64,000 bases of DNA, from positions 1,026,189 through 1,090,188 of the forward strand of contig OZ253667.1 of assembly GCA_965263235.1 (NCBI GenBank), read 5' to 3'. The DNA comes from Pseudomonadales bacterium (GTDB lineage: Bacteria > Pseudomonadota > Gammaproteobacteria > Pseudomonadales > UBA7434). The notes under the pieces are model-generated. The model worked only from the letters and a program-made list of their open reading frames with translations. It had not been told where the DNA came from and searched no databases. Positions within the stretch are counted from its first letter, which is position 1, and the number at the start of each line of letters is the position of its first letter. The position numbers were made by a program, and so were the translations under genes. Below are positions 1-64,000 of the stretch, in pieces.

Positions 1-100
1 ATGGCACAAGCTATCTAGCCCTCCCAAATAAAGCTCCTCTTGGTTGTAATCTAAAGCTAAGAGGGCTGACGTTAATCTCGATATTTCAGGTGATGCTCTC

Positions 101-2081
<1,981 letters not shown>

Positions 2082-2183
2082 CTTTTTAGCAGCCAAACAC
2101 ACTATGTTTAGGCGCTTAAATTTGGTTTCTCGCTCGCGTTAACGTCGAGAGGGCGCGCATAGTAGGTCTTGAGGAATGTGACG

Positions 2184-2651
2184 TCAAGCGCCGCAGCACT
2201 TCTTGTACTTTTTACCGCTTCCGCAGCTGCATGGGTCGTTTCTGCCAACTCTGCCGGGTGCTATGGCCTGGCCATCACAGAAGAACCATTGGTCATGTGC
2301 TTTTTTAAAGTGTGAGCGTTCGGAATGCTTGGTTTGGCGTCCTTCGCTATCTTCGTAAACAGCAGTGAACTCGACCGTGCCAACCCGATCGTTGCGTTTG
2401 CCGGCCTTACCGCCAAGAATTTCTAGAGAAATCCATCGAGAGCTTTCCGCCCATTTTTTAGTGGACTCTTCGTCGAAGTCATCACGGCTGTCGGGATGGA
2501 GTGAATCGTGTAGAAATTCGGTGTTGGCCGTGACGTAGGCGCTGTAGCGAGCGCGCATTAGTGCTTCGGCTGTTTCAGCCAGGGTATTGCCTTCAATTAT
2601 AGGTTGGCAGCATTGTTCAAACTCGGCGCCTGAACCGCAGTGGCAGTTCAT
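2184..2651 (-). CDS. ychJ: YchJ/UPF0225 family SEC-C motif protein
   Basis: MNCHCGSG at the N-terminus and [20 protein letters not shown] at the C-terminus match the E. coli YchJ architecture. I moved the start to the internal ATG at 2651, because the upstream part of the tracked ORF looks non-coding. Confidence 0.85.
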
Positions 2652-2876
2652 AATACGATTTCCTCTTACATCAAATCGATCAGCTGGGGAGTCTAGTCGA
2701 TTCAAAAAAAACTGACAAATCGGTGGGGTGGTCAACGAACGATTTATTAAAGTACCTCGTAAAAAGCACAGTTTAATTTTGTCTGTGTAAGGGAATGATG
2801 CATTTGGTATCTTATACAATTCAGCTTTCGAGTTAGCTTTTGGTCTCGCGCTGTACGCGGGCAGTTGTGAATTATC

Positions 2877-4073
2877 ATGCAAGAGTTTGATGACATCCGT
2901 CCTTATAACGACGATGAAATTAATAGAACAATTTTGTCGCTCTGCGACAACCGCGAGTTTGTTGCCCTGATTGCAGGGTATCGATTCCCTACGCTTTCGC
3001 GCCTGGCTGTTGGCTCCTTCAAATTAATTTTAAATTTGATGGTAAAGAGAGGGGTGCTGTCGCGCTTTGGAGGAATTCATTGCGTTAACGACATGCAAGC
3101 GTTGCTCGAGGAGTATCTAGAGATAATGCTGGTGAGAACCTCCGATGGTTTTTCGGTGGCGGGACTCGAAAAGTTGGCACTGGACAGATCCCATTTATTC
3201 TTAAGTAATCACCGGGACATTACGCTGGACCCGGCTTTTACCAATCTGGCGCTGCATCGTGCAGGGGGGAGGACAGTTCGTATAGCGATTGGCGATAACT
3301 TGCTAAGCAAGCCCTGGGCGTCGGATTTAATGCGGATCAACAAAAGCTTTATAGTTAGACGTTCGATTACCAAGCCTAGAGAGCTGCTTAAGGCGCTAAC
3401 TAAGTTGTCGCGTTATATAAAATTTTCTCTGGATGAAGAGCGGGAAAGTGTCTGGATCGCACATAGAGAGGGTCGTGCAAAAGATGGGATTGATAAAACC
3501 GACACGGCCGTATTAAAAATGATATTTTTAGGACGACCTAAAGGCGTGGATTTTTCTGATTATTTAAGAGAATTGCGAGTGGTGCCCTGTAGTATCGCCT
3601 ATGAGTTTGACCCATGTATTGCGATGAAGGCGCGTGAACTGCGTTTGCGACAATCTGAGCAGGGTTACGAAAAATCTGAACATGAAGATTTAGAGAGCAT
3701 TGGGCAGGGTATTGCGGGTTATAAAGGGCGTGTTCATTTGGAATTTTCTCCGCTGGTCACTGAGAGTCTCGACAATGTTGAACAGTTTGAAGAAGCACTG
3801 GATAAAGCCATCATATCGGGGTACAAATTGTTTCCAAGTAATTTCATTGCTTACAAAAGAGTGTTTGGCGAGGAAAAATATAATGCCGCCGTTGAAAAGT
3901 TAAGAGAGCATGATTTGATCGACGGTATGGTGTTGAGCGAGCTGGGTAGCATGCAAAGTTTGCAAAAATTTGAAGCGCACTTGTCGCAAGTAGAAGCGAG
4001 CGATTTGGAGATTGCATTACAGTGTTATGCGAACGCTGTAGTTTCAAAGCTTGGCTTGCTTCAACAAAACTAG
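2877..4073 (+). CDS. Acyltransferase family protein (PlsC/LPLAT-like)
   Basis: The [13 protein letters not shown] block resembles the acyltransferase NHxxxxD motif region. The ORF is 398 aa. The family assignment was made by eye only. Confidence 0.55.
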
Positions 4074-4096
4074 TCGACTGAATAGATAAGCTATCG

Positions 4097-6298
4097 ATGG
4101 CGCTTACCGAAGAGTTAAAAGGAAATATTCAGCGATATTATAGGGAGTGGTTAGAAAGCAATGACTGTAAACCTCGGCGACCGCAGAGGGAAATGATTGC
4201 TCATATCGCTCGATGTTTGGCCGCAGTAGAAACTGATGAAGAAGGTTTACGTCTGGACTCCTTTCAAAATCAGTTATGCATTGTTCAAGCCGGTACGGGT
4301 ACGGGTAAAACGCTTGCGTATTCGATTGCTTCGATTGTTATCGCGCAGGCGCTTGATAAAAAAGTCGTTCTCTCAACGGCAACAGTTGCCCTGCAAGAGC
4401 AGCTACTTAATAAAGATCTTCCAAACCTGCTTGAATCAACTTCGTTAGATTTTTCTCTGGCGATTGCGAAAGGGCGTTCGCGCTACTTGTGTTTGAGTAA
4501 GCTAAGCTTGCGTTTAAAAGAATCAGAGGGGCTTGCTCCGCCGCAAGGTTTATTCCCTGACGAGCAGGGTGTGTTAAGTCAAAGCGCCAAAAAATCCATC
4601 TCGATCCTTTCGAAAGCAGTTGGATCAGGTGAGGCTTGTGGAGAGTTTGATTCGCTACCGGATGATTTTGATCACGAAAACTGGCATCTGGTCGCTGCTG
4701 ATAGAAACAGTTGTAGTGGTAAGCAGTGCTCCAATTATCGGGATTGCTATCTTTTTAACGCGAGAGACGAAGTTCGTAAGTCGGACGTGATTGTGGCAAA
4801 TCACGATTTGGTGCTGGCGGACTTAACTTTGGGTGGGGGGAACGTTTTACCGCCGCCGGAGGAGACGATTTACGTGTTTGATGAAGGGCATCATTTACCC
4901 GAGAAATCACGTAACCATTTAAGTGTTTCGTTTGGTCTACAGGCGCAGAGAAAGCAACTAGGGAATAGTCAAAAAATTTTCGCACACTTGCGAGATGTTA
5001 CTGGTATTTCTGCTGATCTTTTGTCTCGAGAAAAAACGATCAATCAACTGGACGAAACCCTTAAAACGATCTTGGCAGCAGTAGACGGCGTGGTCGGTAA
5101 AATAGTTGATGGTGGCGGCGGGTTGGATGGGATCGATTCTGGTGCCGAAGGTGTGTACCGGTTTGTGAACGGAATAGTTGAAGAAGATTTGCGGCAGCAT
5201 TTTGCAGACCTTCAAACCTGCTTTTTGGAAAAACATCGCCAGTTGAGTGCGATTGGTTCAGGTTTGGCGGATGCGATAAAGGATACAGGTGACGGTGATA
5301 CTGTTGTGCACGAGCGCAGTATTGCGAAGGGAAAATCTAATTCGAAAAAAGGCATTACGACAAGGGAGCGCCTGGAAGCTGCGCTTTCGTTAGTGAGTCA
5401 TTCACTCGCTCAGGTAGACAATGCGCTTGCTGTTTGTGATAGCTATGCTAATTGCAGTAAAGATGACCCGTACGCACGCTGGCTTTTAGAGAGCGACACT
5501 TCGGCCACCGCGAGAGCGGATGTTAGTGTTTTTTCAGTGCCGCTTTCTACTGCGAGTATTTTAAAAAGAATTCTGTGGAAGCGCTGTTTTTCGGCGGTAG
5601 TTACTTCAGCGACGCTCGCGCCGGCCGGAAACTTCAAGCATTTTTTTAGCAAGTTGGGTCATGGAGATGAGGTCCGCTCAATTCAGTTGTTAGGTGAGTT
5701 TAATTACGCTGATGCTGTTTTTTACGTTCCGCAAATGCAAAGCTCTGCGACTAATGCAATACTGCATACTGAAGAGCTTATCGAGTTAATTCCGAATTTA
5801 GTAGACAGTACAGGCGGGAGTCTGGTTTTGTTTTCATCGCGAAAGCAAATGATGGATGTTGCGCAAGAATTAGAAGCTGCGTTAGATGTTTTGGTTCAGG
5901 GAGAGCGCTCAAAACAGAAGTTGCTTGATCTTCACCGAGAGCGTGTGGATAAAGGGGGGCGAAGTGTGCTCTTTGGCCTGGCTAGTTTTGCCGAGGGCTT
6001 AGATTTGCCTGGTGACTATTGCAAAGAAGTTGTTATTGCGAAGCTTCCATTTTCTGTGCCGGATGGCCCTGTCGATAAAGCAATGGCAGAGTGGGTCGAG
6101 TCCAGGGGCGGGAACCCGTTTTATGATATTAGTTTACCAGATGCAGCCATACGCTTGATGCAGTCAAGCGGGAGGCTTTTGCGCAAAGATTCTGATGAGG
6201 GTCGTATAACGCTATTAGATAGGCGGATAGTGGCAAAAAGCTATGGAAAGCAGCTGCTCGCGGCACTCCCTCCATACCGGCTCGAAGTGGGGCGTTAA
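4097..6298 (+). CDS. dinG: ATP-dependent DNA helicase, DinG family
   Basis: It has Walker A AGTGTGKT and a DEGHH (DEAH-type) box. Cys residues between the motifs are consistent with an Fe-S domain. The C-terminal helicase motifs include SFAEGLD. The ORF is 733 aa. Confidence 0.85.
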   Translation: MALTEELKGNIQRYYREWLESNDCKPRRPQREMIAHIARCLAAVETDEEGLRLDSFQNQLCIVQAGTGTGKTLAYSIASIVIAQALDKKVVLSTATVALQEQLLNKDLPNLLESTSLDFSLAIAKGRSRYLCLSKLSLRLKESEGLAPPQGLFPDEQGVLSQSAKKSISILSKAVGSGEACGEFDSLPDDFDHENWHLVAADRNSCSGKQCSNYRDCYLFNARDEVRKSDVIVANHDLVLADLTLGGGNVLPPPEETIYVFDEGHHLPEKSRNHLSVSFGLQAQRKQLGNSQKIFAHLRDVTGISADLLSREKTINQLDETLKTILAAVDGVVGKIVDGGGGLDGIDSGAEGVYRFVNGIVEEDLRQHFADLQTCFLEKHRQLSAIGSGLADAIKDTGDGDTVVHERSIAKGKSNSKKGITTRERLEAALSLVSHSLAQVDNALAVCDSYANCSKDDPYARWLLESDTSATARADVSVFSVPLSTASILKRILWKRCFSAVVTSATLAPAGNFKHFFSKLGHGDEVRSIQLLGEFNYADAVFYVPQMQSSATNAILHTEELIELIPNLVDSTGGSLVLFSSRKQMMDVAQELEAALDVLVQGERSKQKLLDLHRERVDKGGRSVLFGLASFAEGLDLPGDYCKEVVIAKLPFSVPDGPVDKAMAEWVESRGGNPFYDISLPDAAIRLMQSSGRLLRKDSDEGRITLLDRRIVAKSYGKQLLAALPPYRLEVGR

Positions 6299-7287
6299 CC
6301 GCCGAGGTAAAGACATTCTGTGAGTAAATTTTACAAGTAGATTTAGGCCTACCGCTTGAACTACAAAAGGAATTGTGTAATTATCGACCACATAATCTGC
6401 CACGTTGTTTGTGGTGAGCATATTCTTTTCCGCGACGAACATGTGTCGTTGCGTGTTACGTTAGGTGGTCCTGGTCGGCCTTAGCGTGAGGGAAAAGGTG
6501 CATTTGGTAGTCGTGGCGTTATATTCGTTGCCTCGGTTGTTGCTTGCTCGTTAACTGTTCAATATTTGCAGCAGTGCGGGCGGCAGTTTGTTTGTACCTG
6601 TTTCGTTCCTCCTCACGTTCTTCTTTCCCAGGCTTTCCTAATTGATACGTGTTTTTTGCGTGGGTATCTACGCAAATTGGCGTGCTGAATAGCAGCGCAT
6701 CTCCCCCTGTTGTGATGCTCTCAGCGCAACCAATATTTTTCATGAGGGCTTGCCTACGAATTTTGAATAGATATCTCGTAAGTTAGCGTCAATAGTTTTC
6801 GAGGGTTGTCCTGGTAGACCCGCTCGTCTTTATTGGCACTGCTTCGACCTACAGAACGTTTGCTTTACTCATCGCGCAGGCTTTGCATTCTTAGCTGCTA
6901 CCGTGTGGGGTAAGACGTTTAATAACGCCGGTCGCATTAGCGGTCGATTGGCTGTGGGTTGTTTTGTGGTGTCATCATCTACCAGTACTCCTCTTTAGAT
7001 AAATTAAAGGTGTAGCTCTAGCCTGGTCTATCGCTAGGGCTCTAATGCCGTCGGCTGTTTTACTGCACAGCATTCGTATGAGTGTTGGTGATCAGTTGAG
7101 GCTTTTTTTATTTTTTAGATCTCAGGAGGTCTTATCGCGCACCCCTACTAGTTTAAAAAATGCTTATGAAGCGTGCTTTGGTTCTGTGCACGTTGCGTCT
7201 TAATCAAATCTCCATAACTAAGGCTTTTGGCTATGTGGCTGTGTAACGCTGCGAGGCCTGCGTTTTGGTGATTTAGCTTGACTATAT

Positions 7288-7486
7288 ATGATAAAATTTT
7301 AACTGGTTTTTATATCTATCGTTGAATTTGTCGTTAAACGGTCACGCTGAAATTCTCGCTTTTTAAGCTGATAAAAGGCTCAGTAATGATTGTACCACCG
7401 AGCTAACCTGGAGCTATTTTTAATGTTTTTTGGGATTTTTTTCTCCAGGGTATTTCTTTTTTGTAAATAAAATGATAAAATTTTAA
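7288..7486. repeat. Two exact copies of the 15-mer ATGATAAAATTTTAA in an AT-rich ORF-free region
   Basis: The copies are at 7288-7302 and 7472-7486. The second lies ~25 nt upstream of the -35 element at 7511. Confidence 0.6.
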
Positions 7487-7510
7487 ATCTGGATTTTTTC
7501 AAAAAAAGTG

Positions 7511-7538
7511 TTGACACAGCCTGTAGACTGGTTAACAT
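7511..7538 (+). promoter_or_regulatory. Sigma70-like promoter candidate
   Basis: TTGACA (7511-7516), a 16-nt spacer, then TAACAT (7533-7538). No protein-coding ORF lies downstream. Confidence 0.4.
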
Positions 7539-7661
7539 TGTTCCCAAGTTTTAGTCGGTGTTGGCTCAATCACATTGTTAGGCGAGTTGATTGGCAACGC
7601 TTCCTAGTTTGAAGGCGTAGACGGCTTTTTGCTGGCGCGCTTGACGGTTTTAAACGCCAGT

Positions 7662-7810
7662 CGAGCCTTGCTGGGCTTCTCCAGGGGCCAAGGGGCAGCA
7701 GGGCTCGGCAGGCGATAAATTTTGATTTGATAGTAGTGGTTTTAACGTCAGCTGGACCCGTTGGGCTTCTCCAGGGGCCAAGGGGCAACGGGTTCCGGCA
7801 GACGATAAAA
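7662..7810 (+). ncRNA. Candidate structured RNA: two tandem hairpins with an identical 22-nt loop and covarying stems
   Basis: Hairpin 1 has stem cgagccttgctg / cagcagggctcg (7662-7707). Hairpin 2 has stem ggacccgttg / caacgggttcc (7754-7796). Both enclose GGCTTCTCCAGGGGCCAAGGGG and are followed by GGCAG(G/A)CGATAAA. The strand is uncertain. Confidence 0.35.
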
Positions 7811-7991
7811 AGGCAGGGATAAAGAATAATAAATGGAGTCTTGCTGGGTTTTAGCAGGCAGTTCAAATTTGTTGTTGCTGGTGCTGGTGTCACCACTGAA
7901 TTCATACCAGGCACTTTGATGCTCGAGGTTTTGTCATCAAGGTCAAGGGTATCGAGGTGGAGTTCGGTTTGAGTGGCGCCAGCAACAGTAT

Positions 7992-8018
7992 AAATAAGCT
8001 ATTAGCTTTTATTTTTTT
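7992..8018 (+). terminator. Weak intrinsic terminator candidate
   Basis: AAGCT-ATT-AGCTT is a short stem followed by TTTATTTTTTT. The stem is AT-rich and only 5 bp. Confidence 0.3.
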
Positions 8019-8460
8019 CGATTGCGTTTTTGCTTGGCTTGATTGGTGATGGCGTGCTCCGTTTTGAGTTTGTCACGACGTTTCCGCAACCAGCGGTTAA
8101 ATGACAGGATTAGGCGGTTTTGAGAGTAATGTAGTTATGTGGCAATGCGTTGCGGCGATGCGATTCCAGGGCTATTGTCTGGTCGCTATACGTTCAATTG
8201 TGCAAGAGTGATCGCACAAAAAAAGTACAAAAATGCTTGCTATATCCAAATGCGTTGTGTAGCATGTGATCCAGTCGCTAGACCTTACAGGATTTAGCGA
8301 TGACTTTTACAAGTTTAAAAAAGTAAAAACGCTGTAAAAAGCATTGTGAATCAAAGGTTTAGTAAAGCTTTAGGTTGACAAAAAGGTATTTTATTATAAC
8401 GGCTTGACTGACAGACTGTTGCTCAGCAAGAGGAGAACAATAAAGGCTGTACCTATTTAT

Positions 8461-8544
8461 CGATGTGAATCGACAATGCTTTCTTCGATGTGAATCGATG
8501 CTCAGGAAGAGGCTAATTATAATAATCGGTGTGAATCGACAATC
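8461..8544. repeat. Three direct copies of CG(A/G)TGTGAATCGA upstream of the first CTERM-protein gene
   Basis: cgatgtgaatcgacaat is at 8461, cgatgtgaatcgatgct at 8486 and cggtgtgaatcgacaat at 8527. Copies 1 and 3 share extended flanks. Confidence 0.6.
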
Positions 8545-8750
8545 AACAATTGGCTATTTAGCGGTACGGTCAAGTACAAAGCAATTCTTCACGGGGCAGA
8601 ATAAAATTGCTGCTGAGTGTGTTAGCTTGAGTTAAATAAAGACGTAACAATTAAGCGTCATACTTATTCCTCAGGTTAGTACTTGCAAGCGACTAGTTCG
8701 TTTGTCTTCTTAAAAAAGTAAAGTTTTTAAGCAAAATCGGAGTTTTAACG

Positions 8751-9467
8751 ATGAAAAAACAATTAAGCATTTTGGCGGGTTCAGTTCTGCTAGCTTCAGG
8801 TGCTCACGCAGCTACCGTTGGTGTTGGCGGAAATGCCGTAGCGGTTTTTGATACTGCTGGCGTAGGTACCTACATCATTGATACTGGTGTTACTGCCGAC
8901 GCTCTTGCAGCTGGTAATGGCTTCCAAATCGATGTGTCTGCAGCTTTAGCTGCACTTGGGTCAATTGATTCTTACGCAGTTCTAGGACTTACCACTCCTA
9001 CTGCAACAGGTTTATACAACTACGATTCAGGTTCTTACGTAGATGTTGGCGCTGGTGTTGTTTACGCTTCATCTACCGGTGGCGGTCCCGCAGTTAGTCA
9101 AAACAACACTGTTCTACAGACCGGTGGTGTAGCAACATACTTGAATAACGCTAATTTCGGCCTTAACGTAGATGGTTCTGGTGGAGATGCAAGTGGTTCT
9201 GCTGCAATACTCACTGGCTTTGGTGGCCTGTTGAACGCTGCCGGTGCATTATCCGGTCTGTTCGTACAGGATTCTGACTTTACGGGTTTAACTTCGTCGC
9301 CTGATGCGGTTACGATTCTGACTCCAACAGGCGCTATTGAAGGTGTTTATTTAGACGGTACAACTTTCAGTGCAACTGCTGTTGGTTCAACCGTGGTACC
9401 TGTGCCCGCTGCAGCCTGGCTATTTGGCTCGGCGCTTGTTGGTCTGGGCGTAGTTCGTCGCAGGTAG
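8751..9467 (+). CDS. Exported protein with a VPLPA/PEP-CTERM-like C-terminal sorting signal (paralog of 21108-21962)
   Basis: The signal peptide is MKKQLSILAGSVLLASGAHA/AT. The C-terminus VPVPAAAWLFGSALVGLGVVRRR has the motif, a hydrophobic helix and a basic tail. Confidence 0.8.
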   Translation: MKKQLSILAGSVLLASGAHAATVGVGGNAVAVFDTAGVGTYIIDTGVTADALAAGNGFQIDVSAALAALGSIDSYAVLGLTTPTATGLYNYDSGSYVDVGAGVVYASSTGGGPAVSQNNTVLQTGGVATYLNNANFGLNVDGSGGDASGSAAILTGFGGLLNAAGALSGLFVQDSDFTGLTSSPDAVTILTPTGAIEGVYLDGTTFSATAVGSTVVPVPAAAWLFGSALVGLGVVRRR

Positions 9468-9671
9468 TAAACTGCGAACTATCGTATGCTTTGTGGCTTA
9501 CTTGGTGAATATCTTTTTGTGTTGTTCATCCAGCTGTCACAAAGCTGCGGTAAAAAAGCAAAATAAAAGGGAGTTTCTGGTTGGACTGTCGTAGGTCTTC
9601 CAGTCAGGACTCCCATATTGATAGGGTCGTATAATTGGCTCTGAGAAATATTAAATTATGAGGTTATTACA

Positions 9672-10457
9672 ATGAAAATGACTAAACTCGCTGCAGCAAT
9701 GGCTGCAACCGTAGTTTCAGCAGCTCACGCTCTGGACTTCTCAACTGTTGACACTAATCCAAGCGGTACTGCTATCAATGTTGGTGCTTGCGCTATCGTT
9801 GCCGCGACTGATATTGCTGACGGCTTGCGTACTATTCAGGGCGGCGACGCAGCTTGTGCGGGTAGTACTGATGCGGCATGTGCGCCTTCATTATCTAGTG
9901 CTGAGCTCCGTGCTTTAGCTACTGGCGCTGTTAATAACGCGACAAACATCTTGGGTGACGGTGGAAACCTTGACGATGCGACAGGCATCAAAAAAGGTGC
10001 ATTGGTATTCAACATTGCTGATGGATGTGACAATGCTGTAAGAGCTTTCGCGGGTTCTTCAGCTGGTATTGGTGGCCTTTCTTGTGGTCAGGGTCCTGCG
10101 ACTTTAGCAACTGCCGGTAACGACGCTGCAGTTCTTGGTACACTTACCAACGGTCAATCTAACCACAGAATGGGTATTATCTCTTCTACTTCTTTGGCTG
10201 ATACCCACGCGTTTATCAAGCTTGATGGCGTAGCTCCAAGCGTTGAGGCAGTTGCTTCTTCAAACTACAATCTGGTTTCTAACCTGGCTGCGGCTGCAAG
10301 CGTTGCTGACAATACAACTAATGGCATTACTGTAGGTATCGTGGCTGCTGATTCTGGGAACGGTGTTGCTTATCACCAGGTGGCCGGTAACGCGGTAGGT
10401 TGTGCACCTCTCGCGCCTGGCGGTGCACTTACTGATGCAAACGGCGGCGCGCTTTAA
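9672..10457 (+). CDS. Exported Ala/Gly-rich, Cys-containing hypothetical protein
   Basis: The signal peptide is MKMTKLAAAMAATVVSAAHA/LD. The ORF is 261 aa, has no C-terminal anchor and is followed by a strong terminator. Confidence 0.7.
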   Translation: MKMTKLAAAMAATVVSAAHALDFSTVDTNPSGTAINVGACAIVAATDIADGLRTIQGGDAACAGSTDAACAPSLSSAELRALATGAVNNATNILGDGGNLDDATGIKKGALVFNIADGCDNAVRAFAGSSAGIGGLSCGQGPATLATAGNDAAVLGTLTNGQSNHRMGIISSTSLADTHAFIKLDGVAPSVEAVASSNYNLVSNLAAAASVADNTTNGITVGIVAADSGNGVAYHQVAGNAVGCAPLAPGGALTDANGGAL

Positions 10458-10534
10458 TAGAGCTAGCTATTCTCAATAGCAACGCCGATTTGAGCGATCT
10501 TTATAGACCTTTGTCCTAAAGAGTACGCTTGATT

Positions 10535-10570
10535 AAAAATACCCGCTCCGAAAGGTGCGGGTATTTTTGT
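10535..10570 (+). terminator. Rho-independent terminator
   Basis: aaaaATACCCGCtccgaaaggtGCGGGTATttttgt is a GC-rich stem followed by a T-run. Confidence 0.8.
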
Positions 10571-11178
10571 TGTGGGGAAGGCTTGCTCATATCTACACCC
10601 TGAGTTTGATAGATGCGAATATTGTTTGCTCCGCTATGGAGTGACCTGCTTTAAATAGCAGCACAGCCTTTATCGCTCTTAATAGCGTGTTACCTGAGTG
10701 TGTTTTGCGAGAGTTCGCGGGGTTTGAAGCTGATATCCTTATGGTGGTGATTTACGACGGTGATAAGGGAATGCCACAACCTTTTATTCCTGCGGGGCTG
10801 ATTTTGCTGAAAGTTAAAAGCACTATCAATAGAACCAGACTCGTGGGCGGTAAAAATATTTTGTGTCAGCTAGACACACTTCTATGGCTGTCGAAATTTT
10901 AGCATATCGGTTAGTTAAAAACGGCATTGATTGGCGAGTATAAACGGATCTTGGTTATACCCCTATGTTGCAGTAAAAGTAATAAACTAGGGTTTCCAGT
11001 TCAATCTTTTCCAACTTTGATAGGTAAATCAAAGTCTGTATTCATCTAGTCTCTACATTGGCGGCTATTTGCTAAAATCTGGTCTCGCCTGCCATAATTT
11101 TTGGTGGAAAAAATTAATAGTAATCAAATTTGAGTCTGAATCAGTTGAAATATTAGCACTCAGGTATTTAGTGGAAGT

Positions 11179-12366
11179 ATGAAAATTCGAACCCGCAATA
11201 CAGCGGTTGCGGCAGTTATTGAAAAGCTACATGAGAAAGTTTGCTATGAGGGCGGGGCTTATTTTGATGAGGCTCTTGAACTTGGTGTGAAAGGCTCAGA
11301 GCTCTCCTACAGTTTAGCTAGGAAAGTCCAGAATCAGCACCTGATGGTTTCCTTGCCTGTTTCTGTTATGCCTCAAATCGATCACTACAAATTTAGGCTA
11401 TCAAAAGATGGCTCTCTGAACGTTGATTCGATTGACTCTGATGCAACACCACTGCAGTCAGAAATAATGATGCTATCGCTTGAGCTGTTCAACTTGTTGG
11501 GCAAGGTTAGTCAGTTTGGTAAGGACTCCCCTCCAGTGCAGTTGAGTCAATTTCCCGAGTTACTAAATCTTCTGCTTACAGGAGGTAATGGCGCGGATTT
11601 GGCACAGCCGGCTGTCGAGGGGGACGAATCTCTGCGCATTGCGGCTTTCTGGCAGGCCCGGATGTTTTATGAGTTGAATTCTGAAGCGAATCGCAGCTTA
11701 CCTTTGTTAGAGTTTATGAATCACCATCTATTCGCCAATAACTTTAAGTATGACTTTAGGGGGGGTGGTAATCACATCCAATTGCACCATAAAAACCTTA
11801 TTGCAGGGCAAACATTTGCGCGCTATGAAATTATGGACGCGCTGCAGACTTTTGTGGTTTACGGCTTCGTGGATCAGAGTGCTTATTTTCTGCATTCGCA
11901 GAGTTTTGAGATGCCGTTAACGGATGGTCTTACACTTCAGGTTTCTTCACAGGCTGTTTGTAGTCATCAGAGTGATGTGCCTGATTGGAATCCCCCTCCA
12001 AAATTCCAAAACAGTTTCATGTATCGTTCTAAGCTACTGTATGGCTCATCGGGGCCCGTTATGCCCTATGCTATAGTTCCGCCGGGAAATCACATAGAGC
12101 CGTTTAAAGAAGCCACATTGGCCCAATTGGAAGAAATTGAGAGGCATTACGGGCTTGAAAAAGGCGCTATTAATAATGAAGAAGTTTATGATAGGTTTTT
12201 GAGGACCTTATATAGCGAAAACCTGGCATTCTACAAAAAATTGTTGGCAGAGCTGCGAACCATTGATTTCAAGTTGGTTGAGAAAAACTCCATGGTACCA
12301 AGCCAGTTTAAAGTTTTGATGGATAAACAGAGAGGTATATTAAGGGGGTTTGCAAAGTGCTTCTAG
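11179..12366 (+). CDS. Hypothetical protein with a SET-domain-like core (Rubisco-LSMT/SETD-like pattern)
   Basis: LPLLEFMNHHLFANN resembles the NHxxxPN-like block. IAGQTFARYEIMDALQTFVVYGFVDQ follows the pattern GEx(I/F)xxYGxxSNxxLLxxYGFV. There is no signal peptide. Confidence 0.5.
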   Translation: MKIRTRNTAVAAVIEKLHEKVCYEGGAYFDEALELGVKGSELSYSLARKVQNQHLMVSLPVSVMPQIDHYKFRLSKDGSLNVDSIDSDATPLQSEIMMLSLELFNLLGKVSQFGKDSPPVQLSQFPELLNLLLTGGNGADLAQPAVEGDESLRIAAFWQARMFYELNSEANRSLPLLEFMNHHLFANNFKYDFRGGGNHIQLHHKNLIAGQTFARYEIMDALQTFVVYGFVDQSAYFLHSQSFEMPLTDGLTLQVSSQAVCSHQSDVPDWNPPPKFQNSFMYRSKLLYGSSGPVMPYAIVPPGNHIEPFKEATLAQLEEIERHYGLEKGAINNEEVYDRFLRTLYSENLAFYKKLLAELRTIDFKLVEKNSMVPSQFKVLMDKQRGILRGFAKCF

Positions 12367-12412
12367 CCTTTAGTACGTAGCTTCAAAAAAAGGATTCTCT
12401 AAACGATGGGTA

Positions 12413-12997
12413 TTAGTCAAAGGCATGGCTTTTAAACTTGATACCTCCTTTTCGAAGTGAGACGGTATCCTCAAATGTCTGAGTATGGATATAACCCGAT
12501 CGATCGAAGAGCCAGGTACCGTCCATTAGTTTCATATAAGAGCGCAAATGCGCACGTTCAACGGTGTTACCTAGAACCGGAGACCATGCGTCATATGTCC
12601 CTATGCAGTCTATATAAAGTGAATTTCTGCTTAAGACTTTCAATTCGAAAGATTCACAGTCCATACCTTTCATAATATAGTGATTGGCAGAGTAGACAAG
12701 GCGATACCAGCCCCTCTGAGTATATAGTTTTTCAGCGCTAGCCTTAGTGTAAAATGTGCTTAGGTCGTTTGTATTCTCTATTTTTTTAGCTAGTTTCGCG
12801 AAGTGTATAAATTGCTTTGCTGCAGGGTGTTTTCTGGTTGCCTTGTTCATTGCCGTATTTGACCAGTGGTCTGCATTAAAGGTGGCGCATCCGCTAAAAA
12901 TAAAAGCGAAACATAATGATGCAGTTAGCCGAATAAGCGTTCCACTATTATAGTTCGTAAGGGGTCGTGTGTGTGTTTTGAGGTAAAGTTTCTGCAT
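12413..12997 (-). CDS. Putative lipoprotein
   Basis: The N-terminal hydrophobic stretch ends in the lipobox-like FIFSGC. The ORF is 194 aa. Confidence 0.55.
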   Translation of the reverse strand: MQKLYLKTHTRPLTNYNSGTLIRLTASLCFAFIFSGCATFNADHWSNTAMNKATRKHPAAKQFIHFAKLAKKIENTNDLSTFYTKASAEKLYTQRGWYRLVYSANHYIMKGMDCESFELKVLSRNSLYIDCIGTYDAWSPVLGNTVERAHLRSYMKLMDGTWLFDRSGYIHTQTFEDTVSLRKGGIKFKSHAFD

Positions 12998-13216
12998 GGC
13001 CTGGTTCGTGAGTAAAACCTGATTTGTCGTCTATTGAGATGATTGAATTGGCAAGCGAGCAACATACTAGTAAAGAAAGTATATTTCAAGACGGTGGGCT
13101 TGCTGTATACATATTGCGTTGTAAAACAATCTATGCCCTCTTATGTTGCGTTGAGTGTAGCGTCGATGAAGAAGGGCATGAACTAAACGAGTTGTCTAAT
13201 ATTTTGAGTTTATTGC

Positions 13217-14875
13217 ATGTCTCTGGTGAATAAAAAGCTCATAGCTACGGCTAGTCCAAAAAATGCTGAAAAGGCAAGAAAGCGGCTGGATGGTACAAGA
13301 ATTACAATCAGCCTTTTTGCGAAACCGGCGCAGGAAATGACCTGCGCAGAAGCAATTACCTATGCTAATTCACTTTTGGCAGAAGGTGATCCGCATTCAG
13401 CATTGTCGATAGCAGACCAGCTGCTGGAAATTCAGGATCAGATAATCGATATTTACCTATTAAAGGTAAGGGCTTTGCTGGATCTTGAAGCGCTGTATGA
13501 ACTGGACTCTCTTATTGAAGAGTTGCTAGATGTGGCTCCGGACAATATTGGAGTGTTAGTTAACGCATCGCGCTTCTATCTGTTGTTGGGGCGTGTCAAA
13601 GAAGCGTTTTCCGCACTAAAGAAAATCAATGAAATCAGTCCAAATCGAATAGAAACCTTTTCGCAGATGGCGTTGTGCTACAGGTACTCGGGAGCTGGTG
13701 ACAAAGCTATCAAGTTGCTTGAGCGAAGCATCGGCCAGGTTTGGAAGAGAAGGTTTAGTGACGAAGAGCGTAATGCTCAATATCGATCAGTTTTATTTCG
13801 TTATGCTGGATATAAGCACGTTGAAGGAGAGATGCGGCAGGATCTGGAGAACTTCGCGGGTTCTGGTGATGACAGGATTGCTGCTTCGGCTGCCTATGCG
13901 TTGGCTCAGCAAAGCCTGTTTGAGAAAAACATTCAAGATGAACAGCGATATCTTGTAATGGCTAATTTGTCTGAGAATAAATACACAACCCGTGGAGTTG
14001 AGCTCAAACACTATCTTAATGAGTATGAGCGTGTTCGAAAGCTGCATGCTTCTCTCTTTGCTTCTTCACAACCCGAATGGCTTGAGTCTGAGTTTGATAG
14101 TGATTTTAGCCCAATTTATATCTTGGGTTTGCCAAGGAGTGGAACGACTTTAATGGAGCAGATATTGGGAGCTAGCTCAAAAATAGGACAAACGGGAGAG
14201 TCAAAGGGGTTTTCACTCGCTGTCGAAAAAGCTTTTCTAACGCATCAGCCAGCTTTTGTAGGTAGCCCACATCCGGAAGACATCAACCGTCTGCCTATGT
14301 CTGCTTTTCATGAGATCGCACGTTACTATGAGCGACACCAAAGTGTCATGACGAAGAAGTATATGTATATTGATAAGGAGCTGTATAACTTCAACTATGT
14401 TGGGTTGATGGCGGTGCTTTTTCCAAAGGCAAAGTTTATTCACATGAATCGAGCTCCAATGGATATATTCCTGAGTTGCTTTAAAAATAGCATCCCTGGT
14501 GTGCATGCGACTTCTGACCTGGTGCATATGGCTGAATACTATGTTCACATGAAAAAGCTCATAGGGCACTGGAAGACTGTTTTTGAAGATCGTATATTTA
14601 TAATGAACTACCGTGACTTGGTAGAAAGACCCGAAGATAGTACTCAGCAAGTGGTTGATTATTTAGGTATTGGTCTTGAGAACGATATGCTTAAGTTTCA
14701 TGAGCGAAAAAACGTTGTTCGAACGCTTAGTGTGGATCAAGTGCGCCAAAAAATATATACATCTTCTATCGAAAAGTGGCGTAAGTATGAGGTTATGTTG
14801 GCGCCCGCGAGAGCTAGGCTAGAGGAGTTGGGTGTTCCCATAGAAGGGGTTTCGTACATTAACAAAGACAGTTAA
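13217..14875 (+). CDS. TPR-repeat protein fused to a TPST-like (Sulfotransfer_3-type) sulfotransferase
   Basis: The N-terminal ~280 aa has TPR-like helical repeats. The PAPS 5'-phosphosulfate loop is YILGLPRSGTTLMEQILG. The C-terminal block is RTLSVDQVRQKIYTSSIEKWRKY. Confidence 0.85.
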   Translation: MSLVNKKLIATASPKNAEKARKRLDGTRITISLFAKPAQEMTCAEAITYANSLLAEGDPHSALSIADQLLEIQDQIIDIYLLKVRALLDLEALYELDSLIEELLDVAPDNIGVLVNASRFYLLLGRVKEAFSALKKINEISPNRIETFSQMALCYRYSGAGDKAIKLLERSIGQVWKRRFSDEERNAQYRSVLFRYAGYKHVEGEMRQDLENFAGSGDDRIAASAAYALAQQSLFEKNIQDEQRYLVMANLSENKYTTRGVELKHYLNEYERVRKLHASLFASSQPEWLESEFDSDFSPIYILGLPRSGTTLMEQILGASSKIGQTGESKGFSLAVEKAFLTHQPAFVGSPHPEDINRLPMSAFHEIARYYERHQSVMTKKYMYIDKELYNFNYVGLMAVLFPKAKFIHMNRAPMDIFLSCFKNSIPGVHATSDLVHMAEYYVHMKKLIGHWKTVFEDRIFIMNYRDLVERPEDSTQQVVDYLGIGLENDMLKFHERKNVVRTLSVDQVRQKIYTSSIEKWRKYEVMLAPARARLEELGVPIEGVSYINKDS

Positions 14876-14900
14876 GCGGCAAGTTGATTCGGTTTTTTAT

Positions 14901-16400
14901 ATGAGTAGTTCTGGTAACAAGTATGAGCGGGTCGAAGAAGCTATAAATACAGGTAAATATCGACTTGCGCTTAGGATGCTTGTTGCTGTTACAGAAGATG
15001 CGCCCCCAAAAAAGCTCGATCAAACAGGATTGTTATATCGCATTACGATCTATAATCGGCTGCAGTGGCTGCCAGAGGGAATGGAGTTGTTGGAGCACTG
15101 TATCGCGAAAGCAGGCAGTAGCTGTGAATTAAATCTTGAGATAGCGTTATTCTTCATGCTTTTAGGGCGATCATGTGATGCCGAACGCTTCTTTCGATTA
15201 GCTTTAGATGCTGATCCCACTAGCGCACTTATTATTACTGAGTTAGCAATACTTTATGAGCAGCGTGGCGATTCGGATCAGGCATTAAAAATATATAATA
15301 GAGTTTTTTCACGTGGAATTAGGCGTGGACGCGCGGATGCAGTGTTTGCAAGGGCTCTGGCTCGCTTGACTGGGTTGCGTGAGCTAACGGGTGATGAAGA
15401 GAAAGCAGTTCTAAAGTTTATAAAATCGGGGAAAGGAACGTCGCTCGAAACACACTTGTACTTTTCGATGGCAAAACACTATGGCCGTAAGAATAACTTA
15501 GACAAGCAGCTGCAATTTTTGAAGATCGCAAATGACCTTGCTTATGCTGAAGACCGCGCGGGGCCGGGAGAGTATTCGGCTAGCCTGGCCAAGGAGCAGC
15601 TTTTGGCTCTAAAGCGAATGTTCAAGCAGCCGAGACCAGATTGGATGCCTGTAATTAACGCTGGCCAGAATCAGTATCTCTTTGTGCTCGGTATGCCGCG
15701 TAGTGGTACAACATTGATTGAGCAGATACTTGGAGCGCATTCAAGGGTCGGCAATACGGGAGAATCCCGAGCGTTACAGATAGCCTTGTCGAGGTTCTCG
15801 CCAGCTAAGCATGAAGGGAGGGTGGTAAACAGCAAGCTTTTCGAGCATTTCAGGCTGATGAGTGGCAGAGACTTTAATGAGGCCGTAAAATATTACCAAC
15901 AGTATCAACGCTTGCTCTCTGCATCAGAGATTGTCACCGACAAGGAATTGAATTGCGTTAACAGGGTGGGGCTTTTGGCTAATATGTTTCCTAGAGCAAA
16001 GTTTATCGTTATAAAGAGACATCCCCTTGATGTAGCGGCCAGCCTTTTACAGCACTATTTTAAAAATGCGACCTACTCTACTAGGGGGCTTAATTGTGTG
16101 CTTGAGCATGAACACTATTATGCGAAGGTGGATTTTTGGAAGGAGCTCTATTCGGAGAAATTTATAGAGGTCAATTATGAGTCGCTTGTTTCTAAGCCTG
16201 AGGAAAGTATAAGAGCGATGTTGGAAAAAATTGATTTGGATTGGGAGCCGGGGTTGTTAAGGTTTAATGAGAGGACAAACTCGGTGAGGACACCTAGCCT
16301 GAGCCAAGTCCGCTTAGGGTTGAACACAGCGGCAGTAAACAAGTGGAAAAATTTTTCCGAAATGCTTGGCCCGGCTATTGAATATTTAGGTATCAAATAA
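14901..16400 (+). CDS. TPR-repeat protein fused to a TPST-like sulfotransferase (paralog of 13217-14875)
   Basis: It has FVLGMPRSGTTLIEQILG and RTPSLSQVRLGLNTAAVNKWKNF. The architecture matches the upstream gene. Confidence 0.85.
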   Translation: MSSSGNKYERVEEAINTGKYRLALRMLVAVTEDAPPKKLDQTGLLYRITIYNRLQWLPEGMELLEHCIAKAGSSCELNLEIALFFMLLGRSCDAERFFRLALDADPTSALIITELAILYEQRGDSDQALKIYNRVFSRGIRRGRADAVFARALARLTGLRELTGDEEKAVLKFIKSGKGTSLETHLYFSMAKHYGRKNNLDKQLQFLKIANDLAYAEDRAGPGEYSASLAKEQLLALKRMFKQPRPDWMPVINAGQNQYLFVLGMPRSGTTLIEQILGAHSRVGNTGESRALQIALSRFSPAKHEGRVVNSKLFEHFRLMSGRDFNEAVKYYQQYQRLLSASEIVTDKELNCVNRVGLLANMFPRAKFIVIKRHPLDVAASLLQHYFKNATYSTRGLNCVLEHEHYYAKVDFWKELYSEKFIEVNYESLVSKPEESIRAMLEKIDLDWEPGLLRFNERTNSVRTPSLSQVRLGLNTAAVNKWKNFSEMLGPAIEYLGIK

Positions 16401-16402
16401 TT

Positions 16403-17959
16403 ATGTGGTTCCCAGCAAGAATTAAGGAAGTAGATAGTGTTGACATCAATCCAGCACTAGATTTTCTAGCGACCTTGTCTGCAGAAGACTGGGCTGGTGG
16501 AGAGGCACTTAAACAAAAATTGGCGGGTAGCAGACCAACTCAGTCGATATTTCTTTATTCGCTTACCAGGGAGGAGCTTTTTGACACTTTATCGAAGCGG
16601 CCGTTGAGGCAAGAGGATGTGCCCAGGCTTGCGGGTTTTAATAATTATTACCCGAGCTTAGCTTATTTGTTTGATAAGGTGAGGGAACATTATTCAAAGG
16701 ATGGGGTTTTCGTCAGAGCGCAGTTGGCTAAGATGGGGCCTGGCGCCAAGATTGATCCACACCGTGATTCTTTTTTTATACTAGAGAACAGCCACCGCAT
16801 TCATATTCCTCTAGTTACAACAGAGAAGCTTCAGTTTGTCGTCGACGATGAGCTAGTAAGGATGGATGCAGGGAAAATGTATGAGCTCAATAATCAGGTT
16901 ATGCATTGGGTTAATAATCCAAAGGACTCAATCGATAGAATACACTTGATTATTGATTACTTGCCTCCTGAGTATAATGTTCCGCAATCGCTTGCAGCGG
17001 ACTTTAAATTCTACATAAAGAAGCACAGAGCGGGTCGCCCTGTGCGACTACCGATAAAAGATGTTAGTTACCCAGAGTTGTTGGTGTCTGTATCTTGTGG
17101 AGCAATTAACAGATTATATTTATTTGACCTTGATAAAGAGAGTCTGCGGCCGGCTCAGTTGCAGCCGGGTAAAAATAGTACTGAAGTGTTAGATGTTGGG
17201 AAAATACTTTCTCTTAAATGCGTGGACAAAGAATTCGCTGCGCTGCAAAAAGATCAGCTAGTGGTTTTTGATAAGGATCTTAAAATCAAGGGTGTGTATA
17301 AAAACTCTCATTTAAAAGGCGCTTGCTCAATGTTTGTAGACGGGAGGTTTTCTTATGTGGCCTGTTCAGGCTGTGATGGGGTTTTAAGGTTTAATTTTCG
17401 CAAGAAGGTTTTCGATAAAGGGTGGCGACTAACCGTTAATGAAGAGAATGGAGCAGTGTGTATTACGGAGTTTTGCCCAAGCGATACGGATACAAAAAAT
17501 CTGTGTAACCAGTATGGTGTTAACGCGGGGTGGATGGATCGGGACAAATTGGTGGTTGGTTGTGCTAAGTTCGATAAACTTATCCACTATCAGGATGGAA
17601 AGGCTAGAGCGGTGGAACAGCTGCATCTAGGAGCAGAAAATGCACAGCCTTATAACAAAGGTATTCTGTATAGCAGTGCAGATCACCAGCACGTGGTCTA
17701 TTCAGCGAACTATGATTACAGGCAGGTTGATCTGGAGTCCGTGCCAGGGTTAATGATCGCGGCAGAACGTGTAGGTTTGTCTCTTGCCGGGAAGCAAGGT
17801 AGCTGTTTGCTGAGGCATCTAAAAGGCACAACATTGTTTGCAGTTGGTTCGAAAATCTTAGTGCTCGATATGAAAAACCAAGCTGTTGTTAGAGTTTTTG
17901 ATGTTCCTTTGGAGCGCTCATCGAGTATTTCAAGTATGATGGTTTGGTCTGCTCGCTAG
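16403..17959 (+). CDS. Aspartyl/asparaginyl beta-hydroxylase-like domain fused to a ~300-aa unknown C-terminal domain
   Basis: PGAKIDPHRDSF..SHRIHIPLVT..AGKMYELNNQVMHWVNNP..RIHLIIDY fits the HxD...H 2OG-oxygenase pattern of the Asp_Arg_Hydrox family. The start codon is 2 nt after the upstream stop. Confidence 0.8.
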   Translation: MWFPARIKEVDSVDINPALDFLATLSAEDWAGGEALKQKLAGSRPTQSIFLYSLTREELFDTLSKRPLRQEDVPRLAGFNNYYPSLAYLFDKVREHYSKDGVFVRAQLAKMGPGAKIDPHRDSFFILENSHRIHIPLVTTEKLQFVVDDELVRMDAGKMYELNNQVMHWVNNPKDSIDRIHLIIDYLPPEYNVPQSLAADFKFYIKKHRAGRPVRLPIKDVSYPELLVSVSCGAINRLYLFDLDKESLRPAQLQPGKNSTEVLDVGKILSLKCVDKEFAALQKDQLVVFDKDLKIKGVYKNSHLKGACSMFVDGRFSYVACSGCDGVLRFNFRKKVFDKGWRLTVNEENGAVCITEFCPSDTDTKNLCNQYGVNAGWMDRDKLVVGCAKFDKLIHYQDGKARAVEQLHLGAENAQPYNKGILYSSADHQHVVYSANYDYRQVDLESVPGLMIAAERVGLSLAGKQGSCLLRHLKGTTLFAVGSKILVLDMKNQAVVRVFDVPLERSSSISSMMVWSAR

Positions 17960-18025
17960 CTTTTCTGCTGCATAGTGATATTGTGTTTTAGCCGCGGCTA
18001 GTAAATTGGGAGAACAGAGTTTGCC

Positions 18026-18583
18026 ATGAAAGTATTCGGTATAGGTTTCCATAAAACAGGCACAACAAGTTTGGCTCAGGCGCTGCGATCGCTGGGGTAT
18101 TCTGTTACCGGCCCTAACGGTGTTAACGATCCAAATATAGCAAACAATGCATTAGCCATAGCTAACAAGTTGGTTTGGGAATACGACGCCTTTCAAGATA
18201 ATCCCTGGCCGATTCTTTATAAAGAAATGTACCAGCAGTTTCCTGATGCCTATTTTATCGCGACATTTAGAGATCCAGAAAAGTGGATTAATAGTCTTTT
18301 GAGGCACTTCGGCTCTAATAGTACACCTATGCGAAGCTGGATCTATGGTGTGGGTTGCCCAAAGGGAAACGAAGGTATCTATTTGGAGAGATACAAGCGT
18401 CATTATTTAGAGCTTGATAAGTTCTTTAAGGAAAAACAGAAAAGTATATTAAAGATGAACCTTGAGAAAGGGCATGGTTGGGAGAGGCTCTGTACTTATC
18501 TCGGTGTTGAGATACCAGATAAACCCTTTCCACATGCTAATAAGGCGAGTGCAAGAGAGCGTCGTCAACCACATCAGCGCTGA
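18026..18583 (+). CDS. Small sulfotransferase family protein
   Basis: MKVFGIGFHKTGTTSLAQAL is an N-terminal P-loop-like PAPS motif. The ORF is 185 aa. Confidence 0.7.
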   Translation: MKVFGIGFHKTGTTSLAQALRSLGYSVTGPNGVNDPNIANNALAIANKLVWEYDAFQDNPWPILYKEMYQQFPDAYFIATFRDPEKWINSLLRHFGSNSTPMRSWIYGVGCPKGNEGIYLERYKRHYLELDKFFKEKQKSILKMNLEKGHGWERLCTYLGVEIPDKPFPHANKASARERRQPHQR

Positions 18584-18611
18584 TTTGCTTTAGAGTCCCT
18601 GATTGAACAAA

Positions 18612-19415
18612 ATGGCCAAAAAAAAAATTGATCTCATTATCACAGGTATGCCCCGTAGCGGAACTAGTTTCTTATGTTCTAGAGTTAATGAGATGGAGAA
18701 TGCCGTTGTAGTTAATGAGCCGCAAGAGGTGTTTGGTGAGCTGAGAAGAGAAGGAATTGATGGTGTTTCTCGCTTGTTTGCAAGTTATAGGGAACGAATT
18801 ACCACAGGTGTGGCAGTTCCAAATAAAATCAAAGACGGAAAATTTATAGAGGATACGTCGTACGAAGATAGTCGTTCAATGCATGTTCATAAGGTTGATG
18901 ATCACGAGTTTCTATTGGGCATAAAAAATACGCTAGTGTTTATGTCGATTTTAAATCAACTGGTACGTAATAAAGCTGTCGACTATATTATGGCTAGTGT
19001 CAGGCATCCTTTGGATTGTATTGCTTCGTGGCATAAGGTGTCATTCCCGCATTTGAATTCGGCCAAGCCAGAGTTTCTTTCTGATTTTGCAGTGGGTAAG
19101 TTTTCAACCAGGCTTAATAGATTGTTGTCTGAGGATGATCTTTATGTTCGATCAGCAATGCTATGGCAACTTTTAGCTCAAACGTTGCTGGCCGAAAAAA
19201 GTAAAATCCATTTGGTTCGCTATGAGGATATAGTTAGAAGGCCTAATGATGCTTGCAAACATATTAGTAGATATCTTGGTCTGAATGAGCGGGCTCAAGA
19301 CCGCTCTGCTTCTAAGCCTATTCGTAGGCGATCATTATTACCGGGGGATAAGCAAGAGTTGATATATGCCATTTGTAAGAAAGAAGCAGTTCAGCTTGGT
19401 TACAAAAACGGTTAG
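18612..19415 (+). CDS. Sulfotransferase family protein
   Basis: It has the motif IITGMPRSGTSFLCS. The ATG at 18612 is preferred over the TTG at 18603. Confidence 0.7.
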   Translation: MAKKKIDLIITGMPRSGTSFLCSRVNEMENAVVVNEPQEVFGELRREGIDGVSRLFASYRERITTGVAVPNKIKDGKFIEDTSYEDSRSMHVHKVDDHEFLLGIKNTLVFMSILNQLVRNKAVDYIMASVRHPLDCIASWHKVSFPHLNSAKPEFLSDFAVGKFSTRLNRLLSEDDLYVRSAMLWQLLAQTLLAEKSKIHLVRYEDIVRRPNDACKHISRYLGLNERAQDRSASKPIRRRSLLPGDKQELIYAICKKEAVQLGYKNG

Positions 19416-19496
19416 TTAATGTTATTACATAATTATTATGTGGGATAAACTCCGTTCTTTTTTGAGTTGTATTTATTAGTATAAATAGTGCTTAAA

Positions 19497-20039
19497 ATGA
19501 TTATTCAGAAGAATTTTTTGGCCGACAATAAACGTATAGCGTTGAGAGATCATGCAATGCGTTTATATAAAAATGGATTGATGGAAAATAATTACACCCA
19601 GTATCGTTATATTTTGCCGATCTACAATACACCTCATGCGAATGCTATAGTCAAAAGCGTTGAAGCGCCTATCCGGGGTAGGCTGAGAGCGTTTGATGTT
19701 CAACCTGATCCTTTACTTGGTTGGGTTATTTCGCTTATCAAACCTGGGGGAAGAATCCATATGCATCGCGATAATTGCGATCATTATTCAGAGTCAGGTA
19801 GACAGCATTTAAGATGCAACGTAGTTGTTTCTAAAAACCCGGACTCTGGTAATCCAATAGTAGAGGATCAAACCTATGTTTTAAGGGAGGGGGATTTATG
19901 GGCTTTTTTTGCTCACAGCAACGTGCATGGCTGTGAAGTTGTAGACGGTAAAAAGCCCCGAATTATTTATCAATTCGGCTATTCGGTAGCGGTTGATAAA
20001 CTCGAAGATCTTAGTGCCTGTTTTGCTGCTGATTCTTAG
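19497..20039 (+). CDS. 2OG-Fe(II) oxygenase / Asp-beta-hydroxylase-like cupin
   Basis: KPGGRIHMHRDNCDH...LRCNVVV...SNVHGCE is an HxD...H arrangement. The start is uncertain (GTG 19488 or ATG 19497). Confidence 0.6.
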   Translation: MIIQKNFLADNKRIALRDHAMRLYKNGLMENNYTQYRYILPIYNTPHANAIVKSVEAPIRGRLRAFDVQPDPLLGWVISLIKPGGRIHMHRDNCDHYSESGRQHLRCNVVVSKNPDSGNPIVEDQTYVLREGDLWAFFAHSNVHGCEVVDGKKPRIIYQFGYSVAVDKLEDLSACFAADS

Positions 20040-20122
20040 CGGATGTGTTCTTGTCAGTTTATTTTATTTATAAGAGCAAATACTAATTCACAAGTCTTAT
20101 TAGCAGGAAGTTGAGTTTGATA

Positions 20123-20881
20123 ATGAGCGCCCACAAAAATTTAGTCGTCTTGATCTGTCTAGGTGATAAAAATCACAATGTAGACCTGACATTATTATCG
20201 CTGCAGTCTATTCGAAGGGTATCAGGCTTCGACGGTGACGTACTGCTTTTTACAGATTTCGACCGTGACATAGAAAGTTTGAATAAGCTGCAAGTCAAAA
20301 GAGTGGTGGTGCCTGCTGGGGCCATTGAAGATCCAAGAAATTTTAGAATATATATGCATCAGTATTACGACTTTGCGCAGCACGAAACAATACTTTATAT
20401 GGACTTTGATATATTGGTGCTAAAGGGGTTGGCACCGGTGTTTAGAAAGATAGAAAGTAACCATGTATACTTCTGTTACGCTCCTAAGCAGCCTTGGGAC
20501 AACTACGATGCATTTGGTGCAAATGAATACATCGCAAAATATATGAAATCCCCGATAGTAAGTGCTTCTCCCACTGGTATATGCTCTGGTGTTTTTGGAA
20601 TAAAGTCTAGAAAGTTAAAAAGTATGTTAAAGAGTTGGGAGAAAGTTTTAGCGAAAACCCCTTCCAATAATGATCAACACGCTTTTAATAGCCTTTTGGT
20701 TAAGCAGGGATATCCTTGCCGACCACTTCCTAATGAGTGGTTTGAGTACCCTATGCAAAAACCAGACGCTAGAGAGCTGCGTTCGCGGGATCATTTTATT
20801 TTCTATCACTACAACCCTGTTCCCAATCATATGAAGCTTGCCCGTATGTCAGAAGATTTTATCTTGGCCAGTGCTCATTGA
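20123..20881 (+). CDS. Nucleotide-diphospho-sugar (GT8-like) glycosyltransferase
   Basis: ILYMDFDILVLKGLAPVF is a DxD-type block like the GT8 motif YLDaDiivl. The ATG at 20123 sits behind an AGGAAG Shine-Dalgarno-like site. Confidence 0.55.
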   Translation: MSAHKNLVVLICLGDKNHNVDLTLLSLQSIRRVSGFDGDVLLFTDFDRDIESLNKLQVKRVVVPAGAIEDPRNFRIYMHQYYDFAQHETILYMDFDILVLKGLAPVFRKIESNHVYFCYAPKQPWDNYDAFGANEYIAKYMKSPIVSASPTGICSGVFGIKSRKLKSMLKSWEKVLAKTPSNNDQHAFNSLLVKQGYPCRPLPNEWFEYPMQKPDARELRSRDHFIFYHYNPVPNHMKLARMSEDFILASAH

Positions 20882-21107
20882 GCGGGTCGGGCTATTATGA
20901 AAACGGATTTGAGCGTATCGGCTGCATAGCGAGTATAGAAAATTAACCAATAATAATGCCCGCCTTTGATAGGGGCATCGGGGAAAAGAGAGTTTGGCCT
21001 ATTCGGCCAGAGCAATGCTAATTACAAATATTTTCGTACTTATTCATAGCACTATTAGCCCTTTTTGTTTGTGTCTTTTTTGGGTGGGTTTTTAAGTGTC
21101 AATCTAT

Positions 21108-21962
21108 TTACTGATTCTCAGTTGTGATGTGAGAACTTCCCTTTCGTTTGATCATGATTAGGCTAGAGCACGCGGATAAGAACAACCAAGCAGCACCGGG
21201 TATTGGTATTACGGCTGCGCCTTGAAAGCCTTGCACAGTTAATATGTTGTTGCTCAAAGATATGTGATGGTTGTATGAAGCAGTTACAAACACTAAGCAC
21301 TCGTCTACGCTCTCGTAAAAAGTTGCACCCTCACCTTCTGTGCACCACAACTCATCAACGACCGAAGGTGTAAACACGGTTTGTTCATTCTGCGCTGTGC
21401 TTACGCCAGTCGTTTGGTATTGATGAAAGTGCCTGGTATTTGGTCGTGATCCCAGTAGGTCACTAAAGCTGTTCAGGAATCCATTTCCAAGGCCAAAAAC
21501 AATCGGCGCTCTGTTATCCAGGTCTCCAAAGGTTCCTTCTCCATTCCAGCCAAAAGATGCATTTGCAATAGTGGCAGCGGTATTAAAGGTTGCAAACTGT
21601 AGCTGGCTGTTAGTCCTCAATGGTTCAGGAACGGTCTGTGCGTAAACAAGTCCTGCACCAGGGTCGACATATGCGTATTCGTCATAATTATATACTGTGG
21701 TAGCGTATGGCGTTGTGCGTCCAAGTATCATGAATGATTCAATCGATCCACCCAATGCTGAAAACGCAGCACTAATGTCCAGGCTGAAGCCAGTCCCCGT
21801 TACGAAATCATCAGCGCTTACACCAGTGTCATAAAGAAAAGATCCCATACCGAAGGTGTTGAAACCTACGACCATATTATCACCAGGCTGGAAAGGGATA
21901 GCTTGTGTATTTGAAGCTAACAGTATTGAGCTTGCTAGAGTGGTAAATGTTTTTTTAAGCAT
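21108..21962 (-). CDS. Exported protein with a VPLPA/PEP-CTERM-like C-terminal sorting signal (paralog of 8751-9467)
   Basis: The signal peptide is MLKKTFTTLASSILLASNTQA/IP. The C-terminus is VIPIPGAAWLFLSACSSLIMIKRKG. The N-terminal two thirds align by eye with 8751-9467. The start was set at the second ATG, which lies behind a GGAG. Confidence 0.8.
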   Translation of the reverse strand: MLKKTFTTLASSILLASNTQAIPFQPGDNMVVGFNTFGMGSFLYDTGVSADDFVTGTGFSLDISAAFSALGGSIESFMILGRTTPYATTVYNYDEYAYVDPGAGLVYAQTVPEPLRTNSQLQFATFNTAATIANASFGWNGEGTFGDLDNRAPIVFGLGNGFLNSFSDLLGSRPNTRHFHQYQTTGVSTAQNEQTVFTPSVVDELWCTEGEGATFYESVDECLVFVTASYNHHISLSNNILTVQGFQGAAVIPIPGAAWLFLSACSSLIMIKRKGSSHITTENQ

Positions 21963-22060
21963 CCGATTTGCTCCAGCAAACATGTTTTGTGTTTAGTATT
22001 ATTTTTATCGCTCGGGCTTAACCGCCCACCGATACTCCATATTACTCGAAGTTTATTGCA

Positions 22061-22091
22061 AAAAAAAGCGACTTAGATAAGTCGCTTTTTA
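22061..22091 (-). terminator. Intrinsic terminator downstream of nrdB (A-run/T-run flanked, potentially bidirectional)
   Basis: aaaaaaAGCGACTTAgaTAAGTCGCTtttt is a perfect 9-bp inverted repeat. Confidence 0.8.
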
Positions 22092-22118
22092 GGGGTTGTT
22101 TTAAGCTTGTCGAAAGTA

Positions 22119-23510
22119 TCAATCCCAACTCAACGCGCCACCTGTTTGATACTCAATTACCCGTGTCTCAAAGAAGTTTTTCTCTTTGCGTAAGTCCATG
22201 ATTTCACTCATCCATGGGAAGGGATTTTGTGCACTTGGATATTGCTCGGGCAGGCCGAGTTGGGCGAGGCGACGGTTGGCGATAAAGTGTAGGTATTCTT
22301 CCATCATACTGGCGTTCATACCGAGTACTCCGCGCGGCATGGTGTCACGCGCGTATTCGATTTCGATTTCGGTGCCTTCCAGAATCATTTGAATCACTTC
22401 TTGCTGGAATTGTTCAGTCCATAGATGTGGGTTTTCCAGGCGAATCTGGTTGATTACATCGATACCAAAGTTCAGGTGCATGGACTCGTCACGCAGAATA
22501 TATTGGAACTGCTCGGCGACGCCGGTCATTTTATTTCGACGACCCATCGACAAAATTTGTGTAAATCCGCAGTAGAAGAAAATGCCTTCGGTGACGGCAT
22601 AAAAGCCCACAAGGTTGCGTAGTAATTCCTGGTCGGCTTCCGGGGTTCCTGTTCTAAAGCTTGGATCGCTGAGCGAGTGAGTATGGCTTAGCGACCATGC
22701 TGCCTTTTTCGCGATAGAAGGAATTTCGCGGTACATATTAAAGACTTCGCCTTCATCCATTCCTAACGATTCTATGCAGTACTGATAGGCATGTGTGTGA
22801 ATGGCTTCTTCAAAAGCCTGGCGAAGAATATACTGGCGGCATTCTGGGTTGGTGATAAGACGATAGATGGCCAGTACCAGGTTGTTGGCAACTAACGAGT
22901 CTGCTGTGGAGAAGTAGCCCAGTGAGCGCATAACGATTAAGCGCTCGTCTTCACTGAGAGCGCCTTCGCCTTCTTTTTTCCATAACGCGATATCCGCGTT
23001 CATATTGATCTCTTGCGGCATCCAGTGGTTGGCGCAGCCGTCGAGATATTTTTGCCAGGCCCAGTCGTATTTAAATGGAACCAGCTGGTTAAGATCAGCG
23101 CGACAGTTGATCATGCGTTTTTGATCAACTTCGATTCGCTGCGCGCCCATTTCCAGCTCTTCCAGGCCCGGGGCGATGTCGATGTTCGCGACCGCAGCGG
23201 CGGCGGCTGAAACATTACTCTCTGCGGAGGGCGGGGTATTAGCTTCCGGTGGTACTACATTGGTTTTTTCAACACTGGTCTCTGCGCTTAATGGAGCCCC
23301 TGTTTTTGGGGTAGGCGCTGCAGCTTGTTCGATCGCTTTTTCAGTGCCCAGATTTTCAAGTATTGCTGCAGGCTCTGATGTGCTTTCTGCCAACGTTTCG
23401 GCGGCAGCGGCAACCACCTCTGGCGCAGCTTTTTCAAGGTTCTGTGGTGCAGGGCTGCTTTTGTGAGGGGCTAACGCGGCTTCTTCGTTGTAATCATCCC
23501 AGCTTATCAT
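22119..23510 (-). CDS. nrdB: Ribonucleotide reductase class Ia beta subunit
   Basis: It has the MISWDDY.. N-terminal extension and the di-iron ligand regions ([15 protein letters not shown]). Confidence 0.95.
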
Positions 23511-23567
23511 TGGGTGTTTCTCCTGATGCTGTAATTAACTTTAATATTCGGTTTATGGCGAGCCGGC

Positions 23568-26471
23568 CTACTGGCAGGCTTCGCAGTCGGGATCGTCTAA
23601 CGAGCAGGCTTTGGGGACAGGCGCTGGTGCGCTCATCGTGCCGGTAGCTCCAAGCGCCGCTGCACCTGGGTTTTCTGTGCCAGAGCTAACCGCGTTTAAA
23701 GTGCCTGTTGTTACTGTTGATTTCTCTGTACCTGTCGCCGCTAATGAGCGGAGATAGTAAGTGGTTTTTAAGCCGCGGTACCAGGCCATGCGATACGTGA
23801 CGTCTAGCTTCTTGCCACTGGCGTTGTTGATGTAAAGGTTGAGTGATTGCGCCTGGTCAATCCACTTTTGGCGACGGCTGGCGGCATCAACAATCCAGCG
23901 AGGTTCGATTTCGAACGAAGTGGCATAAAGCTGTTTGACGTCGGCAGGAATGCGGTCGATTTGTTGTACGCTTCCATCGAAGTGTTTGAGGTCGTTCACC
24001 ATTACCGAGTCCCACAGGTTTCGCGCTTTAAGCTCACGAACGAGGTAGGGATTAATAACCGTGAATTCGCCCGACAGATTCGATTTTACGTAAAGGTTTT
24101 GGTAAGTTGGCTCTATTGACTGCGAGATCCCTGTGATATTCGCAATAGTCGCTGTAGGCGCAATAGCCATTACGTTAGAGTTACGCATGCCCTGTTTTTG
24201 CACGGTAGTACGTAGCCCGTCCCAGTCAAGAGTCTGGCTTAAGTCGACTTCGATAAAATCCTTACCACGTGATTCGACCAGCTCTTTGAGTGAGTCGATA
24301 GGCAGGCGCCCCTGACTCCACAATGAGCCGTCAAAGCTGGAGTAGCTTCCGCGCTCAATCGCCAGGTTTGATGATGCCTGAATTGCGTAGTAGCTGATAG
24401 CTTCCATCGAGCGGTCAGCAAACTCTACTGCGTCTTGCGAGCCGTAAGCGATATGTTGCTTGTAAAGCGCATCCTGGAAGCCCATTACTCCCAGCCCAAC
24501 AGGGCGATGGCGCATGTTAGATGTGCGCGCCTGCGGCACCGAGTAGTAGTTGATGTCGATAACATTATCGAGCATACGCACAGCGGTTTTCACTGTTTTC
24601 TGGAGTTTTTCCTGTTCCAGGCCATTCTCACCAATATGCTGGGGCAGGTTAATCGAACCAAGGTTACAGACTGCGATTTCTTCTTCTGAAGTGTTTAGCG
24701 TGATCTCTGTGCAAAGGTTGGATGAGTGCACAACGCCAACGTGTTGTTGAGGTGAGCGCAGGTTGCAAGGATCTTTGAAAGTAATCCAGGGATGGCCGGT
24801 TTCGAACAGCATACCGAGCATCTTGCGCCACAGATCCTGCGCTTTCATCCGCTTAAAGACTTTAATTTTGCCTTCGTCAGCCAGACGCTCGTACTCTGCA
24901 TAACGCGCTTCAAAAGCTTGCCCGTAGAGCTCGTGCAAATCAGGCGTTTCGTTAGGTGTAAACAGTGTCCAATCTGCATCTTCGAACACGCGCTTCATAA
25001 ATAGATCTGGCACCCAGTTGGCGGTGTTCATGTCGTGCGTTCGGCGGCGATCATCACCTGTGTTTTTACGTAGTTCTAAAAACTCCTCGATATCGAGATG
25101 CCATGTTTCGAGGTAAGCGCAAACCGCTCCCTTACGTTTGCCGCCCTGGTTGACCGCAACCGCAGTATCGTTAACAACTTTCAGGAACGGTACAACCCCC
25201 TGAGATTTTCCGTTAGTGCCCTTGATATAGGCGCCAAGTGCTCTTACGGGTGTCCAGTCGTTACCAAGACCGCCAGCCCATTTGGAAAGCATGGCGTTGT
25301 CATGAATCGCGTTGTAAATTCCGTCGAGATGGTCCGGAACGGTAGTCAGGTAGCAAGACGATAGCTGTGGACGCAGCGTGCCAGCGTTAAACAGTGTTGG
25401 GGTAGAGCTCATATAGTCAAATGACGAAAGCAGCTGATAAAACTCTATCGCGCGCTCGTTCTTTTTCTCCTCGCGAATCGCAAGTCCCATCGCAACCCGC
25501 ATAAAGAAGACTTGCGGTAGCTCAAGGCGGATGTCGTCTTTATGAATAAAGTAACGGTCATAAAGCGTTTGCAGGCCGAGATAGGTGAACTGTTTGTCGT
25601 TATCCGCAAGCAGTGCGTTGCCCAGCATGTCGAGGTCAAAATCGGCCAGCTCGGGCGAGAGCAGTTCGTATTCGATGCCCAGGCCAATATAAGCTTTAAG
25701 CGCTTGCGGGTAGACCGCCTGCATGTCGGCTTGTGTAGCTGAGCTAATTAGGCCAAGGCGCGGCAGTGTTTCGCTGCGCATAGTGTCTAGCAACAGACGC
25801 GCAGTGACATAGCTGTAGTTCGGGTCTTGCTCAACCTTGGTGCGCGCGGTCATCACCAGCAGGGTGTTGAGTTCTTTGGCAGATACACCGTCGTAAAGAT
25901 TTTTAAACGCTTCGTCCAGGATCGCTTCGGGGTTGACGTCGCTAAGACCATTACAGGCTTCTTTAACGATAAATTGAATGCGCTGCCAGTCTAGCGGGCG
26001 CAGGCTACCGTCTTCGTGTTTCACCGAGATCGCAGAGCGCTCTTCAGCCTCTTCTTGTTCTTTGGCTCGTTCCTGGGCACGTTTCTCGCGATAGAGTACG
26101 TAGGCGCGCGCAACTTTTTGTTCGCCGCTTCGCATCAGCGCCAGTTCGACCTGGTCCTGAATATCTTCGATATGAATGGTTCCACCAGACGGCATACGAC
26201 GCTCAAAAATGGCACCGATCTGGTCGGTGAGCGCAGCGACCGTGCTGTGAACTCGTGTTGAATCGGCTGCGTGCCCACCTTCTACTGCCAGAAAAGCTTT
26301 GGTGATCGCAACGGAGATATTACTCGGGTCGTAGCCAACGACCTTGCCATTACGTTTGATAACCCGTATCTGGCCTGGCGCGATTGCCGGTTGTTCCTGG
26401 TGGTCTGTGGTTGCTGGTGAAGCGGTTGCTGAGGTATAGCTGGGGGATCCGGAAGTGCCTTCAGTGTGCAT
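23568..26471 (-). CDS. nrdA: Ribonucleotide reductase class Ia alpha subunit
   Basis: The ORF is 967 aa with an ATP-cone region (VIKRNGKVV), active-site blocks (NLCTEI, CNLGSINL) and a C-terminal Cys pair. Confidence 0.95.
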   Translation of the reverse strand: MHTEGTSGSPSYTSATASPATTDHQEQPAIAPGQIRVIKRNGKVVGYDPSNISVAITKAFLAVEGGHAADSTRVHSTVAALTDQIGAIFERRMPSGGTIHIEDIQDQVELALMRSGEQKVARAYVLYREKRAQERAKEQEEAEERSAISVKHEDGSLRPLDWQRIQFIVKEACNGLSDVNPEAILDEAFKNLYDGVSAKELNTLLVMTARTKVEQDPNYSYVTARLLLDTMRSETLPRLGLISSATQADMQAVYPQALKAYIGLGIEYELLSPELADFDLDMLGNALLADNDKQFTYLGLQTLYDRYFIHKDDIRLELPQVFFMRVAMGLAIREEKKNERAIEFYQLLSSFDYMSSTPTLFNAGTLRPQLSSCYLTTVPDHLDGIYNAIHDNAMLSKWAGGLGNDWTPVRALGAYIKGTNGKSQGVVPFLKVVNDTAVAVNQGGKRKGAVCAYLETWHLDIEEFLELRKNTGDDRRRTHDMNTANWVPDLFMKRVFEDADWTLFTPNETPDLHELYGQAFEARYAEYERLADEGKIKVFKRMKAQDLWRKMLGMLFETGHPWITFKDPCNLRSPQQHVGVVHSSNLCTEITLNTSEEEIAVCNLGSINLPQHIGENGLEQEKLQKTVKTAVRMLDNVIDINYYSVPQARTSNMRHRPVGLGVMGFQDALYKQHIAYGSQDAVEFADRSMEAISYYAIQASSNLAIERGSYSSFDGSLWSQGRLPIDSLKELVESRGKDFIEVDLSQTLDWDGLRTTVQKQGMRNSNVMAIAPTATIANITGISQSIEPTYQNLYVKSNLSGEFTVINPYLVRELKARNLWDSVMVNDLKHFDGSVQQIDRIPADVKQLYATSFEIEPRWIVDAASRRQKWIDQAQSLNLYINNASGKKLDVTYRMAWYRGLKTTYYLRSLAATGTEKSTVTTGTLNAVSSGTENPGAAALGATGTMSAPAPVPKACSLDDPDCEACQ

Positions 26472-26721
26472 CTGCGTTTGTCTCTCTGTCAGTTCTCGTG
26501 CGTCGGTAAGTCGTGCGGTATTGTTTTTTTAGTTAGACGGTCTCAGTGTCGCTAACGCTTCGATGTGCTCTGGAAGCTCGGTTTACACCGCGAAATGGAT
26601 ATCCATGCCTGGCTAGAAAAGCTCGCGGTTATGGCATTGGTGTTATCAATCGCTAGTTAGCGTGATTGTGGCGTTATGTTGGAACATTGAGACCGAATGC
26701 GCACCAAAAACAACCACCTAG

Positions 26722-26775
26722 ACACCCTATATCTTGGGGTGGCGCCGATGCACATGCACAAGATAATGCGGTGTG
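26722..26775 (-). promoter_or_regulatory. Possible pair of NrdR-box-like palindromes upstream of nrdA
   Basis: The sequences are acaCCCTATATCTTGGGGtg and gCACAAGATAATGCGGTGTg. The match to the NrdR consensus and the spacing (~34 nt) are imperfect. Confidence 0.25.
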
Positions 26776-26996
26776 ACGAAAGAATCAAGAGGCGAGATTG
26801 ATGTCTTTGTAGCCAACAAACTTATTGGATTTCAAATGGTTGGTGACTACTAGCGTGAAGATATGCGGCCGCATGGGCTTTCAACTTTGTCGCTGACAGA
26901 AGGTAGATGTGTCAGGCATGCGGTGGTAAAAATTAAATATTTTTTAGATTGATTTTCTCAAGCGCGAGAGATCTATTTACTGCCTGGCGTAAACAA

Positions 26997-27887
26997 TCAG
27001 CCGTTGAGCAAAAACTCTAATAATGCTTTTTGCGCGTGTAGCCGGTTTTCGGCTTCGTCCCATACGACACTAATGTTCGAGTCTTCTATCAGCGCGGTCG
27101 ATACTTCGTATTCTCGATAGGCTGGAAGGCAGTGCATAAAGATAGCTTCACTAGTGGCAAGGCTCATCATGTCATGATCAACCATATATCCAGAAAATGC
27201 TTCGACGCGTTGTTGCTTTTCTTCTTCCTGTCCCATTGAAATCCATGTATCGGTAACGACGAGATCGGCGCCTTTTACGGCTTGTTCGGGGGAGCTGCAC
27301 ATTTCGACGCGGTCTTTGTTGGTCTTAACCAGTGCCTCGTTGGGTTCGAAGCCCTGTGGGCAGGCAATAGCAAGTTCGAAATCGAATTGCCTCGCCGCAT
27401 TGATATAGCTGTTACACATATTGTTGCCATCTCCCACCCATGCTACGCGTTTGCCCGTTATCGACCCGCGGTGCTCGAGGTAGGTTTGCATGTCAGCAAG
27501 TAACTGGCAGGGATGGAAGTCGTCGGTCAGCGCGTTAATTACCGGGGCGCTCGAAAACTTTGCGAACGTTTCTATTTTGCTGTGTTCAAAAGTGCGAATC
27601 ATGATGGCATCTGCCATTGAAGAAATAACTCGCGCGCTGTCTTCAATCGGTTCGCCACGTCCTAACTGTGTGTCTCTGGGCGAGAGGAATATGGCGTGGC
27701 CGCCAAGCTGCGCCATGCCGCTTTCAAAAGAAATACGAGTGCGTGTCGACGCTTTTTCAAAAATCATTGCCAGCACTTTACCGTCGAACTGTTTTCCAAG
27801 AGGTTGGGACTTAAGCTCTATTGCCCGTTGCAAAATGCTTTGAAGCTCTGCCGGTGTGCAATCAAGGAGTGAAAGAAAGTGACGCAT
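26997..27887 (-). CDS. argF: Ornithine carbamoyltransferase
   Basis: It has the [13 protein letters not shown] and HCLPA motifs. Confidence 0.9.
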
Positions 27888-27906
27888 AATCGTTGCTCTT
27901 ATTCGG

Positions 27907-29136
27907 TTAAGAGGCTGCTAAGAAAGACTGAATGACGGCTGACGTTTTTTCGCAGATTGTGTCGGCTTCTTCGTCGCTAAGGACTAACGGTGGAAGCAAA
28001 CGGACAACGTTGCCAGCTGTTACATTGATAACAATTCCTGCCTCCAGCGCTTTGGCGACAAGTTCCCCGCAAGGGCGGTCGAGTTCAATGCCAATCATCA
28101 GTCCCTTGTGTCGTACATCTTTTATGGCTGGATTGTCGCCCAGCACGGCACTAATTTGCGTGGTGATTTTCTCGCCTAACACTTTTGCTCTGTTGTGGAG
28201 CTGTTGTGTGATGATGGTATTGACGACTTCAAGACCCGCGCGGCAACAAAGAGGGTTTCCGCCAAATGTCGAGCCGTGTTTGCCGGGAACAAAAGTTTCT
28301 GCGATTTCGCGTTTTGCAATGCATGCACCAATTGGCAAGCCATTGCCAAGACCCTTGGCGGTGGTAACGATATCTGGTTGAATTTCTGCGCCTTCTTTCT
28401 GGAACTCTTGAAACGCAAAGTATTCGCCGCAACGGCCATTTCCGCTTTGCACTTCATCGAGGATAACCAGAACGTTGTTGTCCCGCGCCGGGGTTTTGCA
28501 TAGCTTTTGGATAGCGTTAAGAAACTCAGTCCTGGCTATGTTAATCCCACCTTCACCTTGCACGGGCTCCAGAATGACCGCCGCTATGTTTTGATGTTCG
28601 GCAAATGCTTGTTCAAGTGCAGCGATATCGTTATAGGGCAGGTGAAGAAAGCCAGGCAGTATAGGCGCGAAGCCTTCTTTGATTTTATCGCCAGCGGTCG
28701 CAGCGATCATGCCCATTGTTCGTCCGTGAAAGCTGCCCGTAAAGCTAATTACTAGTGGGTCAGCAGCAGTTTTTGCGGCGAAATTTTTATGGTAATAAAG
28801 TCGCGCGAGTTTAATTGCCGCCTCATTGGCTTCTGCACCTGAGTTGGCAAAGAAAACGCCGTCCTGCTCGTCCTCGGTTAGCCTGCTTTGTTCTGCAAGC
28901 GCCGTGGCCAGTTTTTCCTGCCATTCGATATGAAACAGGTTGGACGTATGCAACAGGGTGTCTGCCTGGTCTTGAATAGCCTTAGTAACCGCAGGGTGGT
29001 TGTGCCCAAGGTTGGTAACACTAATGCCACAAAGGGCATCAAGATACTTTTTGCCCTCGGCGTCATACAGCCAGCAGCCATCACCTTTGATAAAGCTAAT
29101 GGCCTGGCGGGCGTAGTTGTTCATCAGGTTATTCAT
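27907..29136 (-). CDS. argD: Acetylornithine (class III) aminotransferase
   Basis: It has the blocks [37 protein letters not shown] and GSTFGGNPL. Confidence 0.8.
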
Positions 29137-29162
29137 TCGTTTGTCGCGAAACGTCGAAATAA

Positions 29163-29199
29163 GTTTAAAAATAAAAAAAGGGCAGCAGAACTGCCCTTT
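29163..29199 (-). terminator. Intrinsic terminator on the minus strand immediately upstream of the argD start
   Basis: The minus strand reads AAAGGGCAGttctgCTGCCCTTTTTTTATTTTT. It ends ~29 nt before the argD ATG. Confidence 0.6.
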
Positions 29200-29372
29200 G
29201 ACAAAAGTTTGATTGAAAGGCGAAGACTAGCCCAGAACACCCAGAGGCGCAATACGACCATTGTTTGCGCGCATTATGGCTAGCCAGTTGCGCGCAGGAT
29301 TATTAGAATAAGCCTTGCATTGGGGCATAAGTTTAGCGCCCCAGATTTATTGTCGTCGGAGTGAGTAAGCCC

Positions 29373-29711
29373 ATGGACATCATGGAAACAATTAAGCAGC
29401 AAATTCAGGACAATCCTGTCATTCTTTATATGAAAGGCTCGCCAAACCAGCCACAGTGCGGGTTTTCTGCACGTACGGTAGAGGCTGTTATGGCCTGTGG
29501 CAAACGGTTTGCCTACGTTGACGTGTTAACCAACCCTGACGTTCGTGCTAATTTGCCAACCTACGCCAACTGGCCTACGTTCCCGCAACTTTGGGTGGCG
29601 GGCGAGTTAGTGGGTGGATGCGACATCGTGACCGAAATGTTCGAAAGCGGTGAGTTGCAGCCGATGATTAACGAAGCGGTTCCCGAGGAGCCTGCGAGCG
29701 AGACTGAATAG
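29373..29711 (+). CDS. grxD: Monothiol glutaredoxin (Grx4 family)
   Basis: It contains PVILYMKGSPNQPQCGFS (CGFS active site). The ATG at 29373 follows a GGAGTGAG site. Confidence 0.9.
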   Translation: MDIMETIKQQIQDNPVILYMKGSPNQPQCGFSARTVEAVMACGKRFAYVDVLTNPDVRANLPTYANWPTFPQLWVAGELVGGCDIVTEMFESGELQPMINEAVPEEPASETE

Positions 29712-29875
29712 CACTTTTGTTTTGACAACGGTTGTTGGTTGGGCTTAGCTTAGTCTTTCAATTGCCTGGATGAACAACGGTTTGTTTTTCTTGTAGTAGT
29801 TAGTAGTACCTTCCCAAACTTTTTAATAGTCACGTGGCCTCTCGTAAGGGTCACCACTGAATAGGTTTAAATATT

Positions 29876-31804
29876 ATGTCTTCCCCGATTATTGTCACTC
29901 TGCCCGATGGTTCGCAGAAAAATTTCGACGCCCCCATCACAGTAATGCAGCTAGCCGAGTCAATTGGCCCTGGCCTCGCGAAAGCGACGCTCGGTGGCCG
30001 AGTCAACGGCGAGCGACGTGATGCCTCTGATCTTATCGAGCAAGATGCAGAGGTCAGCCTGTTTACCGCAAGAGATGAAGAAGGGCTCGAAATTATTCGC
30101 CACAGTTGTGCGCATCTTATTGGTCACGCGGTTAAGCAGTTGTGGCCCGACGCAAAAATGGCGATTGGCCCGACTATCGAAAATGGATTTTATTACGACA
30201 TCGACCTTGAGCATAAACTCACAGATGGCGATGTTGAAAAGCTTGAACAGCGCATGAAGGAACTGGCGGCAACCGAATATGAAGTCGTAAAAAAGAAAGT
30301 GTCCTGGCAAGAAGCTCGCGATGTTTTTGCAGAGCGTGACGAGCCGTATAAGGCGGAAATTCTTGATAACGATATTGATCAGTCTGATCAGCCTGGCTTG
30401 TACCATCACGAAGAATACGTTGATATGTGCCGCGGGCCGCACGTGCCGAATATGCGGCATTGCCAGCATTTTAAGTTGATGCGAGTGTCGGGCGCCTATT
30501 GGCGTGGCGACCAGGCTAACAAGCAGTTACAGCGCATATACGGTACGGCGTTTGGCGACAAAAAGGCGTTGAAAAAGCATCTAGCTTTGTTAGAAGAAGC
30601 GGAAAAACGTGATCACCGTAAAATTGGCAAGGCGCTAAATCTATTCCATTTGCAGGAAGAAGCGCCTGGCATGGCGTTTTGGCACGCTAAAGGTTGGGCT
30701 ATTTATACAGTGCTCGAAAAGTACATGCGGGCGAAGCTTAACGAGTATGGCTATGAAGAAGTACGCGCGCCAATGGTGATGGATGTTTCCATGTGGGAGA
30801 AGTCCGGGCACTGGGACAAGTATCACGATAATATTTTCGCGACCGAATCTGAAAAGCGGACTTATGCGGTCAAGCCCATGAACTGCCCCGGACATATTCA
30901 GATTTATAACCAGGGCTTGAAGAGTTACCGTGATCTGCCTTACCGCATGGCCGAGTTTGGCGTGGTACATCGCAATGAGCGTTCAGGTTCCTTGCATGGT
31001 TTGATGCGAGTGCGTTCCTTTACTCAAGATGATGCTCACGTTTTTTGTACCGAAGAGCAAATTCTCGACGAGGTAACGGCTTGTATTCGCATGGTTTACG
31101 ATGTTTATCGCGACTTTGGTTTCGGTGATTCGATTGTCGTAAAACTGTCGACGCGACCAGAACAGCGTATCGGATCAGATGAAGTTTGGGATAAAGCCGA
31201 GCAAGGGCTGGCTGATGCTCTTAAAGCCAATGGATTGAGTTATGACATCCAGGAGGGCGAAGGGGCGTTCTATGGCCCTAAAATAGAATTTACCCTCTTC
31301 GACTGTTTGCAGCGCGCCTGGCAGTGCGGCACCATTCAGCTCGACTTTTCGATGCCGGAGCGACTTGGTGCGCAATACGTCGATGAGAATGGCGAGCGCA
31401 AAGCGCCAGTGATGTTGCACCGCGCCATTCTGGGCTCTTTTGAGCGCTTTATCGGCATACTTATCGAGCATTATGAGGGGCGTTTCCCACTGTGGCTGGC
31501 GCCGATTCAGGCCGTGATTATGAACATTACCGATAATCAGGCCGATTACGCACAATTTGTGGCTAAAACCCTTAAAGATAAGGGCTTTAGGGCCGATTTA
31601 GACTTGAGAAATGAAAAAATCGGCTTTAAAATCCGCGCCCACACTTTAGACCGAGTTCCTTATCTGCTGGTGGTTGGCGACAAGGAGCTTGAGAGCGAGA
31701 CCGTTTCGGTGCGTACCCGTGAAGGTAAAGATATGGGTAGCTTGCCGTTGCAGTCCGTTGTTGAGTTACTGACTGAGGCAGAAAGCAAGCTGTTACAGGG
31801 TTAA
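29876..31804 (+). CDS. thrS: Threonyl-tRNA synthetase
   Basis: The ORF is 642 aa with a TGS N-terminus, class II motifs and [11 protein letters not shown]. Confidence 0.95.
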
Positions 31805-31917
31805 TAGCCTAACGTCAGGTGACGCATAGATATAAACTTTTGAGGAAAGCATTATTCTAGACCTACACAGCGCTTTGTGCGCGTTTGCAAAAAGCCAGGG
31901 GGCGAAGGTATAAGTCC

Positions 31918-32442
31918 ATGGCTGTAAAAGACAAGAAACGCGCGATCATTAACGACGCGATCGAATCAAAAGAAGTTCGGCTCATTGATGCGGACGGCAC
32001 GCAGGTAGGTATAGTTCCCATCGCCGAGGCGCTTGAAGTAGCGCAACGGCAAAGTCTGGATCTGGTGCAAATAGCAGGTGAAAGTACGCCTGTCGTTTGT
32101 AAGGTTATGGACTATGGCAAACACCTCTTCGATTTAAAGAAGAAAAAAGCCGCGTCCAAAAAGAAGCAAAAGCAGATTCAGGTCAAAGAGATTAAATTCC
32201 GCCCAGGCACTGAGGAAGGCGATTATCAGGTCAAGCTACGCAACCTGAGACGTTTTTTGGAAGCGGGCGACAAGGCCAAGGTTACGCTGCGTTTTCGCGG
32301 TCGTGAAATGGCTCACCAGGAGCTCGGAATGGAACTGCTGAAACGTGTTGAAGCAGATCTTGAAGAGATTGGGAACGTTGAGCAGTTTCCCAAAATGGAA
32401 GGGCGACAAATGTCGATGGTCATTGCGCCCAAAAAGAATTAG
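31918..32442 (+). CDS. infC: Translation initiation factor IF-3 (start codon uncertain; a non-ATG start upstream is possible)
   Basis: [17 protein letters not shown]...[17 protein letters not shown] is the conserved IF-3 pattern. Confidence 0.85.
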
Positions 32443-32635
32443 TTAGCAAACCAATTCTTTTAAGGCTTTGAAATAAGCCATGCTCATAAACCGAGGTTAA
32501 GTTAACGTATTTAACCGAGGTTTAAACATAATAGTTCACTGGGTTTTTAAAAGTTTGCGTTGGCGCGCCAGCTACCTAGTAACTTGTATATTAACAGAGC
32601 GCTGGAAAACCAGTGCGAAACCAAGAGATTGAATC

Positions 32636-32830
32636 ATGCCAAAAGCTAAAGTGCATAGTGGCGCTGCGAAACGTTTTAAGAAAACCGGAGCAGGCTACAA
32701 GCGTAAGAGTGCGTACAAAAGCCATATCTTGACCAAGATGACCACTAAGCGTAAACGTCAGTTGCGCGGAACGTCGTTGATTGATGCGTCAGATAAGCCG
32801 TTGATCGATAAAATGCTTCGCAATAATTAA
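32636..32830 (+). CDS. rpmI: Ribosomal protein L35
   Basis: [20 protein letters not shown].. in a 64-aa ORF. Confidence 0.95.
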
Positions 32831-32901
32831 TTGCAGCGAAGAAAAGATTAACCAAAGCGGTATTTATTAAAACACCCGGCTAAAAGATTAGGTAAAGAGA
32901 T

Positions 32902-33258
32902 ATGGCAAGAGTAAAACGTGGCGTAATAGCTCGCCGCAGACACAAAAAAATCCTTAAGCAGGCGAAAGGCTACTATGGTGCCCGTTCGCGTGTTTTTCGC
33001 GTAGCAAAACAGGCAGTCACTAAAGCAGCTCAGTACGCTTACCGTGACCGTCGTCAACGTAAACGTCAGTTTCGTGCATTGTGGATTGCAAGAATTAATG
33101 CGGCTACCCGCGCGCAAGGCATGACGTATAGCCGTTTTATCGCAGGGCTTAAAAAAGCACAGATAGAACTTGATCGCCGTGTTTTAGCCGATATTGCGGT
33201 GCACGATAAGCCAGCGTTTAGCAAGATTGTCGACGCTGCAAAAGCTGCGCTCGCCTAA
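32902..33258 (+). CDS. rplT: Ribosomal protein L20
   Basis: [30 protein letters not shown].. in a 118-aa ORF. Confidence 0.95.
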
Positions 33259-33276
33259 GCGATCGACATAAAGCAC

Positions 33277-34404
<1,128 letters not shown>

Positions 34405-34463
34405 ACAAGTTTTGGGTTGTGGGTTTCTACGTTCAACCCACTATTAAAATAGATAGATAGCAA

Positions 34464-36959
34464 ATGAAATTAAGCGAATCCTGGTTGAGAAAGTGGGTTA
34501 ATCCCAGTGTAAGCACAGAAGAACTGGTGCATCGCGTTACTATGGCCGGTTTAGAGGTTGACGCAGTAGAGCCTGCGGCACCTGCGTTTTCGGGTGTTGT
34601 TGTCGGGGAGATTACTGCGATTGATGCCCATCCCGACGCAGAAAAACTCAGGGTTTGCCAGGTTTCTAATGGTGTCGATACGGTCCAGGTGGTTTGTGGC
34701 GCATCTAACGCAGCAGTAGGAATGAAAATACCTTTTGCTCAGGTGGGTGCAACTTTGCCGCCTGTTGAAGACGGAAAGCCTTTTAAAATTAAAAAAGCCA
34801 AGCTAAGAGGCGTGGAGTCTTTTGGTATGTTGTGTGGTGCTTCCGAGCTCGGTCTGGAAGATGTTGTTGATGGCTTATTGCAACTTTCTGCAGATGCGCC
34901 GCTAGGTGAAGACGTTAGGAGCTATCTTGATCTTGATGATTCGATTGTCGAGCTGGACTTAACCCCAAATAGAGGGGACTGCTTGTCGGTGCTTGGTGTG
35001 GCGAGAGAAGTTGCCGTTATCTGTGATGCCGAGATGACGCAGCCAACCATCGAACCGGTTGCCGCGACTTTAGATGAAGCGGTAGATGTCAGTATTCTTG
35101 CGGATGACTATTGCCAGGCATATGCAGGCAGAGTCGTCAGGGATGTAAATCCCAATATTGAAACGCCGATATGGATGCGTGAAGCTTTACGTCGTGCAGG
35201 CTTGCGTAGTATCGATCTGGTTGTCGATATCACCAATTACGTGATGCTTGAGCTTGGCCAGCCCATGCATGCGTTTGACCTGGAGGAAATTCAGGGCAAT
35301 ATTCAGGTGCGATATGCTCAGGATGGCGAAGCAATTGCTTTGCTGGATGGCAGCAGTATCGAAGCGACGAGTGATTTGCTGGTAATCGCGGATGACCAGC
35401 AAGCGTTGGCGCTCGCCGGGATTATGGGTGGCGAGACGTCTTCGGTAAGTGCTGATACCCAGCATATTTTGTTTGAATCAGCGTTCTTTGTGCCGCATAA
35501 GCACGCGGGTCAGGCGCGTCGTCTGGGCATGCATACAGACTCATCTCATCGATTTGAGCGAGGCGTTGACTCGCAGGGGCAGGTGAGGGCAATCGAGCGC
35601 GCCACACAGCTATTGTTAGATATCTGTGGCGGCAAGGCTGGCCCGGTATTTGAAACCCGAGCTAAGGCCCAGTCTACGGCTGCAGGAAAAGAAATTTTAT
35701 TTAAGCGCGCGAATATTAAGCGCGTGCTTGGTTTTGAAATGGCTGACGCCGAGGTTGAAGCTATTTTTAGTCGCCTGGATCTATCGCCCGTTGCTAATGA
35801 CGCGGGCTGGTCGATAAGCGTGCCTTCGCATCGCTTTGACATAGCCATCGAGGCTGACTTGCTCGAAGAGATTGCGCGTGTTTATGGGTACGACCGGCTG
35901 CCCGTTGAGCCGCCCGTAGCGGCCATGACCTTTACCCTAAAGCCAGAGTCGAACCGTGACCCGATGAGCTTGCGTCAAACACTCGTGGCACGCGGTTACC
36001 ACGAGGCGATAAGCTACAGCTTTATCGACCCGTCCATGCACAATGCGTTGTTTGGTGACTTGCCAGCGGTTAAATTGGCCAACCCCATCAGCGAAGAAAT
36101 GTCGGTGATGCGTGTTAGCCTGATTCCAGGTCTGCTGAAAGCGGCCGAGCAGAATGTTAAGCGACAGCAGTCGCGGCTAAAGCTGTTTGAAACCGGCCTG
36201 CGATTTTTGCCCGAGGAAGGCCAAACTGACCAAGCTACGGGTAAGCGTAGTTTTGCCCAGCAGCCGAGAATTGCCGGTTTGATTTACGGAACGCGCCACA
36301 GGGAAAGCTGGCTATCCAAGCCTGAAGCGACGCAATCGCCTGGTAAAACTGCCGACAAGCTTGATTTTTACGATCTTAAATCGGATGTCGAAGCGCTGTT
36401 AACCGGCATAGCTCCCGACGTTAAAAGCCAGTTAGAGTTTCGGTCGATTGTTAGCCAAGATGGCCAGATGCTAACCGAATGCGAGTCGCTTTGTTCAAAT
36501 ATGATACACCCTGGGCAGGGAGCAGCTATTTTCCTTGCTAATCAATACCTTGGCTTTTGTGGTGCAATTCATCCGGCATTGCAGAAAACCCTCGACGAAG
36601 TCACATCTGCATGGGTCTTCGAGTTGGATATGACCTTGATTTCTCAGAAAAAAGTGCCAGAATTCAAAGAATTATCCAAATTTCCTGAAGTTCGGAGGGA
36701 TATTGCGATAATTGTCGACGACAGCCTTGCAGTTGGCGAGCTACTTCAAGCCATTCGTAGTGCAGGCAATGAGTTGTTAACCGCAACTTATGTCTTCGAC
36801 CAGTACAGCGGTGAGGGTATTGAGCAGGGAAAGCAAAGTGTTGCTATTGGTCTCAATTGGCAACATCGTGAGCGAACGTTAACAGATGCTGAGATTAATG
36901 AAGCGCTCGACAATATCGTTGCCACTTTATCCAAGCAGTTTAACGCGAGCTTAAGATAA
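34464..36959 (+). CDS. pheT: Phenylalanyl-tRNA synthetase beta subunit
   Basis: MKLSESWLRKWVNP, the B3/4 and B5 regions and an FDX-ACB-like C-terminus. Confidence 0.95.
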   Translation: MKLSESWLRKWVNPSVSTEELVHRVTMAGLEVDAVEPAAPAFSGVVVGEITAIDAHPDAEKLRVCQVSNGVDTVQVVCGASNAAVGMKIPFAQVGATLPPVEDGKPFKIKKAKLRGVESFGMLCGASELGLEDVVDGLLQLSADAPLGEDVRSYLDLDDSIVELDLTPNRGDCLSVLGVAREVAVICDAEMTQPTIEPVAATLDEAVDVSILADDYCQAYAGRVVRDVNPNIETPIWMREALRRAGLRSIDLVVDITNYVMLELGQPMHAFDLEEIQGNIQVRYAQDGEAIALLDGSSIEATSDLLVIADDQQALALAGIMGGETSSVSADTQHILFESAFFVPHKHAGQARRLGMHTDSSHRFERGVDSQGQVRAIERATQLLLDICGGKAGPVFETRAKAQSTAAGKEILFKRANIKRVLGFEMADAEVEAIFSRLDLSPVANDAGWSISVPSHRFDIAIEADLLEEIARVYGYDRLPVEPPVAAMTFTLKPESNRDPMSLRQTLVARGYHEAISYSFIDPSMHNALFGDLPAVKLANPISEEMSVMRVSLIPGLLKAAEQNVKRQQSRLKLFETGLRFLPEEGQTDQATGKRSFAQQPRIAGLIYGTRHRESWLSKPEATQSPGKTADKLDFYDLKSDVEALLTGIAPDVKSQLEFRSIVSQDGQMLTECESLCSNMIHPGQGAAIFLANQYLGFCGAIHPALQKTLDEVTSAWVFELDMTLISQKKVPEFKELSKFPEVRRDIAIIVDDSLAVGELLQAIRSAGNELLTATYVFDQYSGEGIEQGKQSVAIGLNWQHRERTLTDAEINEALDNIVATLSKQFNASLR

Positions 36960-36969
36960 ATGGTGAGTT

Positions 36970-37269
36970 ATGGCACTAACCAAAGCAGAGATGGCCGAGC
37001 GTTTGTTTGAAGAGCTTGGTCTCAATAAAAGAGAAGCAAAAGAAATCGTCGAATTGTTTTTTGAAGAGATCCGAATGGCGCTCGAATCAAACGAGCACGT
37101 AAAGCTATCCGGTTTTGGCAATTTCGATTTGCGAGACAAAAAACAACGCCCAGGTAGAAACCCAAAAACGGGAGAAGAGATTCCTATTTCTGCTCGCCGC
37201 GTGGTAACATTCAAGCCCGGTCAAAAACTCAAGCAACAAGTCGAAACCTATGCTGGAACCGAGCAATAA
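36970..37269 (+). CDS. ihfA: Integration host factor alpha
   Basis: [49 protein letters not shown]. Confidence 0.95.
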
Positions 37270-37612
37270 CGAAGAACTTCCGGCCATCCCCGGAAAGCGC
37301 TATTTCACGATTGGTGAAGTCAGCGACCTGTGCGCAGTAAAGCCCCACGTCCTACGTTACTGGGAACAAGAATTTCCACAGTTAAAACCGGTAAAGCGTC
37401 GCGGTAACCGCCGCTATTACCAGCGCCAGGACGTTATCATGATTCGTCAAATCCGAAGCCTGCTATACGATCAGGGTTACACCATTGGCGGTGCTCGCCA
37501 GCAAATGACCGGCGAAAAAGCCAAAGACGACGGTGCGCAAACACAGCAGCTCGTCCGCCAGATGATTGTAGAGCTTGAAGAAGTTCTCGATGTTTTAAGA
37601 GCACCTGTGTGA
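37250..37612 (+). CDS. MerR family transcriptional regulator
   Basis: [25 protein letters not shown] is a MerR-type HTH. The gene overlaps the ihfA 3' end. Confidence 0.85.
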
Positions 37613-37676
37613 GCTCCGATTAAGCCTTAAAGCACACAACTTCCAGTAGTATCCAAAGACACTTTGCATTAGAATC

Positions 37677-37715
37677 GCGCTCCCGTTTAAAACTCGGGAG
37701 CGTTTTGGTTTTGGT
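37677..37715 (+). terminator. Rho-independent terminator
   Basis: CGCTCCCGtttaaaactCGGGAGCGTTTTGGTTTTGG. Confidence 0.75.
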
Positions 37716-37747
37716 GTTTTAAAACACTGACAATCCAAATGTTTTTC

Positions 37748-38050
37748 GGGATGTAGCGTTCTCTTTGTACCCTTCACACAGACAGGCAGTAGCGCACTAA
37801 GTAGTGCGCCTAGAAAAGAAAGAGATATTAAGATTATTAGTTAGATAGTTTAGAGTGGGATGTAGCGCTCACTTTGTAGAGAGCGGTAGCGCACTAAGTG
37901 GTGCGCCTAGAAAAGAAAGAGATATTAAGATTATTAGTTAGATAGTTTAGAGTGGGATGTAGCGCTCACTTTGTAGAGAGCGGTAGCGCACTAAGTGGTG
38001 CGCCTAGAAAAGAAAGAGATATTAAGATTATTAGTTAGATAGTTTAGAAC
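37748..38050 (+). repeat. Three tandem units (109, 97, 97 bp), each starting with a degenerate copy of the tRNA-Pro 5' part
   Basis: The units start GGGATGTAGCG at 37748, 37857 and 37954. Units 2 and 3 are identical. Each contains GGTAGCGCAC and an AT-rich spacer. The true tRNA follows at 38050. Confidence 0.9.
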
Positions 38051-38126
38051 GGGATGTAGCGCAGTCTGGTAGCGCACCACACTGGGGGTGTGGTGGTCGT
38101 CGGTTCAAATCCGGCCATCCCGACCA
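38050..38126 (+). tRNA. tRNA-Pro (anticodon GGG)
   Basis: CGGGATGTAGCGCAGTCTGGTAGCGCACCACACTGGGGGTGTGGTGGTCGTCGGTTCAAATCCGGCCATCCCGACCA. All four stems pair, and the anticodon loop is CTGGGGG. Confidence 0.85.
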
Positions 38127-38154
38127 ATTTATACTTATAAATCAAAATGTTAAA

Positions 38155-38180
38155 AGCCTCGCAAATGCGGGCTTTTTATT
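38155..38180 (+). terminator. Terminator after tRNA-Pro
   Basis: AGCCTCGCaaatGCGGGCTTTTTATTT (one bulged base). Confidence 0.6.
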
Positions 38181-38217
38181 TAGCGGTGATTTAAGTCCAT
38201 ATTAAGTCCAAATTGCG

Positions 38218-39219
38218 CTAAGTGTGACTAAGTTGATCAATGGGGCTGGTCACACCTTTGCCGCCCCGGTTGACTACATGAGTGTAGATTTCGGTGGTGC
38301 TGATGTCGCTGTGTCCTAACAACTCTTGAATGGTGCGCAAATCATAGCCCGACTCCAATAGGTGAGTCGCAAAGCTATGCCTGAAACTGTGAATGCGTGG
38401 TAGCTTGTGAATCTTGGCTTCTTGCACTGCGCGTCTTACCTGGCGGCTCAGTGTGGTCGGGTGCATATGGTGGCGGCGCTTCACGCCACTGCGAGGGTCT
38501 TTGCCGATACTGCTTGAGGGAAATAGAAACTGCCAGGCCGTCTCGTACGGCGCTCGAGGGCTTTTGCGTGCGAGTGCATCAGGCAGGCAAACTTCGCCAT
38601 ACCCGTCGCGAATATCTTGGTCGTGGAGCAGCTTAACGCGCGCTACTTGCGCTTTCAATTCGGGGATTAATTTTTGCGGCAGCATGGTCGCGCGGTCCTT
38701 ATTTCCTTTGCCATTGCGGACGATAATATTATTGGAGCCAAAATCGACATCCTTGATGCGCAGTGAGAGAAGCTCTGCGAGCCTCAAGCCAGTGCCGTAA
38801 AGTAATTCGACCTGTAGCCGGTAGACGCCATTAAGGCCGTTGATAATAGCCGCTATCTCATCCCGACTATATATCACGGGAAGCCGCTTGGGCGCTCTCG
38901 CGCCTTGATAGCCAAGTTCACCCACCTCAATTCCTAAAAAGCGCTTGTACACGTATACGAGCGCATTGAGTGCGGTGCGTTGTGTATTGACCGAGCAAAA
39001 GCGTTGATTGGATAGATAACTTAAAAAATTTTCGATTTCAGTGGGGCCTAATGATTTGGGGTGTTGCTTACCGTGAAAGTTAATAAAGCGGCGGATCCAG
39101 TGAATATAGGTTTGCTCGGTGCGGTACGCGAGCCCCTTTTGCCGCATGTGCAGGCGTAGCTGATCGAGAAAGCGTGGCGATTGCGGTGGAATGGTGGTGC
39201 GGATTTTTATTTGTTCCAT
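38218..39219 (-). CDS. intI: Integron integrase
   Basis: It is a tyrosine recombinase with the R..HxxR..Y boxes (TGLRLAELLSLR, HSFRHSFATHLL, TEIYTHV). It also has the IntI-specific insertion LPDALARKSPRAPYETAWQFLFPSS. The start was set at MEQIKIR. Confidence 0.9.
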   Translation of the reverse strand: MEQIKIRTTIPPQSPRFLDQLRLHMRQKGLAYRTEQTYIHWIRRFINFHGKQHPKSLGPTEIENFLSYLSNQRFCSVNTQRTALNALVYVYKRFLGIEVGELGYQGARAPKRLPVIYSRDEIAAIINGLNGVYRLQVELLYGTGLRLAELLSLRIKDVDFGSNNIIVRNGKGNKDRATMLPQKLIPELKAQVARVKLLHDQDIRDGYGEVCLPDALARKSPRAPYETAWQFLFPSSSIGKDPRSGVKRRHHMHPTTLSRQVRRAVQEAKIHKLPRIHSFRHSFATHLLESGYDLRTIQELLGHSDISTTEIYTHVVNRGGKGVTSPIDQLSHT

Positions 39220-39479
39220 GGGATGCACTCGTATACCTGTATGTATATACAGTATCAATTTTAAGTGCACTCTGTCAAACTTCAGGTGATCAATGGATAG
39301 GTGTTCACTATTTCCAGGGTTGCAGGGCTAAGGTATTGAAAAATAAGATGGTGGTATCGTGTACAACAGCCATTGATTTTCCCCGCCTGGCAGATTCCTG
39401 CTCGCTTTAACCTTTTTTGATATCAATCATTCATTGCTTAACCTACTGAACAATAGACTCTTTTTTTGATGTCTAAGTA

Positions 39480-39545
39480 TGTTTAAATTTGGATACACAG
39501 CATGGTGGATATGAGCCACTTGCTATTGAATAAACTGTTAGCCAT
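39480..39545 (+). other. attI region with the recombination point in GTTAGCC (G39537/T39538)
   Basis: GTTAGCCAT (39537-39545) is the exact reverse complement of ATGGCTAAC (40036-44), which ends the first cassette. The left extent of attI is not determined. Confidence 0.6.
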
Positions 39546-39560
39546 ATTAAGGATACAATA

Positions 39561-40043
39561 ATGAATGAAGTTAGAATCCCTTATAAACCAAACAAAATTC
39601 TATTTATATTAGCAATCGGGTTTTTTGGTGCCTGTGCCGGATTTATGGGAAATATTGCAATAACAAACGATAGAGGTTTGGTGCTTAACCGAATTTTTGA
39701 ATTCTCCACACAAGGAGCTTCTATTTTTTACTGGGTTATTACAGTAATAGCTCTAGCATTTGTTTTAGTTGGAATTATTGCCCTTATAAAAAGCTTTACC
39801 TCAAAAAGAGAGATAATTATCTCCGATACTTCTATCACGTCCCCTAAAAGTGGTTTTAGCAAACTAGATATTACCGTCAATTTTTCAGACGTTACGGATG
39901 TCACGATACAAACTGTACAAAAAACCAAAATACTTAACATCGACCACTTAGATGGTAGACTCTCAATTCCAAATAGCATGTTGCCAAATAAACAAGCTTT
40001 TGAAGAGTTAGTTTCACATATTCAAGTTAAATTAAATGGCTAA
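39561..40043 (+). CDS. Cassette 1: small membrane protein (two TM helices + soluble C-terminal domain)
   Basis: The hydrophobic segments are ILFILAIGFFGACAGFMGNIAI and IFYWVITVIALAFVLVGIIALI. The ORF is 160 aa. Confidence 0.65.
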   Translation: MNEVRIPYKPNKILFILAIGFFGACAGFMGNIAITNDRGLVLNRIFEFSTQGASIFYWVITVIALAFVLVGIIALIKSFTSKREIIISDTSITSPKSGFSKLDITVNFSDVTDVTIQTVQKTKILNIDHLDGRLSIPNSMLPNKQAFEELVSHIQVKLNG

Positions 40044-40057
40044 CAAGTGACTATGGT
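40036..40057 (+). other. 5' (R''/L'') part of the attC of cassette 1, interrupted by an IS
   Basis: ATGGCTAACAAG has the same R''-AAG organisation as the other attC sites (GCATAACAAG, CCTAGCAAG, GCTAGCAAG). Confidence 0.55.
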
Positions 40058-40072
40058 GTCAAACTCTAATTA

Positions 40073-40459
<387 letters not shown>

Positions 40460-40481
40460 TTAACGAAGAGGAGATCTCAAC

Positions 40482-40748
40482 ATGAAGAAGAAACGATTTA
40501 CCGAAGAACAGATTATTGGTGCGCTGAAGGCACACGAAGCTGGCGAGAAGGTCGCTGATATTTGTCGACGAATCGGCGTGGCGCAGGGTACGTTCTACAA
40601 TTGGCGAGCCAAATTTGGTGGGATGGAAGTGAACGAAGCTAGGCGGCTGCGTGAATTGGAATCAGAGAACACCAAGCTCAAAAAGCTGTTAGCCGATAAG
40701 CTCCTTGAAGTTGAAGCGATGAAGGATGTGTTGTCAAAAAAGTGGTGA
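40482..40748 (+). CDS. IS3-family transposase OrfA (HTH)
   Basis: MKKKRFTEEQIIGALKAHEAG..GTFYNWRAKFGG, with a leucine-zipper-like tail. It ends just after A AAA AAG (40736-40742). Confidence 0.9.
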   Translation: MKKKRFTEEQIIGALKAHEAGEKVADICRRIGVAQGTFYNWRAKFGGMEVNEARRLRELESENTKLKKLLADKLLEVEAMKDVLSKKW

Positions 40749-41560
40749 AACCTGCGAGCAAGAAGTTGGCGATCTCGCATATGAAGACAACACATCGTGT
40801 GAGTGAACGAACAGCTTGTCAGCTCGTAGGTTTGAGCCGAAGCGGTTATCGCTATCAAGCACAACCCAAAGGTGATGAATCACTGACGAAAAGGCTCAGT
40901 GAGCTGGCCACGCAATATCCTCGCTACGGCTACCTGATGTTGTACAGTCTACTCAAACAGGAAGGGTTAGTCGTTAACAAGAAACGCACCTATCGCTTGT
41001 ATACAGCAATGGGCTTGCAGGTTCGCACGAAGAAACGTAAGAAGCTCACAAGACCACGACAACCGCTAGCAGTCCCGATTGGCAAAGATATTCGTTGGTC
41101 GATGGACTTTGTCTCCGATCAATTGAGTAATGGCAGACGCTTTCGAGTGCTCAATGTGGTCGATGACCATACACGCGAGCTGGTCGGCCAGCTCACAGCG
41201 TTTTCGATATCCGGCCAGCAAGTCGCGGGCTTCTTAAATCAACTGTTAGCAACCCGTAACAAGCCCGATCAAGTGATCTGCGATAACGGCACGGAGTTTA
41301 CGAGTAAGGCGATGTTCTTTTGGCAGAAGGATGCAGGCATAAAGCTTGGCTTTATTCAGCCAGGCAAACCGACACAGAATGCGTTTGTAGAAAGTTTAAA
41401 TGGCAAGTTCCGAAACGAATGTTTAAACCAGCATTGGTTCCGCAGCATTGATGAAGCGAGACACATCATTAACGACTGGCGAGAGCACTACAATCATAAA
41501 AGGCCGCATAGCGCATTGAACTATATGACGCCAGTGGCCTTTGCGAATCGAGCAGCATAG
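40742..41560 (+). CDS. IS3-family transposase OrfB (DDE), expressed by a -1 frameshift from OrfA
   Basis: It lies in the -1 frame relative to orfA. The rve-type core is WSMDFV..VVDDHTRE..DNGTEFTS..ESLNGKFRNECL. Confidence 0.9.
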   Translation: MVKPASKKLAISHMKTTHRVSERTACQLVGLSRSGYRYQAQPKGDESLTKRLSELATQYPRYGYLMLYSLLKQEGLVVNKKRTYRLYTAMGLQVRTKKRKKLTRPRQPLAVPIGKDIRWSMDFVSDQLSNGRRFRVLNVVDDHTRELVGQLTAFSISGQQVAGFLNQLLATRNKPDQVICDNGTEFTSKAMFFWQKDAGIKLGFIQPGKPTQNAFVESLNGKFRNECLNQHWFRSIDEARHIINDWREHYNHKRPHSALNYMTPVAFANRAA

Positions 41561-41607
41561 AATGAAAATCTCATCCAAGCTGTGGTGTTAATCGTGGGGA
41601 AAGGTCA

Positions 41608-42218
41608 GCAAGGACGTTGCCCACGCCTTTAGCGCTTAATAGCAGATCACGCTTTTGTCGCCACTCAGCGACACTGTTAACCAATTTGTCGAGTTGTTTA
41701 TCGATGGTGAGCAGTTCTTTTTTGATGGCTTTGAGAATGTTTTGAATGGGGTTGTGCACAGCTTTTGGCATGCGTTTTAAACGATTCTTTTGCATGGTGC
41801 TCATTTCGAGGCATTGACTGCGCACGACGAGCAAATCGCTAATCGCTCTTAATTTCTCGGGTTTTATTGAGGAAAGCCTGGGCTTCATCGTCTCGCCATA
41901 GTGAGCGATGTCCTGCGCATCGAGCTTGTCTGTTTTTGCCATGCGGCCTGCTGATTTAGCAAAGTTGCGCACGTTGCCTGGATTACAGATGACGATGGGC
42001 AGCCCCGCTTTGTGAGCGGCGATGACGAAGTCGAGTTCTAATCGTCCGGTGGACTCGATCAATACACGAGTGGGTTTGAGAGGTTGAAGTTGTTTAACGG
42101 CGTCTTTGATGCCGTCTTTATCATTGGAGGCACTGAAAAACTGGCCAGTGGGTCTCACGTAAATATCGAGTTGTTTTGTGCTGGTGTCGATACCGACATT
42201 GATCTCTTGCGTATTCAT
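41608..42218 (-). pseudogene. IS110-family transposase, N-terminal fragment
   Basis: MNTQEINVGIDTSTKQLDIYV..VLIESTGRLE.. matches the DEDD N-terminal domain. It is truncated by the IS3 insertion. Confidence 0.85.
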
Positions 42219-42489
42219 GGGATAAGCTATCTCCGCCTTGCTATTCGGGCTCGAGGCCCACATGACTATTCGAGTTATGCCTGGTGAGTGTTTGTCACGT
42301 TCACACTAGCGGGTTTAATACACCTGGCCAGCATCGAACTATGACAAACAAGGCCTTGGGTGGCCGCCCAAGGTGGGCCTCAATTTACCCGTTAGTGGAA
42401 AGGATTAAAATAATGAATATAGAGAGAATTGAACCATACAAGGTCATCAAGCCGGACAGTTTTTCCGTTGCTTCTTTTGTGTTTACCCG

Positions 42490-42545
42490 CTACGCTAGCA
42501 CAAAAACGCAACTACAAAACTGCCGCTTATAACGGCGTTAGCTTT
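42490..42545 (+). other. attC 3' part with R' GTTAGCT preceding cassette 42538-43952 (left limit unclear)
   Basis: GTTAGCTTT (42537-45) is complementary to AAAGCTAGC (43879-87) at the end of the following cassette. Confidence 0.55.
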
Positions 42546-43952
42546 CAAAATAATGGATTGACCATCAATGTCTGAACAAGAAATTGAATACGAAGAAGAG
42601 GACTGGGCTGACGAGCCAGTTGATCCGCAGCAACTGGAAGAAGCTCAAAATGAACTTAGAGCACGTTGTGATGCGGCGGGAATAACTGTAGAAGAAACGG
42701 AAGGGATGGAAGAAGGCGACACAGCCTTGGAATTGTCATTTCCATGCGGGAGAAACAAAAGAACACACATCCTTTGGGATTACGATGATATTAAGAGAAT
42801 ATTAGCCGTACCTTTTGAAAAATATACATTTATTGATGGATATAGGGCTATTTGCTCTTACTCAGATAACACCATCGAGGCGCAGATAAGGCCGATGGGT
42901 CCTTTTAGTCCTCGCTTGGCCATTCGTCGACTTTTTAGCGATAGATTTGATGAAGATGATTTACGAGCAGAAAACTACAGCATCGATTTGACTCCAGATA
43001 AAGGCGTAGATGGTCCACAAGTCTCTGTTGGCCCTTCAACTCAAGATTTTCGGGCAATAAACCGCGGACCATCTCTCGGTAATCTCAGTTTAAAACTAGT
43101 GAATACTGGTCTATCACATCATGATCAATCTCGCTCTTTGCTGGAAAAAATATCCAATTCATTGTTCTTTCAAATTGAGCTGCTCGCAGGACTCCCGCTC
43201 GGATTGTTCAGGCAAAGACGGCACCCAAGGCCTATTCGCAGAAAAAATCAGAGGGCATCGATAGAAGACCTGCAATACCCAAAAAATGAATACGATGAAG
43301 CGCCAATCTCACTGTATTGGTATGGCATCAGCGCCATGGGAATGCCCCTCCTACAATTTCTCGCTTTTTACCAAGTGATCGAGTTCTATTTCCCGACCTA
43401 TTTTCAAGCTGAAGCACGACGGAAAATTCGAGCAATACTAAAAAACCCAACATTTCGAAACGATAGAGATGCCGACCTAGGCAAGATACTAAGCGCAATA
43501 CAACTCGGCAAGTCAGGCAGTTTAGGTGATGAAAGGTCGCAATTGCGGGCCACAATAGCGGAATGTGTAGATCCTGATTCCTTAAGGTCATTCTTTTCGG
43601 ATACGGAGGAGAGAACAGGTTTCTTTTCATCAAAAACCAAGGGGATAACAGATCACAAGATTCCGCTTGCTAATCCCAATGTCGACCTTAGGAACGATGT
43701 TGCTGATAGGATTTACGACATTAGGTGCAAGATCGTACATACCAAATCTGATAGCAGAAATGGAGAAATCGAGCTTCTTCTACCATTCTCAAAAGAGGCG
43801 GAACAGCTGTATCACGATATAGAACTAGTGCAATATATCGCGCAGCAAGTACTCATATCAGCAAGTGCACCACTGTAAAAAGCTAGCAAGTACATTAAAT
43901 ACGCTCCCTTTGGTCGCCGGACCTCGCTACCGCTCGGCCGTTTATGTAAGCG
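42538..43952 (+). mobile_element. Integron gene cassette (one ORF)
   Basis: It is bounded by G/TTAGCTTT and by an attC ending G/TTAGGTGC. The start and the R'' end are complementary (8 of 9). Confidence 0.75.
42568..43878 (+). CDS. Cassette protein, 436 aa, acidic N-terminus; the C-terminal region carries a HEPN-like Rx4H motif
   Basis: DRIYDIRCKIVHTK (R-x4-H) lies in a predicted helical C-terminal domain. No other motif was recognised. Confidence 0.6.
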   Translation: MSEQEIEYEEEDWADEPVDPQQLEEAQNELRARCDAAGITVEETEGMEEGDTALELSFPCGRNKRTHILWDYDDIKRILAVPFEKYTFIDGYRAICSYSDNTIEAQIRPMGPFSPRLAIRRLFSDRFDEDDLRAENYSIDLTPDKGVDGPQVSVGPSTQDFRAINRGPSLGNLSLKLVNTGLSHHDQSRSLLEKISNSLFFQIELLAGLPLGLFRQRRHPRPIRRKNQRASIEDLQYPKNEYDEAPISLYWYGISAMGMPLLQFLAFYQVIEFYFPTYFQAEARRKIRAILKNPTFRNDRDADLGKILSAIQLGKSGSLGDERSQLRATIAECVDPDSLRSFFSDTEERTGFFSSKTKGITDHKIPLANPNVDLRNDVADRIYDIRCKIVHTKSDSRNGEIELLLPFSKEAEQLYHDIELVQYIAQQVLISASAPL

Positions 43953-43960
43953 TTAGGTGC
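43879..43960 (+). other. attC site
   Basis: R'' AAAGCTAGC-AAG; L'' TACATTAAATACG pairs with L' CCGTTTATGTA; R' GTTAGGTGC. Confidence 0.75.
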
Positions 43961-43979
43961 AACTCACTCGAATCTCATC

Positions 43980-45272
43980 ATGAAAGTTACTATCTACACC
44001 CTGTGGAGGTCATTCGCCATTTTTACGGTACTCCTGTTCATCGTCATGGGGTATTGCGCTGTTCTTGTGGCTAAACCGTTTATCAGTGCAAAAATTAAAA
44101 ACATCTATATATCTAGGAGCTTAAAGGCTTTGGTAACGTTCCTTGGCCCTCCTTACATCAAGATAATTCAGATACTGAGTACAAGGGCAGATATATTCTC
44201 TGATGAATTTATAAGAATATGTGGCCAATTGAGAGTAAATGTACCTGGCCCTTCTTTTTCAAGAATAAAGAGTAGCATACCTAGTTCGCTTGCTGATGCT
44301 ATACGTACTAAGCAAATTAGCATCGAAGAAGAGCCAATTGCTGGAGGGAGTGTTGCGGTAGTCTATAAGGGCATCGATATAGGCACCTCGAATCCTTTAG
44401 CAATCAAAATCATCCGACCAAACGCAAAACTACTTATTACAACTGATATTAAGATTCTAGTTTTTTTCTCTTTCTATTTGAGGCTAATACCGTGGCTCAA
44501 GCCGATTCCCATGCAGTCCGCGTTGAGGTTCGTTGGGAATGCATTGATTGAGCAAACAAATTTAGAGCTAGAGCGCAGAAATCTAAATAGATTTACGGAG
44601 CTTACGACCGAGAACAATAAAATCGTGTTTCCTATTGCTTGGCCAGACTATTCAAATGAAAACACATTGGTAATGGGTTACTTAAGTAACTTTAACGAAG
44701 AGTGGCTATACAATATGACTGCTGAACAAGGTTCAGTCATTTCTGACTCCTTAGTTCATATGCTATTTAATATGGTCTTTGTCGAGGGGTTTATACATTC
44801 AGATTTACACCCAGGTAATATTGGCGTAGATCAACGGGGATTCATAAGAATAGTAGATACAGGTTTGGTTGCACAACTAAACTCAATGGATAGGAAGCAG
44901 TTTGCAAGATTCTTTTTTGGGATGGTAAGCAACAATGGACTAATGAGCGCGAAAGTTTTAAATGAAACAGCAGAAAAATCGCTAAAAATATTTGATAAAC
45001 AAATGTTCGATATAGAAGTTTCGAGTATCATTGCCAAGTATTCTGGCTTGAGTGCTGCGGATTATGATGTTGCCCTTTTCGTGTCAGAAATATTTCAAGT
45101 GCAAAGAAAACATGGGTTAGTGGCTACACCAACATTTCTTACAGTAATTCTTGCTTTTGTGTCTCTTGAGGGAATAATAAAAATAATTTGCCCAGCTTAT
45201 GATTTCCAAGAAAAGGCGAAACAGTATATTTTTAGGTATTCCCAAGCAGTTGGGCTATTTGAAGCAACGTAG
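43980..45272 (+). CDS. ABC1/UbiB (AarF) family atypical protein kinase with an N-terminal TM segment
   Basis: FLGPPYIKIIQILSTRADIFSDEFI..LRVNVP..EEEPIAGGSVAVVYKG..AIKIIRP..FIHSDLHPGNIGV is the classic ABC1 domain pattern. Confidence 0.8.
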   Translation: MKVTIYTLWRSFAIFTVLLFIVMGYCAVLVAKPFISAKIKNIYISRSLKALVTFLGPPYIKIIQILSTRADIFSDEFIRICGQLRVNVPGPSFSRIKSSIPSSLADAIRTKQISIEEEPIAGGSVAVVYKGIDIGTSNPLAIKIIRPNAKLLITTDIKILVFFSFYLRLIPWLKPIPMQSALRFVGNALIEQTNLELERRNLNRFTELTTENNKIVFPIAWPDYSNENTLVMGYLSNFNEEWLYNMTAEQGSVISDSLVHMLFNMVFVEGFIHSDLHPGNIGVDQRGFIRIVDTGLVAQLNSMDRKQFARFFFGMVSNNGLMSAKVLNETAEKSLKIFDKQMFDIEVSSIIAKYSGLSAADYDVALFVSEIFQVQRKHGLVATPTFLTVILAFVSLEGIIKIICPAYDFQEKAKQYIFRYSQAVGLFEAT

Positions 45273-45313
45273 GTTCTTCTCCAGATCCTACCAATATTTC
45301 TCAGGAGTTTAAA

Positions 45314-46105
45314 ATGGCAAAGTTTGAAGACTCGATTTTTTTCAATGAGCTTAATCGGTTTGTGGGTTCTGGAGGAGAACTAGTATTAAAGAAATCACAG
45401 AAAGAAGATGGAGATACCAAAATCGATGTCGGAGATATTCTAATTGGTATCGGTGTGACCCACCTTGTAGAAAGTCTTTCTAGGCCGCCAGGGTTGGATT
45501 CCTTTCGTTCTTTCGACGTAAATTCCTTGGCATATGACAGAAAAATGGCTGCGCGCGCTTTTAGAGTAGTCGCGAAAGAGCAAACTGACGAAGGGTTTGA
45601 TTTTCGATTCGAGCCATTGTCTCCAAACGAATATAGCGAAGCGTTGTCTGAGGTATCCGAGGGCACCGTTAATATTGACCCAAAGACTATACCAGACGGT
45701 ACAGTAATCCTGAGCTTTACATCAGAAAAACCTGAATACACGCTCAAATCAAATGAATCTTCACCGAGAGCTAATTGGGAAGCACTAGCAAAGGGGGAGC
45801 GTCATTGGAATGTAGGAATTGGCTCTGAAGATGATTTTTGGGCAGCGAGTTTCCCGTCAGATGAAATGGAGTTTCTGAAAGAGTTTTCGGCAGCAGCAAA
45901 ATTGGGTCGAATTCGATTTGGCTTATCAATGCTCAAAGGAAGTGTTGGAGCGATAAAACTAGAAAAAGTTGAGACTGAACATCCGACTGGAAGGATTACA
46001 AAACATGATTTTTGCTTAAATGGCAACGCTGCTGGTACGAAGAACTTAGATTCTCCATTTCCTATAGGACTGCGAACCGAAATCACTTTTTTTCCAGTCG
46101 AATAA
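45314..46105 (+). CDS. Hypothetical protein (263 aa), second gene of the two-gene cassette
   Basis: The ORF has an AGGAG Shine-Dalgarno site 8 nt upstream. No recognisable motif was found. Confidence 0.6.
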   Translation: MAKFEDSIFFNELNRFVGSGGELVLKKSQKEDGDTKIDVGDILIGIGVTHLVESLSRPPGLDSFRSFDVNSLAYDRKMAARAFRVVAKEQTDEGFDFRFEPLSPNEYSEALSEVSEGTVNIDPKTIPDGTVILSFTSEKPEYTLKSNESSPRANWEALAKGERHWNVGIGSEDDFWAASFPSDEMEFLKEFSAAAKLGRIRFGLSMLKGSVGAIKLEKVETEHPTGRITKHDFCLNGNAAGTKNLDSPFPIGLRTEITFFPVE

Positions 46106-46108
46106 ATT

Positions 46109-46206
46109 GCACCTAGCAAGGCAAATGCACTCGGACTGCCAAAAGCTGCGCCGCTCGTTCCTCGCTCTGCAGCTTTTGGCAGCCGGTGATTTGCGGCGTT
46201 ATGCAT
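46109..46206 (+). other. attC site
   Basis: R'' GCACCTAGC-AAG; L'' GCAAATGC pairs with L' GATTTGC; the internal inverted repeat is CTGCCAAAAGCTGC/GCAGCTTTTGGCAG; R' GTTATGCAT. Confidence 0.8.
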
Positions 46207-46675
46207 CAGGAAAAATATGAGTATTAGCCCAATTTTGGAGAAAGACTTCTACCACGACGGTAGAGGCCCAGAGCTTCAAAAGGTACAGTGGAAATCGAAT
46301 GGGGTAGTACTTGTTGGTTTTGAGTATTTCAATCCGGACGATGAATACACTCCGGAAAATTTAAAACATTTGGCTCTCGACAGTGTTGAGGCATACAGCA
46401 TGTCCTCGGAGGAAGTACACGGTAATATTCTGGCAGGAGGTGACAATAAGGCAGCTATCTTTGAAGTCAAAAACTCAGAGTGGCTAGCCTCATTTAATCA
46501 ATATCACCTATCAGAGTGTAGGCACTACCAAATCATGTTTTACGATGAAATCTATGATGTAATCTGCAAGAGCATTAAAGCAGGTTCAGGTCGGCTAAAT
46601 GCATAACAAGGCGCTGTTATCGCAGCCTTCGGCTGCTGGGACGCACCACTGCGTGGCGCGCCCTAAAGCTTGGCG
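46199..46675 (+). mobile_element. Integron gene cassette (one ORF)
   Basis: GTTATGCAT (46198-46206; the cassette begins at T46199) is the perfect complement of ATGCATAAC (46599-46607). Confidence 0.8.
46217..46606 (+). CDS. Cassette hypothetical protein (129 aa)
   Basis: The ORF fills the cassette, and its stop codon lies inside R''. Confidence 0.6.
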   Translation: MSISPILEKDFYHDGRGPELQKVQWKSNGVVLVGFEYFNPDDEYTPENLKHLALDSVEAYSMSSEEVHGNILAGGDNKAAIFEVKNSEWLASFNQYHLSECRHYQIMFYDEIYDVICKSIKAGSGRLNA

Positions 46676-46684
46676 TTAATCCGC
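46599..46684 (+). other. attC site (last recognisable one)
   Basis: R'' ATGCATAAC-AAG, a GC-rich imperfect palindrome (GCAGCCTTCGGCTGC) and R' GTTAATCCGC. Confidence 0.65.
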
Positions 46685-46979
46685 TTTTTCTGCTTTTCTT
46701 TTTTTGATTTATTACTTCGCTTTCTGGCCTTAAAATTTTCTCCGTACAGTTATTGACAGAACTCCAGGTGGGCGCTTCCGCCTGGAGGTGCTGTCGCTTG
46801 CGCTCGGCCGATTCCGACGCCATCGGATGATTCGTTGCAAACAACGTCTTTACTTTATCCTTGAGTTTTACCGTCCACTCTATTGGTCGGGATATAACAG
46901 CTTGGGTTTTAAACCAAATCCCTTTAATGGCCTTTATCGCTTCGCCGTATAGATTGCGTTTTTCTCTTTCCAGAAACAT
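46617..46979 (-). CDS. Doubtful ORF / possible gene remnant at the distal end of the cassette array
   Basis: The 120-aa ORF has its last ~20 codons running through the attC at 46599-46684. No motif was recognised. Confidence 0.25.
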   Translation of the reverse strand: MFLEREKRNLYGEAIKAIKGIWFKTQAVISRPIEWTVKLKDKVKTLFATNHPMASESAERKRQHLQAEAPTWSSVNNCTEKILRPESEVINQKKKSRKSGLTPSFRARHAVVRPSSRRLR

Positions 46980-47054
46980 AGGGGTTTCTGGGACAGTTTA
47001 CTGAATTCATTGTGATAGAATTAAACAGCTATACTGTCTTCACAAAATTCAAAT

Positions 47055-47624
47055 ATGAGTCTCCAATTGAGAGCCTACCCTAATACATCATCACAAGTGA
47101 GCAAGCCATTAAAAGAAGGCGTTATCGACGCAACCAGAAAATGGCTTAGCGATTTTGTTATTGAGCATAACCTCTGTCCGTTCGCCAGGCGTGAGTTGGC
47201 TAACGAAACGATTCGTTTTGTGGAAAGTGACGCAAGCGATATTGAAAGGCTGCTTGGCCAGTTGCATCAGGAGTTGATGTTGCTTGAGCAAGATGCGACA
47301 GTCGAAACGACCCTGCTAATTCATCCCAATGTTCTTAGTGACTTCCAGGACTATCTGGACTTTCTTGATATCGCCAATGGCTTATTGATTGAACTTGATT
47401 TGGAAGGCATTTTTCAAGTGGCTAGCTTCCACCCGGACTATCAATTCGCCGATACCAAATTCTCCGATCCAGAGAACCTTACCAACCGTTCGCCTTATCC
47501 CATGTTGCATTTGCTTAGAGAAGCCAGTGTTGAAAAAGCAGTTGCCAGCCACCCCGACCCCGAAAGTATTCCCGAACGGAATATCGCCTTGATGAAGCAG
47601 CTTTTTGTAGAAGGGAAATTGTAG
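47055..47624 (+). CDS. DUF1415 family protein
   Basis: NLCPFARRE..TTLLIHPNVLSDFQDYLDFLD..FQVASFHPDYQFA..NRSPYPMLHLLREASVEKAV is the pattern I remember for DUF1415. Confidence 0.75.
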   Translation: MSLQLRAYPNTSSQVSKPLKEGVIDATRKWLSDFVIEHNLCPFARRELANETIRFVESDASDIERLLGQLHQELMLLEQDATVETTLLIHPNVLSDFQDYLDFLDIANGLLIELDLEGIFQVASFHPDYQFADTKFSDPENLTNRSPYPMLHLLREASVEKAVASHPDPESIPERNIALMKQLFVEGKL

Positions 47625-47942
47625 AAGGAGTTCCGGCGATCAGTTCGGTTTGAAGGGATAGAAGTTTCTTGCCAACGCTTTCATCAGCTCAGGGAAAGAG
47701 CCCCATTATCTGGGGAAATATTTTTAAGTAATTGATTTGCTCTGGCCGCTTATCTTAAGATTCTTCGACGCGTATGATTATTGTCTTGAAGGCATTTGAT
47801 AAGTATAAGAGTATCGCAGGGCAAGGACATGAATTTAAAGGAGGTTTATTTGTATTATCGTTTTTATCAGCGAACTCTACATAAGGGGCCATTTGGCCTT
47901 TTAATTAACTATTAGATTTCAGTCAAATTTAGAGTAATCATT

Positions 47943-48878
47943 ATGAATAAGGTAGCAATTGTTCAAGAAGCTCCGATAGTACTAGATAAAGAAAAGACTA
48001 TTGTGCAGGCTGTGGGGTTGGTGGAAAAGGCCGCTGACAATGGTGCTCAACTTATAGTATTTCCCGAAGCCTTTATATCAGGATATCCCGCTTGGATATG
48101 GCGCCTTCGTCCTGGTGGTGATTGGGGTGCAAATGAAGAGCTCCATGCAAAGTTGCTTGAAAATTCAATAGATCTAGAAGTTAACGAACTTGCGCCATTA
48201 TGCAAAATTGCAAAAACTAGAAAGATCACAATCGTTTGCGGCATCAATGAAAGAGATGGGAAGTTAAGTAGGGCAACTATATATAATTCGGTGGTAGTTA
48301 TAGGTGACGACGGGACAATTATAAACCGCCACAGAAAGCTAATGCCGACCAACCCTGAAAGAATGGTTTGGGGTTTCGGTGATGGTTCTGGCTTAAAAGT
48401 AGTAGACACGCCGGTCGGTAGAATCGGTTCTCTAATTTGCTGGGAAAATTATATGCCCCTGGCAAGATATTCTCTTTATTCGCAAGGTGTCGAGATTTAC
48501 ATTGCACCAACATATGATAGTGGTGATGGTTGGATAGGCACTATGCAGCATATTGCAAGGGAAGGCCGATGTTGGGTGGTCTGTGCCGGGGTGCCTCTAA
48601 CGCGCGATGATATTCCAGCTGATTTTCCAAATAAAGAGCTTCTGTATCCTGATTCAGAAGATTGGATTAATGCAGGTGATTCAGTCGTGGTCGCACCTGG
48701 TGGTGAGATAGTTGCTGGCCCAATGAGAAAAGAAAAGGGCTTGCTATTTGCTGAAATAGATTCTAGTCGTGTCGCTGAGTCAAAAAGGGCTCTAGATGTA
48801 GCTGGGCATTATTCAAGGCCTGACGTGTTTACATTAAACGTAAATACAGAGAAGCAAAGTCCAGTGAAATTTAAGTAG
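47943..48878 (+). CDS. Nitrilase / carbon-nitrogen hydrolase family
   Basis: The E-K-C triad contexts are VFPEAFISGYP, HRKLMPT and LICWENYMP. Confidence 0.85.
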   Translation: MNKVAIVQEAPIVLDKEKTIVQAVGLVEKAADNGAQLIVFPEAFISGYPAWIWRLRPGGDWGANEELHAKLLENSIDLEVNELAPLCKIAKTRKITIVCGINERDGKLSRATIYNSVVVIGDDGTIINRHRKLMPTNPERMVWGFGDGSGLKVVDTPVGRIGSLICWENYMPLARYSLYSQGVEIYIAPTYDSGDGWIGTMQHIAREGRCWVVCAGVPLTRDDIPADFPNKELLYPDSEDWINAGDSVVVAPGGEIVAGPMRKEKGLLFAEIDSSRVAESKRALDVAGHYSRPDVFTLNVNTEKQSPVKFK

Positions 48879-49145
48879 AAGGTAATGAAATCTAACAACT
48901 ACATTCAGCCGGCCACTGTAGCGGTGTGATGCTTATGGGAATTCTGGGAAGTCCATTGTGCTTCAACATTGTGTCTAAACAGAACCCTTTCTAAACCTCG
49001 CAGGCGAAGCTTATAATCCGTCAAAGAGCTCGGGTTAGCTCTTTAACTGAAATTCGGACTTCCTGAGTCAGTTTGCTCAACTCATTACGCCCGACCGCTT
49101 TTTACCCTGACCTTATATTTTAGTATTAACATTGCAAAGTAAATT

Positions 49146-49388
49146 ATGATTACGATTGAAAAAGATTTAAACGCAGAAGAGATTTTTATTCACGCCGCGC
49201 CAGAGGGCCTCAGAGAGTTTGCCAGAACGCTTTGGGAAATTGCAGATAAAAGTGAAACCAAGGGCAAGCATAAAAAGCAGCTAACGACTACAGGTGACAC
49301 TGGCTCTGATTTATTTGCCCAGCTCCAGGGCGAGCCTGGTAAACATAGTGTTATCAAAAAGCTCACAATTTCTAGTCGCGTTGATTAG
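49146..49388 (+). CDS. Small hypothetical protein
   Basis: An 80-aa ORF with no motif. Confidence 0.4.
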   Translation: MITIEKDLNAEEIFIHAAPEGLREFARTLWEIADKSETKGKHKKQLTTTGDTGSDLFAQLQGEPGKHSVIKKLTISSRVD

Positions 49389-49447
49389 TAAACCTATAAG
49401 CTTGCTTTCTACTGGTTTTAAATAGAGAGAAACTACAGGGGTGCTTC

Positions 49448-49963
49448 ATGAAAGACTTGAAAAAAATAGATTTAACTTATTTGGACGCTGCATCGAGTTG
49501 CATGCAAATGACCGTCAATATTAAAGCGCCACTTGAGTTTGCTTTTAGGATCTTTGAGGATGCTGATGCATGGGTGCATTGCTTTCAAGCCATCACGCGT
49601 GTTGACTGGACCAGCGAGCCGCCTTACAAAAAAGGCACTACAAGGACGATTGACCTTAAATTGCCTGGCCAGCCGTTGCTAACAATCGACGAAGAATTTG
49701 TCGAGTGGGAACAAAACAAACGTTTTGCGTTTTATTTCCAGCGTTCAAGTAGGCGAGTCTTTAACGCGATGATTGAGGACTATAAATTTACCGAGGGCGC
49801 TAACGGGTCGACTGATATTGTGTGGGACCTGGCCTATGAAGGGGCAGGTATATACAGGTTTATTTTTAAGCTTATTGCGGGACAGGCAAAAAAAGATAAT
49901 CAGAAGGCGCTGAATAACTTTCGAGACTACATCGAAGAGCAGTACAAAAAGAGTTTGGTTTAG
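49448..49963 (+). CDS. SRPBCC (START/polyketide-cyclase-like) family protein
   Basis: The size and the pattern (..FRIFEDADAWVHCFQAI..W..) were judged by eye only. Confidence 0.55.
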   Translation: MKDLKKIDLTYLDAASSCMQMTVNIKAPLEFAFRIFEDADAWVHCFQAITRVDWTSEPPYKKGTTRTIDLKLPGQPLLTIDEEFVEWEQNKRFAFYFQRSSRRVFNAMIEDYKFTEGANGSTDIVWDLAYEGAGIYRFIFKLIAGQAKKDNQKALNNFRDYIEEQYKKSLV

Positions 49964-49989
49964 CGTTTATTTTTCTCGAGACCGATGCT

Positions 49990-51198
49990 TTACGTGGATT
50001 GCACGGCCCGTAATATCTGCATGCCTTCGTCGTGAGTGATATAGCGTGGCACGCCCATAATATCCATCGCTTCAGTTTGGGCGTTGTTATAAATCGCTTC
50101 GTGATCTTTTTCTAACAGTTCAGGTAATTGGCGAGGAATATCGACAGCCGCGATTAATTCACGACATGCATCAATAAACTTATCAGCCAGTGCAGAATTA
50201 GTTTCACTCTTTTCGCCAACGCCGATAAGTATGGCTAGCTCGGCCAACTGGTCGCTAATTTCCGCTTTCATCATCTCTAGCACAGGTACAAGCATCACAG
50301 CGTTGGCGAGTCCGTGGGGCACGTGATAAAACGACCCAAGATTATGTGCAAACGCATGAACATAGCCGGTGCCAACGCCATTGATAGACAGCCCACCCAT
50401 AAACGCCGCATAAGACATGCCTTCACGAGCTTCAATGTTATTGCCATCGTCATAAGCTGCTTTTAAATATTTAAAAACGCCGCGGATAGTAATTCTCGCT
50501 CGCTCGTAGGTTTCTACTGTGGCTAGCGTAGAAAGGAATGCTTCGATGCCGTGTACCAGCGTATCTATACCCGTCGCCGCTGTAACACTTTTGGGAAGGC
50601 CAAGCGTAAGTAGTGGGTCAAGTGCGGCCATCTTTGGTGCTACCTTTACGTCAGCAATCGTATATTTAATACCGCGTTGTGGATCGCTCACGATGGCAGC
50701 CATGGTGCCTTCCGACCCGGTCCCAGCGGTTGTAGGAATGGCAAAAAGCGGTAGTGGCGTTTTGCGAATTTTGAAAAGGCCCTCCATTTCGGGAACAGAA
50801 ATACTGTTGGTGACTCCCGCAGCGATCACTTTGGCGGTATCAATAGGAGACCCGCCACCGATAGCCAGTACACCATTAATACCCTCCGAACGTGCGAGTG
50901 CAATACCTTCTTCCATCTGGTCAATACTCGGGTCAGGAGAAACGTTGTCATAAATAACTACATCCATGCCGAGCTTGTTTAATGTATCGAGAACGGCTTC
51001 GTGTAAGCCAAGCGAAATAAGGACTTTATCGGTAACTAACAGAAGTTTTGTGACGCCATAGTCAGGGATATTCTTACACATTTGCAGCGAAGCATTTTCA
51101 CCAATAAACGTTGAAGGCTTTTCTGGCTTCGACAGGCCGGCCACAAATTTGATGGCTTTCATTTTTGTTTTATGAATTGCTTGCGCTGCTGTTAGCAT
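49990..51198 (-). CDS. Iron-containing alcohol dehydrogenase
   Basis: It has the GGGSPIDTAK motif and His-rich metal ligands (HAFAHNLG..HVPHG). Confidence 0.85.
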   Translation of the reverse strand: MLTAAQAIHKTKMKAIKFVAGLSKPEKPSTFIGENASLQMCKNIPDYGVTKLLLVTDKVLISLGLHEAVLDTLNKLGMDVVIYDNVSPDPSIDQMEEGIALARSEGINGVLAIGGGSPIDTAKVIAAGVTNSISVPEMEGLFKIRKTPLPLFAIPTTAGTGSEGTMAAIVSDPQRGIKYTIADVKVAPKMAALDPLLTLGLPKSVTAATGIDTLVHGIEAFLSTLATVETYERARITIRGVFKYLKAAYDDGNNIEAREGMSYAAFMGGLSINGVGTGYVHAFAHNLGSFYHVPHGLANAVMLVPVLEMMKAEISDQLAELAILIGVGEKSETNSALADKFIDACRELIAAVDIPRQLPELLEKDHEAIYNNAQTEAMDIMGVPRYITHDEGMQILRAVQST

Positions 51199-51290
51199 CT
51201 TATTTCTCGCTTATATTTGTTTTGAGTAGGGCATGATAGTTGCGCTGATTTCTGGGCAGCGAACTGCCCAGAAATGAATAGTAGCAGAAC

Positions 51291-52079
51291 CTACTTCTTA
51301 AGCATTGCATCTTCGGAGGTTTTCAGGACCATGCCACGAGGCATAAATGGGATAACCCAATTCAGCATAAATTTTAAACTACCCTCGTTGAACGTTACCA
51401 GCTCGCCTTTTTGCATACCTTTGTAACCGCACTCGGCAACAGAGCGTGCGGATTTAGCGTTTTTCCACAGGTCGACACCATCCAGGTTACCCGCTTCAAC
51501 AAAGCCAGTGGCAACAGCGCCAGGGCATAATGATGTCGAAGTGATATTGGTGTCTTTTAGTTCCTGGGCGATAGCTTGTGAGAAGGATACAACATAAGAT
51601 TTGGTCGCGTAGTATACGGCTTGTAGCGGGCCAGGCATAAAGGCTGCGGTGGATGCAACGTGGAGAATTTTTCCACTATTGCGAGCAACCATTCCCTTCA
51701 GGTATAGATGAGTAAGCTGGGTCAGCGTCACCATATTAACTTGCATCATCGCTTCGTCTGCAGACAGCTCGCGCTCGTAGAACTTGCCGTGGCCACCGAA
51801 GCCAGCGTTGTTGATCAATATTTCCACCTCGATTTTTTCTGCTTCAGTGGCATCGAAGATTTCTTGTGCTGCGGTTGGGGAGGACAGGTCTTTAGCTATC
51901 ACTCTAACGGATACGCCGTGCTGCGATTCAAGTTCAGATTTCAGGGTGTTGAGTTTGTCTTCACTGCGCGCGACGATAACCAGGTCGCCACCTTTCTCAG
52001 CGTGAATCCTGGCCAGTTCGAGGCCAATTCCGTTAGACGCTCCGGTGATCAGTGCAACATTGTTTTTAGGGCTAGACAT
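51291..52079 (-). CDS. Short-chain dehydrogenase/reductase
   Basis: It has TGASNGIG, NNAG and YYATK. The start was set at MSSPKNN behind a GAGGA site, because the longer tracked ORF overlaps the upstream gene. Confidence 0.85.
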   Translation of the reverse strand: MSSPKNNVALITGASNGIGLELARIHAEKGGDLVIVARSEDKLNTLKSELESQHGVSVRVIAKDLSSPTAAQEIFDATEAEKIEVEILINNAGFGGHGKFYERELSADEAMMQVNMVTLTQLTHLYLKGMVARNSGKILHVASTAAFMPGPLQAVYYATKSYVVSFSQAIAQELKDTNITSTSLCPGAVATGFVEAGNLDGVDLWKNAKSARSVAECGYKGMQKGELVTFNEGSLKFMLNWVIPFMPRGMVLKTSEDAMLKK

Positions 52080-52137
52080 AATTGATTTCCTCATTAATCG
52101 GTTAGATAAGGGTAAATGCTGACCTCGTTTAAAGGTC

Positions 52138-52803
52138 TCATATTGCAAAACTGGCGATACTTTCGACGGGCTCTCTGTCCATTTTCGCGGTGTTGATGAT
52201 GTCGTCTTTGTCTTCATAACCAAAAGATAGTCCGACCAGGATGGCATTTTCTTCGGGTACATGAACATGCTTGCGAACGACATCGGGAAACATGGCCAAT
52301 GCGCCTTGTGGGCAGCTGGATATACCTCGCTCAACCATCAGCAGCATAATGGATTGCAGGAATATGCCGAGGTCGAGTGCGTGGGCTCTGTGCATGTAGT
52401 TAGGCATTGAGATAAACGCCGCATGAGGGGCGCCGAAAAAATTCCAGTTGCGTTTACTGAGTTCCTCTCGCGCCACTTTATCTTCCCGCGTGATACCCAT
52501 GGTGCCGTAGTAACGGTCAGCGCAGGCATACTGCCGCTCTTTGTAGATGCCCTGTAAACCCATGCCGCCGGGTGGCCACTGTGGATGAGGCTTCATGCCA
52601 TCGGCAACACCTTCCATAATGGCCTGTTCGAGATTGTCCCTAGAGGCGCCAGAAACAACAGAGATATACCAGGGTTGAGTATTACTGTTTGATGGCGCGA
52701 AGCGGGCAATATCGATAATTTCGTGGATCACGTCTTGGGGAACAGGTTCTTTTTTATATCCTCGCACAGTGGTACGGGTTTTAATGGCATCGGAAATGTT
52801 CAA
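52138..52803 (-). CDS. Nitroreductase family protein
   Basis: RTTVRGYKKEPVP..ARFAPSNSNTQPW is the typical nitroreductase N-terminus. Confidence 0.8.
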   Translation of the reverse strand: MNISDAIKTRTTVRGYKKEPVPQDVIHEIIDIARFAPSNSNTQPWYISVVSGASRDNLEQAIMEGVADGMKPHPQWPPGGMGLQGIYKERQYACADRYYGTMGITREDKVAREELSKRNWNFFGAPHAAFISMPNYMHRAHALDLGIFLQSIMLLMVERGISSCPQGALAMFPDVVRKHVHVPEENAILVGLSFGYEDKDDIINTAKMDREPVESIASFAI

Positions 52804-52839
52804 GGTGTGTTCCTCGTGTTTGTTAATTAAGTGTCCGGC

Positions 52840-53796
52840 TTAATTTAGCCAACCTAACAGTTCTTGTTTGGCTTGTTGGTATTCCTGCGTTAACTGTTTG
52901 CAGACTTCTGCAGCGGGTTTTGATTCGTGGGTCATTCCACAGCCCTGGCCTGCTAACCAGATACCTTTGTATTTTTGTTTTACCGCTTCGGCGCCGACTT
53001 TTTGTCCGGGCAACATCATTTTCATCTCGTCGAGGCTCAGGCCTGCATTTGTTAGGCTGGGGCTCAGTAAGCTGACTGGAAAACCATCCAGGGCTGATGT
53101 TTCAAATATTTCCATGGCACCACATTCGACCAGCATCTCTCGGTAGGCATCGCTGGCCAGTGATTCTGGTGAGGCGATAAAGCGAGTGCCCATATAGGCC
53201 ATGTTCGTGCCCATCGCCTGAGCGGCCAGAACATCTTTGCCGGTACTTAGAGCTCCGGCAAGAATGATGGGCTTGTCGGTGATGCTGCGAATTTCGTTTA
53301 CCAAAGCAAAAGGGTTCTGGCGGCCCGTGTGGCCACCAGCGCCAGTGCATACGGCGATGACGGCATCGGCGCCAGCATCTAACGCTTTTTCTGCGTGGCG
53401 CTTAGTCGCGACATCATGAAAGGCTACTCCGCCCCAGCTGTGAATCTCCTTAAAGACATTGTCGGGGGCGCCCTTGGAGGTCAAAACTATTTCAACCTGA
53501 TACTTACGGCACAGTTCCAGGTCGCCTTCATAGCGAGGGTTGGTGGGGTTTACTACCAAATTTACCGCATAGGGAGCCGGGTTCAGGCCATCGTCTTTCA
53601 TCTTTTGAATGCCTTCTTCCATTTGGATAAGCCATTCTTCCAGCGCCTCTCGGGTGCGGGTACTGTGAGCCGGAAAGCTGCCGATAATGCCCTGCGAGCA
53701 GCATGCCAGTGCCATCTCTGGACTGGAAACGAGAAACATTGGAGCGGCGATCACTGGCGTGCGAACTCTGCCGCCAAAAGTTAGGTCTAGGGTCAT
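52840..53796 (-). CDS. Nitronate monooxygenase / NAD(P)H-dependent flavin oxidoreductase
   Basis: PVIAAPMFLVSSPEMA..AGGHTG..ILAGALSTG..GTRF matches the NMO pattern. Confidence 0.8.
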   Translation of the reverse strand: MTLDLTFGGRVRTPVIAAPMFLVSSPEMALACCSQGIIGSFPAHSTRTREALEEWLIQMEEGIQKMKDDGLNPAPYAVNLVVNPTNPRYEGDLELCRKYQVEIVLTSKGAPDNVFKEIHSWGGVAFHDVATKRHAEKALDAGADAVIAVCTGAGGHTGRQNPFALVNEIRSITDKPIILAGALSTGKDVLAAQAMGTNMAYMGTRFIASPESLASDAYREMLVECGAMEIFETSALDGFPVSLLSPSLTNAGLSLDEMKMMLPGQKVGAEAVKQKYKGIWLAGQGCGMTHESKPAAEVCKQLTQEYQQAKQELLGWLN

Positions 53797-53800
53797 TGGG

Positions 53801-55879
53801 TTATTCCTCAGTAATCATTAGAGTGTTGTGTTCCCCAACTTTTGGTGCATCACTCCACACCGACATTGGCGTACTAGCAAACTGAAAGGGGAAGCCTTTA
53901 ACCAGCTTTTTTGTTGGAGACATCAGGAACGTTTGATTGGACTTTACGGTCGGGTGTTTAAACATCTCGGATCCATGGAGACATTTGGATGCGCCAATAC
54001 CCTGGGCTCTAAGCAGTTGTTCAATTTCGTCGGCATTATGTTGGCTGGCCCATTCAACCAACGTTGCATCCTTAAGGCCCTCGATTTTTGATAAATCTTC
54101 TTCATCGTAAAAGCTGATTGCAACCCAGCGTTGATCCGATGACAGCACCATATCGCCAAGTGGGTGGTCTTTGAATGTTTCGTGAATCGAGCGGACATCA
54201 TCTGCCGCGCCAGCGGAAACCCCCTCAAATACCGGGGCTGCGAGATAGAGGGTGACGTCGCGCTGAGCAACATCAATCTCGATAGCACGATTGTCTCGTT
54301 GAGCGCTGAGTAATGCCGCAGAGATCATGGTGGCTCCGTAGAAGCATACCGCCTGATCGGGGAAGTTAACCTGGCGACCGGTGATATAGGGTAGGCCAAT
54401 ATCCTCGTAGGCGGTTAAAGCGGCAAAACCTGACAGGGCTTCCAGCGTTGAGCCATAGGTGGTGTGATCTGCACCCGGCCCATCAAGCCCTTGCCCTGAG
54501 ATGGAAGCAAGAACTATTTTGGGGTTGTGTTCTCGCAGAGTCTCAAGGGTAATGCCCAACCGTTCCATAACACCACGCCGGAAGTTCTCAACCACGGCAT
54601 CAGCGGATTTCACAAGCTGAAAGAAGCGCTGTCTATCGTCGGGGTTTTTCAGGTCCAGAGCCACGCCGAATTTATTGCGATTGTTAAAATTAAAAAGAGG
54701 CGATTCGTCCTCGGCACCGGCCCAGAGCCGGAACGGGTCGGGATAGGTGGGCGATTCAATCTTGATAACCTCAGCGCCCATATCTGCCAATAAGCCAGAG
54801 GTACCTGCTCCCGCAGTGATAATACCCATGTCGAGTATGCGCTTACCCGCAAGGGGCAGGTTCGCCCTGACAGGCGGCGCATCAGTAGAGTCTTCAGAGG
54901 CTTCGCCTGTAGCGGTGATAGACCTCGCACGATAGGGAGCAATCGGCGTTTTCACCGTCTTCCCATTGGCACCTTCAATTGTCTCGAAAGCATCGCGATG
55001 GTTTAGCAGCGGTTCTGCCAGGAGGTCTGATATCGTGGAGACCGGCGCTCCGGGTATCGCATGTTGAAGACAAAGATCAGCGAACTCTGCCTTGGTTGTT
55101 TGCTGGGCCCATTCGCGAACAATCGCCATATAGTCATCGCGGTGCTTGGCGCGGCCCTCGAATGTGGAGAATCGCTCATTACTCAAGCGATGATCACCGA
55201 TCATCTTAACGACGTTGTCCCAGTCTCTCTCTGTATACACAAAGGCAATGTGACCGTCTTTGCAGGGCAGTACCGGCCACTCGGCGCTGCTGCCCTCACG
55301 GTGATATTCATCGCCCGCCAGTCCCGCTGCGCCAGCTTTCCAGTTAGTCCAGGCCATGACCGAGAGCCCGTCAACATGGGCAACTTCCTGTCGATTGAAT
55401 CGCTGTTGTTTGGCGTAGACGCCAAGCAGAGCTGTGAACCCTGCCAGCCCAATGGTGCCGGATGCGTAGTAACCCGCGGGAACCAGTGGCTCGCGATCAG
55501 GGTCTCCAAGCAGATCGGCAAGCCCACACTGTGCAAAGAGTGTGGCCTCGCTGTGCCATGGTGGTGTGGTTATAACGACGGCTGACAGATCGTTGGATTC
55601 ACTGATTTTTTTGTATTCATCATCGGTTGATGCGATTAGAACAACGCGATTGGGCTCGGCTTTTGCCCAGCTTGCCGGGCTTGCAGCATCATCCAGCCGC
55701 TGTTTTTCCCGGTGGTAAAATGCTTCCGTTTCTAGCGGCTTTTCACCAGAAACATAAACGCGAGCACCGCTGCGAATTGCTAACTGGCTCACCACATCAG
55801 CGGCACGAATAGCTGGAGCAGAGGCTCCCTCAGAGTAAACCTGAAGAATCTCCAGGCCCTGCAAAAGGTTCATATTCAT
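53801..55879 (-). CDS. CoA-transferase family III (CaiB/BaiF-like), unusually long (692 aa)
   Basis: The C-terminal half has RILDMGIITAGAGTSGLLADMGAEVIKIESP. The N-terminal half has a degenerate, similar layout. Confidence 0.75.
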   Translation of the reverse strand: MNMNLLQGLEILQVYSEGASAPAIRAADVVSQLAIRSGARVYVSGEKPLETEAFYHREKQRLDDAASPASWAKAEPNRVVLIASTDDEYKKISESNDLSAVVITTPPWHSEATLFAQCGLADLLGDPDREPLVPAGYYASGTIGLAGFTALLGVYAKQQRFNRQEVAHVDGLSVMAWTNWKAGAAGLAGDEYHREGSSAEWPVLPCKDGHIAFVYTERDWDNVVKMIGDHRLSNERFSTFEGRAKHRDDYMAIVREWAQQTTKAEFADLCLQHAIPGAPVSTISDLLAEPLLNHRDAFETIEGANGKTVKTPIAPYRARSITATGEASEDSTDAPPVRANLPLAGKRILDMGIITAGAGTSGLLADMGAEVIKIESPTYPDPFRLWAGAEDESPLFNFNNRNKFGVALDLKNPDDRQRFFQLVKSADAVVENFRRGVMERLGITLETLREHNPKIVLASISGQGLDGPGADHTTYGSTLEALSGFAALTAYEDIGLPYITGRQVNFPDQAVCFYGATMISAALLSAQRDNRAIEIDVAQRDVTLYLAAPVFEGVSAGAADDVRSIHETFKDHPLGDMVLSSDQRWVAISFYDEEDLSKIEGLKDATLVEWASQHNADEIEQLLRAQGIGASKCLHGSEMFKHPTVKSNQTFLMSPTKKLVKGFPFQFASTPMSVWSDAPKVGEHNTLMITEE

Positions 55880-56916
55880 AAAGAATTAGCTCGTGGTCGA
55901 TTGTTATCGTGGGGATCTGAAGGGGAACTGCCTTGCAGAGTCTTTCTGGCAGCCTCGGGCGTCGTTCCAGTCCATTGATGGAACGCTCTAAAAAAGGAGT
56001 TCTGGTCTTTGAAACCCAGTAAAAAGGCGATTTCGTAGAGGGCTAAGTTGGTACTTTTTAAATAGTGTAAGGTCATTTCCGAACGGACTGTATGCAGCAG
56101 CTTACCAAAGCTGATGCCCTCTTCTTTTAACCGGCGTTGCAGTGTTCTGGGGGTGACATTCAGATAGTTTGAGAGGTCACTGATTGAGGACCGGCCAGAA
56201 GGTACCAACTTATACAGCGCCCTTTTGGCCTTTAGTGAGTAGCGCTGACTTTTGTTAATGCCCTTAAGCTTTTCTTTTATTAACGGTTCGTAGTGCTCCC
56301 ACAACAATGGATTAGCTGTGGCAAAGGGTTGCTCGGCATCAGTACGCGCGAAGACAACACTGTTGTGCTCGCCTTGAGTGACAGCAACTCCAAGCATCGT
56401 TTTTAGCTGATTGGACACTATGGGCTTAAAATTGGTAGTGATGCGCAGCGGTGTAATGGGCCGCTGCGTGCCTCTTTGAATCAGCATGGTCAGTACAGTC
56501 AAGTCGGTAAGAATCAGGCTTTCAGGAAGCTCGCCGGACTGGAGGTCGTTCGTTAAGGTCACAGTGTATTCGGACTTGCTGATAGCCGTTTGGTAGCAAA
56601 CCGGTGAGATAAGTCGTCGATATTGGCTAAGTCGATCCACCGCAAAGATCATATTTTCACTGCAGAGTGTCGAAGAAACAGTGACATTAAATGTGCTATT
56701 AAAAGAATACTGACCAATTAAAATTGGCAGCTCGGAAAGCCTGCAGTGACTTTCCAGAGCGCGCCACAGCTTTATATAGTCGCTGCCGCTAACTTTTCCC
56801 TGCCCGCGCGAAAATGTACCCTCGGGTAGCCCCGCGCTGGTCGCCAGAGTTGTCGGGCTTATCTTCAGTGTCTCCGCCAGGGAGAGCCAGCCCATTGATA
56901 GCCGAAAGTAAGTCAC
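55876..56916 (-). CDS. AraC family transcriptional regulator
   Basis: The C-terminal double HTH includes ..IAFLLGFKDQNSFFRAFHQWTGTTP. Confidence 0.85.
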   Translation of the reverse strand: MTYFRLSMGWLSLAETLKISPTTLATSAGLPEGTFSRGQGKVSGSDYIKLWRALESHCRLSELPILIGQYSFNSTFNVTVSSTLCSENMIFAVDRLSQYRRLISPVCYQTAISKSEYTVTLTNDLQSGELPESLILTDLTVLTMLIQRGTQRPITPLRITTNFKPIVSNQLKTMLGVAVTQGEHNSVVFARTDAEQPFATANPLLWEHYEPLIKEKLKGINKSQRYSLKAKRALYKLVPSGRSSISDLSNYLNVTPRTLQRRLKEEGISFGKLLHTVRSEMTLHYLKSTNLALYEIAFLLGFKDQNSFFRAFHQWTGTTPEAARKTLQGSSPSDPHDNNRPRANSL

Positions 56917-57162
56917 AAATCTGCCTGTGAAGTCGGTTGGATGAGCTCATTGTATCTTCTGGATTACAGGCGTGACTTACTAATCGCGACAGCGATATTC
57001 AAAAACCTCACCTTGCCTCCGATGGTTGGTACACGAAAACTCATGCCCAAAAATGTCGTCTTTTGAAAGTCTGCGCCTGGTGCGCCCCATTAGCATGCGA
57101 TGAGACCTGTTTAACCACCCAGCTAGACCACTAAAGTAAAACTCCGCGTCAGCGAGGCTAAG

Positions 57163-58602
57163 ATGACTACCACCTACGACCTATATATCAACGGCAAGAC
57201 CGAAGCTCCTTCGTCCGCAGAGTACTTTGACACTATCAACCCGGCAGACAATTCCGTGTTAGCGAAGATTGCCAAAGGCTCCGCAGCCGACGTGGATAGA
57301 GCGGTCGCCAGTGCCGATGCCGCCTGCGAGGCCTGGGGCGAAATGAATCCCATTGAACGCGGCAGAATACTTAATCGGATGGCCGAGGCCATTCGCGACA
57401 ACGCAGACCTGCTGGGCAAATGTGAATCCGATGAAATGGGTGTCCCCCACGAAGCACAATCGATAGTTATCGATGGCTCAGCGGATTTTTTTGAATACTA
57501 TGCCGGGCTTGCGCCATCCATTCTCGGCGACACCATTCCCGCTGACCCCGACAAATTTGTTTTCACCTCTCACGAGCCCTACGGCGTGGTGGGAATTATC
57601 ACGCCCTGGAATGCTCCGCTAAACCAGGCCGCCAGAAGCGTCGCACCCGCCCTGGCTGCCGGCAATGCCGTGGTTCTCAAGCCCAGCGAATTTACCTCGC
57701 TGTCCTCTCTGGAATTCGCACATCTGGCCACTGAAGCGGGCTTACCCAGGGGCGTCTTAAATGTCGTCACGGGCTTTGGCCAGGATGTGGGCGCGCCCCT
57801 GACAGCTCACCCCAGGGTATCGAAAGTTGGCTTTACTGGCTCAGTTCAAACCGGCCAGGCAGTTGGCGCTATCGCTGCAGAAAAAGTCATGCCTGTGACC
57901 CTGGAGCTGGGCGGTAAATCCCCCAATATTGTCTTTGAAGATGCCGACCTGGAAGCCGCGTTACCGATGGCGCTGTTCGGTTTTATCGCCAACAGTGGTC
58001 AGATTTGTTCCTCCGGCACCCGGGTGTTAGTGCAACGCTCCATTTACGAGCAATTCAGCAAAATGATTGTCGGCGCCGCAGAGTCCATTCCCATCGGCAT
58101 CGACAAGCCGTTCCCCTGTCTCGGGCCCGTTGCCAACCGGATGCAATATGACAAGGTGCTTAGCTATTTCGAAAGTGCTCGCGAAGAAGGCGCAACCATT
58201 CTTACCGGTGGCGAAAAGGCTACGGGTGAAGGACTGGACAATGGCCTTTATATCAAACCCACGATATTCGCGGACGTGACCCGCGATATGCGTATTGTGC
58301 GTGAAGAAATATTCGGGCCCGCCGGCGTGTTAATCCCCTTTGATACCGAAGAGGAGGCCATCGAAATTGCCAATGACACCGACTACGGCCTATGTTCCGG
58401 TATTTGGACAAGAGATATCAGCCGTGTTATTCGCGTCTCGCGAAAAATTAAAGCGGGTACGGTTTACGTTAACACCTATCACGATCACAGTGTTGGCGCG
58501 CCGGTGGGCGGCTATAAGAAATCGGGTATAGGCCGCGAGCGAGGTGTTCAGGCACTTAAACAATATACACAGTTAAAAAACGTGACGGTGAACCTGGCCT
58601 GA
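57163..58602 (+). CDS. NAD(P)-dependent aldehyde dehydrogenase
   Basis: It has ELGGKSP, the GQICSSGTR catalytic Cys and EEIFGP. Confidence 0.9.
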   Translation: MTTTYDLYINGKTEAPSSAEYFDTINPADNSVLAKIAKGSAADVDRAVASADAACEAWGEMNPIERGRILNRMAEAIRDNADLLGKCESDEMGVPHEAQSIVIDGSADFFEYYAGLAPSILGDTIPADPDKFVFTSHEPYGVVGIITPWNAPLNQAARSVAPALAAGNAVVLKPSEFTSLSSLEFAHLATEAGLPRGVLNVVTGFGQDVGAPLTAHPRVSKVGFTGSVQTGQAVGAIAAEKVMPVTLELGGKSPNIVFEDADLEAALPMALFGFIANSGQICSSGTRVLVQRSIYEQFSKMIVGAAESIPIGIDKPFPCLGPVANRMQYDKVLSYFESAREEGATILTGGEKATGEGLDNGLYIKPTIFADVTRDMRIVREEIFGPAGVLIPFDTEEEAIEIANDTDYGLCSGIWTRDISRVIRVSRKIKAGTVYVNTYHDHSVGAPVGGYKKSGIGRERGVQALKQYTQLKNVTVNLA

Positions 58603-58842
58603 TTAAAAGGGAGAGCTTGTGGATGGGTAGTGCTCATTGAAGATTAAGGTGACGCGGTGGGGATTTAACGTTGGGGATGGATTGAGCTATCTCTGCAAAA
58701 TGGATAATTAAATTAAGTAACATTACCTGGTTCAAACTGTTTTGGTGTTTAATGACTCAGTGTTTGATGTAAACGCTTTTGAAGTTCATTTGCTATAAAA
58801 CCCTGCGACTGGTTGCTCAAGCAACGGTCAGGAGAAAAGTTT

Positions 58843-59184
58843 ATGACCTGTTCTAATTCGCATTCCCATCCCGAGCACACCCATGGCCCTGACTGCGGCC
58901 ACACGGCTATCCGCCATAACGGCCATGTTGATTACATTCACGATGGTCATTTGCACCATCCCCACGGTGATCATTACGACGAACATAGTTTAGATGTTAG
59001 TGAAACTAACCCGGCTACGTGTGCGCCGCTGCATGAATGTGGAGATCATGTTCATGGGCCTGGTTGTGGTCATGAAGCGGTGCCGCATGGCGACCATATT
59101 GACTACATCGTAAATGGTCGGCTGCATCACGTGCACGACGGTCATTGCGATGATCATGGGCCGGTAGAGGTGCTTTCTGCGTAG
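58843..59184 (+). CDS. His-rich putative metal-binding protein with an internal duplication
   Basis: The two repeats are HGPDCGHTAIRHNGHVDYIHDGHLHHPHGDHYDEH and HGPGCGHEAVPHGDHIDYIVNGRLHHVHDGHCDDH. The ATG at 58843 follows an AGGAG site. Confidence 0.7.
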   Translation: MTCSNSHSHPEHTHGPDCGHTAIRHNGHVDYIHDGHLHHPHGDHYDEHSLDVSETNPATCAPLHECGDHVHGPGCGHEAVPHGDHIDYIVNGRLHHVHDGHCDDHGPVEVLSA

Positions 59185-59289
59185 CAGGCTCGGTATCAAG
59201 TAAGGCCATAACCATCTGATATAAAAGCTTTATCTGGTTTTCGAGCGCGTCTGCTCGGGAACGCCATGGACGATCGTCTCTCATGGCAT

Positions 59290-59349
59290 TTAGAAAAAAG
59301 GTGCTTAGAGAAAAGGCACTTAGAAAAAAGGTATTTAAAAAAAAGCATT
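59290..59349. repeat. Four tandem 15-bp A-tract repeats (TTAGAAAAAAGGTGC-like)
   Basis: TTAGAAAAAAGGTGC / TTAGAGAAAAGGCAC / TTAGAAAAAAGGTAT / TTAAAAAAAAGCATT. Confidence 0.85.
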
Positions 59350-59354
59350 TTGCA

Positions 59355-59390
59355 AAGCCCTGCTCAGAAGAGCGGGGCTTTTTTGTTTTG
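59355..59390 (+). terminator. Rho-independent terminator
   Basis: AAGCCCTGCTCagaaGAGCGGGGCTTTTTTGTTTT. Confidence 0.85.
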
Positions 59391-59499
59391 CTCGCTTGCA
59401 GAACATGACAGGTATTATGGTCGGACTGTCCGACCGTATTGAGTTTCTGCACAACGTCGTGTTATCGTCCCTGCCGGTCGAGCAAGAGGGCACACTGGC

Positions 59500-60225
59500 G
59501 TGCAAGCAATACAGCGAGAGCCGATTTACCGGCAAATCTACCAACTACTAGAACAACGTATTCTGCAAAACGAGCTGCAAGTAGGCGATGTGCTCGATTC
59601 CGAGCAATCACTGGCAGAAAGCTTTCAGGTGCATCGTTCATCGGTGCGCGAAGCGCTGCGCCTGCTTGAAGAGAATGGTCTCGTGCAACGCAGACCCGGC
59701 GGTAAAAAGCTATTTGTTAGCTTGCCGGACAAAGACCGATTGGGCAGTCGTATCAGTCAGGCGCTTGTGTTAGATGAGGTGACTTTTCGGGAGCTGTACG
59801 AAGGCATTCGCGTGTTAGAGCCGGCGATTTCGGCAGTAGCGGCACAAAAGGTTACCCAGGAGCAGCTGGATAGAATCGCTAAAAATTTGCGCTTCACTGC
59901 CGACAATCTTGGCGATGCCAAAACAATGCTCGAACTGGACTTTGAATTTCATAACCTCGTTGCCGAAGCATCGGGCAATAAAGTATTGACGCTCTCTCGC
60001 CTTGGCGTTGTCGAGCTATTTTATCCAGCGGTAAATCGCTTGATGAAAGTGTTAGACGTTAGCCAGCGTATTCTTGTTGCTCACGAAATGATTTTTCAGG
60101 CGTTGTTAAACGGTGATGCCGAGCAGGCGGAGACATGGTCAAAAAAACATGCCGACGACTTTTTGCGTGGCTATGAGTTGGCAGGGCTAGACATTAATGC
60201 ATCGGTCAGGCCACCCAGGCAATGA
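59500..60225 (+). CDS. GntR family (FadR/FCD-type) transcriptional regulator
   Basis: It has the winged HTH SEQSLAESFQVHRSSVREALRLLEENGLV and a helical C-terminal domain. Confidence 0.85.
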   Translation: MQAIQREPIYRQIYQLLEQRILQNELQVGDVLDSEQSLAESFQVHRSSVREALRLLEENGLVQRRPGGKKLFVSLPDKDRLGSRISQALVLDEVTFRELYEGIRVLEPAISAVAAQKVTQEQLDRIAKNLRFTADNLGDAKTMLELDFEFHNLVAEASGNKVLTLSRLGVVELFYPAVNRLMKVLDVSQRILVAHEMIFQALLNGDAEQAETWSKKHADDFLRGYELAGLDINASVRPPRQ

Positions 60226-60315
60226 TTTTAAGTGCTAGTTTTAAGGGCTAATTATAAGTACTAGTTAGAGAGCTATTGCGCTCAAGTGACATATTAAACG
60301 AGAGACCCGGTAAGT

Positions 60316-61818
60316 ATGAGTGAGTCAATGAAAGCTGAACATCGAACGCCCAAAGAACTTATAGAAATGTACTGGGAGCGCGTCTGGAATAACCGTGAGG
60401 CAGAGCTTATCCGCGAAATCTGTGCTGATCCGATTTATCGGCATGACCCCGGTAGCACAACGGCGCTATCACACGACGAACAGGTAAATCGCGTAAAGCA
60501 GCAATCAGAACGTGGACATCCCCAGTTCTCTCATGAGGTTTTATTGGCAGATGATGAGTATGTCTGCTCCGTATGGAATGTAGTAACCACGAGAGGGAGT
60601 CAGGAAGTTAAGTTTTCTGGTATCGAAGTGTTTCGTGCTGAAAATGGCCGACTGACAAATTGCTGGAATTCTAGCTATACCAAAGGTTTTTGGGGCCGCA
60701 TAGGCGATAAGTCGGTGCCTGACGATTTACCGCCGCCGCAGCTACTTAATTCTGTCGACCAGATTACGAAGGACTGGATCCAGCAGGCTTTGCAGCATGG
60801 CGGTATCGACGCGCCGAAGCTAAGTATGGTCGCAAACAAACCGATAGGCGCGGGCAGTTTAAGTAATACGGTGCAAACGCGAGTTACCTACAACGCAGAC
60901 GCGCGCGATTTTCCCAGAACGGTGATTTGTAAGTTTCATCCCGCATCGGAGGTGCCAGCACAAATCGCTAAGAGATTGGGCGCTTCTACGCGAGAAGTGC
61001 AGGCAGCTCGCACCCTGGCAAAGCATTCCTATGCATACACCCCAAAAGTTATTTGGGCGAATTGTTCAGAGAGCGGTGAGCAAATGAATCTGGTAATGGA
61101 GGATTTATCGCATTTTAAACTCGGTGACCAGGTTGAAGGTTGTTCGATTGAGCAGGCTGAAGCAGTTACCGATGCTTTTATCGCCTTGCATGGCTTGCAT
61201 TGGAATGATCAGCAGCTCGGGCAGCAGGAATGGTTGCTGCACCGTGATAAAAATGCAGAGGGGCTGGGCGGCAGCTATAAGCGGGGCTGCGAAGATTTTC
61301 ATCAGCGTTTTACTGGCCGTTTGTCAGAAGAAGATTTTTCGATGATTGATGCGCTAGTTCCGCTGATTACCGACGCAGGTCGATTTCAGAGTAAGTACCG
61401 ATGTTTGGTTCATGGTGAGCCAAGAGTAGACAATATTATTTTTGATATGACTGCCGACAAGCCCAAAGCTTATTTAATTGACTGGCAGTTTGCCGATTTT
61501 GCCAATCCAATGTTTGATCTTGCTTACCTTGTTAGCGGCAGTCTAACGATTGAAGATAGGCGCAAAAGTGAAAAAGAGCTAGTTACAAAGTATAGTCAGG
61601 CGATCCAGGCATTGGCCCCTGATTACTCCTCGGCACAAGCGAAAGAGGATTTCGCGTTTAACCTGTTATTTGGCCTATCTACAACCGTTAGTGCGGCGAG
61701 ATCAGTTCCTCCTGGAGAAGCGGAGGATAAATTGCTTATTACCCTCGCGGAACGCAATTGTGCTGCTATTCGTGACTGGGATGCGCTCGCTGTTGCCAGG
61801 CAGCGATTGGGTAAGTAA
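60316..61818 (+). CDS. Fusion protein: SnoaL-like (NTF2-fold) domain + phosphotransferase (APH/EcKL-like kinase) domain
   Basis: The N-terminus has YWERVWNNRE..IEVFRAENGRLTNCWN. The C-terminus has NLVMEDLS, LVHGEPRVDNIIF and LIDWQFA. Confidence 0.7.
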   Translation: MSESMKAEHRTPKELIEMYWERVWNNREAELIREICADPIYRHDPGSTTALSHDEQVNRVKQQSERGHPQFSHEVLLADDEYVCSVWNVVTTRGSQEVKFSGIEVFRAENGRLTNCWNSSYTKGFWGRIGDKSVPDDLPPPQLLNSVDQITKDWIQQALQHGGIDAPKLSMVANKPIGAGSLSNTVQTRVTYNADARDFPRTVICKFHPASEVPAQIAKRLGASTREVQAARTLAKHSYAYTPKVIWANCSESGEQMNLVMEDLSHFKLGDQVEGCSIEQAEAVTDAFIALHGLHWNDQQLGQQEWLLHRDKNAEGLGGSYKRGCEDFHQRFTGRLSEEDFSMIDALVPLITDAGRFQSKYRCLVHGEPRVDNIIFDMTADKPKAYLIDWQFADFANPMFDLAYLVSGSLTIEDRRKSEKELVTKYSQAIQALAPDYSSAQAKEDFAFNLLFGLSTTVSAARSVPPGEAEDKLLITLAERNCAAIRDWDALAVARQRLGK

Positions 61819-61881
61819 ACCGTTACCTGTTAGCGCAGGCAAAAGCACGACAAGGTAGATGGTATAAATAGAAGTGATTCA

Positions 61882-62628
61882 ATGAAGATATTTATTCTTT
61901 ACGCGCATCCTGAACCAGAACACTCCTTTAACGCCGCACTATTGCAGCGTTCGATTGAAACGCTGGAAGCCGAAGGTCACGAGGTTAAGGTCTCCGACCT
62001 TTACAAAATGAACTTCAACCCTGTAGCTTCCGCTGATGATTTTTCGGATAGGAGATTTCCGGAGCGCTTACAGTACGACCGTGAGCAAAAATATGCAGTG
62101 CAAAACGATGCGCTTAGCGATGATATTGTCGCTGAAATGGAAAAGGTAATGTGGTGCGATTTATTTATCCTGCAGTTTCCGCTTTACTGGTTCTCGATGC
62201 CCGCAATAATGAAAGGCTGGTTTGACAGGGTTTTCGTGAACAGCGTGATCTATGGCAAGGGTAAACGCTACGAAACAGGCGGGCTAAAGGGCCGCAAAGC
62301 GATGGTTTCGATGACAACGGGCGCTTATAAAGAAATGTTTCAGCCCAATGGTTTATTGGGTGACCTGGAGGTCGCGCTTTGGCATATTCATAACGGCACT
62401 CTTTTCTACACGGGGTTTGAAGTCTTGCCGCCGTTTGTTGGCTGGTGTCCGGTACATAAAGGGCAGTCAGCCTGTGATCAATACCTTGATCAATACGCTA
62501 ATCGCTTAAAAAATCTTGATCAGCTAAAACCTCTTGAATTTCATCCCTTAAGCGATTTTGGTGGTGACTTCTTACTCAAGCCAAATGTCGAGCCACGATC
62601 AGCAGGGCATCGTCTTACTCGCGACTAG
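61882..62628 (+). CDS. NAD(P)H:quinone oxidoreductase (flavodoxin-like fold, NQO-type)
   Basis: MKIFILYAHPEPEHSFNAAL..FPLYWFSMPAIMKGWFDRVF. Confidence 0.8.
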   Translation: MKIFILYAHPEPEHSFNAALLQRSIETLEAEGHEVKVSDLYKMNFNPVASADDFSDRRFPERLQYDREQKYAVQNDALSDDIVAEMEKVMWCDLFILQFPLYWFSMPAIMKGWFDRVFVNSVIYGKGKRYETGGLKGRKAMVSMTTGAYKEMFQPNGLLGDLEVALWHIHNGTLFYTGFEVLPPFVGWCPVHKGQSACDQYLDQYANRLKNLDQLKPLEFHPLSDFGGDFLLKPNVEPRSAGHRLTRD

Positions 62629-62772
62629 AGCCTTACGTTAGGGTTAGGAGCAAGTAAGAGCTCCAGGGCAACTTCATGAGCTTAGCTTTGTATTGTTCTT
62701 AGGCAAACCGCTGACACACAGAACACCGCCCCGGCAAGCTATAAACACTTACCGGGCATGCGACTAAAAAAC

Positions 62773-63276
62773 TCAATGCATTATTGCAGAGCTAAAGTCG
62801 TACTGCTCAATCGGGCAGCTAATGTCGTCGTGCTCCTGTAATCCCAACAACTGCATGAACCCTGCGTGGTTGACCTGGATCAGGTTGGTATGATCACCAG
62901 CTTCAAAATAAAGCTTGTCGACCTTTGCAAGACTTTCGTCCCAGGTGACCGGTATACCGTAAACCTGTCCCAATGCGGGAATTGCTCCCCGTTCACAGCC
63001 TTCGAAAATTTCACTTATTTCTTTTTCCGAAACCAGCTCATAGTTTTTATGTGTGGTTTCGTTAAGCCATGCGAAAACCAGTTTATTACTAGCAGGGATT
63101 AAACACATTCGGTAGCTTTCTTCATCGTGAACAATAACTGCTTTCGCAACTTTGTTTGATTGAAGATGTGCGGAATGTGCACTCGCTAAACTGGAGAAGG
63201 TTTTTGGATGGTGAACAATATTATATTCAACGCCGGTTTTATTCAGGTGCTCTTGTATTTTGGGTGCCATAGTCAT
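62773..63276 (-). CDS. YbaK/EbsC-type aminoacyl-tRNA editing-domain protein
   Basis: The layout and the CERGAIPALGQVYG block resemble the tRNA_edit domain. The start was set at the ATG 7 nt behind a GGAGGT site. Confidence 0.55.
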   Translation of the reverse strand: MTMAPKIQEHLNKTGVEYNIVHHPKTFSSLASAHSAHLQSNKVAKAVIVHDEESYRMCLIPASNKLVFAWLNETTHKNYELVSEKEISEIFEGCERGAIPALGQVYGIPVTWDESLAKVDKLYFEAGDHTNLIQVNHAGFMQLLGLQEHDDISCPIEQYDFSSAIMH

Positions 63277-63681
63277 AACGATTACCTCCCAACAGAAAAT
63301 ATGAACAACTACTGAAAGATAGTAACCAGAGGCAGCCTCCAATTTTTCTTTGGATTAAACAGCCACAGCTACATAGTGTTGGGCCATTAAAAGGGTGAGG
63401 AAGTTCATTTTTTAATGGTTGATTGCAGTGGAAATAGGCGGTTTGGCGGACTCTGTATATCAGCACGCGATGTTTAGGCCAGGTGGTTAGCGTACGCAAT
63501 TGAGACATAAGGGCCGAGGGTAAGACCAGGGATATCTTGTGACGGTATACCTGTTTGATGTCAGCGCTAAAAAAATTTGTATACTGTACCCAGATTCCTA
63601 AGAATGATAGGTTACACTGCCAGCAGGGTAAGTAACCGGTTAGACTTGACCAGAACATAAAAGATAACAGCGTGCTTTAGT

Positions 63682-64000
63682 ATGTCCAATTTTCTTATCA
63701 ACTCTCCTCGCTGTGTATTTATACATATTCCTAAGACCGCTGGCACATCGATACGTAACGGCTTTTTTAACAAGGATTATCAGGGCCCGGTATTCGGGCA
63801 CGTCCCCGAAGAGTGGAACGGGTACTTTTCGTTTGCATTTGTTCGTAATCCTTATGACAGGCTTGTCAGCGCATGGAAGATGTTTACTGTGGGAACTGAA
63901 AATCTAAAGGATGACTTTCCTCAACTGACGCTCAGGGAGTTTCTGGATATCGTGACCGATGAATCAATCATCTTTGATGAGCGTCGTAAAAGCTATGAAG
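63682..64000 (+). CDS. Sulfotransferase family 2-like protein (5' partial; runs off the window, not in the ORF track)
   Basis: My own translation from the ATG at 63682 gives MSNFLINSPRCVFIHIPKTAGTSIRNGF...FAFVRNPYDRLVSAWKMF. IHIPKTAGTS and RNPYDRLVS are typical Sulfotransfer_2 motifs. Confidence 0.7.
   Translation, partial: MSNFLINSPRCVFIHIPKTAGTSIRNGFFNKDYQGPVFGHVPEEWNGYFSFAFVRNPYDRLVSAWKMFTVGTENLKDDFPQLTLREFLDIVTDESIIFDERRKSYE

What the first reader, a model, noticed from the sequence alone, without database searches (positions are those of the whole stretch)
7511..8018. Two tandem hairpins with an identical 22-nt loop and compensatory stem changes in an ORF-free region: candidate structured ncRNA
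Seen: 7662-7707 and 7754-7796 each form a 10-12 bp stem around the identical sequence GGCTTCTCCAGGGGCCAAGGGG. The stems differ in sequence yet remain complementary (cgagccttgctg/cagcagggctcg versus ggacccgttg/caacgggttcc). This is covariation preserving structure. Both hairpins are followed by GGCAG(G/A)CGATAAA, and the copies are 90 nt apart. A good sigma70-like promoter (TTGACA-16-TAACAT, 7511-7538) lies upstream and a weak T-rich hairpin lies at ~8000. The only ORF here (7570-7914, minus strand) is a low-complexity translation of the repeats. Inference: this is a ~470-nt noncoding transcript, or paired protein-binding RNA or DNA hairpins, possibly regulating the adjacent island. A partial copy of the loop (TTCTCCAGGG) also occurs at 7441-7450.
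Basis: partly seen in the sequence, partly recalled or inferred. Interest (0 to 1): 0.55.

Follow-up and report, generated by a model that had tools for sequence, protein, structure and literature searches.

The report
Conserved hairpin-array RNA near PEP-CTERM genes
The two hairpins are real and belong to an undescribed, conserved structured RNA built from two kinds of long hairpin, found only in uncultured marine Cellvibrionales/Pseudomonadales, always just upstream of a gene for a PEP-CTERM surface protein; its function is still unknown.

Summary
The two hairpins (module A, 7649-7721 and 7740-7811) share a 26-nt identical apex. That apex is not a loop: it folds into a 6-bp helix, a UCCA tetraloop and a 3' AAGGGG bulge. 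Across 53 distinct copies from about 30 marine metagenome and MAG loci, 98% of cells pair, 16 of 26 pairs show compensatory changes, and G·U outnumbers A·C 224 to 2, so the + strand is the RNA. A second conserved hairpin (module B, 7869-7990) follows; 12 of its 23 pairs are compensatory. A conserved TTGACA-16/17-TAnnAT promoter precedes the array in many lineages. Context is constant: ychJ, acyltransferase, dinG, an ORF-free stretch with 2-7 A/B modules, then a ~235-aa PEP-CTERM gene. A complete 3.4-Mb chromosome has one locus only, so the element is not REP-like. There is no match in Rfam, phage, plasmid or viral collections. Two same-species contigs keep 7545-7990 at 98% identity while the next 240 nt drop to 81%. 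Homology then ends 63 nt into the PEP-CTERM gene, so the RNA sits on the conserved border of a strain-variable island. The mechanism is inferred: most likely a reiterated docking platform for a trans-acting factor. No transcript data are available.

The parts
7462..7510 (+). Conserved block upstream of the promoter. It contains TGATAAAAT (7473-7481), which resembles an extended -10 element and may be a second promoter, and an A/T tract (TTTTTTCAAAAAAAG) abutting the -35 hexamer that resembles an UP element.
   Evidence: The block aligns at 73-88% identity with 10 other loci. The equivalent TTGCTA-17/18-TAAAAT with TG was flagged by the scan in L022 and L027. The function of the block is inferred.
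7511..7538 (+). Sigma-70-type promoter P1 (TTGACA-16-TAACAT). The predicted transcription start is about 7545.
   Evidence: The site matches 10 of 12 consensus positions. The same TTGACA-16/17-TAnnAT lies upstream of, and co-oriented with, the hairpins in L022, L026, L027, L014, L008, L019, L025 and L029. In same-species contigs both hexamers are intact while the spacer and upstream bases vary. The transcription start has not been measured.
7545..7648 (+). Leader between the predicted transcription start and the first hairpin.
   Evidence: It is 97-98% identical within the species but not conserved between genera.
7649..7721 (+). Module A, copy 1. It is a 26-bp irregular hairpin with an invariant apex: a GGCUUC/GGGGCC helix, a UCCA tetraloop and a 3' AAGGGG bulge.
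   Evidence: Covariance model R1 scores 87.8 bits, E 5e-23. The single-sequence fold is -41.1 kcal/mol, z -5.2. Covariation is shown.
7740..7811 (+). Module A, copy 2. It has the same architecture as copy 1, a different lower-stem sequence and an identical 26-nt apex.
   Evidence: Model R1 scores 75.6 bits, E 2e-19. The fold is -34.2 kcal/mol, z -4.0.
7869..7990 (+). Module B. It is a long hairpin with a 15-bp basal stem (UUGCUGGUGCUGG / CCAGCAACAG), a conserved 5' internal-loop sequence (C/U)AUACCAGG opposite GGAG, and a variable tip.
   Evidence: Model R2 scores 103 bits, E 8e-25, and this is the only copy in the window. Across 17 distinct copies 98% of cells pair and 12 of 23 pairs are compensatory.
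7997..8018 (+). Weak hairpin (AAGCU-AUU-AGCUU) plus a U-run; a possible 3' end.
   Evidence: It is visible directly in the sequence. A different short hairpin plus U9 sits at the same place in L029. However, the small stem is lost in same-species L034/L036, and there is no U-tract in L035, L017, L020 or L032. It is uncertain.
7441..7450 (+). A 10-nt partial copy of the A apex (TTCTCCAGGG); possibly a relic of a decayed module, or chance.
   Evidence: It is not conserved in other loci and gives no model R1 hit.
8237..8265 (+). Promoter-like block P2 (TTGCTA-17-TAGCAT) for the downstream PEP-CTERM gene. It is context, not part of the RNA.
   Evidence: An equivalent block, TTGCGC-17-TAATAT/TAGTAT, is conserved about 190 nt upstream of the ATG in at least 10 loci. 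The stretch 8231-8750 is 99% identical within the species. The block scores below the scan threshold, with 8 of 12 matches counted by hand from the sequence.
8751..9467 (+). A 238-aa secreted protein with a VPVPAAAWLFGSALVGLGVVRRR C-terminal anchor (PEP-CTERM / VPLPA-CTERM type). It is the gene invariably found downstream of the array.
   Evidence: It matches TIGR03370 with E 1.6e-5 (24.8 bits, just under the 25.35-bit cutoff) and the tail of NF041538. Homologues lie downstream of A/B modules in every locus that extends far enough.

Best explanation
Window 7545 to about 7990-8020 (+) encodes an untranslated, modular structured RNA.

Anatomy. It is transcribed from its own sigma-70 promoter (7511-7538). 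It consists of two copies of a 73-nt hairpin (module A) followed by one 122-nt hairpin (module B). The helices of both modules are free to change as long as pairing is kept. A few irregular elements are held constant: in A, the UCCA tetraloop, the G·U-containing apical helix and the 3' AAGGGG bulge; in B, the AUACCAGG internal loop opposite GGAG.

Proposed mechanism (inferred). These constant elements are sequence-specific docking sites for a trans-acting factor, most probably an RNA-binding protein. Reiteration, from 2 to 7 modules per locus and changing by tandem duplication, sets how much factor the RNA can hold or recruit. Through this the RNA would control, after transcription, the PEP-CTERM surface-protein gene(s) it always accompanies. 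In some lineages the same modules sit inside PEP-CTERM mRNAs, about 100 nt before the start codon and 22 nt after the stop codon, so the factor would also act in cis there.

Shown: the RNA structure, the strand, family conservation, promoter conservation, single-locus distribution and the fixed gene context.

Inferred: that it is transcribed as a discrete RNA, that a factor binds it, and that it regulates the PEP-CTERM genes.
For: Structure and strand
- Module A: 53 distinct copies, 98.3% of cells paired, 16 of 26 pairs with changes on both sides, 0 of 500 shuffles as good, slid controls 27-44%. Alifold gave 13 of 26 compensatory pairs on the seed alignment.
- Module B: 98.0% paired and 12 of 23 pairs compensatory.
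- G·U 224 against A·C 2. The + strand of 7540-8020 folds with z -6.8, the - strand with z -2.3.

Specific recognition
- The 26-nt apex is identical in most of the 53 distinct copies, although they come from genomes whose DinG is only 45-48% identical to the window's.
- The few diverged copies keep the apical helix by compensation and keep UCCA and A(A/U)GG(G)G.

Own transcription unit
- Promoter P1 is conserved and was found independently by the scan in four loci.
- A separate conserved promoter-like block, P2, lies between the array and the PEP-CTERM gene.
- Within the species, 7545-7990 is 98% identical, 7991-8230 is 81%, and both P1 hexamers are intact.
- No ORF is conserved over the modules.

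Reiteration
- L022 carries five near-identical 295-nt A+B units plus a sixth A. L020 has six A. Every locus that extends far enough has at least two.

Fixed context and single locus
-.

Not a known family
-.
Against: - There is no transcript, 5'/3'-end or binding data of any kind.
- No candidate RNA-binding protein is encoded in the conserved neighbourhood (ychJ, acyltransferase, dinG, PEP-CTERM and TPR-sulfotransferase genes).
- The 3' end is unclear. The U-tract after B exists only in the window's closest relatives, and its small stem is lost in same-species contigs. In some lineages the RNA may therefore simply run on as a long leader.
- Modules placed 22 nt after stop codons (L006, L014, L020) have no room for a promoter of their own. 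They fit a purely cis role equally well.
- Apex invariance is partly a selection effect. Most loci were collected with an exact-match apex pattern. However, loci fetched through the protein instead (L029, L032, L034-L036) show the same apex.
Confidence: 0.5

Rival explanations
1. The modules are self-sufficient cis-acting RNA elements of one long transcript that runs from P1 into the PEP-CTERM gene and the island behind it. They would act in one of three ways:
- as nuclease-resistant caps;
- as RNase III-type processing sites that set mRNA half-life, like the intercistronic hairpins of phage T7 early mRNA or REP stabilisers;
- as processive-antitermination signals, like HK022 put or the Bacillus eps-associated RNA (EAR), letting RNA polymerase read through a long untranslated leader and a 12-kb co-oriented surface-polymer cluster.
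No dedicated titrated factor would be needed.
For: - In some lineages module A brackets small PEP-CTERM genes at fixed distances, about 100 nt before the ATG and 22-23 nt after the stop.
- Modules always lie upstream of, and co-oriented with, the ~235-aa gene.
- There is no conserved terminator after the array.
- The array sits at the conserved 5' border of a strain-variable, mostly co-oriented island. From general knowledge, this is where ops/JUMPstart elements sit in enterobacterial O-antigen clusters.
- The long helices of 26 and more than 23 pairs are plausible RNase III substrates (inference).
Against: - A plain stability hairpin does not need a 26-nt invariant apex across genomes whose DinG is about 46% identical.
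- The distance from the last module to the ATG varies from 426 to 1707 nt.
- A conserved promoter-like block, P2, lies downstream of the modules, so P2 transcripts would lack them.
- The 240 nt after module B are the least conserved part of the region within the species.
- Copy number varies from 2 to 7, which is not typical of put or EAR elements (general knowledge).
Confidence: 0.3
2. The array is a cluster of base-pairing small RNAs. The C/U-rich apex (CUUCUCCA) would act as an anti-Shine-Dalgarno seed that represses translation of target mRNAs. This would resemble the tandem CcsR/'cuckoo' RNAs of Rhodobacter or the UCCC-loop sRNAs of Staphylococcus.
For: - CUCC in and beside the tetraloop is complementary to the GGAG Shine-Dalgarno sequences of the PEP-CTERM genes, as seen directly in the sequence.
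- The tandem, variable-number arrangement, partly in the 3' region of small protein genes, resembles cuckoo RNA clusters. That resemblance is from memory, not tested.
Against: - The exposed loop is only 4 nt and is closed by a helix that is itself maintained by compensation.
- RNAduplex of the apex against 47 translation-initiation regions in the window ranks the neighbouring PEP-CTERM genes below average: -12.3 and -18.5 kcal/mol against a mean of -17.8.
- A 5-nt seed does not explain 26 invariant nucleotides or module B.
Confidence: 0.1
3. The inverted repeats act at the DNA level or are selfish. They could be a REP/ERIC/MITE-like repeat, an integron attC-like recombination site, or a cruciform or protein-binding palindrome marking the border of the variable island.
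For: - The repeats lie at the junction between conserved sequence and a strain-variable island.
- They are reiterated in tandem, and hairpins sit just after small ORFs as attC sites do.
Against: - G·U outnumbers A·C 224 to 2, so pairing works on one strand only.
- There is one locus per complete 3.4-Mb chromosome and only two copies in 64 kb with filters off.
- Orientation is always the same as the promoter and genes.
- No copy has R''/R' attC core sites, and no integrase lies in the conserved neighbourhood.
- The homology break with same-species contigs is at 8814, about 800 nt beyond the modules.
- The flanking genes are orthologous, not cassettes.
Confidence: 0.03

Closest known systems
CsrB / RsmY / RsmZ-type protein-sequestering sRNAs (also CrcZ)
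   Same: It is noncoding, has its own strong promoter and carries a reiterated hairpin with an invariant exposed motif. The number of repeats varies between relatives, and the RNA is linked to surface and exopolymer functions.
   Different: The conserved single-stranded motifs are UCCA/AAGGGG and AUACCAGG, not A(N)GGA in loops. The 446-nt RNA has only 4 GGA, none in a conserved loop. The hairpins are 73-122 nt long rather than short. There is no Rfam hit to any Csr/Rsm model. The genomic position is fixed next to one gene family. The partner protein is unknown.
CcsR / 'cuckoo' RNA clusters of Rhodobacter (recalled from memory: Billenkamp et al. 2015; Reinkensmeier and Giegerich 2015)
   Same: Both are tandem arrays of homologous stem-loop RNAs with variable copy number. 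Both are partly co-transcribed with a small protein gene and carry a C/U-rich motif at the hairpin tip.
   Different: The sequence, size and taxon differ. The tip loop here is 4 nt, not a long CCUCCUCCC loop. A second module type (B) is present. The limited target test was negative.
PEP-CTERM upstream cis-regulatory DNA site of Haft et al. 2006 (PMC1569441): 17-nt motif 1 plus a sigma-54 -24/-12 motif, controlled by PrsK/PrsR
   Same: It lies in the unusually large noncoding region upstream of a single PEP-CTERM gene in a proteobacterium.
   Different: The Haft site is a short DNA motif plus a sigma-54 promoter within about 70 nt of the ATG. This feature is a set of 73-122-nt RNA hairpins behind a sigma-70-type promoter, at least 426 nt from the ATG. 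No -24/-12 match with up to 2 mismatches lies upstream of 8751. Haft et al. note that other PEP-CTERM upstream regions remain unexplained.
REP/BIME, ERIC and Correia-type intergenic palindromes
   Same: Both are imperfect palindromes in transcribed intergenic DNA that flank genes, and both could act as mRNA stabilisers or RNase III substrates.
   Different: This element is not dispersed. It occupies one locus per genome, always in one orientation, with a conserved gene context and strand-specific G·U pairing.
Processive antitermination RNAs (HK022 put, Bacillus eps-associated RNA EAR) and ops/JUMPstart leaders of polysaccharide clusters
   Same: It is a structured or conserved element in the untranslated leader at the head of a long, variable surface-polymer gene cluster.
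   Different: There is no sequence or model similarity. It has a variable number of modules. A promoter-like block lies downstream of the modules. No NusG paralogue was seen among the window proteins that were scanned.

Membership tests
Any Rfam 15 family | A covariance-model match at or near the gathering score | tested here: not met
   The only matches are spurious eukaryotic ones at 15-21 bits against gathering scores of 50-95. Nothing but tRNAs was found in the window or in 14 related loci.
CsrB/RsmZ-type CsrA sponge | Many A(N)GGA motifs presented in hairpin loops | tested here: not met
   There are 4 GGA in 446 nt, and none lies in the conserved loop or bulge. The conserved motifs are UCCA, AAGGGG and AUACCAGG.
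CsrB/RsmZ-type CsrA sponge | Binds and titrates CsrA/RsmA | not testable with these tools
   This needs a binding assay or co-immunoprecipitation.
REP/ERIC/MITE-like dispersed repeat | Tens to hundreds of copies scattered over the genome, in either orientation | tested here: not met
   The window has two copies in 64 kb with filters off. The complete 3.4-Mb chromosome OZ244196.1 has two apex matches 330 nt apart. All 62 strong hits are co-oriented with the neighbouring genes. Diverged copies elsewhere in full genomes could not be searched.
Integron attC site | R'' (RYYYAAC) and R' (GTTRRRY) core sites at the hairpin base, with an intI nearby and variable cassettes | tested here: not met
   None of the 53 distinct copies has both cores. 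The conserved neighbours are ychJ, acyltransferase and dinG. The downstream gene is orthologous across loci.
Haft PEP-CTERM cis-regulatory site (PrsR/sigma-54) | A 17-nt motif 1, a spacer of about 63 nt, then a -24(GG)/-12(GC) motif about 71 nt before the ATG | tested here: not met
   No TGGCAC-N5-TTGCW match with up to 2 mismatches lies between 7397 and 8751, and window-wide matches equal the chance expectation. Motif 1 could not be scanned because its logo is not given in the text.
Riboswitch or cis-regulatory leader with an expression platform | A single aptamer, or a fixed tandem, at a constrained distance from a terminator or ribosome-binding site of the regulated gene | tested here: not met
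   There are 2-7 modules. The distance to the ATG is 426-1707 nt and poorly conserved. A promoter-like block intervenes.
Protein-coding sequence | A conserved open reading frame over the repeats | tested here: not met
   The only ORFs over the modules are on the opposite strand, and they differ in frame and extent between loci. tblastn with the small PEP-CTERM proteins finds nothing significant in 6298-8750.
Independent sRNA gene | Its own promoter and its own terminator or defined 3' end | tested here: inconclusive
   The promoter is conserved. The 3' end is not. A U-tract follows B in the window, L029 and L034/36. A canonical terminator lies 340 nt after the array in L022 and L002. Nothing comparable is seen in L017, L020, L032 or L035.

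The most novel reading that the evidence does not exclude
Modules A and B are the RNA half of a previously unknown, lineage-specific ribonucleoprotein regulatory system. It would be dedicated to exosortase-sorted (PEP-CTERM) surface proteins in abundant bloom-associated marine Gammaproteobacteria. It would be a Csr-like titration circuit with a new RNA motif and a new, still unidentified RNA-binding protein, sitting on the conserved border of a strain-variable cell-surface island.
Probability: 0.3. Interest if true: 0.75.

Novelty: new variant of a known kind. Interest (0 to 1): 0.62.

Why it matters
PEP-CTERM proteins and exosortases are widespread in environmental bacteria and are tied to exopolymer, floc and biofilm formation. 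Their regulation is known only at the level of a sigma-54/PrsKR DNA site. Haft et al. (2006) noted that many PEP-CTERM genes have large unexplained upstream regions.

This work defines one such region as a conserved two-module structured RNA with very strong covariation and an invariant 26-nt recognition element. That gives RNA biologists a new, well-supported family to add to Rfam. It also gives marine microbiologists a handle on how abundant, uncultured Cellvibrionales/Pseudomonadales control a strain-variable surface island, which probably matters for particle attachment and for evading phages or grazers.

The invariant apex is an obvious bait for finding the partner factor.

Tried and rejected
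1. Rfam. Four scans, including small-input E-value scans, returned only spurious snoRNA, lncRNA and miRNA hits. Resemblances recalled to the PyrR binding loop (UCCAGAGAGG) and to SRP RNA domain IV (ACCAGG...GCCAAGG) were considered. They were dropped because no model match appeared.

2. Exact look-up of window proteins to find the source genome. This found nothing on record. The cluster look-up of the identical protein P0001 gave no name or accession. The organism is therefore known only by its relatives.

3. Small-ORF remnant hypothesis. tblastn of the 100-aa and 107-aa PEP-CTERM proteins, plus three-frame translation of 7800-8750, found no relic gene.

4. Sigma-54 promoter upstream of 8751. 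None was found, and window-wide matches equal chance.

5. Antisense targeting of neighbouring genes. RNAduplex of the apex against 47 translation-initiation regions gave no enrichment. This was a weak test, limited to one window.

6. Phage or plasmid origin. No viral contig matched, and there was no blastn hit in the plasmid or phage collections.

7. Literature. No paper holds the 16-mer, and none combines PEP-CTERM or exosortase with RNA-motif, riboswitch or noncoding-RNA terms in a relevant way.

8. Intrinsic terminator after the array. It is present in some loci only, so the 3' end is left open.

9. NusG/RfaH-like or other RNA-binding genes. None was found among the 37 window ORFs scanned. 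ORFs beyond 47.6 kb were not scanned.
Full report
**1. The observation**

- GGCTTCTCCAGGGGCCAAGGGG occurs at 7674-7695 and 7764-7785 on the + strand. It occurs nowhere else in 64 kb even with 3 mismatches, and never in 100 shuffles.
- The identical stretch is in fact 26 nt, and the copies are 90 nt apart.
- The flanking arms differ in sequence yet pair.
- A TTGACA-16-TAACAT promoter-like site lies at 7511-7538.
- An A/U-rich mini-hairpin with a T-run lies at 7997-8018.
- The only ORF over the repeats is on the opposite strand.
- The whole stretch from the end of dinG (6298) to the next gene (8751) has no credible ORF.

**2. Module A**

Folding shows that the '22-nt loop' is structured. GGCUUC pairs with GGGGCC around a UCCA tetraloop, which leaves AAGGGG as a 3' bulge. 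The 'trailing' GGCAGGCGATAAA is the 3' strand of a lower stem. Each element is therefore a 26-bp irregular hairpin of about 73 nt.

The + strand of 7540-8020 folds far better than shuffles (z -6.8) and far better than the - strand (z -2.3).

**3. Relatives elsewhere**

- An exact scan of metagenome contigs with the 22-mer returned 14 marine loci with 1-3 copies each.
- A slightly degenerate scan of one genome per GTDB species returned 12 true loci. All are uncultured Cellvibrionales/Pseudomonadales (one titled only Pseudomonadota) MAGs. Two further hits lack the stems and are chance matches, which fits about 4 expected for 19 specified bases.
- A covariance model built from 23 copies (R1) found 62 strong + strand hits (E below 1e-13). 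Reverse-strand scores were 60-70 bits lower.
- On the 53 distinct copies, 98.3% of cells form standard pairs, against 27-44% when the partner is slid. Sixteen of 26 pairs show changes on both sides, and no shuffle of 500 reaches any observed measure.
- G·U pairs number 224 and A·C pairs 2, so pairing works only in the + strand RNA.
- Most copies were collected through the apex, so its invariance is partly a selection effect. Two observations counter this. Diverged copies (L001, L015) keep the apical helix by compensation (G-C to A-U, C-G to U-A) and keep UCCA and A(A/U)GG(G)G. Loci fetched through the neighbouring protein rather than the apex carry the same apex.

**4. Module B**

The 295-nt tandem unit of L022 revealed that the spacer between A copies contains a homologue of the long hairpin at window 7869-7990.

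- Twelve copies aligned and gave a consensus hairpin. It has a 15-bp basal stem, an invariant (C/U)AUACCAGG on the 5' side of an internal loop opposite GGAG, and a variable tip.
- Model R2 found 23 strong hits. Over 17 distinct copies 98.0% of cells pair and 12 of 23 pairs are compensatory.
- The window has exactly one B and two A even with filters off.
- Arrangements vary: A-A-B (window, L017, L029, L034-L036), A-B-A (L001, L010, L015, L021/25, L027), A-A-A-B (L026), five A+B units plus a sixth A (L022), and A-gene-A-A-A-A-A-B (L020).

**5. Transcription signals**

*Promoter P1.* The block 7462-7556 is the only part of the intergenic region, other than the modules, that matches many other loci.

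- The alignment shows an invariant TTGACA, a 16-17-nt spacer and TAnnAT. An A/T tract precedes it, and a TGATAAAAT lies further upstream.
- The consensus scan picked the same promoter independently in L022, L026 and L027. It is also readable in L029.

*Promoter-like block P2.* A second conserved block lies between the array and the PEP-CTERM gene. In the window it is TTGCTA-17-TAGCAT at 8237-8265. In other loci it is TTGCGC-17-TAATAT.

*Three-prime end.* It is unresolved.

- A U-run follows B in the window, in L029 (with a different small stem) and in L034/L036 (without a stem).
- A canonical terminator lies 340 nt after the array in L022 and L002.
- Nothing comparable is seen in L017, L020, L032 or L035.

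**6. Within-species evidence**

Two contigs from one sample (L034, L036) are 96.6% identical to window 3715-8814. Identity by segment:

| Segment | Identity |
|---|---|
| dinG | 97.5-98.4% |
| 7545-7990 (9 differences in 446 nt against L036) | 98% |
| 7991-8230 | 81% |
| Promoter region 7441-7544, with both P1 hexamers untouched | 86-94% |
| 8231-8750 | 99% |

The block under constraint therefore starts at the predicted transcription start and ends at the 3' edge of module B.

Homology stops at 8814, which is 63 nt into the PEP-CTERM gene. It resumes only at the C-terminal anchor. The gene body and the island behind it are strain-variable.

**7. Context**

- In every locus that extends far enough the order is tRNA, ychJ (-), acyltransferase, dinG, an ORF-free stretch with the modules, then a ~235-aa protein ending VPVPAAAWLFGSALAGL..RRRK. 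All are co-oriented with the modules.
- The last module lies 426-1707 nt before the ATG.
- In one lineage (L003, L008, L009, L014, L020) module A also brackets an extra 100-aa PEP-CTERM gene, about 100 nt before the ATG and 22-23 nt after the stop.
- In L006 a module follows the 231-aa gene by 22 nt.
- The complete chromosome OZ244196.1 (3.4 Mb) has two apex matches 330 nt apart and none elsewhere.
- Behind the gene the window carries a 12-kb island of secreted proteins, TPR-sulfotransferase fusions and a glycosyltransferase-like protein.

**8. What it is not**

| Candidate | Result |
|---|---|
| Rfam family | no match |
| Viral, plasmid or phage sequence | no match |
| Described in the searched literature | nothing found |
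| Sigma-54/PrsR DNA site of Haft et al. 2006 | different feature; no -24/-12 site here |
| REP-like repeat | single locus, one orientation |
| attC site | no core sites, no integrase in the conserved context, orthologous flanks |
| Coding sequence | no conserved ORF |
| CsrB-like by motif | 4 GGA, none in a conserved loop |

**9. Mechanism**

*Shown.* It is a two-module structured RNA family on the + strand. It lies behind a conserved sigma-70-type promoter, at a single locus, and is always paired with one PEP-CTERM gene family.

*Inferred.* Twenty-six invariant nucleotides in A and eight in B persist across genomes whose DinG is about 46% identical, while the helices drift. That calls for recognition by a macromolecule. 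Reiteration, with rapid copy-number change through tandem duplication, is the hallmark of titrating or recruiting RNAs such as CsrB, RsmZ and CrcZ. I therefore favour a docking platform for an unidentified RNA-binding factor that acts on PEP-CTERM transcripts (confidence 0.5).

*Main rival (0.3).* The modules act purely in cis, either as stabilising or processing hairpins or as a processive-antitermination signal at the head of the variable island.

- For it: modules abut stop codons, and there is no universal terminator.
- Against it: the invariant apex, the intervening P2, the unconstrained 240-nt spacer and the variable copy number.

*Other rivals.*

- A base-pairing, anti-Shine-Dalgarno sRNA cluster of the 'cuckoo' type (0.1) is weakly contradicted by the 4-nt loop and by the negative duplex test.
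- DNA-level or selfish-repeat readings (0.03) are contradicted by the G·U asymmetry and the single-locus distribution.

**10. Novelty and score**

The family itself is undescribed. The kind of object, a reiterated-hairpin regulatory RNA, is known, hence 'new variant of a known kind'.

Interest is 0.62.

- In favour: the covariation support is unusually strong, the motif is distinctive, the host group is ecologically important, and the position on the border of a strain-variable surface island is suggestive.
- Against: there is no expression or functional evidence, and the mechanism is inferred.

Noticed in passing
window 8814 to about 21000 (compare L034 and L036 from 5064 onward): Same-species contigs are 96.6% identical up to 8814, which is 63 nt into the PEP-CTERM gene. 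Beyond that they are unrelated except for the C-terminal anchor (9390-9458, 84%). The PEP-CTERM protein body and the downstream island of TPR-sulfotransferase and glycosyltransferase genes are therefore strain-variable, like O-antigen or capsule loci.
   Followed up: partly
window 8231-8750: The proximal upstream region of the PEP-CTERM gene is 99% identical within the species and 67-76% identical to L017, L029 and L035. It contains a conserved promoter-like block (TTGCTA-17-TAGCAT, 8237-8265). It also has three direct repeats of TCGRTGTGAATCGA at 8460, 8485 and 8527, which L017 shares. These may form a transcription-factor site array or a structured 5' UTR.
   Followed up: partly
L022 2937-4503 (-): There are five near-identical 295-nt A+B units plus a sixth A, which is a recent tandem amplification. 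Five of the six A copies carry a 1-nt deletion in the apical helix (GGC-UC).
   Followed up: yes
L014 6642-7395; L020 5935-7035; L008; L009; L003: An extra 100-aa PEP-CTERM gene is bracketed by A modules, about 100 nt before the ATG and 22-23 nt after the stop. A different 106-107-aa PEP-CTERM gene in L005, L013, L019, L022 and L024 lies upstream of promoter P1 instead.
   Followed up: partly
window 101-1849 (+) and 1753-1829 (-): A 582-aa large serine recombinase ORF (Resolvase, Recombinase and Zn-ribbon domains) ends inside a tRNA-Met gene on the opposite strand. In related loci the same tRNA sits next to ychJ without the recombinase. An integrative element has probably inserted at this tRNA.
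   Followed up: no
window 38050-42263: A tRNA-Pro gene is followed by a tyrosine integrase (38218-39270, -), an rve-family transposase (40742-41560) and an IS110-family transposase (41571-42263, -). This is probably a second genomic island at a tRNA.
   Followed up: no
window 7288-7302 and 7472-7486: The 15-mer ATGATAAAATTTTAA occurs twice, 184 nt apart. The second copy contains the conserved element TGATAAAAT, which resembles an extended -10, upstream of P1.
   Followed up: no
window 6299-7440: About 1.1 kb downstream of dinG has no credible ORF. It is 95.5-96.7% identical within the species but shows no similarity to other genera. Comparable ORF-free stretches of 1.4-3.6 kb follow dinG in L014, L020 and L029. 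Their content is unexplained.
   Followed up: partly
window 13217-17959: Three consecutive 500-550-aa proteins lie here. The first two have TPR repeats. Their homologues in related loci (L029, L032, L034-L036) carry precomputed sulfotransferase hits, and the third window protein has an Asp/Asn beta-hydroxylase domain. Two small sulfotransferases follow at 18026-19415. Together they look like a sulfation and modification module for the island's products.
   Followed up: no

Follow-up and report, generated by a model that had tools for sequence, protein, structure and literature searches.

The window, a stretch of 64,000 nucleotides of DNA from a marine gammaproteobacterium, contains an island that pairs exported, anchor-tailed surface proteins with cytoplasmic enzymes in a conserved gene order. 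All 13 open reading frames listed in an earlier note on this DNA were found at their coordinates, and the region spanning 13217–20881 is a single-strand gene run with intergenic gaps of 2–72 nt. The upstream of the island contains an array of predicted RNA hairpins that is conserved and covarying. The first copy (7649–7720, + strand) has a stem of about 22 bp, an invariant apical region GGCUUCUCCAGGGGCCAAGGGGC and an exact core at 7674–7696, and the second copy (7740–7810, + strand; exact core 7764–7786) has a stem that differs from the first through compensatory changes. In the hairpin alignment (A3), compensatory changes were observed at 14 of the 28 pairs and 97% of the cells were paired, as compared with at most 46% when the partners were slid; no Rfam family matched the element. 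Closer to the island, three copies of TGTGAATCGA are located at 8463–8539 (+ strand), 222–288 nt 5′ of the start codon at 8751. They lie within a 365-nt block with 72% identity to a related genome (L001), whose ortholog also has the triple upstream, two of the copies being at the identical 25-nt spacing.

The first gene, parA (8751–9467, + strand), encodes an acidic, exported 238-aa protein that carries a signal peptide and ends in a tail of the VPLPA-CTERM type, and parB (21108–21983, – strand; likely start codon at 21962) encodes its paralog, which has insertions and whose tail, VIPIPGAAWLF...KRKGSS..., diverges. The paralogy proposed earlier was confirmed by BLASTP (36% identity, E 6e-48), and both the C-termini consist of [VI]P[VI]P[AG]AAWLF followed by a hydrophobic helix and a basic tail. 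As to the earlier assignment of these tails to the CTERM type, parB matched no NCBIfam model. The parA tail itself scored 24.8 bits against TIGR03370 (VPLPA-CTERM), just below the cutoff of 25.35, and this model was matched at E ≤ 0.01 by 30 of the 31 parA family members, and its cutoff was passed by four of five relatives scored individually (P0005, P0010, P0019 and P0009). The invariant VPxPAAAWLF tail of the two paralogs is of the VPLPA-CTERM class. The same tail was matched 411 times in related genomes on many unrelated proteins, and it is a generic sorting tag with no specificity for the island. The AF2 model of parA (pLDDT 86) matched no fold in the PDB. The protein is rich in Gly, Ala, Ser, Thr, Asn and Asp, and its mature part contains no Lys, Arg or His; across the family, 24 of the 31 mature domains are free of Lys, Arg and His are nearly lacking, and each member has 3–10 Tyr, 7–17 Asp and 6–20 Asn. 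Three tyrosines with an adjacent D or E recur at fixed places, namely Tyr96 (28/31), Tyr91 (23/31) and Tyr89 (21/31). Conservation was far higher in the tail (0.93) and the signal peptide (0.76) than in the mature domain (0.46). Invariably 3′ of parA is sec261 (9672–10457, + strand), encoding an exported protein rich in Ala, Gly and Cys, in which four Cys are invariant; it had no match in Pfam, NCBIfam or the PDB. On the opposite strand, a conserved gene of the island (12413–12997, – strand) encodes a putative lipoprotein of 194 aa with a lipobox-like FSGC, which matched no Pfam or NCBIfam family and has orthologs of 34–39% identity at the equivalent position in L001, L009, L088 and L089.

The enzyme identities claimed in the earlier note, including the TPST-like active site and the SET fold, were upheld, and those of the glycosyltransferase and the second oxygenase had to be amended. 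The protein p395 (11179–12366, + strand) gave no match in Pfam, and profile search and structure comparison both placed it as a SET-domain protein methyltransferase of the LSMT/SETD3/SETD6 class without a signal peptide. Its profile (A4) found SETD6 (E 1.6e-4), both the NH and the catalytic Tyr motif being present, and the best 33 Foldseek matches of its AF2 model (pLDDT 95.4) were all (Rubisco) LSMT, SETD3 or SETD6 with probability of 0.98–1.00. Within the p395 family, fusions with TPR repeats occur and, once, a fusion with a GT41/OGT domain.

All four sulfotransferases were supported by Pfam. The two fusions of TPR and TPST-like sulfotransferase domains, TPR-ST1 (13217–14875, + strand; Sulfotransfer_3, E 5e-31, with TPR repeats) and TPR-ST2 (14901–16400, + strand; Sulfotransfer_3, E 2e-34), share 28% identity (E 4e-59). 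The best full-domain PDB match of TPR-ST1 was TPST2, and the catalytic domain of TPR-ST2 matched best with human TPST1/2 (E 2.6e-8 to 1.7e-7), with which its PRSGTTL loop, Glu99, Arg101, Lys158 and SLSxV motif could be aligned. The further two are a small Sulfotransfer_4 protein (18026–18583, + strand; E 1.3e-33) and a Sulfotransfer_1/3 protein (18603–19415, + strand; E 1.7e-8), which are 63–66% and 52–54% identical, respectively, to their counterparts in L088 and L089. The TPST likeness by itself cannot tell Tyr from other acceptors; the CurM sulfotransferase and, weakly, NoeE also score against the island sulfotransferases. No PAPS-synthesis genes were found within the window.

Two Asp/Asn-beta-hydroxylase-type oxygenases had been claimed, one of which was confirmed. 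This is AspH518 (16403–17959, + strand; PF05118, E 2.6e-12), in which an AspH-type 2OG oxygenase in the N-terminal 190 aa (Asp_Arg_Hydrox at residues 83–187 in Pfam) is followed by about 330 C-terminal residues, an uncharacterised domain that matched no Pfam family. Its nearest solved relative is the proline cis-4-hydroxylase 4p7w, and it also matched LpxO weakly; the AspH family contains lipid hydroxylases and free-amino-acid hydroxylases (4p7w) as well. In all, 19 clusters of AspH518 homologs were found, and in one genome (L060) the counterpart is divided between two genes. The second (19488–20039, + strand) is probably a small 2OG/Fe(II) oxygenase with a visible HxD...H motif, and it stayed below the Pfam cutoffs (Asp_Arg_Hydrox, 17.8 bits vs 22.6; 2OG-FeII_Oxy_3, 16.6 vs 27); no ortholog of it was found in L088 or L089. 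The DxD glycosyltransferase (20111–20881, + strand) had been called GT8-like, which was rejected since Glyco_transf_8 scored 17.3 bits against a cutoff of 24.3; PF03407 Nucleotid_trans (GT77-like) passed instead (29.1 bits, cutoff 22), and the protein is 67–70% identical to its L088 and L089 counterparts.

The order parA, sec261, SET, lipoprotein (– strand), TPR-ST1, TPR-ST2 and AspH518 was found to be common to L001, L009, L088 and L089 with protein identities of 31–51%, and L088 and L089 also retain the Sulfotransfer_4, sulfotransferase and glycosyltransferase genes in this order. At least six divergent contigs share the island order, and the DinG proteins of genomes sharing it are just 47–51% identical. 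Furthermore, parA, TPR-ST and AspH518 are all present on a 19.5-kb contig, and three further contigs appear to hold both parA and SET homologs, judging by the equal lengths of the longest contigs. In a sister clade (L008, L032 and L070), a CTERM protein, sec261 and an exported protein (– strand) are followed by a P4H-type 2OG oxygenase. The earlier note had suggested a search for the co-occurrence of the enzymes with CTERM paralogs and an exosortase; the linkage between the enzymes and CTERM proteins was observed, and no exosortase was found within the window.

These findings are, with about an even chance in our estimate, those of a lineage-restricted island that decorates its co-encoded exported proteins in the cytoplasm before export. 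For each of the island enzymes the closest characterised relatives act on proteins, and the SET domains, the TPST-like catalytic domains and the TPR fusions indicate a protein as substrate. All the enzymes lack a signal peptide, so the exported proteins, if modified, must be modified in the cytoplasm, prior to Sec export. A distant homolog (P0063), in which a SecA-type SEC-C motif and an AspH domain are joined with a weak sulfotransferase-like region (below the Pfam cutoff), fits an action on Sec preproteins. The dedicated maturation system proposed earlier is supported in its enzyme identities and in their conserved linkage with exported proteins, and its substrates are candidates.

PEP-CTERM proteins are usually encoded in EPS loci. 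The enzyme block may instead make or decorate something other than protein (a sulfated and hydroxylated oligosaccharide, a glycolipid, an exopolysaccharide side chain or a small metabolite, for example), the CTERM proteins being neighbours only because they work with extracellular polymers, as PepA does in tying EPS to cells (PMC9850573). The homologous island of 19.5 kb contains extra Sulfotransfer_2, Exostosin GT47/RXYLT1_C, UDPGT-like (GT1-like) glycosyltransferase, Gly_transf_sug and sulfatase genes, the L089 island runs on into an AT3+SGNH O-acyltransferase, L070 has a GDP-mannose dehydratase and a hexapeptide acyltransferase, and a TPR-SET fusion is located within a Wzy/Wzz/GT2/GT4 cluster; the weak NoeE and LpxO matches agree with these. 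Thus, the product may include a sulfated glycan, and the polysaccharide role named as an alternative in the earlier note may, given the carbohydrate genes of homologous islands, apply in part. By Pfam and NCBIfam, no genes for polysaccharide assembly or export were found among the ORFs of the window island, which is without Wzx, Wzy, Wza, an ABC exporter, a priming glycosyltransferase and sugar-nucleotide genes. Furthermore, the TPR-STs align best with TPSTs across the entire catalytic domain, the recurrence of TPR fusions for ST, SET, 2OG oxygenase and GT41 suggests recognition of proteins or peptides, and p395 is confidently a SET protein, enzymes that are to our knowledge solely protein methyltransferases. 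A non-protein product is thus considered unlikely.

We similarly doubt that the enzymes modify proteins or peptides other than their exported neighbours, either peptide metabolites linked to TonB receptors (cf. Iyer/Aravind neighbourhoods) or cytoplasmic or envelope proteins encoded elsewhere, with the parA/sec261 linkage reflecting the genome layout of the lineage. AspH518 and TPR-ST homologs do adjoin TonB-dependent receptors, without parA, in L084 (Colwelliaceae), L086 and L087, accompanied by a TPR-2OG oxygenase and a methyltransferase, and the module of L060 lies beside such a receptor without parA and with an unrelated CTERM-tailed protein. In addition, parA-domain proteins occur without any nearby enzyme block (L006 and L007), the tail is generic, and as mature parA has no Lys or His, the SET enzyme, a Lys/His methyltransferase, cannot act on it. 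However, exported genes and enzymes have kept their order and close packing despite the DinG divergence, the second clade retains the exported pair beside a different hydroxylase, no small precursor ORF is conserved (just 60 nt separate sec261 from SET in L088), and neither the window island nor its immediate neighbourhood showed a TonB-dependent receptor, an NRPS or a peptide exporter. It is highly improbable that unrelated genes came together here by chance, or that a cluster gained by horizontal transfer is decaying without joint function, as the window ORFs are all intact and tightly packed on one strand in an order shared by divergent contigs, despite the lower GC content at 12–22 kb (0.40–0.44 vs 0.46–0.51 in the flanks) and the several disrupted genes of L009, which may be MAG assembly errors.

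For decoration of the co-encoded exported proteins, the proteins and residues modified, the order of steps and the site of action are what we infer as follows. Before Sec export, the enzymes would encounter the preproteins in the cytoplasm, where the unfolded chain would be held by the TPR domains. The oxygenases would hydroxylate Asp/Asn or other residues, the TPST-like enzymes would sulfate Tyr residues such as those of the conserved YNY(D/S/T)E..Y(V)(D/E) stretch, and the small sulfotransferases and the glycosyltransferase might add sulfate or sugar onto hydroxyl groups. The SET enzyme could methylate Lys/His of a partner having such residues, for example sec261. Once the decorated protein is exported, its tail would be cut off by an exosortase-family enzyme from elsewhere in the genome, which would also place the protein in the envelope or matrix.

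The kinds of enzymes in this island are those by which eukaryotes sulfate, hydroxylate, methylate and glycosylate secreted proteins. The modification in the eukaryotic secretory pathway is lumenal, whereas here it would necessarily be cytoplasmic and precede Sec export if the exported proteins are the targets. The earlier note knew of no characterised bacterial system of such composition, and our literature search likewise yielded none. This kind of island has a precedent in the operons of hydroxylases and sulfotransferases with secreted Gly-rich substrates that were predicted by Iyer et al. 2010 (PMC2938197).

The open reading frames of the island were recovered at the coordinates claimed in the earlier note, and the enzyme run between 13217 and 20881 lies on a single strand with intergenic gaps of 2–72 nt. 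This run is bracketed by two exported proteins, parA (8751–9467, +) and parB (21108–21983, −), whose proposed paralogy was supported by 36% identity (E 6e-48). Among the window ORFs, only these two have the motif P-x-P-x-x-x-W-L-F ahead of a hydrophobic helix and a basic tail. For the assignment of both tails to VPLPA-CTERM the picture is mixed: the motif is visible in both, but parA scored 24.8 bits against the TIGR03370 cutoff of 25.35 and parB gave no match. This cutoff was exceeded by the homologous proteins P0019 (32.2), P0009 (31.7), P0010 (27.0), and P0005 (26.0), and TIGR03370 VPLPA-CTERM was matched at E ≤ 0.01 by 30 of the 31 members of the parA family. The cognate exosortase for VPLPA-CTERM is XrtD. 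No exosortase was found among the window ORFs scanned, nor were genes for PAPS synthesis or polysaccharide export. The membership of the parA family in floc_PepA was rejected, as no score exceeded 20 bits where the cutoff is 80.

The signal peptides MKKQLSILAGSVLLASGAHA (followed by AT) and MLKKTFTTLASSILLASNTQA (followed by IP) were read from the sequence at the N-termini, and the n- and h-regions are kept throughout the parA family. Across the 31 aligned members, hardly any variation is seen in the tail VPVPAAAWLFGSAL(L/V)GLGVVRRK, and conservation is also high in the signal peptide M(I)KKQLxxLAGS; the majority-residue frequency was 0.93 in the tail, 0.76 in the signal peptide, and 0.46 in the mature domain. 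The family itself is rare, with about 40 clusters among 5.8 billion proteins, none of which carries a name. A scan of species-representative genomes returned 411 confirmed CTERM tails on many unrelated proteins, with single MAGs such as CBDTVJ01 holding many of them, in marine Halieaceae, Porticoccaceae, Cellvibrionales, Chromatiaceae, and others. The CTERM tail is a generic tag common to many unrelated proteins per genome. At one relative's locus (L006, 1907–8093), at least four tailed exported proteins are encoded consecutively, and one of them, of 591 aa, combines a parA-type N-terminal domain with acidic Asp-rich repeats and a different C-terminal anchor.

The mature parA domain (window 8811–9395) has 34 Gly in 195 residues. 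Its AlphaFold model is confident (pLDDT 86, pTM 0.77) and found no match in the PDB by Foldseek. Basic residues are scarce in the mature domain across the family, Lys being absent in 24 of 31 members, with 0–3 Arg and 0–1 His per member, whereas Asp (7–17), Asn (6–20), and Tyr (3–10) are present in all. A stretch of the form YNY(D/S/T)E..Y(V)(D/E) is conserved, in which Tyr96 is found in 28, Tyr91 in 23, and Tyr89 in 21 of the 31 members; GLYNYDSGSYVDVGAG and the matching peptide of parB are candidate acceptors for the TPR-fused sulfotransferases. The third exported protein, sec261 (9672–10457, +), invariably follows parA, contains four invariant Cys, and is conserved better than parA (48–53% identity), with no match in Pfam, NCBIfam, or PDB profiles. 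An impression of a PstS-like "KLDGVAP" motif in sec261 found no support in profile searches. Neither an EGF-like nor any other Pfam domain was detected in parA, parB, sec261, or the lipoprotein (12413–12997, −).

The genes TPR-ST1 (13217–14875) and TPR-ST2 (14901–16400), read earlier as fusions of TPR repeats with a sulfotransferase, were confirmed by Pfam as TPR + Sulfotransfer_3 proteins (E 5e-31 and 2e-34), and so were the two further sulfotransferases of the run, the Sulfotransfer_4 protein at 18026–18583 (E 1e-33) and the second sulfotransferase at 18603–19415 (E 2e-8). With phmmer, the best solved relatives of TPR-ST2 residues 254–499 were human TPST1 (9wp1, 5wrj) and TPST2 (3ap1), at E-values of 2.6e-8 to 1.7e-7, and the match spans the whole catalytic domain. 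A TPST was defined by PRSGTTL, a Glu/Arg pair about 20 residues downstream, a Lys, the 3'-PB Arg/Ser, and the Ser of SLSxV. The TPST-like PRSGTTL loop (5'-PSB) proposed from the sequence did align, along with the Glu/Arg pair, the NKDP Lys, and the SLSxV serine motif. The aligned motifs of TPR-ST2 and TPST are GMPRSGTTL, GEsR, DKEL versus NKDP, and SLSQVR versus SLSKVE, and we take the Glu/Arg pair to be Glu99 and Arg101 of TPST2, as we number the aligned sequence. The corresponding motifs in TPR-ST1 are LPRSGTTL, GESK, and DKEL. Partial matches to the polyketide sulfotransferase CurM (E 2.5e-6) and to NoeE (E 1.4e-8) were also obtained, both weaker than those to TPST. The acceptor is not fixed by sequence alone. 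Unlike the type II lumenal TPST, the TPR-STs have no N-terminal hydrophobic segment, their N-terminal 250–290 residues being TPR repeats. As read from sequence, a signal peptide is present on none of the island enzymes, which should therefore act in the cytoplasm. The occurrence of TPR-STs near unrelated CTERM proteins at other loci (L019, L060, and L018, about 10 kb off) was set aside, as the cases were too few and without a base rate.

The run had also been thought to encode two AspH-type oxygenases, and this was established for one of them. The long hydroxylase AspH518 (16403–17959) matched Asp_Arg_Hydrox (PF05118) with 47.3 bits against a threshold of 22.6 (E 2.6e-12) and shows a visible PHRD...H motif, but the small oxygenase at 19488–20039 reached 17.8 bits against the same 22.6 and stayed sub-threshold. 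The C-terminal approximately 330 aa of the long hydroxylase (window 16973–17959) matched no family; in Ca. Litorirhabdus singularis this domain is a separate gene (L060, 10201–11124, −) adjoining the AspH-domain gene. In a distant AspH homologue, P0063, the AspH domain is combined with a weak sulfotransferase-like region (below the Pfam cutoff) and with a SEC-C motif of the SecA type, and this fusion fits enzymes that meet Sec preproteins. The glycosyltransferase at 20111–20881 did not retain the GT8 label given to it, as Glyco_transf_8 (PF01501) scored 17.3 bits against 24.3; it belongs to PF03407 Nucleotid_trans and is GT77-like (29.1 bits against 22).

The SET-like call for the protein at 11179–12366 (+) was upheld by a 67-sequence profile and by structure comparison. 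No Pfam SET family was matched at E ≤ 0.1 by this protein or its relatives, and the single sequence or a small profile returned nothing from Pfam and the PDB. An exhaustive search yielded a family of 340 representatives, and the 67-sequence profile matched SETD6 residues 209–277 (E 1.6e-4), spanning the NH and catalytic-Tyr motifs. The motifs expected of SET proteins are (L/V)xPxxDxxNH and ExxxxY...YGF, and the family consensus reads LMPxIDFxNHH ... ECFxxYxxxDALDxxLxYGFVD, with Y216 invariant and H182 nearly so. The AF2 model (pLDDT 95.4, pTM 0.92) has the SET fold with the C-terminal helical substrate-binding domain that marks the class, and Foldseek matches 1–33 were all Rubisco LSMT, SETD3, or SETD6 (E down to 5e-6, probability 0.98–1.00). 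Mature parA is almost without Lys and His and so offers no target to a Lys/His methyltransferase. In other members of this family, which is covered by no Pfam model, fusions to TPR (P0086, P0091, P0136) and to a GT41 domain of O-GlcNAc-transferase type (P0141) were seen.

The order DinG helicase, ORF-free gap of 2.4–4.8 kb, parA, sec261, SET, lipoprotein on the opposite strand, TPR-ST1, TPR-ST2, and AspH518 is kept in the relatives' loci L001/L005 and L009, whose island proteins are 31–51% identical to those of the window. The metagenome contigs L088 and L089 have the same order from parA onwards and also hold the Sulfotransfer_4 protein, the second sulfotransferase, and the PF03407 transferase at 52–70% identity. 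A 19.5-kb contig carries the parA homologue P0011, one TPR-ST, and the AspH518 homologue P0056 together with Sulfotransfer_2, GT47/RXYLT1_C, a UDPGT-like GT, Gly_transf_sug, and a sulfatase, and three more contigs appear to be common to parA and SET homologues, judged from identical longest-contig sizes. In a sister clade (L008, L032, L070), a CTERM protein, a protein similar to sec261, and an opposite-strand exported protein neighbour a P4H-type 2OG-FeII_Oxy_3 hydroxylase, and L070 continues with an O-FucT-like protein (sub-threshold), a GDP-mannose dehydratase, and a hexapeptide acyltransferase. This layout indicates two independent links of the exported pair to hydroxylases, each time from a different family.

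Three further details of these loci were recorded. The P4H-type hydroxylases of L008 (4170–4898) and L070 (12205–12900), beside the sister-clade CTERM/sec261 pair, have an N-terminal CxCG...CCG motif that resembles SEC-C by eye and received no Pfam call. At L009 (9998–18795, MAG AK_MB162), the orthologues of parA, TPR-ST1, and AspH518 are each in two ORFs, through assembly errors or gene decay. Between sec261 and SET, a small precursor ORF was considered on account of a 45-aa ORF in L001 but discarded, since conservation does not extend to the window and only 60 nt separate sec261 from SET in L088.

The ORF-free gap upstream of parA (6299–8750), which is kept as a gap in all relatives, contains a hairpin of about 72 nt, repeated in tandem, whose 23-nt apical sequence GGCUUCUCCAGGGGCCAAGGGGC is invariant. 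Two copies are present in the window (7649–7720 and 7740–7810, +) and up to six elsewhere. The array was also found in L001, L004, L008, L009, L017, L032, L070, and L093–L106, always on the same strand as a CTERM-tailed gene and either adjoining it or between it and dinG. Only 14 metagenome contigs contain the exact core, which is co-oriented with dinG, a CTERM gene, and sec261 wherever the flanks permit a check. The covariation is strong and speaks for a structured RNA. Compensatory changes were seen at 14 of the 28 pairs, 97% of the alignment cells were paired as compared with at most 46% with slid partners, and in shuffles the observed values were reached by 0 of 500 on four of five measures and by 1 of 500 on the fifth. 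The frequent G-U pairs place the hairpin RNA on the + strand. Rfam at gathering and relaxed thresholds returned two tRNAs only, with nothing for the gap or the hairpin, and the array is a candidate small RNA or leader element of a new kind. A match to a sigma-70-like promoter is found at 7511–7538, and the sigma-54 −24/−12 motif, as for pepA, was not found upstream of parA. Furthermore, a 365-nt non-coding block upstream of parA (window 8191–8545) is 72% identical to L001, whereas protein identity is only about 48%. Three TGTGAATCGA repeats lie in the block (8463, 8488, and 8529), as they do in L001, with two of them 25 nt apart. This block is probably a regulatory site, and together with the hairpins it may regulate the exported-protein genes. 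No tandem repeats were detected in window 6000–22500.

Several other features of the window were noted. A large serine recombinase (101–1849, +), CcrB/XisF-like (E 6e-34), contains a predicted tRNA-Met (1753–1829, −) inside the 3' end of its gene. The ribonucleotide reductase small subunit (22119–23510, −) has an Ala/Pro/Glu-rich N-terminal extension of about 140 aa, the Pfam domain beginning at residue 141. Further along, tRNA-Pro (38050–38126) is followed by an integron integrase (38218–39270, −; TIGR02249, E 4e-125) and an IS3 transposase (40742–41560), and then by a lower-GC stretch at about 42–50 kb.

The reading that we favour, and to which we give about an even chance, is that the island forms a cytoplasmic, pre-export decoration system for its co-encoded exported proteins. 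From the domain identities, folds, synteny, and composition observed here, we infer its substrates, sites, and order of steps. The unfolded preprotein would be bound by the TPR domains and then hydroxylated by the AspH-type oxygenases, and Tyr residues in the acidic, base-free parA domain would be sulfated by the TPST-like enzymes. Hydroxyl groups could receive sulfate or sugar from the small sulfotransferases and the GT77-like transferase, the SET enzyme may methylate a partner with Lys or His, most plausibly sec261, and the tail would be processed after Sec export by an exosortase-family enzyme encoded elsewhere. More tentatively, and with some doubt, the product in this lineage of marine gammaproteobacteria could be a eukaryote-style surface protein with multiple modifications, namely sulfotyrosine, hydroxy-Asp/Asn, and O-linked sugar or sulfate, with methyl-Lys/His on its partner, installed in the cytoplasm under TPR guidance on Sec preproteins and sorted by an exosortase, with the upstream RNA array perhaps controlling expression.

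That the enzyme block yields a non-protein sulfated product is considered improbable. Carbohydrate genes are present in relatives' islands and count against the main model, and the bacterial PF05118 family includes lipid and free-amino-acid hydroxylases. Among the 13 island ORFs, there is no priming transferase, no flippase, polymerase, or ABC exporter, and no chain-length or export protein, and no such gene turned up in the portion of the rest of the window that was scanned. It is likewise thought unlikely that the enzymes are protein-directed with targets located elsewhere. The parA-domain proteins that have no nearby enzyme block (L006, L007) count against the main model, as does the lack of a Lys/His target for the SET enzyme in mature parA, and further counter-evidence comes from distant AspH518 homologues that adjoin TonB-dependent receptors without parA at L084 (a Colwelliaceae isolate), L086, and L087. 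These receptor loci also hold TPR-sulfotransferases, a TPR-2OG oxygenase, and methyltransferases, and at L060 the module adjoins a TonB-dependent receptor with an unrelated CTERM-tailed protein nearby. On the other side stands the order from parA to AspH518 kept in relatives. A mere juxtaposition without joint function is, next to that conserved order, hardly credible.

To our knowledge, bacterial tyrosine sulfation is established only for RaxX/RaxST, and we know of little exploration of protein Asp/Asn hydroxylation and SET-type methylation in free-living bacteria. The 13-kb island offers a compact test bed in which all these enzyme classes occur with obvious candidate substrates. If the reading as a eukaryote-style surface protein is true, this would be the first bacterial envelope protein with tyrosine sulfation and AspH-type hydroxylation. 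How exosortase cargo is decorated has been a question since the prediction of that system. The TPR-guided sulfotransferases could serve as site-specific sulfation tools, and a positive outcome would put to the test the idea, proposed in 2010, that eukaryotes owe their toolkit for extracellular-matrix modification to bacteria. If the product is instead a sulfated glycan, the island would still be an unusual pathway, without Wzx/Wzy.

The exported paralogues resemble PEP-CTERM/exosortase cargo in having a signal peptide, a low-complexity Asn/Ser/Thr/Gly-rich domain, a sorting motif, a TM helix, and a basic tail. Post-translational processing of such a protein has been shown for the floc protein PepA (PMC9850573). 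Unlike a classical EPS/XrtA locus, the island has no PrsK/PrsR/PrsT and no exosortase nearby, and in the literature searched no paper was found linking PEP-CTERM/VPLPA-CTERM cargo with sulfotransferases. For the catalytic domains of the island, the best match in structure or sequence, or the only one, is to metazoan TPST1/2, ASPH, and SETD3/SETD6/LSMT and to plant/protist GT77. The eukaryotic TPST, ASPH, and GT77 are lumenal membrane proteins, whereas the island enzymes are without signal peptide or membrane anchor and their sequence identity to them is low. ASPH acts on Asp/Asn in EGF-like domains, none of which was detected by Pfam in the exported proteins of the island.

RaxST–RaxX of Xanthomonas oryzae is the only bacterial tyrosine sulfation system that we know to have been characterised. 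RaxST is a cytoplasmic TPST-like sulfotransferase that acts on a ribosomal product before export, and the island sulfotransferases are similarly TPST-like and predicted to be cytoplasmic, with a proposed pre-export action on a ribosomal product. However, they carry TPR domains and are accompanied by hydroxylases, a SET enzyme, and a glycosyltransferase. RaxX, a short peptide, leaves the cell through its own ABC transporter with a peptidase domain, whereas the candidate substrates here are Sec preproteins of about 190–260 aa, and the island contains no transporter and no conserved small ORF. Decoration in the cytoplasm before export, by TPR-fused or dedicated enzymes, is also known for the flagellin glycosyltransferase FlmG and for HMW1C acting on HMW1, in which, as proposed here, a cytoplasmic enzyme has a substrate-binding repeat domain and the protein is then exported; the island differs from both in its chemistry (sulfation, hydroxylation, methylation), export route, and cargo.

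The closest precedent of the island is the computational prediction of beta-hydroxylase and sulfotransferase operons by Iyer, Abhiman, de Souza, and Aravind (2010, NAR; PMC2938197), who proposed that secreted proteins of Gly-rich, collagen-like, or tail-collar type encoded in the same operons are first hydroxylated and then sulfated, and who tied TonB-receptor neighbourhoods to peptide-derived metabolites. Like those operons, the island has an AspH-family hydroxylase, P-loop sulfotransferases, and a secreted Gly-rich protein, and the logic proposed for it, hydroxylation and then sulfation of a surface protein, is the same. It is unlike them in being without the phytanoyl-CoA-hydroxylase/methyltransferase fusion, PAPS synthetase, collagen repeats, and tail-collar domain, and it adds a SET protein, TPR-fused TPST-like sulfotransferases, a GT77-like transferase, and VPLPA-CTERM cargo with its exosortase-type tail.

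Follow-up and report, generated by a model that had tools for sequence, protein, structure and literature searches.

INTRODUCTION

In animals and plants, extracellular recognition depends centrally on the sulfation of protein tyrosines. The eukaryotic TPSTs are type II membrane enzymes of the Golgi lumen; they lack TPRs and prefer acidic, unstructured sites. To our knowledge, the bacterial record of tyrosine sulfation is essentially limited to a single peptide, RaxX. In Xanthomonas, Y41 of RaxX is sulfated by the cytoplasmic enzyme RaxST, which is encoded next to it (PMC4646787). RaxX is a leader-bearing peptide of ∼60 aa with an Asp at position −1 of its single Tyr; it is modified before export through a dedicated T1SS/PCAT. 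Iyer, Abhiman, de Souza and Aravind in 2010 predicted operons in which beta-hydroxylases and sulfotransferases are encoded together with their secreted substrates (PMC2938197), the proposed substrates being secreted Gly-rich non-enzymatic proteins. The cargo of the PEP-CTERM exosortase system was described by Haft et al. in 2006 (PMC1569441), and the glycotypes of Alteromonas are replacement flexible genomic islands (PMC4898812).

Here we describe a locus of marine Gammaproteobacteria (Pseudomonadales/Cellvibrionales-type MAGs) in which cytoplasmic TPR-TPST enzymes may sulfate two strictly conserved tyrosines of exosortase-sorted surface proteins ahead of Sec export, enzymes and proteins being swapped together horizontally as a strain-variable cassette. 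We give this reading a probability of roughly one in four. As with RaxX and RaxST, a PF13469/TPST-like cytoplasmic sulfotransferase is encoded beside a secreted candidate substrate with a conserved potential acceptor Tyr, and we propose the same timing, modification before export. Unlike RaxX, the candidate substrates are folded Sec substrates of ∼200 aa with an exosortase-type tail and no acidic residue at −1, and their sulfation is putative. The enzymes also differ from RaxST in having N-terminal TPR domains, and no dedicated transporter was found in the island. As in the operons of Iyer et al., an AspH dioxygenase and sulfotransferases stand beside a secreted non-enzymatic protein, an arrangement conserved across alleles. 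Those operons contain PhyH-methyltransferase fusions and tail-collar or collagen-like substrates, neither of which Pfam detected in the island; the present locus has instead candidate CTERM substrates, TPR-fused sulfotransferases and the form of a strain-variable cassette. A literature search found no paper that ties exosortase/PEP-CTERM cargo to sulfotransferases in this sense.

If this reading is correct, these would be the first bacterial surface proteins known to carry sulfated tyrosines and only the second tyrosine-sulfation system in bacteria after RaxX, and the surface chemistry would be diversified by allelic sets of enzymes and substrates, against, for instance, phages or grazers. The locus offers a concrete enzyme/substrate pairing, two TPR-sulfotransferases and a small folded protein with two apparently hydroxyl-constrained tyrosines, together with a natural allelic series usable as controls. 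Whatever the chemistry, it is a clean case of a replacement island whose unit is a surface protein with modification enzymes rather than a glycan pathway, and it bears on the upkeep of surface diversity in marine bacterial populations.

RESULTS AND DISCUSSION

Two paralogous proteins with sorting tails

Two related genes, here called CT1 and CT2, were found in the window, i.e. the whole stretch of 64,000 nt that was analysed.

8751..9467, plus strand: CT1, 238-aa ORF at the left island border, with a signal peptide, a beta-rich domain and a VPVPAAAWLFGSALVGLGVVRRR sorting tail
9396..9464, plus strand: C-terminal sorting signal of CT1, VPVPAAAW followed by a transmembrane helix and RRR; the tail columns are invariant
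21108..21983, minus strand: CT2, 291-aa ORF at the right island border, reading inward
21141..21209, minus strand: C-terminal sorting signal of CT2, IPIPGAAWLF...IKRK

With 36% identity overall (BLASTP, E 6e-48), CT1 and CT2 are true paralogs as judged by alignment. Database gene calls for CT2 begin at M8 (284 aa), and its orthologs P0042 and P0043 likewise adjoin nrdB. A Pfam search gave no family match for either protein, and neither Pfam nor NCBIfam has a model of the mature domain. An AlphaFold2 model of CT1 reached a pLDDT of 86 and a pTM of 0.78. Judged by database searches, the CT family is previously undescribed and comprises about 35–115 cluster representatives. No full-length member was found in IMG/VR, and carriage of the family by phages was rejected on this ground.

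The tails of CT1 and CT2 follow a common pattern, VPxPAAAWLF...RRK. Both the sequences and the alignment contain a signal peptide, a C-terminal motif, a transmembrane helix and a terminal Arg/Lys cluster, as in PEP-CTERM/VPLPA-CTERM cargo. CT1 scored 24.8 bits against TIGR03370 (VPLPA-CTERM), just below the cutoff of 25.35, CT2 gave no match, and no exosortase was present among the scanned ORFs of the window. The identical tail is borne by hundreds of unrelated proteins in related genomes. By these sequence features we classify CT1 and CT2 as Sec-exported surface proteins with a VPLPA/PEP-CTERM-type tail.

Exchange of the island between closely related genomes

CT1 and CT2 bracket a region in which related genomes differ sharply.

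8814..22000: hypervariable replacement island, ∼13 kb, bracketed by CT1 and CT2

The left flank (1752–8814, ∼7 kb) is 97% identical in nucleotide sequence to the conspecific contigs L083 and L087. The identity collapses at position 8814, inside the signal-peptide codons of CT1, and the island ends on the right just before nrdB (22119). Island proteins are 26–47% identical between conspecific contigs and remain singletons in clustering, whereas flank proteins cluster at 90% identity. The GC content is 0.39–0.44 within the island versus 0.47–0.53 outside. In conspecific strains the left junction alone was seen, and the right junction (nrdB) only in other species. Since the 97% identical flank ends at the signal-peptide codons and the island genes are 26–47% identical, we regard the region as an exchanged hypervariable cassette, with deeply divergent content at the same site next to a near-identical flank. 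Sequence comparison indicates that the whole cassette, candidate substrates and enzymes together, is exchanged between 97%-identical genomes.

In 12 loci the CT family and the neighbouring enzymes are inherited together as a single cassette, which supports the original prediction. With mobile-element copies excluded, a TPR-sulfotransferase stands beside 1–3 CT paralogs in 12/12 loci with enough sequence, and every allele has 1–3 CT paralogs embedded in it or bracketing it. The pilA-accessory gene alleles of P. aeruginosa are an example of a pilin glycosylation island. Replacement islands and the glycosylation islands of pilin and flagellin share with the present one the fixed site between conserved flanks, the deeply divergent conspecific alleles, a surface protein inherited with its modification genes and a breakpoint where the 5′ end of the structural gene is conserved. 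Unlike glycan islands, this island carries exosortase-type proteins, sulfotransferases and hydroxylases.

Enzymes and other proteins of the island

The genes between CT1 and CT2 are as follows.

9672..10457, plus strand: 261-aa secreted protein of no known family, following the CT1-type gene in 13/13 loci that reach this position
11179..12366, plus strand: 395-aa protein with no assigned function and no signal peptide, in most alleles but not in L086 or the P0011 contig
12413..12997, minus strand: 194-aa predicted lipoprotein, conserved in the island
13217..14875, plus strand: STA, 552 aa, TPR plus Sulfotransfer_3, cytoplasmic; PF13469 at 109 bits
14901..16400, plus strand: STB, 499 aa, TPR plus Sulfotransfer_3, cytoplasmic; PF13469 at 120 bits
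16403..17959, plus strand: large AspH-like 2OG/Fe hydroxylase, PF05118 at 47 bits in the N-terminal 190 aa
18026–18583, plus strand: Sulfotransfer_4, allele-variable accessory gene
18603–19415, plus strand: Sulfotransfer_1/3, allele-variable accessory gene
19488–20039, plus strand: small AspH-like protein, allele-variable accessory gene
20111–20881, plus strand: nucleotide-diphospho-sugar transferase, allele-variable accessory gene

STA and STB had been described from their letters as TPR-TPST-like, and database comparison agreed: both lie above the PF13469 gathering cutoff of 27 bits, and of all solved relatives TPST1/2 are the nearest to them in sequence. The match of STA to TPST2 has an E of 2e-3. 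For STB the best solved relatives, again TPST1/2, match at E 3e-8, and the catalytic residues line up. As in TPST1/TPST2, the 5′-PSB motif PRSGTT, the catalytic Glu (GE[ES]), the Lys and the 3′-PB Arg/Ser align in STA and STB; the stretches aligned to TPST1 are PRSGTTL...GES, DKE and R..S. The PAPS-binding motifs PRSGTT and GES, with the catalytic Glu, are kept in 22/22 orthologs, down to ∼33% identity. Overall similarity to the TPSTs is low, just ∼20–25% identity at an E of about 1e-8. PF13469 also includes sugar and beta-hydroxyacyl sulfotransferases, among them NoeE-like and CurM-type enzymes, and the CurM sulfotransferase is the second-closest solved relative of STB after TPST1/2; both facts count against a Tyr-specific reading.

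STB was found in every island that reaches its position. The one clade that lacks residues 89–93 (CT1 numbering), represented by two loci, L086 and the P0011 contig, is exactly the one without STA and the 395-aa protein. L083 was rejected as a further STA-less locus: STA and STB are both present, frameshifted, in a 3x long-read contig. SPINDLY/OGT-type TPRs appeared among the matches of the STB search. Fusion to TPRs is typical of protein-directed enzymes, e.g. ASPH. Sulfotransferases of PF13469 that are fused to TPRs occur commonly in Proteobacteria, and we know of none with an assigned substrate. A general association of TPR-sulfotransferases with this sorting tail was rejected, since among ∼150 unrelated tail loci only L013/L104 and L054 showed one; because so few do, we take the link to be specific to the CT family.

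The 261-aa protein and the lipoprotein occur just as constantly as the CT proteins do. A PstS-like identity of the former was rejected, as Pfam gave it no support. For the 395-aa protein, Pfam returned nothing, four homologs were found, and the structure model was unusable at a pLDDT of 43. The large AspH-like hydroxylase has an additional C-terminal domain of 320 aa that belongs to no known family; in L054 the two domains are separate genes. An AspH-like gene is listed for the window and for L003, L080, L083, L084, L085, L086, L087, L088 and L171, and no locus was shown to be without one. With the allele-variable accessory block (18026..20881, plus strand) included, the enzyme set consists of four sulfotransferases, which fall into three Pfam families, together with two hydroxylases and one nucleotide-sugar transferase. 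ORF and domain scans of the island revealed no genes for sugar-nucleotide synthesis, flippase, polymerase, exporter or polysaccharide export, NRPS or PKS. Of the island's products, those most likely to decorate the CT proteins are the two TPR-sulfotransferases, the AspH-like enzymes, the additional sulfotransferases and the glycosyltransferase.

The conserved tyrosine block

The candidate sulfation sites lie in a short block shared by CT1 and CT2.

9015..9065, plus strand: Tyr block of CT1, residues 89–105, translation YNYDSGSYVDVGAGVVY
9021..9023, plus strand: codon of CT1 Y91; Tyr in 46 and Phe in 0 of 58 subfamily sequences
9036..9038, plus strand: codon of CT1 Y96; Tyr in 53/58, Phe in 0; best single candidate acceptor
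21642..21692, minus strand: Tyr block of CT2, translation YNYDEYAYVDPGAGLVY
21684–21686, minus strand: CT2 Y100, counterpart of CT1 Y91
21669–21671, minus strand: CT2 Y105, counterpart of CT1 Y96

Translation of both strands reproduced the coordinates and peptides of the block exactly; the CT1 peptide spanning Y89, Y91 and Y96 is TATGLYNYDSGSYVDVGAGVVYASS. That it is the best conserved stretch between the paralogs was also upheld, with 13/19 identities in a 19-residue sliding window. The next-best windows lie directly upstream of the block (12/19) and in the C-terminal sorting tail (11/19). The block contains 4 of 8 tyrosines in CT1 and 5 of 10 in CT2. At the DNA level the two blocks have diverged at many synonymous positions, so their match reflects purifying selection acting on the protein rather than a recent gene conversion.

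The description of the tyrosines as flanked by Asp/Glu was only moderately true. Some acidic residues do occur in the block, two in CT1 (D92 and D98) and three in CT2, with 1–2 within ±5 of a Tyr in CT1 and 2–3 in CT2. None of the conserved tyrosines is preceded by an acidic residue, position −1 being Asn for Y91 and variable for Y96, and the acidic context of a sulfation site is lacking. No basic residues are found near the candidate tyrosines. Sulfation is favoured in exposed segments, and the AlphaFold model places the block in three consecutive beta-strands at pLDDT >90 (85–90, 95–99 and 102–107 in CT1). We are confident that the block is modelled as a beta-hairpin rather than an exposed loop. 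In this it is unlike the sites that TPSTs prefer, as it is in its few acidic residues. An N-glycosylation sequon (N-Y-S/T) in the block was considered and rejected, position 92 being Asp in many members. Any cytoplasmic enzyme would encounter the CT pre-protein unfolded, ahead of Sec export.

Alignment of the orthologs, which had been proposed as a check, did not show an invariant Y-D/E pattern. Position 92 is D, S or T and position 98 is D, S or E, with Ser or Thr frequent at these acidic positions; Y89 exchanges with Phe and Y105 of CT1 is not conserved. In none of the 58 subfamily sequences does Phe stand in for Y91 or Y96, whereas aromatic columns 41, 75, 89, 105 and 130 exchange Tyr and Phe freely. 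Thus two tyrosines, Y91 and Y96 of CT1 (Y100 and Y105 of CT2), appear from the alignment to need their hydroxyl. Most of the block, including V97, G100, G102 and L/V103–104, is structural. Conserved subfamily-specific residues beyond the block include D61, D146 (93%) and D148 (86%).

Y91 and Y96 are both absent from family members without the enzyme island. Y96 is present in 98% of 41 island-type sequences versus 0/7 in the island-less clade, and five island-less relative loci have no sulfotransferase or AspH gene within their flanks. Since these relatives keep the fold with the whole block replaced by GPPAxGxSLxNSG, the tyrosines are dispensable for the fold as such. About 15 further columns are likewise clade-specific in this comparison, and the contrast may represent a single phylogenetic split. 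Nor is the motif kept wherever the operon is: the clade of L086 and the P0011 contig retains the operon and has lost the YNY-x-E half. Conversely, two motif-bearing copies, L091 and L170, lie in mobile-element contexts with no enzyme nearby.

Proposed modification and alternative explanations

The proposal that the block tyrosines are sulfated thus stood in part. The absence of Phe at Y91 and Y96 and the co-inheritance of TPST-like enzymes speak for it; the expected exposed loop and constant acidic pattern did not materialize. Tyrosine sulfation of the block, with Y91 and Y96 as candidate sites, is plausible from the alignments, with the odds somewhat against it. Just as tentatively, we infer that the CT proteins serve as substrates with Tyr as acceptor and that modification precedes export. 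Also counted in favor of the proposal were the lack of signal peptides on STA and STB, when the CT proteins carry one, the absence of polysaccharide export and polymerase genes from the island, and the precedent of RaxX and RaxST. Counted against sulfation were the beta-hairpin with its few, semi-conserved acidic residues, the motif copies without enzymes, and the dependence of the STA/YNY link on one clade. In addition, a strict requirement for the Tyr hydroxyl is equally expected from a structural hydrogen bond or a ligand-binding site.

In the mechanism we propose, the TPR domains would capture the still-unfolded CT pre-protein in the cytoplasm, and the TPST-like domains would move sulfate from PAPS to Y96, a step provisionally assigned to STB, the universal enzyme. 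STA would sulfate Y91 and possibly Y89; it is assigned to the Y91 half because it is missing from the clade without that half. The CT protein would then be exported by Sec, fold, and be either anchored or released by an exosortase whose gene lies in another part of the genome. Allelic cassettes would in this way give rise to strain-specific surface chemistry.

A somewhat unlikely alternative is that the block is purely structural or binds a ligand, its Tyr hydroxyls forming hydrogen bonds or contacting e.g. an exopolysaccharide, and that the enzymes modify other CT residues, the 261-aa protein or the lipoprotein. The confident beta-hairpin, the invariant glycines and hydrophobic residues next to the tyrosines (G100, G102, V97, L103 and V104), the merely semi-conserved acidic flanks and the motif copies without adjacent enzymes all fit it, as do D61, D146 and D148 outside the block and the constancy of the other two secreted proteins. 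It does not account for why columns 91 and 96 never accept Phe when aromatic columns of the same fold do, and the island-less relatives keep the fold with another sequence in place of the block.

We consider it quite unlikely that the target of the island enzymes is not a protein but, for example, a glycan, lipid or small metabolite, with the CT genes adjoining merely as co-members of a strain-variable surface island. The enzyme toolkit is richer than one protein site requires, NoeE-like and CurM-type enzymes are among the PF13469 relatives, the closest solved relative of the large hydroxylase, L-proline cis-4-hydroxylase (E 7e-5), acts on free proline, and in marine bacteria replacement islands are known to concern glycans as a rule (PMC4898812). 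Against this stand the missing glycan, NRPS and PKS genes, the protein-binding TPR domains on the two constant sulfotransferases and the CT paralogs in or around every allele.

The AspH-like enzymes suggest other chemistry as well. They could beta-hydroxylate Asn/Asp of the CT proteins (N90, D92, D98, D146/D148) and the sulfotransferases O-sulfate the new hydroxyl, as predicted by Iyer et al. for other bacterial operons (PMC2938197). An AspH-like gene is present in 6/6 islands read to the far end and in two others, position 90 holds N or D in 43/58 sequences, D146 and D148 are well conserved, and the CurM sulfotransferase acts on a beta-hydroxyl. The EGF-type AspH consensus is C-x-[DN]-x4-[FY]-x-C. 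We regard this route as improbable, since that consensus was rejected around N90...Y96 for its wrong spacing and absent cysteines, position 90 is Ser in some members, STB is closer to TPST1/2 than to the CurM enzyme, and the Tyr-not-Phe constraint would be left without explanation.

Upstream region

The 2.45-kb region upstream of the cassette matched no family in Rfam. Pairing of an invariant hairpin loop with the 5′ region of CT1 was rejected, as it was weaker than 99% of background windows. The upstream region contains a conserved tandem hairpin RNA array at 7639–7818, which may control the cassette.

A tyrosine-rich block shared by CT1 and CT2

The CTERM proteins CT1 and CT2 are encoded by the following open reading frames. 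Block residues are numbered as in CT1 (89-105); Y91 and Y96 correspond to Y100 and Y105 of CT2.

8751-9467, + strand: CT1 ORF, 238 aa
9015-9065, + strand: Tyr block of CT1, translation YNYDSGSYVDVGAGVVY
21108-21983, - strand: CT2 ORF, 291 aa
21642-21692, - strand: Tyr block of CT2, translation YNYDEYAYVDPGAGLVY

The two proteins are paralogs (36% identity, E 6e-48). Both start with an N-terminal signal peptide; at the C-terminus, [VI]P[VI]P-AAWLF is followed by a hydrophobic helix and then an R/K cluster. The VPLPA-CTERM model TIGR03370 scores CT1 at 24.8 bits against a cutoff of 25.35, and the mature domains matched no Pfam or NCBIfam family. Using a 19-residue sliding window, we confirmed the original observation that the block is the best-conserved stretch of the pair (13/19 identities), ahead of windows immediately upstream of it (12/19) and in the C-terminal tail (11/19). 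At the DNA level the two copies carry many synonymous differences, so selection has acted on the protein to preserve the similarity. The block is also Tyr-rich as described, with half of the Tyr residues of each protein. The claim that these are flanked by Asp/Glu holds in part: acidic character is modest (two residues in CT1, three in CT2), and an acidic residue at -1 is absent for every conserved block Tyr.

A word-indexed search recovered 36 full-length CT relatives. Of 1.84 billion cluster representatives searched with a profile, 35 matched with E<=1e-30 and 115 with E<=1e-10; weaker matches number thousands and have the sorting tail alone in common with the family. Relatives come from marine Pseudomonadales/Cellvibrionales-type MAGs, including Halieaceae and Porticoccaceae, and many unrelated proteins in those genomes bear the identical tail. 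With the family alignment as input, AlphaFold2 produced a confident CT1 model (pLDDT 86, pTM 0.78), a beta-rich domain with one long helix for which Foldseek found no solved structural analogue. The block, originally proposed as a candidate sulfation site, is predicted to form strands (85-90, 95-99 and 102-107, pLDDT >90). It has no acidic -1 residue and, as modelled, is not the unstructured segment of a classical TPST site, which weakens the claim of a canonical sulfation motif.

Conservation of the block tyrosines

The subfamily consensus of the block is [YF]-N-Y-[DST]-E-x-x-Y-V-[DSE]-x-G-G-G-L-V-[YFT]-A-G.

Residues at four block columns in 58 subfamily sequences
Column 89: Y39, F10
Column 91: Y46, F0
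Column 96: Y53, F0
Column 105: Y32, F9, T9

Tyr and Phe exchange freely at five other aromatic columns of the CT domain (41, 75, 89, 105 and 130). Since columns 91 and 96 never carry Phe, the hydroxyls of Y91 and Y96 are under selection. The Y-D/E pattern is not invariant in orthologs but semi-conserved: position 92 is D/S/T, 93 is E in 36/58 and 98 is D/S/E. One clade (members P0011, P0016 and P0031-33 and three paralogs at locus L086) has lost residues 89-93 and retains only G-Y-[AVS]-D-[AP]-G of the block. Other family members (L002, L026, L019, L064, L011 and P0036-38) carry GPPAxGxSLxNSGVV at this position and no block tyrosines. Among 41 island-type sequences, 98% have Y96, against 0/7 in the clade without block tyrosines. 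About 15 further columns are likewise clade-specific, among them D146 and D148.

The strands predicted for the block would also suit a hairpin with a structural or ligand-binding role, the enzymes then acting at other sites. The strict retention of two hydroxyls speaks against this rival, which we hold only slightly less probable than Tyr sulfation in the block.

A second subfamily-specific acidic motif lies at 9186-9194 (D146 and S148 of CT1; family consensus N-G-E-G-S-L-G-D-F-D). D146 is 93% and D148 86% conserved. Relatives lacking the island do not have the motif, which could bind metal or be an Asp-hydroxylation site.

Enzymes of the island and their co-occurrence with CT genes

Between CT1 and CT2, the island encodes the following.

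9672-10457: 261-aa secreted protein
395-aa unknown protein
Lipoprotein
Gene starting at 13217: STA, TPR + PF13469
Gene starting at 14901: STB, TPR + PF13469
518-aa AspH-like hydroxylase
Sulfotransfer_4 and Sulfotransfer_1 proteins
Small AspH-like protein
Nucleotide-sugar transferase

Among solved structures, STB is nearest in sequence to TPST1/2 (E 3e-8), with CurM ST next; its alignment with TPST1/2 matches at PRSGTT, at the catalytic Glu, at the Lys and at the 3'-PB Arg/Ser. STA gives a similar, weaker TPST match. PRSGTT and GES[KR] are kept in 22/22 recovered STA and STB orthologs, and no island enzyme has a signal peptide. A non-protein substrate of these enzymes seems unlikely; the island contains no polysaccharide export genes, NRPS or PKS.

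The 261-aa protein has conserved cysteines and a conserved F-x-K-L-D-G-V-x-P...S-x-N-Y...S-N-L motif. The motif is reminiscent of periplasmic anion-binding proteins, but we rejected this assignment, for which Pfam gives no supporting model.

The order CT, 261-aa, (395-aa), lipoprotein, STA, STB, AspH is repeated at related loci L080/L001, L083, L087, L088, L003, L169 and L171. L086 and the P0011 contig have a variant order without STA and the 395-aa gene; the absence of both coincides exactly with the clade in which residues 89-93 are lost. At L084 and L085 the far island end is closed by a CT2-type gene, and several alleles hold extra CT paralogs inside the island (three copies at L086, two at L087). 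None of the five loci examined for block-less GPPAxGxSLxNSGVV members has ST or AspH genes in its flanks. Two exceptions, L091 (2740-4987) and L170 (2347-3213), carry an intact Tyr block as cargo in mobile or prophage-like contexts with no sulfotransferase or other island-type enzyme nearby. The L170 gene lies with a terminase small subunit and an integrase, and that of L091 with a primase-like ORF and two unrelated proteins sharing a variant tail, IPIPTTAWLFGSALAGLLVARRK.

In Candidatus Litorirhabdus singularis (L054, 6149-11717), a 660-aa TPR-sulfotransferase accompanies a 214-aa protein that is unrelated but ends in the same sorting tail; an AspH-like gene there is separate from a 307-aa gene corresponding to the C-terminal domain of the protein encoded from 16403 in the window. 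A Halieaceae MAG (L013/L104) has a second TPR-ST beside another unrelated sorting-tail protein.

The island as an exchanged cassette

The stretch 1752-8814, comprising YchJ, an acyltransferase, a DinG-like helicase, a 2.45-kb intergenic region and the first CT1 codons, is 97% identical in nucleotides to the conspecific contigs L083 and L087. At 8814, within the CT1 signal-peptide codons, identity becomes undetectable; past this junction the same genes follow in the same order, with protein identity of only 26-47%. The conserved CT1 5' end looks like a recombination anchor for cassette exchange. Flank proteins fall into 90%-identity clusters common with L083/L087, whereas none of the island proteins clusters with any other of 15 billion sequences. 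GC is 0.39-0.44 in the island versus 0.47-0.53 outside. At L088 the flanks are only ~70-75% identical to the window and the island proteins 48-70%, so island phylogeny is decoupled from genome phylogeny. The island borders are two CT genes reading inward. As in the window, the CT2-type gene adjoins nrdB in L084 and L085, which places the island between helicase and nrdB in several taxa.

Judged from these comparisons, the island is a hypervariable exchanged cassette in which a surface protein and its putative cognate modifiers travel together. Replacement flexible genomic islands show this pattern (PMC4898812). Pilin and flagellin modification islands share it.

A large serine recombinase (Resolvase/Recombinase/Zn-ribbon; 101-1849) lies left of YchJ, where L083/L087 have an AhpC/Redoxin gene. 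A 123-nt tandem repeat (1795-2085; 2.4 copies, 97% matches) marks the junction, and the recombinase region is probably a second strain-specific insertion. Downstream of pheST, 38218-42263 holds a tyrosine integrase, an IS3-type rve transposase and an IS110-family transposase.

Proposed modification of the CT proteins

We favor the reading that the island enzymes act on the CT proteins (probability about 0.55-0.6). The CT proteins would be synthesized with a Sec signal, modified while still unfolded in the cytoplasm, by the TPR-sulfotransferases and probably the hydroxylases as well, then exported and folded, and handled by an exosortase encoded elsewhere in the genome. As precedents, HMW1C and TibC modify Sec or autotransporter cargo in the cytoplasm. 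For bacterial Tyr sulfation, RaxST and RaxX are a precedent for an enzyme gene beside its substrate gene (PMC4646787).

Sulfation of tyrosines in the block by a bacterial TPR-TPST may occur, although we hold it only tentatively. The original proposal is partly supported and narrowed to Y91 and Y96: these are hydroxyl-constrained and the enzymes TPST-like, while the canonical site features are missing. Y96, and with it Y91, is the most credible acceptor, given the sole hydroxyl requirement, the specificity to the island subfamily and the constant TPST-like enzymes. The joint loss of STA, the 395-aa protein and residues 89-93 in a single clade hints that STA acts on Y89/Y91 and STB on Y96. Iyer et al. 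2010 (PMC2938197) predicted that in other operons Asn/Asp residues are beta-hydroxylated and then O-sulfated. Such a route would employ the AspH-like enzymes but leaves the two Tyr hydroxyls aside, and is improbable here.

The components, PF13469 sulfotransferases, AspH-like dioxygenases, exosortase-type tails and replacement islands, are of known kinds. Their combination was absent from the literature searched: a new CTERM family, with two hydroxyl-constrained tyrosines, bracketing a swapped TPR-TPST-like/AspH-like cassette. The genomic context of the block is more interesting than the motif alone.

Non-coding region upstream of CT1

CT1 is preceded by a 2.45-kb ORF-free stretch (6299-8750); in every related locus, too, the CT gene follows a long gene-free gap. 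Conservation across genera reaches 72-86% in segments 7868-7993 and 8191-8545, the level of the coding flanks, and 7511-7538 contains a sigma70-like site. TCGrTGTGAATCGA occurs three times at 8454-8543 (spacing 25 and 41 nt), ~210-300 nt ahead of the start codon of CT1, as a candidate regulator binding array.

Two ~60-nt hairpins stand in tandem at 7639-7728 and 7730-7818 (+ strand), with MFE of -41 and -38 kcal/mol (z -3.7 and -3.9). Arrays of 2-7 tandem copies were also found at L080, L082, L083, L086, L087, L088, L003, L002, L026, L064, L011, L035 and L137, ~0.4-1.7 kb upstream of CT-family genes and always on the gene's strand. The element matched no Rfam family. Its apical 26 nt, TGGGCTTCTCCAGGGGCCAAGGGGCA, are invariant, and the lower stem covaries, with compensatory double changes in 9/24 pairs. 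In 1.5 Mb of loci, a covariance model located the hairpin only beside CT-family genes, including those of the clade without the enzyme island. The array is probably an undescribed structured RNA.

Follow-up and report, generated by a model that had tools for sequence, protein, structure and literature searches.

The closest described counterparts of the repeats analyzed here are the plastid trnF(GAA) pseudogene arrays in the trnL-trnF spacer of Brassicaceae, Solanaceae and Asteraceae, in which one to seven (or more) tandem partial copies stand close 5' of the functional gene (PMC3786074). These copies are fragments of tRNA domains, have a single origin at the base of the clade and differ in number between close taxa, and they lie in a genome of bacterial type with sigma-70-type promoters nearby (PMC3786074). 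When the present locus was first described, no described equivalent was named; this was too strong a statement, as the trnF arrays are a close analogue (PMC3786074). Both kinds of array consist of tandem partial copies 5' of a gene, are clade-specific and vary in copy number. However, the trnF copies keep mainly the anticodon domain, usually without the acceptor strand, whereas the present units keep the 5' acceptor strand and the D region, and in the present tRNA-Pro units the anticodon arm is swapped for a different hairpin, unlike in the plastid copies. The units are also longer (97-124 bp here, 32-73 bp in trnF), and they are found at tRNA-Pro and tRNA-fMet in at least two phyla of free-living bacteria, whereas the trnF arrays belong to plastids.

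Among bacteria, the tyrT locus of E. coli reportedly carries (in literature of about 1980) a 178-bp unit about three times after tRNA-Tyr, each copy with the last ~19 nt of the tRNA, and these repeats are said to have been attributed to unequal recombination. The likeness is that the repeat boundary falls inside the tRNA gene and that the unit is a tRNA fragment plus spacer; tyrT is nevertheless a mirror image, with a 3' fragment downstream in the trailer, whereas the fragments here come from the 5' part and stand in the leader, ahead of the gene. The tRNA-Pro/His clusters of Photobacterium and Vibrio reportedly consist of tandem tRNA genes with interspersed tRNA pseudogenes. They are similar in combining tandem tRNA-Pro genes and pseudogenes in a gammaproteobacterium, and are presumed to resemble the starting state, but they hold many full-length functional genes, whereas here there is one, preceded by truncated, remodelled copies only. 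Finally, integrase att repeats are also partial tRNA copies adjoining a tRNA gene near recombinase genes, but they are downstream copies of the 3' end that bound inserts, whereas the present units copy the 5' end, are tandem and upstream, and also occur where there is no recombinase. In the literature searched, 5'-partial, hairpin-remodelled tRNA copies in bacterial tRNA leaders were not found, and the cases encountered were plastid or eukaryotic only.

The window (the whole analyzed stretch of 64,000 nucleotides from a Pseudomonadales bacterium) contains three head-to-tail partial tRNA-Pro units at 37748-38050 on the plus strand, with the intact tRNA-Pro(GGG) directly 3'. The units start at 37748, 37857 and 37954 (109, 97 and 97 bp) and the tRNA body continues from 38051, so that the tandem partial 5' copies reported in the preliminary description are indeed present. 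TRF reported the array at 37789-38062 (period 97, 2.8 copies, 98% matches, score 527). Moreover, GGGATGTAGCGC occurs four times in the window at no more than one mismatch, compared with 0.23 expected, and the 22-mer GTAGCGCACTAAGTGGTGCGCC three times, compared with 0 expected.

Each unit opens with GGGATGTAGCG(C/T), which equals tRNA positions 2-12 (2-13 counting the C/T base), followed by 16-29 nt foreign to the tRNA, GTAGCGCAC (tRNA 19-27), the GTGCGC complement and a spacer; alignment to the tRNA covers positions 2-12 and 19-27 only. A GCGCAC-loop-GTGCGC hairpin followed by ~47 nt of AT-rich spacer was seen in every unit behind the D-arm block, as first described. The foreign stretch, which had been taken for an expanded D-loop, is present, but is itself a hairpin (hairpin 1). 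Unit 1 (37748-37856, plus strand, 109 bp) is the divergent edge copy; it has GGGATGTAGCGT, an additional insertion of 12 nt, hairpin 2 at 37792-37809 and an AT-rich spacer. Unit 2 (37857-37953, plus strand, 97 bp) consists of tRNA positions 2-12, hairpin 1 (37863-37888), hairpin 2 (37889-37906, one arm of which is tRNA 22-27) and an AT-rich spacer. The final base of unit 3 (37954-38050, plus strand, 97 bp) doubles as tRNA position 1. Units 2 and 3, said earlier to be identical, match at 95 of 97 positions and differ in the last two bases (GT and AC), and units 1 and 2 are separated by an indel plus substitutions. Hairpin 2 of the Pro units is followed by CUAGAAAAG; hairpin 1 with UGGUUUUUU occurs only in the first unit of the related contig L067.

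ARAGORN made no tRNA call on the Pro units, and its sole call there was the intact tRNA-Pro(GGG). Rfam did not call the units as tRNA either at the gathering threshold or at E ≤ 10, and no family in Rfam 15 matched the Pro units of the window at E ≤ 10. Entire 97-bp units repeat, spacers included, which is not the pattern of a CRISPR array, and the scan placed no terminator-like site within the Pro units, which do not qualify as terminators or attenuators. Unit 2 folds at -24 kcal/mol (z = -2.2), but the z-scores of single units were inconsistent (-3.2 to +1.1) and single-unit folds were dropped as evidence of structure. In minimum-free-energy models of the full precursor, unit 1 pairs with the 3' end of the true tRNA, an indication of misfolding potential and no proof of it.

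Upstream of the array, a MerR-family gene (37250-37612, plus strand; an ORF with Pfam MerR domains in its homologues) is the last gene of a conserved pheT-ihfA-merR block, in which the identity of ihfA was confirmed. The order pheT-ihfA-merR-tRNA-Pro is widely conserved and is the same in all relatives compared. A terminator-like hairpin was read from the sequence after merR (37677-37712, plus strand; GCGCTCCCG-N9-CGGGAGCG then TTTTGGTTTT) and stands between the upstream operon and the Pro array; the terminator scan omits it because its loop exceeds 8 nt. The merR-hairpin region is 85% conserved in the related contig L069. The intact tRNA-Pro(GGG) (38050-38126, plus strand; ARAGORN and Rfam RF00005, 65 bits) has an encoded CCA, is identical in sequence in all relatives compared and is followed by an intrinsic terminator found by the scan (38158-38181, plus strand). 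The neighbouring intI (38218-39270, minus strand; TIGR02249, 417 bits) encodes a genuine integron integrase and points towards the tRNA from the opposite strand, so the 3' end of intI, not its start as first described, lies 91 nt past the tRNA. It opens a segment of ~8.9 kb with a cassette ORF and an IS3-family element inside an IS110-family transposase gene (Pfam). Since contig L001 of the same species re-joins the window only at ~46985, this segment is strain-specific; it is not part of the repeat system.

The second array of the window is at the initiator tRNA-Met(CAT) (1753-1829, minus strand; ARAGORN and Rfam), where the described order of 5'-fragment repeats, intact tRNA and serine recombinase was confirmed. 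Two units were observed, unit 2 at 1830-1953 (124 bp) and unit 1 at 1954-2076 (123 bp), both on the minus strand, and TRF reported 1795-2085 with 97% matches. Both units consist of tRNA positions 1-34 and a remodelled rest, with an anticodon loop ~12 nt larger, tRNA 38-46 paired with a new complement, and a spacer; in unit 2, tRNA 38-46 is ACCCGAAGG and the spacer ends in AAAGTTTTGAT. The end of ychJ contains a sigma-70 promoter-like site (2159-2187, minus strand; TTGACG-N17-TACTAT), which has a GC-rich discriminator. The large serine recombinase ORF (101-1849, plus strand) converges on tRNA-fMet and runs antisense into its 3' end. It is absent from the relatives L070 and L071, and is the edge of a strain-specific inserted element outside the repeat system. 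At both Pro and fMet, tandem partial copies in the same orientation lie directly 5' of the intact gene, as in a trnF-type array.

When relatives were compared, as had been proposed, same-species contigs differed in copy number at both loci. The window has three Pro units and the intI segment downstream, whereas L001 (flanks 98.4% identical) has a single Pro unit, the orthologue of window unit 1; downstream of its tRNA-Pro there is a small att scar of the 3' end and then a methyltransferase/DndB segment, with no intI. L067 and L069, whose flanking genes are ~75% identical, have three and four Pro units, respectively; the L067 contig stops just past the tRNA, and L069 continues for 3 kb downstream without a recombinase. 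No Pro units were found in the sister lineage of L057-L063, in which tRNA-Pro is 100% identical, or in the sister lineages of L054 and L002. The array is present in a clade and absent from sister lineages with the same gene, again as in a trnF-type array. At fMet, there are two units in the window, two in L070 and one in L071 (same species, flanks 97.6% identical), and one in L077, whose flanks are ~70% identical to the window. Nine short-read contigs stop 25-35 nt into the first fMet tRNA-like copy, as expected at a repeat. The third tRNA of these relatives, tRNA-Val(GAC), has no 5' units, and in all fetched loci together, the 21 bystander tRNAs (other isotypes) lack upstream copies of their 5' ends. 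This distribution and the copy numbers argue that the arrays are old and lineage-specific, that copy number changes fast (1-4) and that the arrays do not depend on the recombinases.

Collapse or mis-expansion of a repeat during assembly could produce such arrays artificially, and short-read contigs (L065, L066, L068, L072-76 and L078-81) do break exactly at the repeats. Yet independent assemblies, among them contigs from the L001, L069, L070 and L071 samples, span arrays whose unit sequences differ, window units 1 and 2 are distinguished by an indel and substitutions, and the architecture recurs in ~35 unrelated contigs. Because independent contigs span the arrays, an assembly artefact is effectively excluded and is the least probable of the explanations considered.

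The relatives also bear on the recombinases, which the preliminary description had noted as flanking these tRNA loci. Recombinase genes flank both array tRNAs in the window, tRNA genes are classic integration sites, and some relatives have genuine att scars at these very tRNAs; the units might accordingly be scars or att sites of intI or the serine recombinase, or of elements integrating into the 5' half of a tRNA. Integration usually takes place 3' of tRNA genes, and the genuine scars in the relatives are copies of the tRNA 3' end lying downstream, whereas the units copy the 5' part, sit upstream and need no recombinase: arrays without intI or serine recombinase were found in L001, L070 and L071 (same species) and in the more distant L069 and L077 over the sequence available, as well as in L067 within a contig ending just past the tRNA. 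No tRNA 3' or distal fragment was found elsewhere in the window. Furthermore, the attI/attC sites used by intI belong to the opposite side of its gene (attI side ~39270-39560), while the units lie beyond its 3' end with the tRNA in between. We therefore rejected scars of site-specific recombination, which involve the wrong tRNA end and the wrong side, as very improbable. The earlier suggestion of recombination scars holds in the sense of homologous or unequal recombination only. The recombinases belong to strain-specific mobile DNA inserted 3' of the tRNAs, and the repeats sit 5'; as judged from the sequences compared, a connection between the arrays and the flanking recombinases is not supported.

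A genome contig scan with the pattern GGGATGTAGCGYN{10,40}GTAGCGCAC returned 51 loci, of which ~45 were coincidences in coding sequences of high-GC genomes; six Bacteroidota loci were informative, and the lineage of the window gave no match. In L003, a Sphingobacteriales MAG, dnaA and tRNA-Ser are followed by three 67-bp units and an intact tRNA-Pro(TGG); within each unit, GGGATGTAGCGT and then AGTAGCGCAC are each followed by a hairpin, and an A-run comes last. A metagenome scan for two tRNA-Pro 5' ends 67-97 nt apart yielded 99 loci. Directly upstream of an intact tRNA-Pro, 32 of these have one to six pseudo-units (period 67-96), in which the first 12-27 nt are identical to the tRNA; another ~20 are genuine pairs of tRNA-Pro genes in tandem, including pairs spaced by 92-96 bp, and ~35 are unrelated repeats. 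Most of the 32 loci belong to one unit family, and the sole locus checked for taxonomy (L164) has Bacteroidota neighbours, with Mucilaginibacter, Dyadobacter and Spirosoma as the nearest named relatives. The layout, which has recurred independently, is accordingly present in at least two bacterial phyla and far more widespread than first supposed. The idea of a recurrent mechanism at tRNA loci is upheld by its occurrence at two unrelated tRNAs of the window, at 32 further Pro loci and in L003, but not in its association with recombinases; the arrays are clearly not confined to the two loci of the window.

The Bacteroidota unit consists of tRNA 1-27, a UCCCGAC-loop-GUCGGGA hairpin, AGGUCG (tRNA 44-49) and an AT-rich spacer. 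Its hairpin equals the tRNA-Pro acceptor stem in permuted order. Across 16 distinct units, all 112 cells of the hairpin are paired, with two compensatory pairs, and the one-sided changes all give G.U pairs; full pairing with such changes is a signature of selection on RNA of the tRNA strand. At E ≤ 0.01, the Bacteroidota units matched nothing in Rfam.

The canonical -7 box of Bacteroidota is TAnnTTTG. In 10 of the loci, such a box (TATATTTG) precedes the first unit by 8-22 nt, and the internal spacers have degenerate versions only. In the gammaproteobacterial fMet loci, TTGACG-N17-TAyTAT is kept in four lineages (boxes also in L070/L071, L077 and L072) and stands upstream of the entire array. 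Since the recognizable promoters, at fMet here and in the Bacteroidota loci, precede the whole array, the units are, on sequence grounds, probably transcribed leader. For the Pro array, no convincing promoter was observed in the spacers or upstream, and the standard promoter scan of the plus strand at 37550-38300 returned none.

The same observations weigh on the earlier proposal of a multi-promoter leader, according to which each AT-rich spacer holds a promoter and several starts feed the tRNA, like rRNA P1/P2. The spacers directly abut the tRNA-like start, TTAAGA-N17-TAGAGT (8 of 12 matches) is found at the two internal Pro junctions of the window, and the Bacteroidota spacers contain degenerate TATATTGT or TATATTAA boxes. 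However, the 8/12 sites would start transcription inside a unit and are missing in L001, L067 and L069, spacer sequence is not conserved between lineages, and the well-formed conserved promoters are those upstream of the first unit. A conserved -35/-10 pair in each unit, as expected of tandem sigma-70 promoters, was not found. With no consistent promoter in the spacers, we regard a tandem promoter array as unlikely.

Units of the same genome are nearly identical. Comparison between lineages gives 0.51-0.59 identity for the AT-rich spacers, against 0.51-0.54 for shuffles, whereas the non-tRNA part of the two-hairpin module is 72-81% identical across the gammaproteobacterial lineages, above all 1000 shuffles. 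The unit length is 96-98 bp in all three of these lineages. Divergence is always greatest in the unit farthest upstream, which has substitutions in the tRNA-derived block; the decayed edge blocks are GGAATG in L067, TGGATGTAGTG in L069 and GCGAGG..GATAGC in L070. A divergent edge unit is the edge effect expected under unequal crossing-over, and it suggests that the tRNA-identical block of the inner units is kept by homogenization with the selected last copy rather than by selection on each unit.

In the fMet units, tRNA positions 1-34 and 38-46 are matched in co-linear order (p ~0.02 against shuffles), and the fMet spacer bears a weak likeness to the leader that precedes the array (p ~0.01), which fits simple tandem duplication. 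The Pro units have no detectable homology to the 3' two-thirds of the tRNA (p 0.44-0.61), only 11 + 9 nt being shared, and the Pro spacer has no significant resemblance to the sequence upstream of unit 1; duplication of the whole gene is thus proposed for Pro by analogy. Hairpin 1 (CUCUUUGUAGAG) is foreign to the tRNA, and its conservation is therefore not attributable to homogenization against the tRNA. This conservation across lineages of ~75% identity points to some function. Likewise, persistence in a ~3 Mb genome over such divergence exceeds what a purely neutral remnant predicts. An origin of hairpin 1 by slippage, as a 'triplication' of the GTAGCGC direct repeat, was rejected, being a loose likeness by eye that misfits L003.

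We favour, with a probability of about 0.6, the explanation that the units are pseudogenized, truncated and remodelled tRNA copies trapped between the promoter and the one functional gene, multiplied and removed by unequal crossing-over, with their hairpins selected at the RNA level. A tRNA plus short flank would have been duplicated in tandem and the upstream copy would have lost its function; the ~20 true tandem tRNA-Pro pairs, with equal spacing, may represent the starting state. Units would cross over unequally with one another and with the 5' end of the tRNA, which would change copy number quickly and also homogenize the units within a genome. As selection acts on the last, functional copy, the block shared with the gene would stay tRNA-identical. 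Clean removal of a unit requires recombination within only 12-34 nt of homology, so at least one unit would persist for long, and a larger deletion would take the promoter too. The single process of unequal crossing-over could account for the rapid shifts in copy number and the identity within genomes, and also for a 5' block that is perfect and an edge unit that diverges. The tRNA-derived segments appear to be locked in local hairpins, in which one arm is tRNA and the other a new complement. Hairpin conservation at the RNA level suggests that selection has favoured local folding of the leader, which would keep it from competing with the real tRNA; most likely, self-folding of the leader would spare the folding of the real tRNA and its processing by RNase P.

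The hairpins may instead have been selected for a task of their own. The units would then be a positively selected cis-acting leader module, a mimic of the tRNA 5' half with hairpins, that tunes maturation, stability or amount of the downstream tRNA with copy number as a dial; it may, for example, aid RNase P on tRNAs with a pyrimidine at position 1, or be the source of a small RNA or a sponge. This is consistent with the 72-81% conservation of the two-hairpin part where the spacers are randomized, with the constant unit length in the gammaproteobacterial lineages, and with the fully paired Bacteroidota hairpin, its compensatory or G.U changes and permuted acceptor stem. Arrays are also retained at two loci across lineages of ~75% identity, and both array tRNAs of the window begin with C1 or U1, while the bystander tRNAs have no copies. 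Nevertheless, sister lineages with an identical tRNA have no unit, copy number shifts from 1 to 3 within a species with nothing else changed, the edge units decay in the very block derived from the tRNA, the fold z-scores are inconsistent, neither an Rfam match nor a partner was identified, and the census of other tRNA types is tiny (21). We consider such a module possible but clearly less probable than trapped, remodelled copies. Equally tentative is its broader form, in which tandem 5' copies whose anticodon or D arm is 'closed' would be a widespread, maintained and undescribed pre-tRNA leader element that controls maturation or dosage of pyrimidine-start tRNAs, or is a source of small RNA, the window having the gammaproteobacterial version and the UCCCGAC/GUCGGGA units of Bacteroidota being another.

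The arrays are ordinary in mechanism and unexpectedly widespread, with a hint of constraint. As a practical result, a false lead was removed, namely the linkage of the repeats to the integron integrase and the serine recombinase. The arrays break short-read assemblies and can mislead both tRNA annotation and the calling of island boundaries. If purely structural, they amount to VNTR-like markers of tRNA loci that evolve fast. They also illustrate how the product of a tandem tRNA duplication can become caught between the promoter and an essential gene and then survive for a long time as remodelled leader RNA. If the hairpin modules are functional, they would constitute a new and phylogenetically broad leader element for tRNA-Pro and tRNA-fMet, and folding of the pre-tRNA and RNase P handling of C1/U1 tRNAs would be directly testable.

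The window DNA adjoining tRNA-Pro (38218-46985) is a strain-specific segment that contains an integron integrase and a 160-aa cassette-like ORF without a Pfam match. An IS3-family element (40482-41560) is inserted into an IS110-family transposase gene, which is thereby split (40073-40429 and 41571-42263). A same-species contig (L001) carries a methyltransferase/DndB segment in place of the window segment. At the second locus, the large serine recombinase ORF (101-1849, plus strand) reaches its first stop only after reading through tRNA-fMet (1753-1829, minus strand) in antisense. The final ~30 codons of the recombinase are encoded on the opposite strand of the tRNA gene, and this overlap suggests that the attachment site of the element lies within the end of the recombinase gene and the 3' end of tRNA-fMet.

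In the relatives, tRNA-Pro, tRNA-fMet and tRNA-Val each have elements of ~150-200 bp inserted at the 3' end (L001 3058-3256; the more distant relative L069, about 5090-5400; and the same-species contig L070, 5900-6110 and 8451-8816). At the end of every element, the final 17-20 nt of the tRNA recur as a direct repeat, together with a copy of the tRNA's terminator. The tRNA-Val element is present as a tandem duplication (197 bp x 1.9), and the motif GGTTCGACAAAATGCG..GCATTTTG is common to several of the elements. They look like remnants of miniature integrative elements.

Between merR and the tRNA-Pro array, a stretch consisting of TTTGCATTAGAATC, a hairpin (GCGC-UCCCG...CGGGA-GCG) and a U-run was found (window 37663-37712; L069 4469-4533). 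It is 85% conserved across lineages whose genes are only ~75% identical, and it holds a good -10-like TAGAAT (TAAAAT in the distant relative L067). This stretch may serve solely as the merR terminator, or in addition as a promoter or attenuator for the tRNA array.

The Bacteroidota unit family of partial tRNA-Pro copies (L083-L180; e.g. L112 1245-1650 and L164 3081-3471) has a conserved hairpin, UCCCGAC-loop-GUCGGGA, which is a permuted tRNA-Pro acceptor stem (3' strand and discriminator, then 5' strand). In L133 and L138 the hairpin extends to the 3' trailer CUC, and L121 and L047 carry the same UCCCG/CGGGA stem at the position of the D-loop. The locus order in L138 is dnaA-tRNA-Ser-units-tRNA-Pro. 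Downstream of tRNA-Pro, the same contig has three more weak tRNA-like matches (499-867, minus strand; ~35 bits, period 144), which may represent a second kind of tRNA-derived repeat.

Hairpin insertions were also seen in tRNA-Pro-like genes. In one full-length tRNA-Pro(CGG)-like gene, the D-loop has a hairpin insertion (AUCCCGAU-agcg-AUCGGGAC), and so does the T-loop. This gene is kept in two genomes, Phnomibacter sp. MR NZ_CP123968 (L036 2400-2441, minus strand) and a Chitinophagaceae MAG (L047 2365-2406, minus strand), and was called by neither ARAGORN nor Rfam. A second tRNA-Pro(GGG) copy (L046 1131-1226, minus strand), located 230 nt past the normal one, has a 26-nt hairpin insertion in its D-loop, lacks CCA and scores 30.2 bits, just above the Rfam tRNA threshold. 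In L052 (4850-5710), ~160 bp comprising the tRNA-Pro promoter region and the first 12 nt of the tRNA are duplicated, followed by a hairpin and CGGTAGCGCAC. The duplicate now sits before a small GIY-YIG-like ORF, with the real promoter and tRNA 660 bp downstream. A protein gene thus seems to have come under the control of a re-used promoter and 5' fragment of a tRNA gene.

Short-read metagenome contigs of relatives terminate within the first or second tRNA-like copy (L065, L066, L068, L072-L076 and L078-L081). In this lineage, the tRNA-Pro and tRNA-fMet arrays systematically disrupt assemblies.
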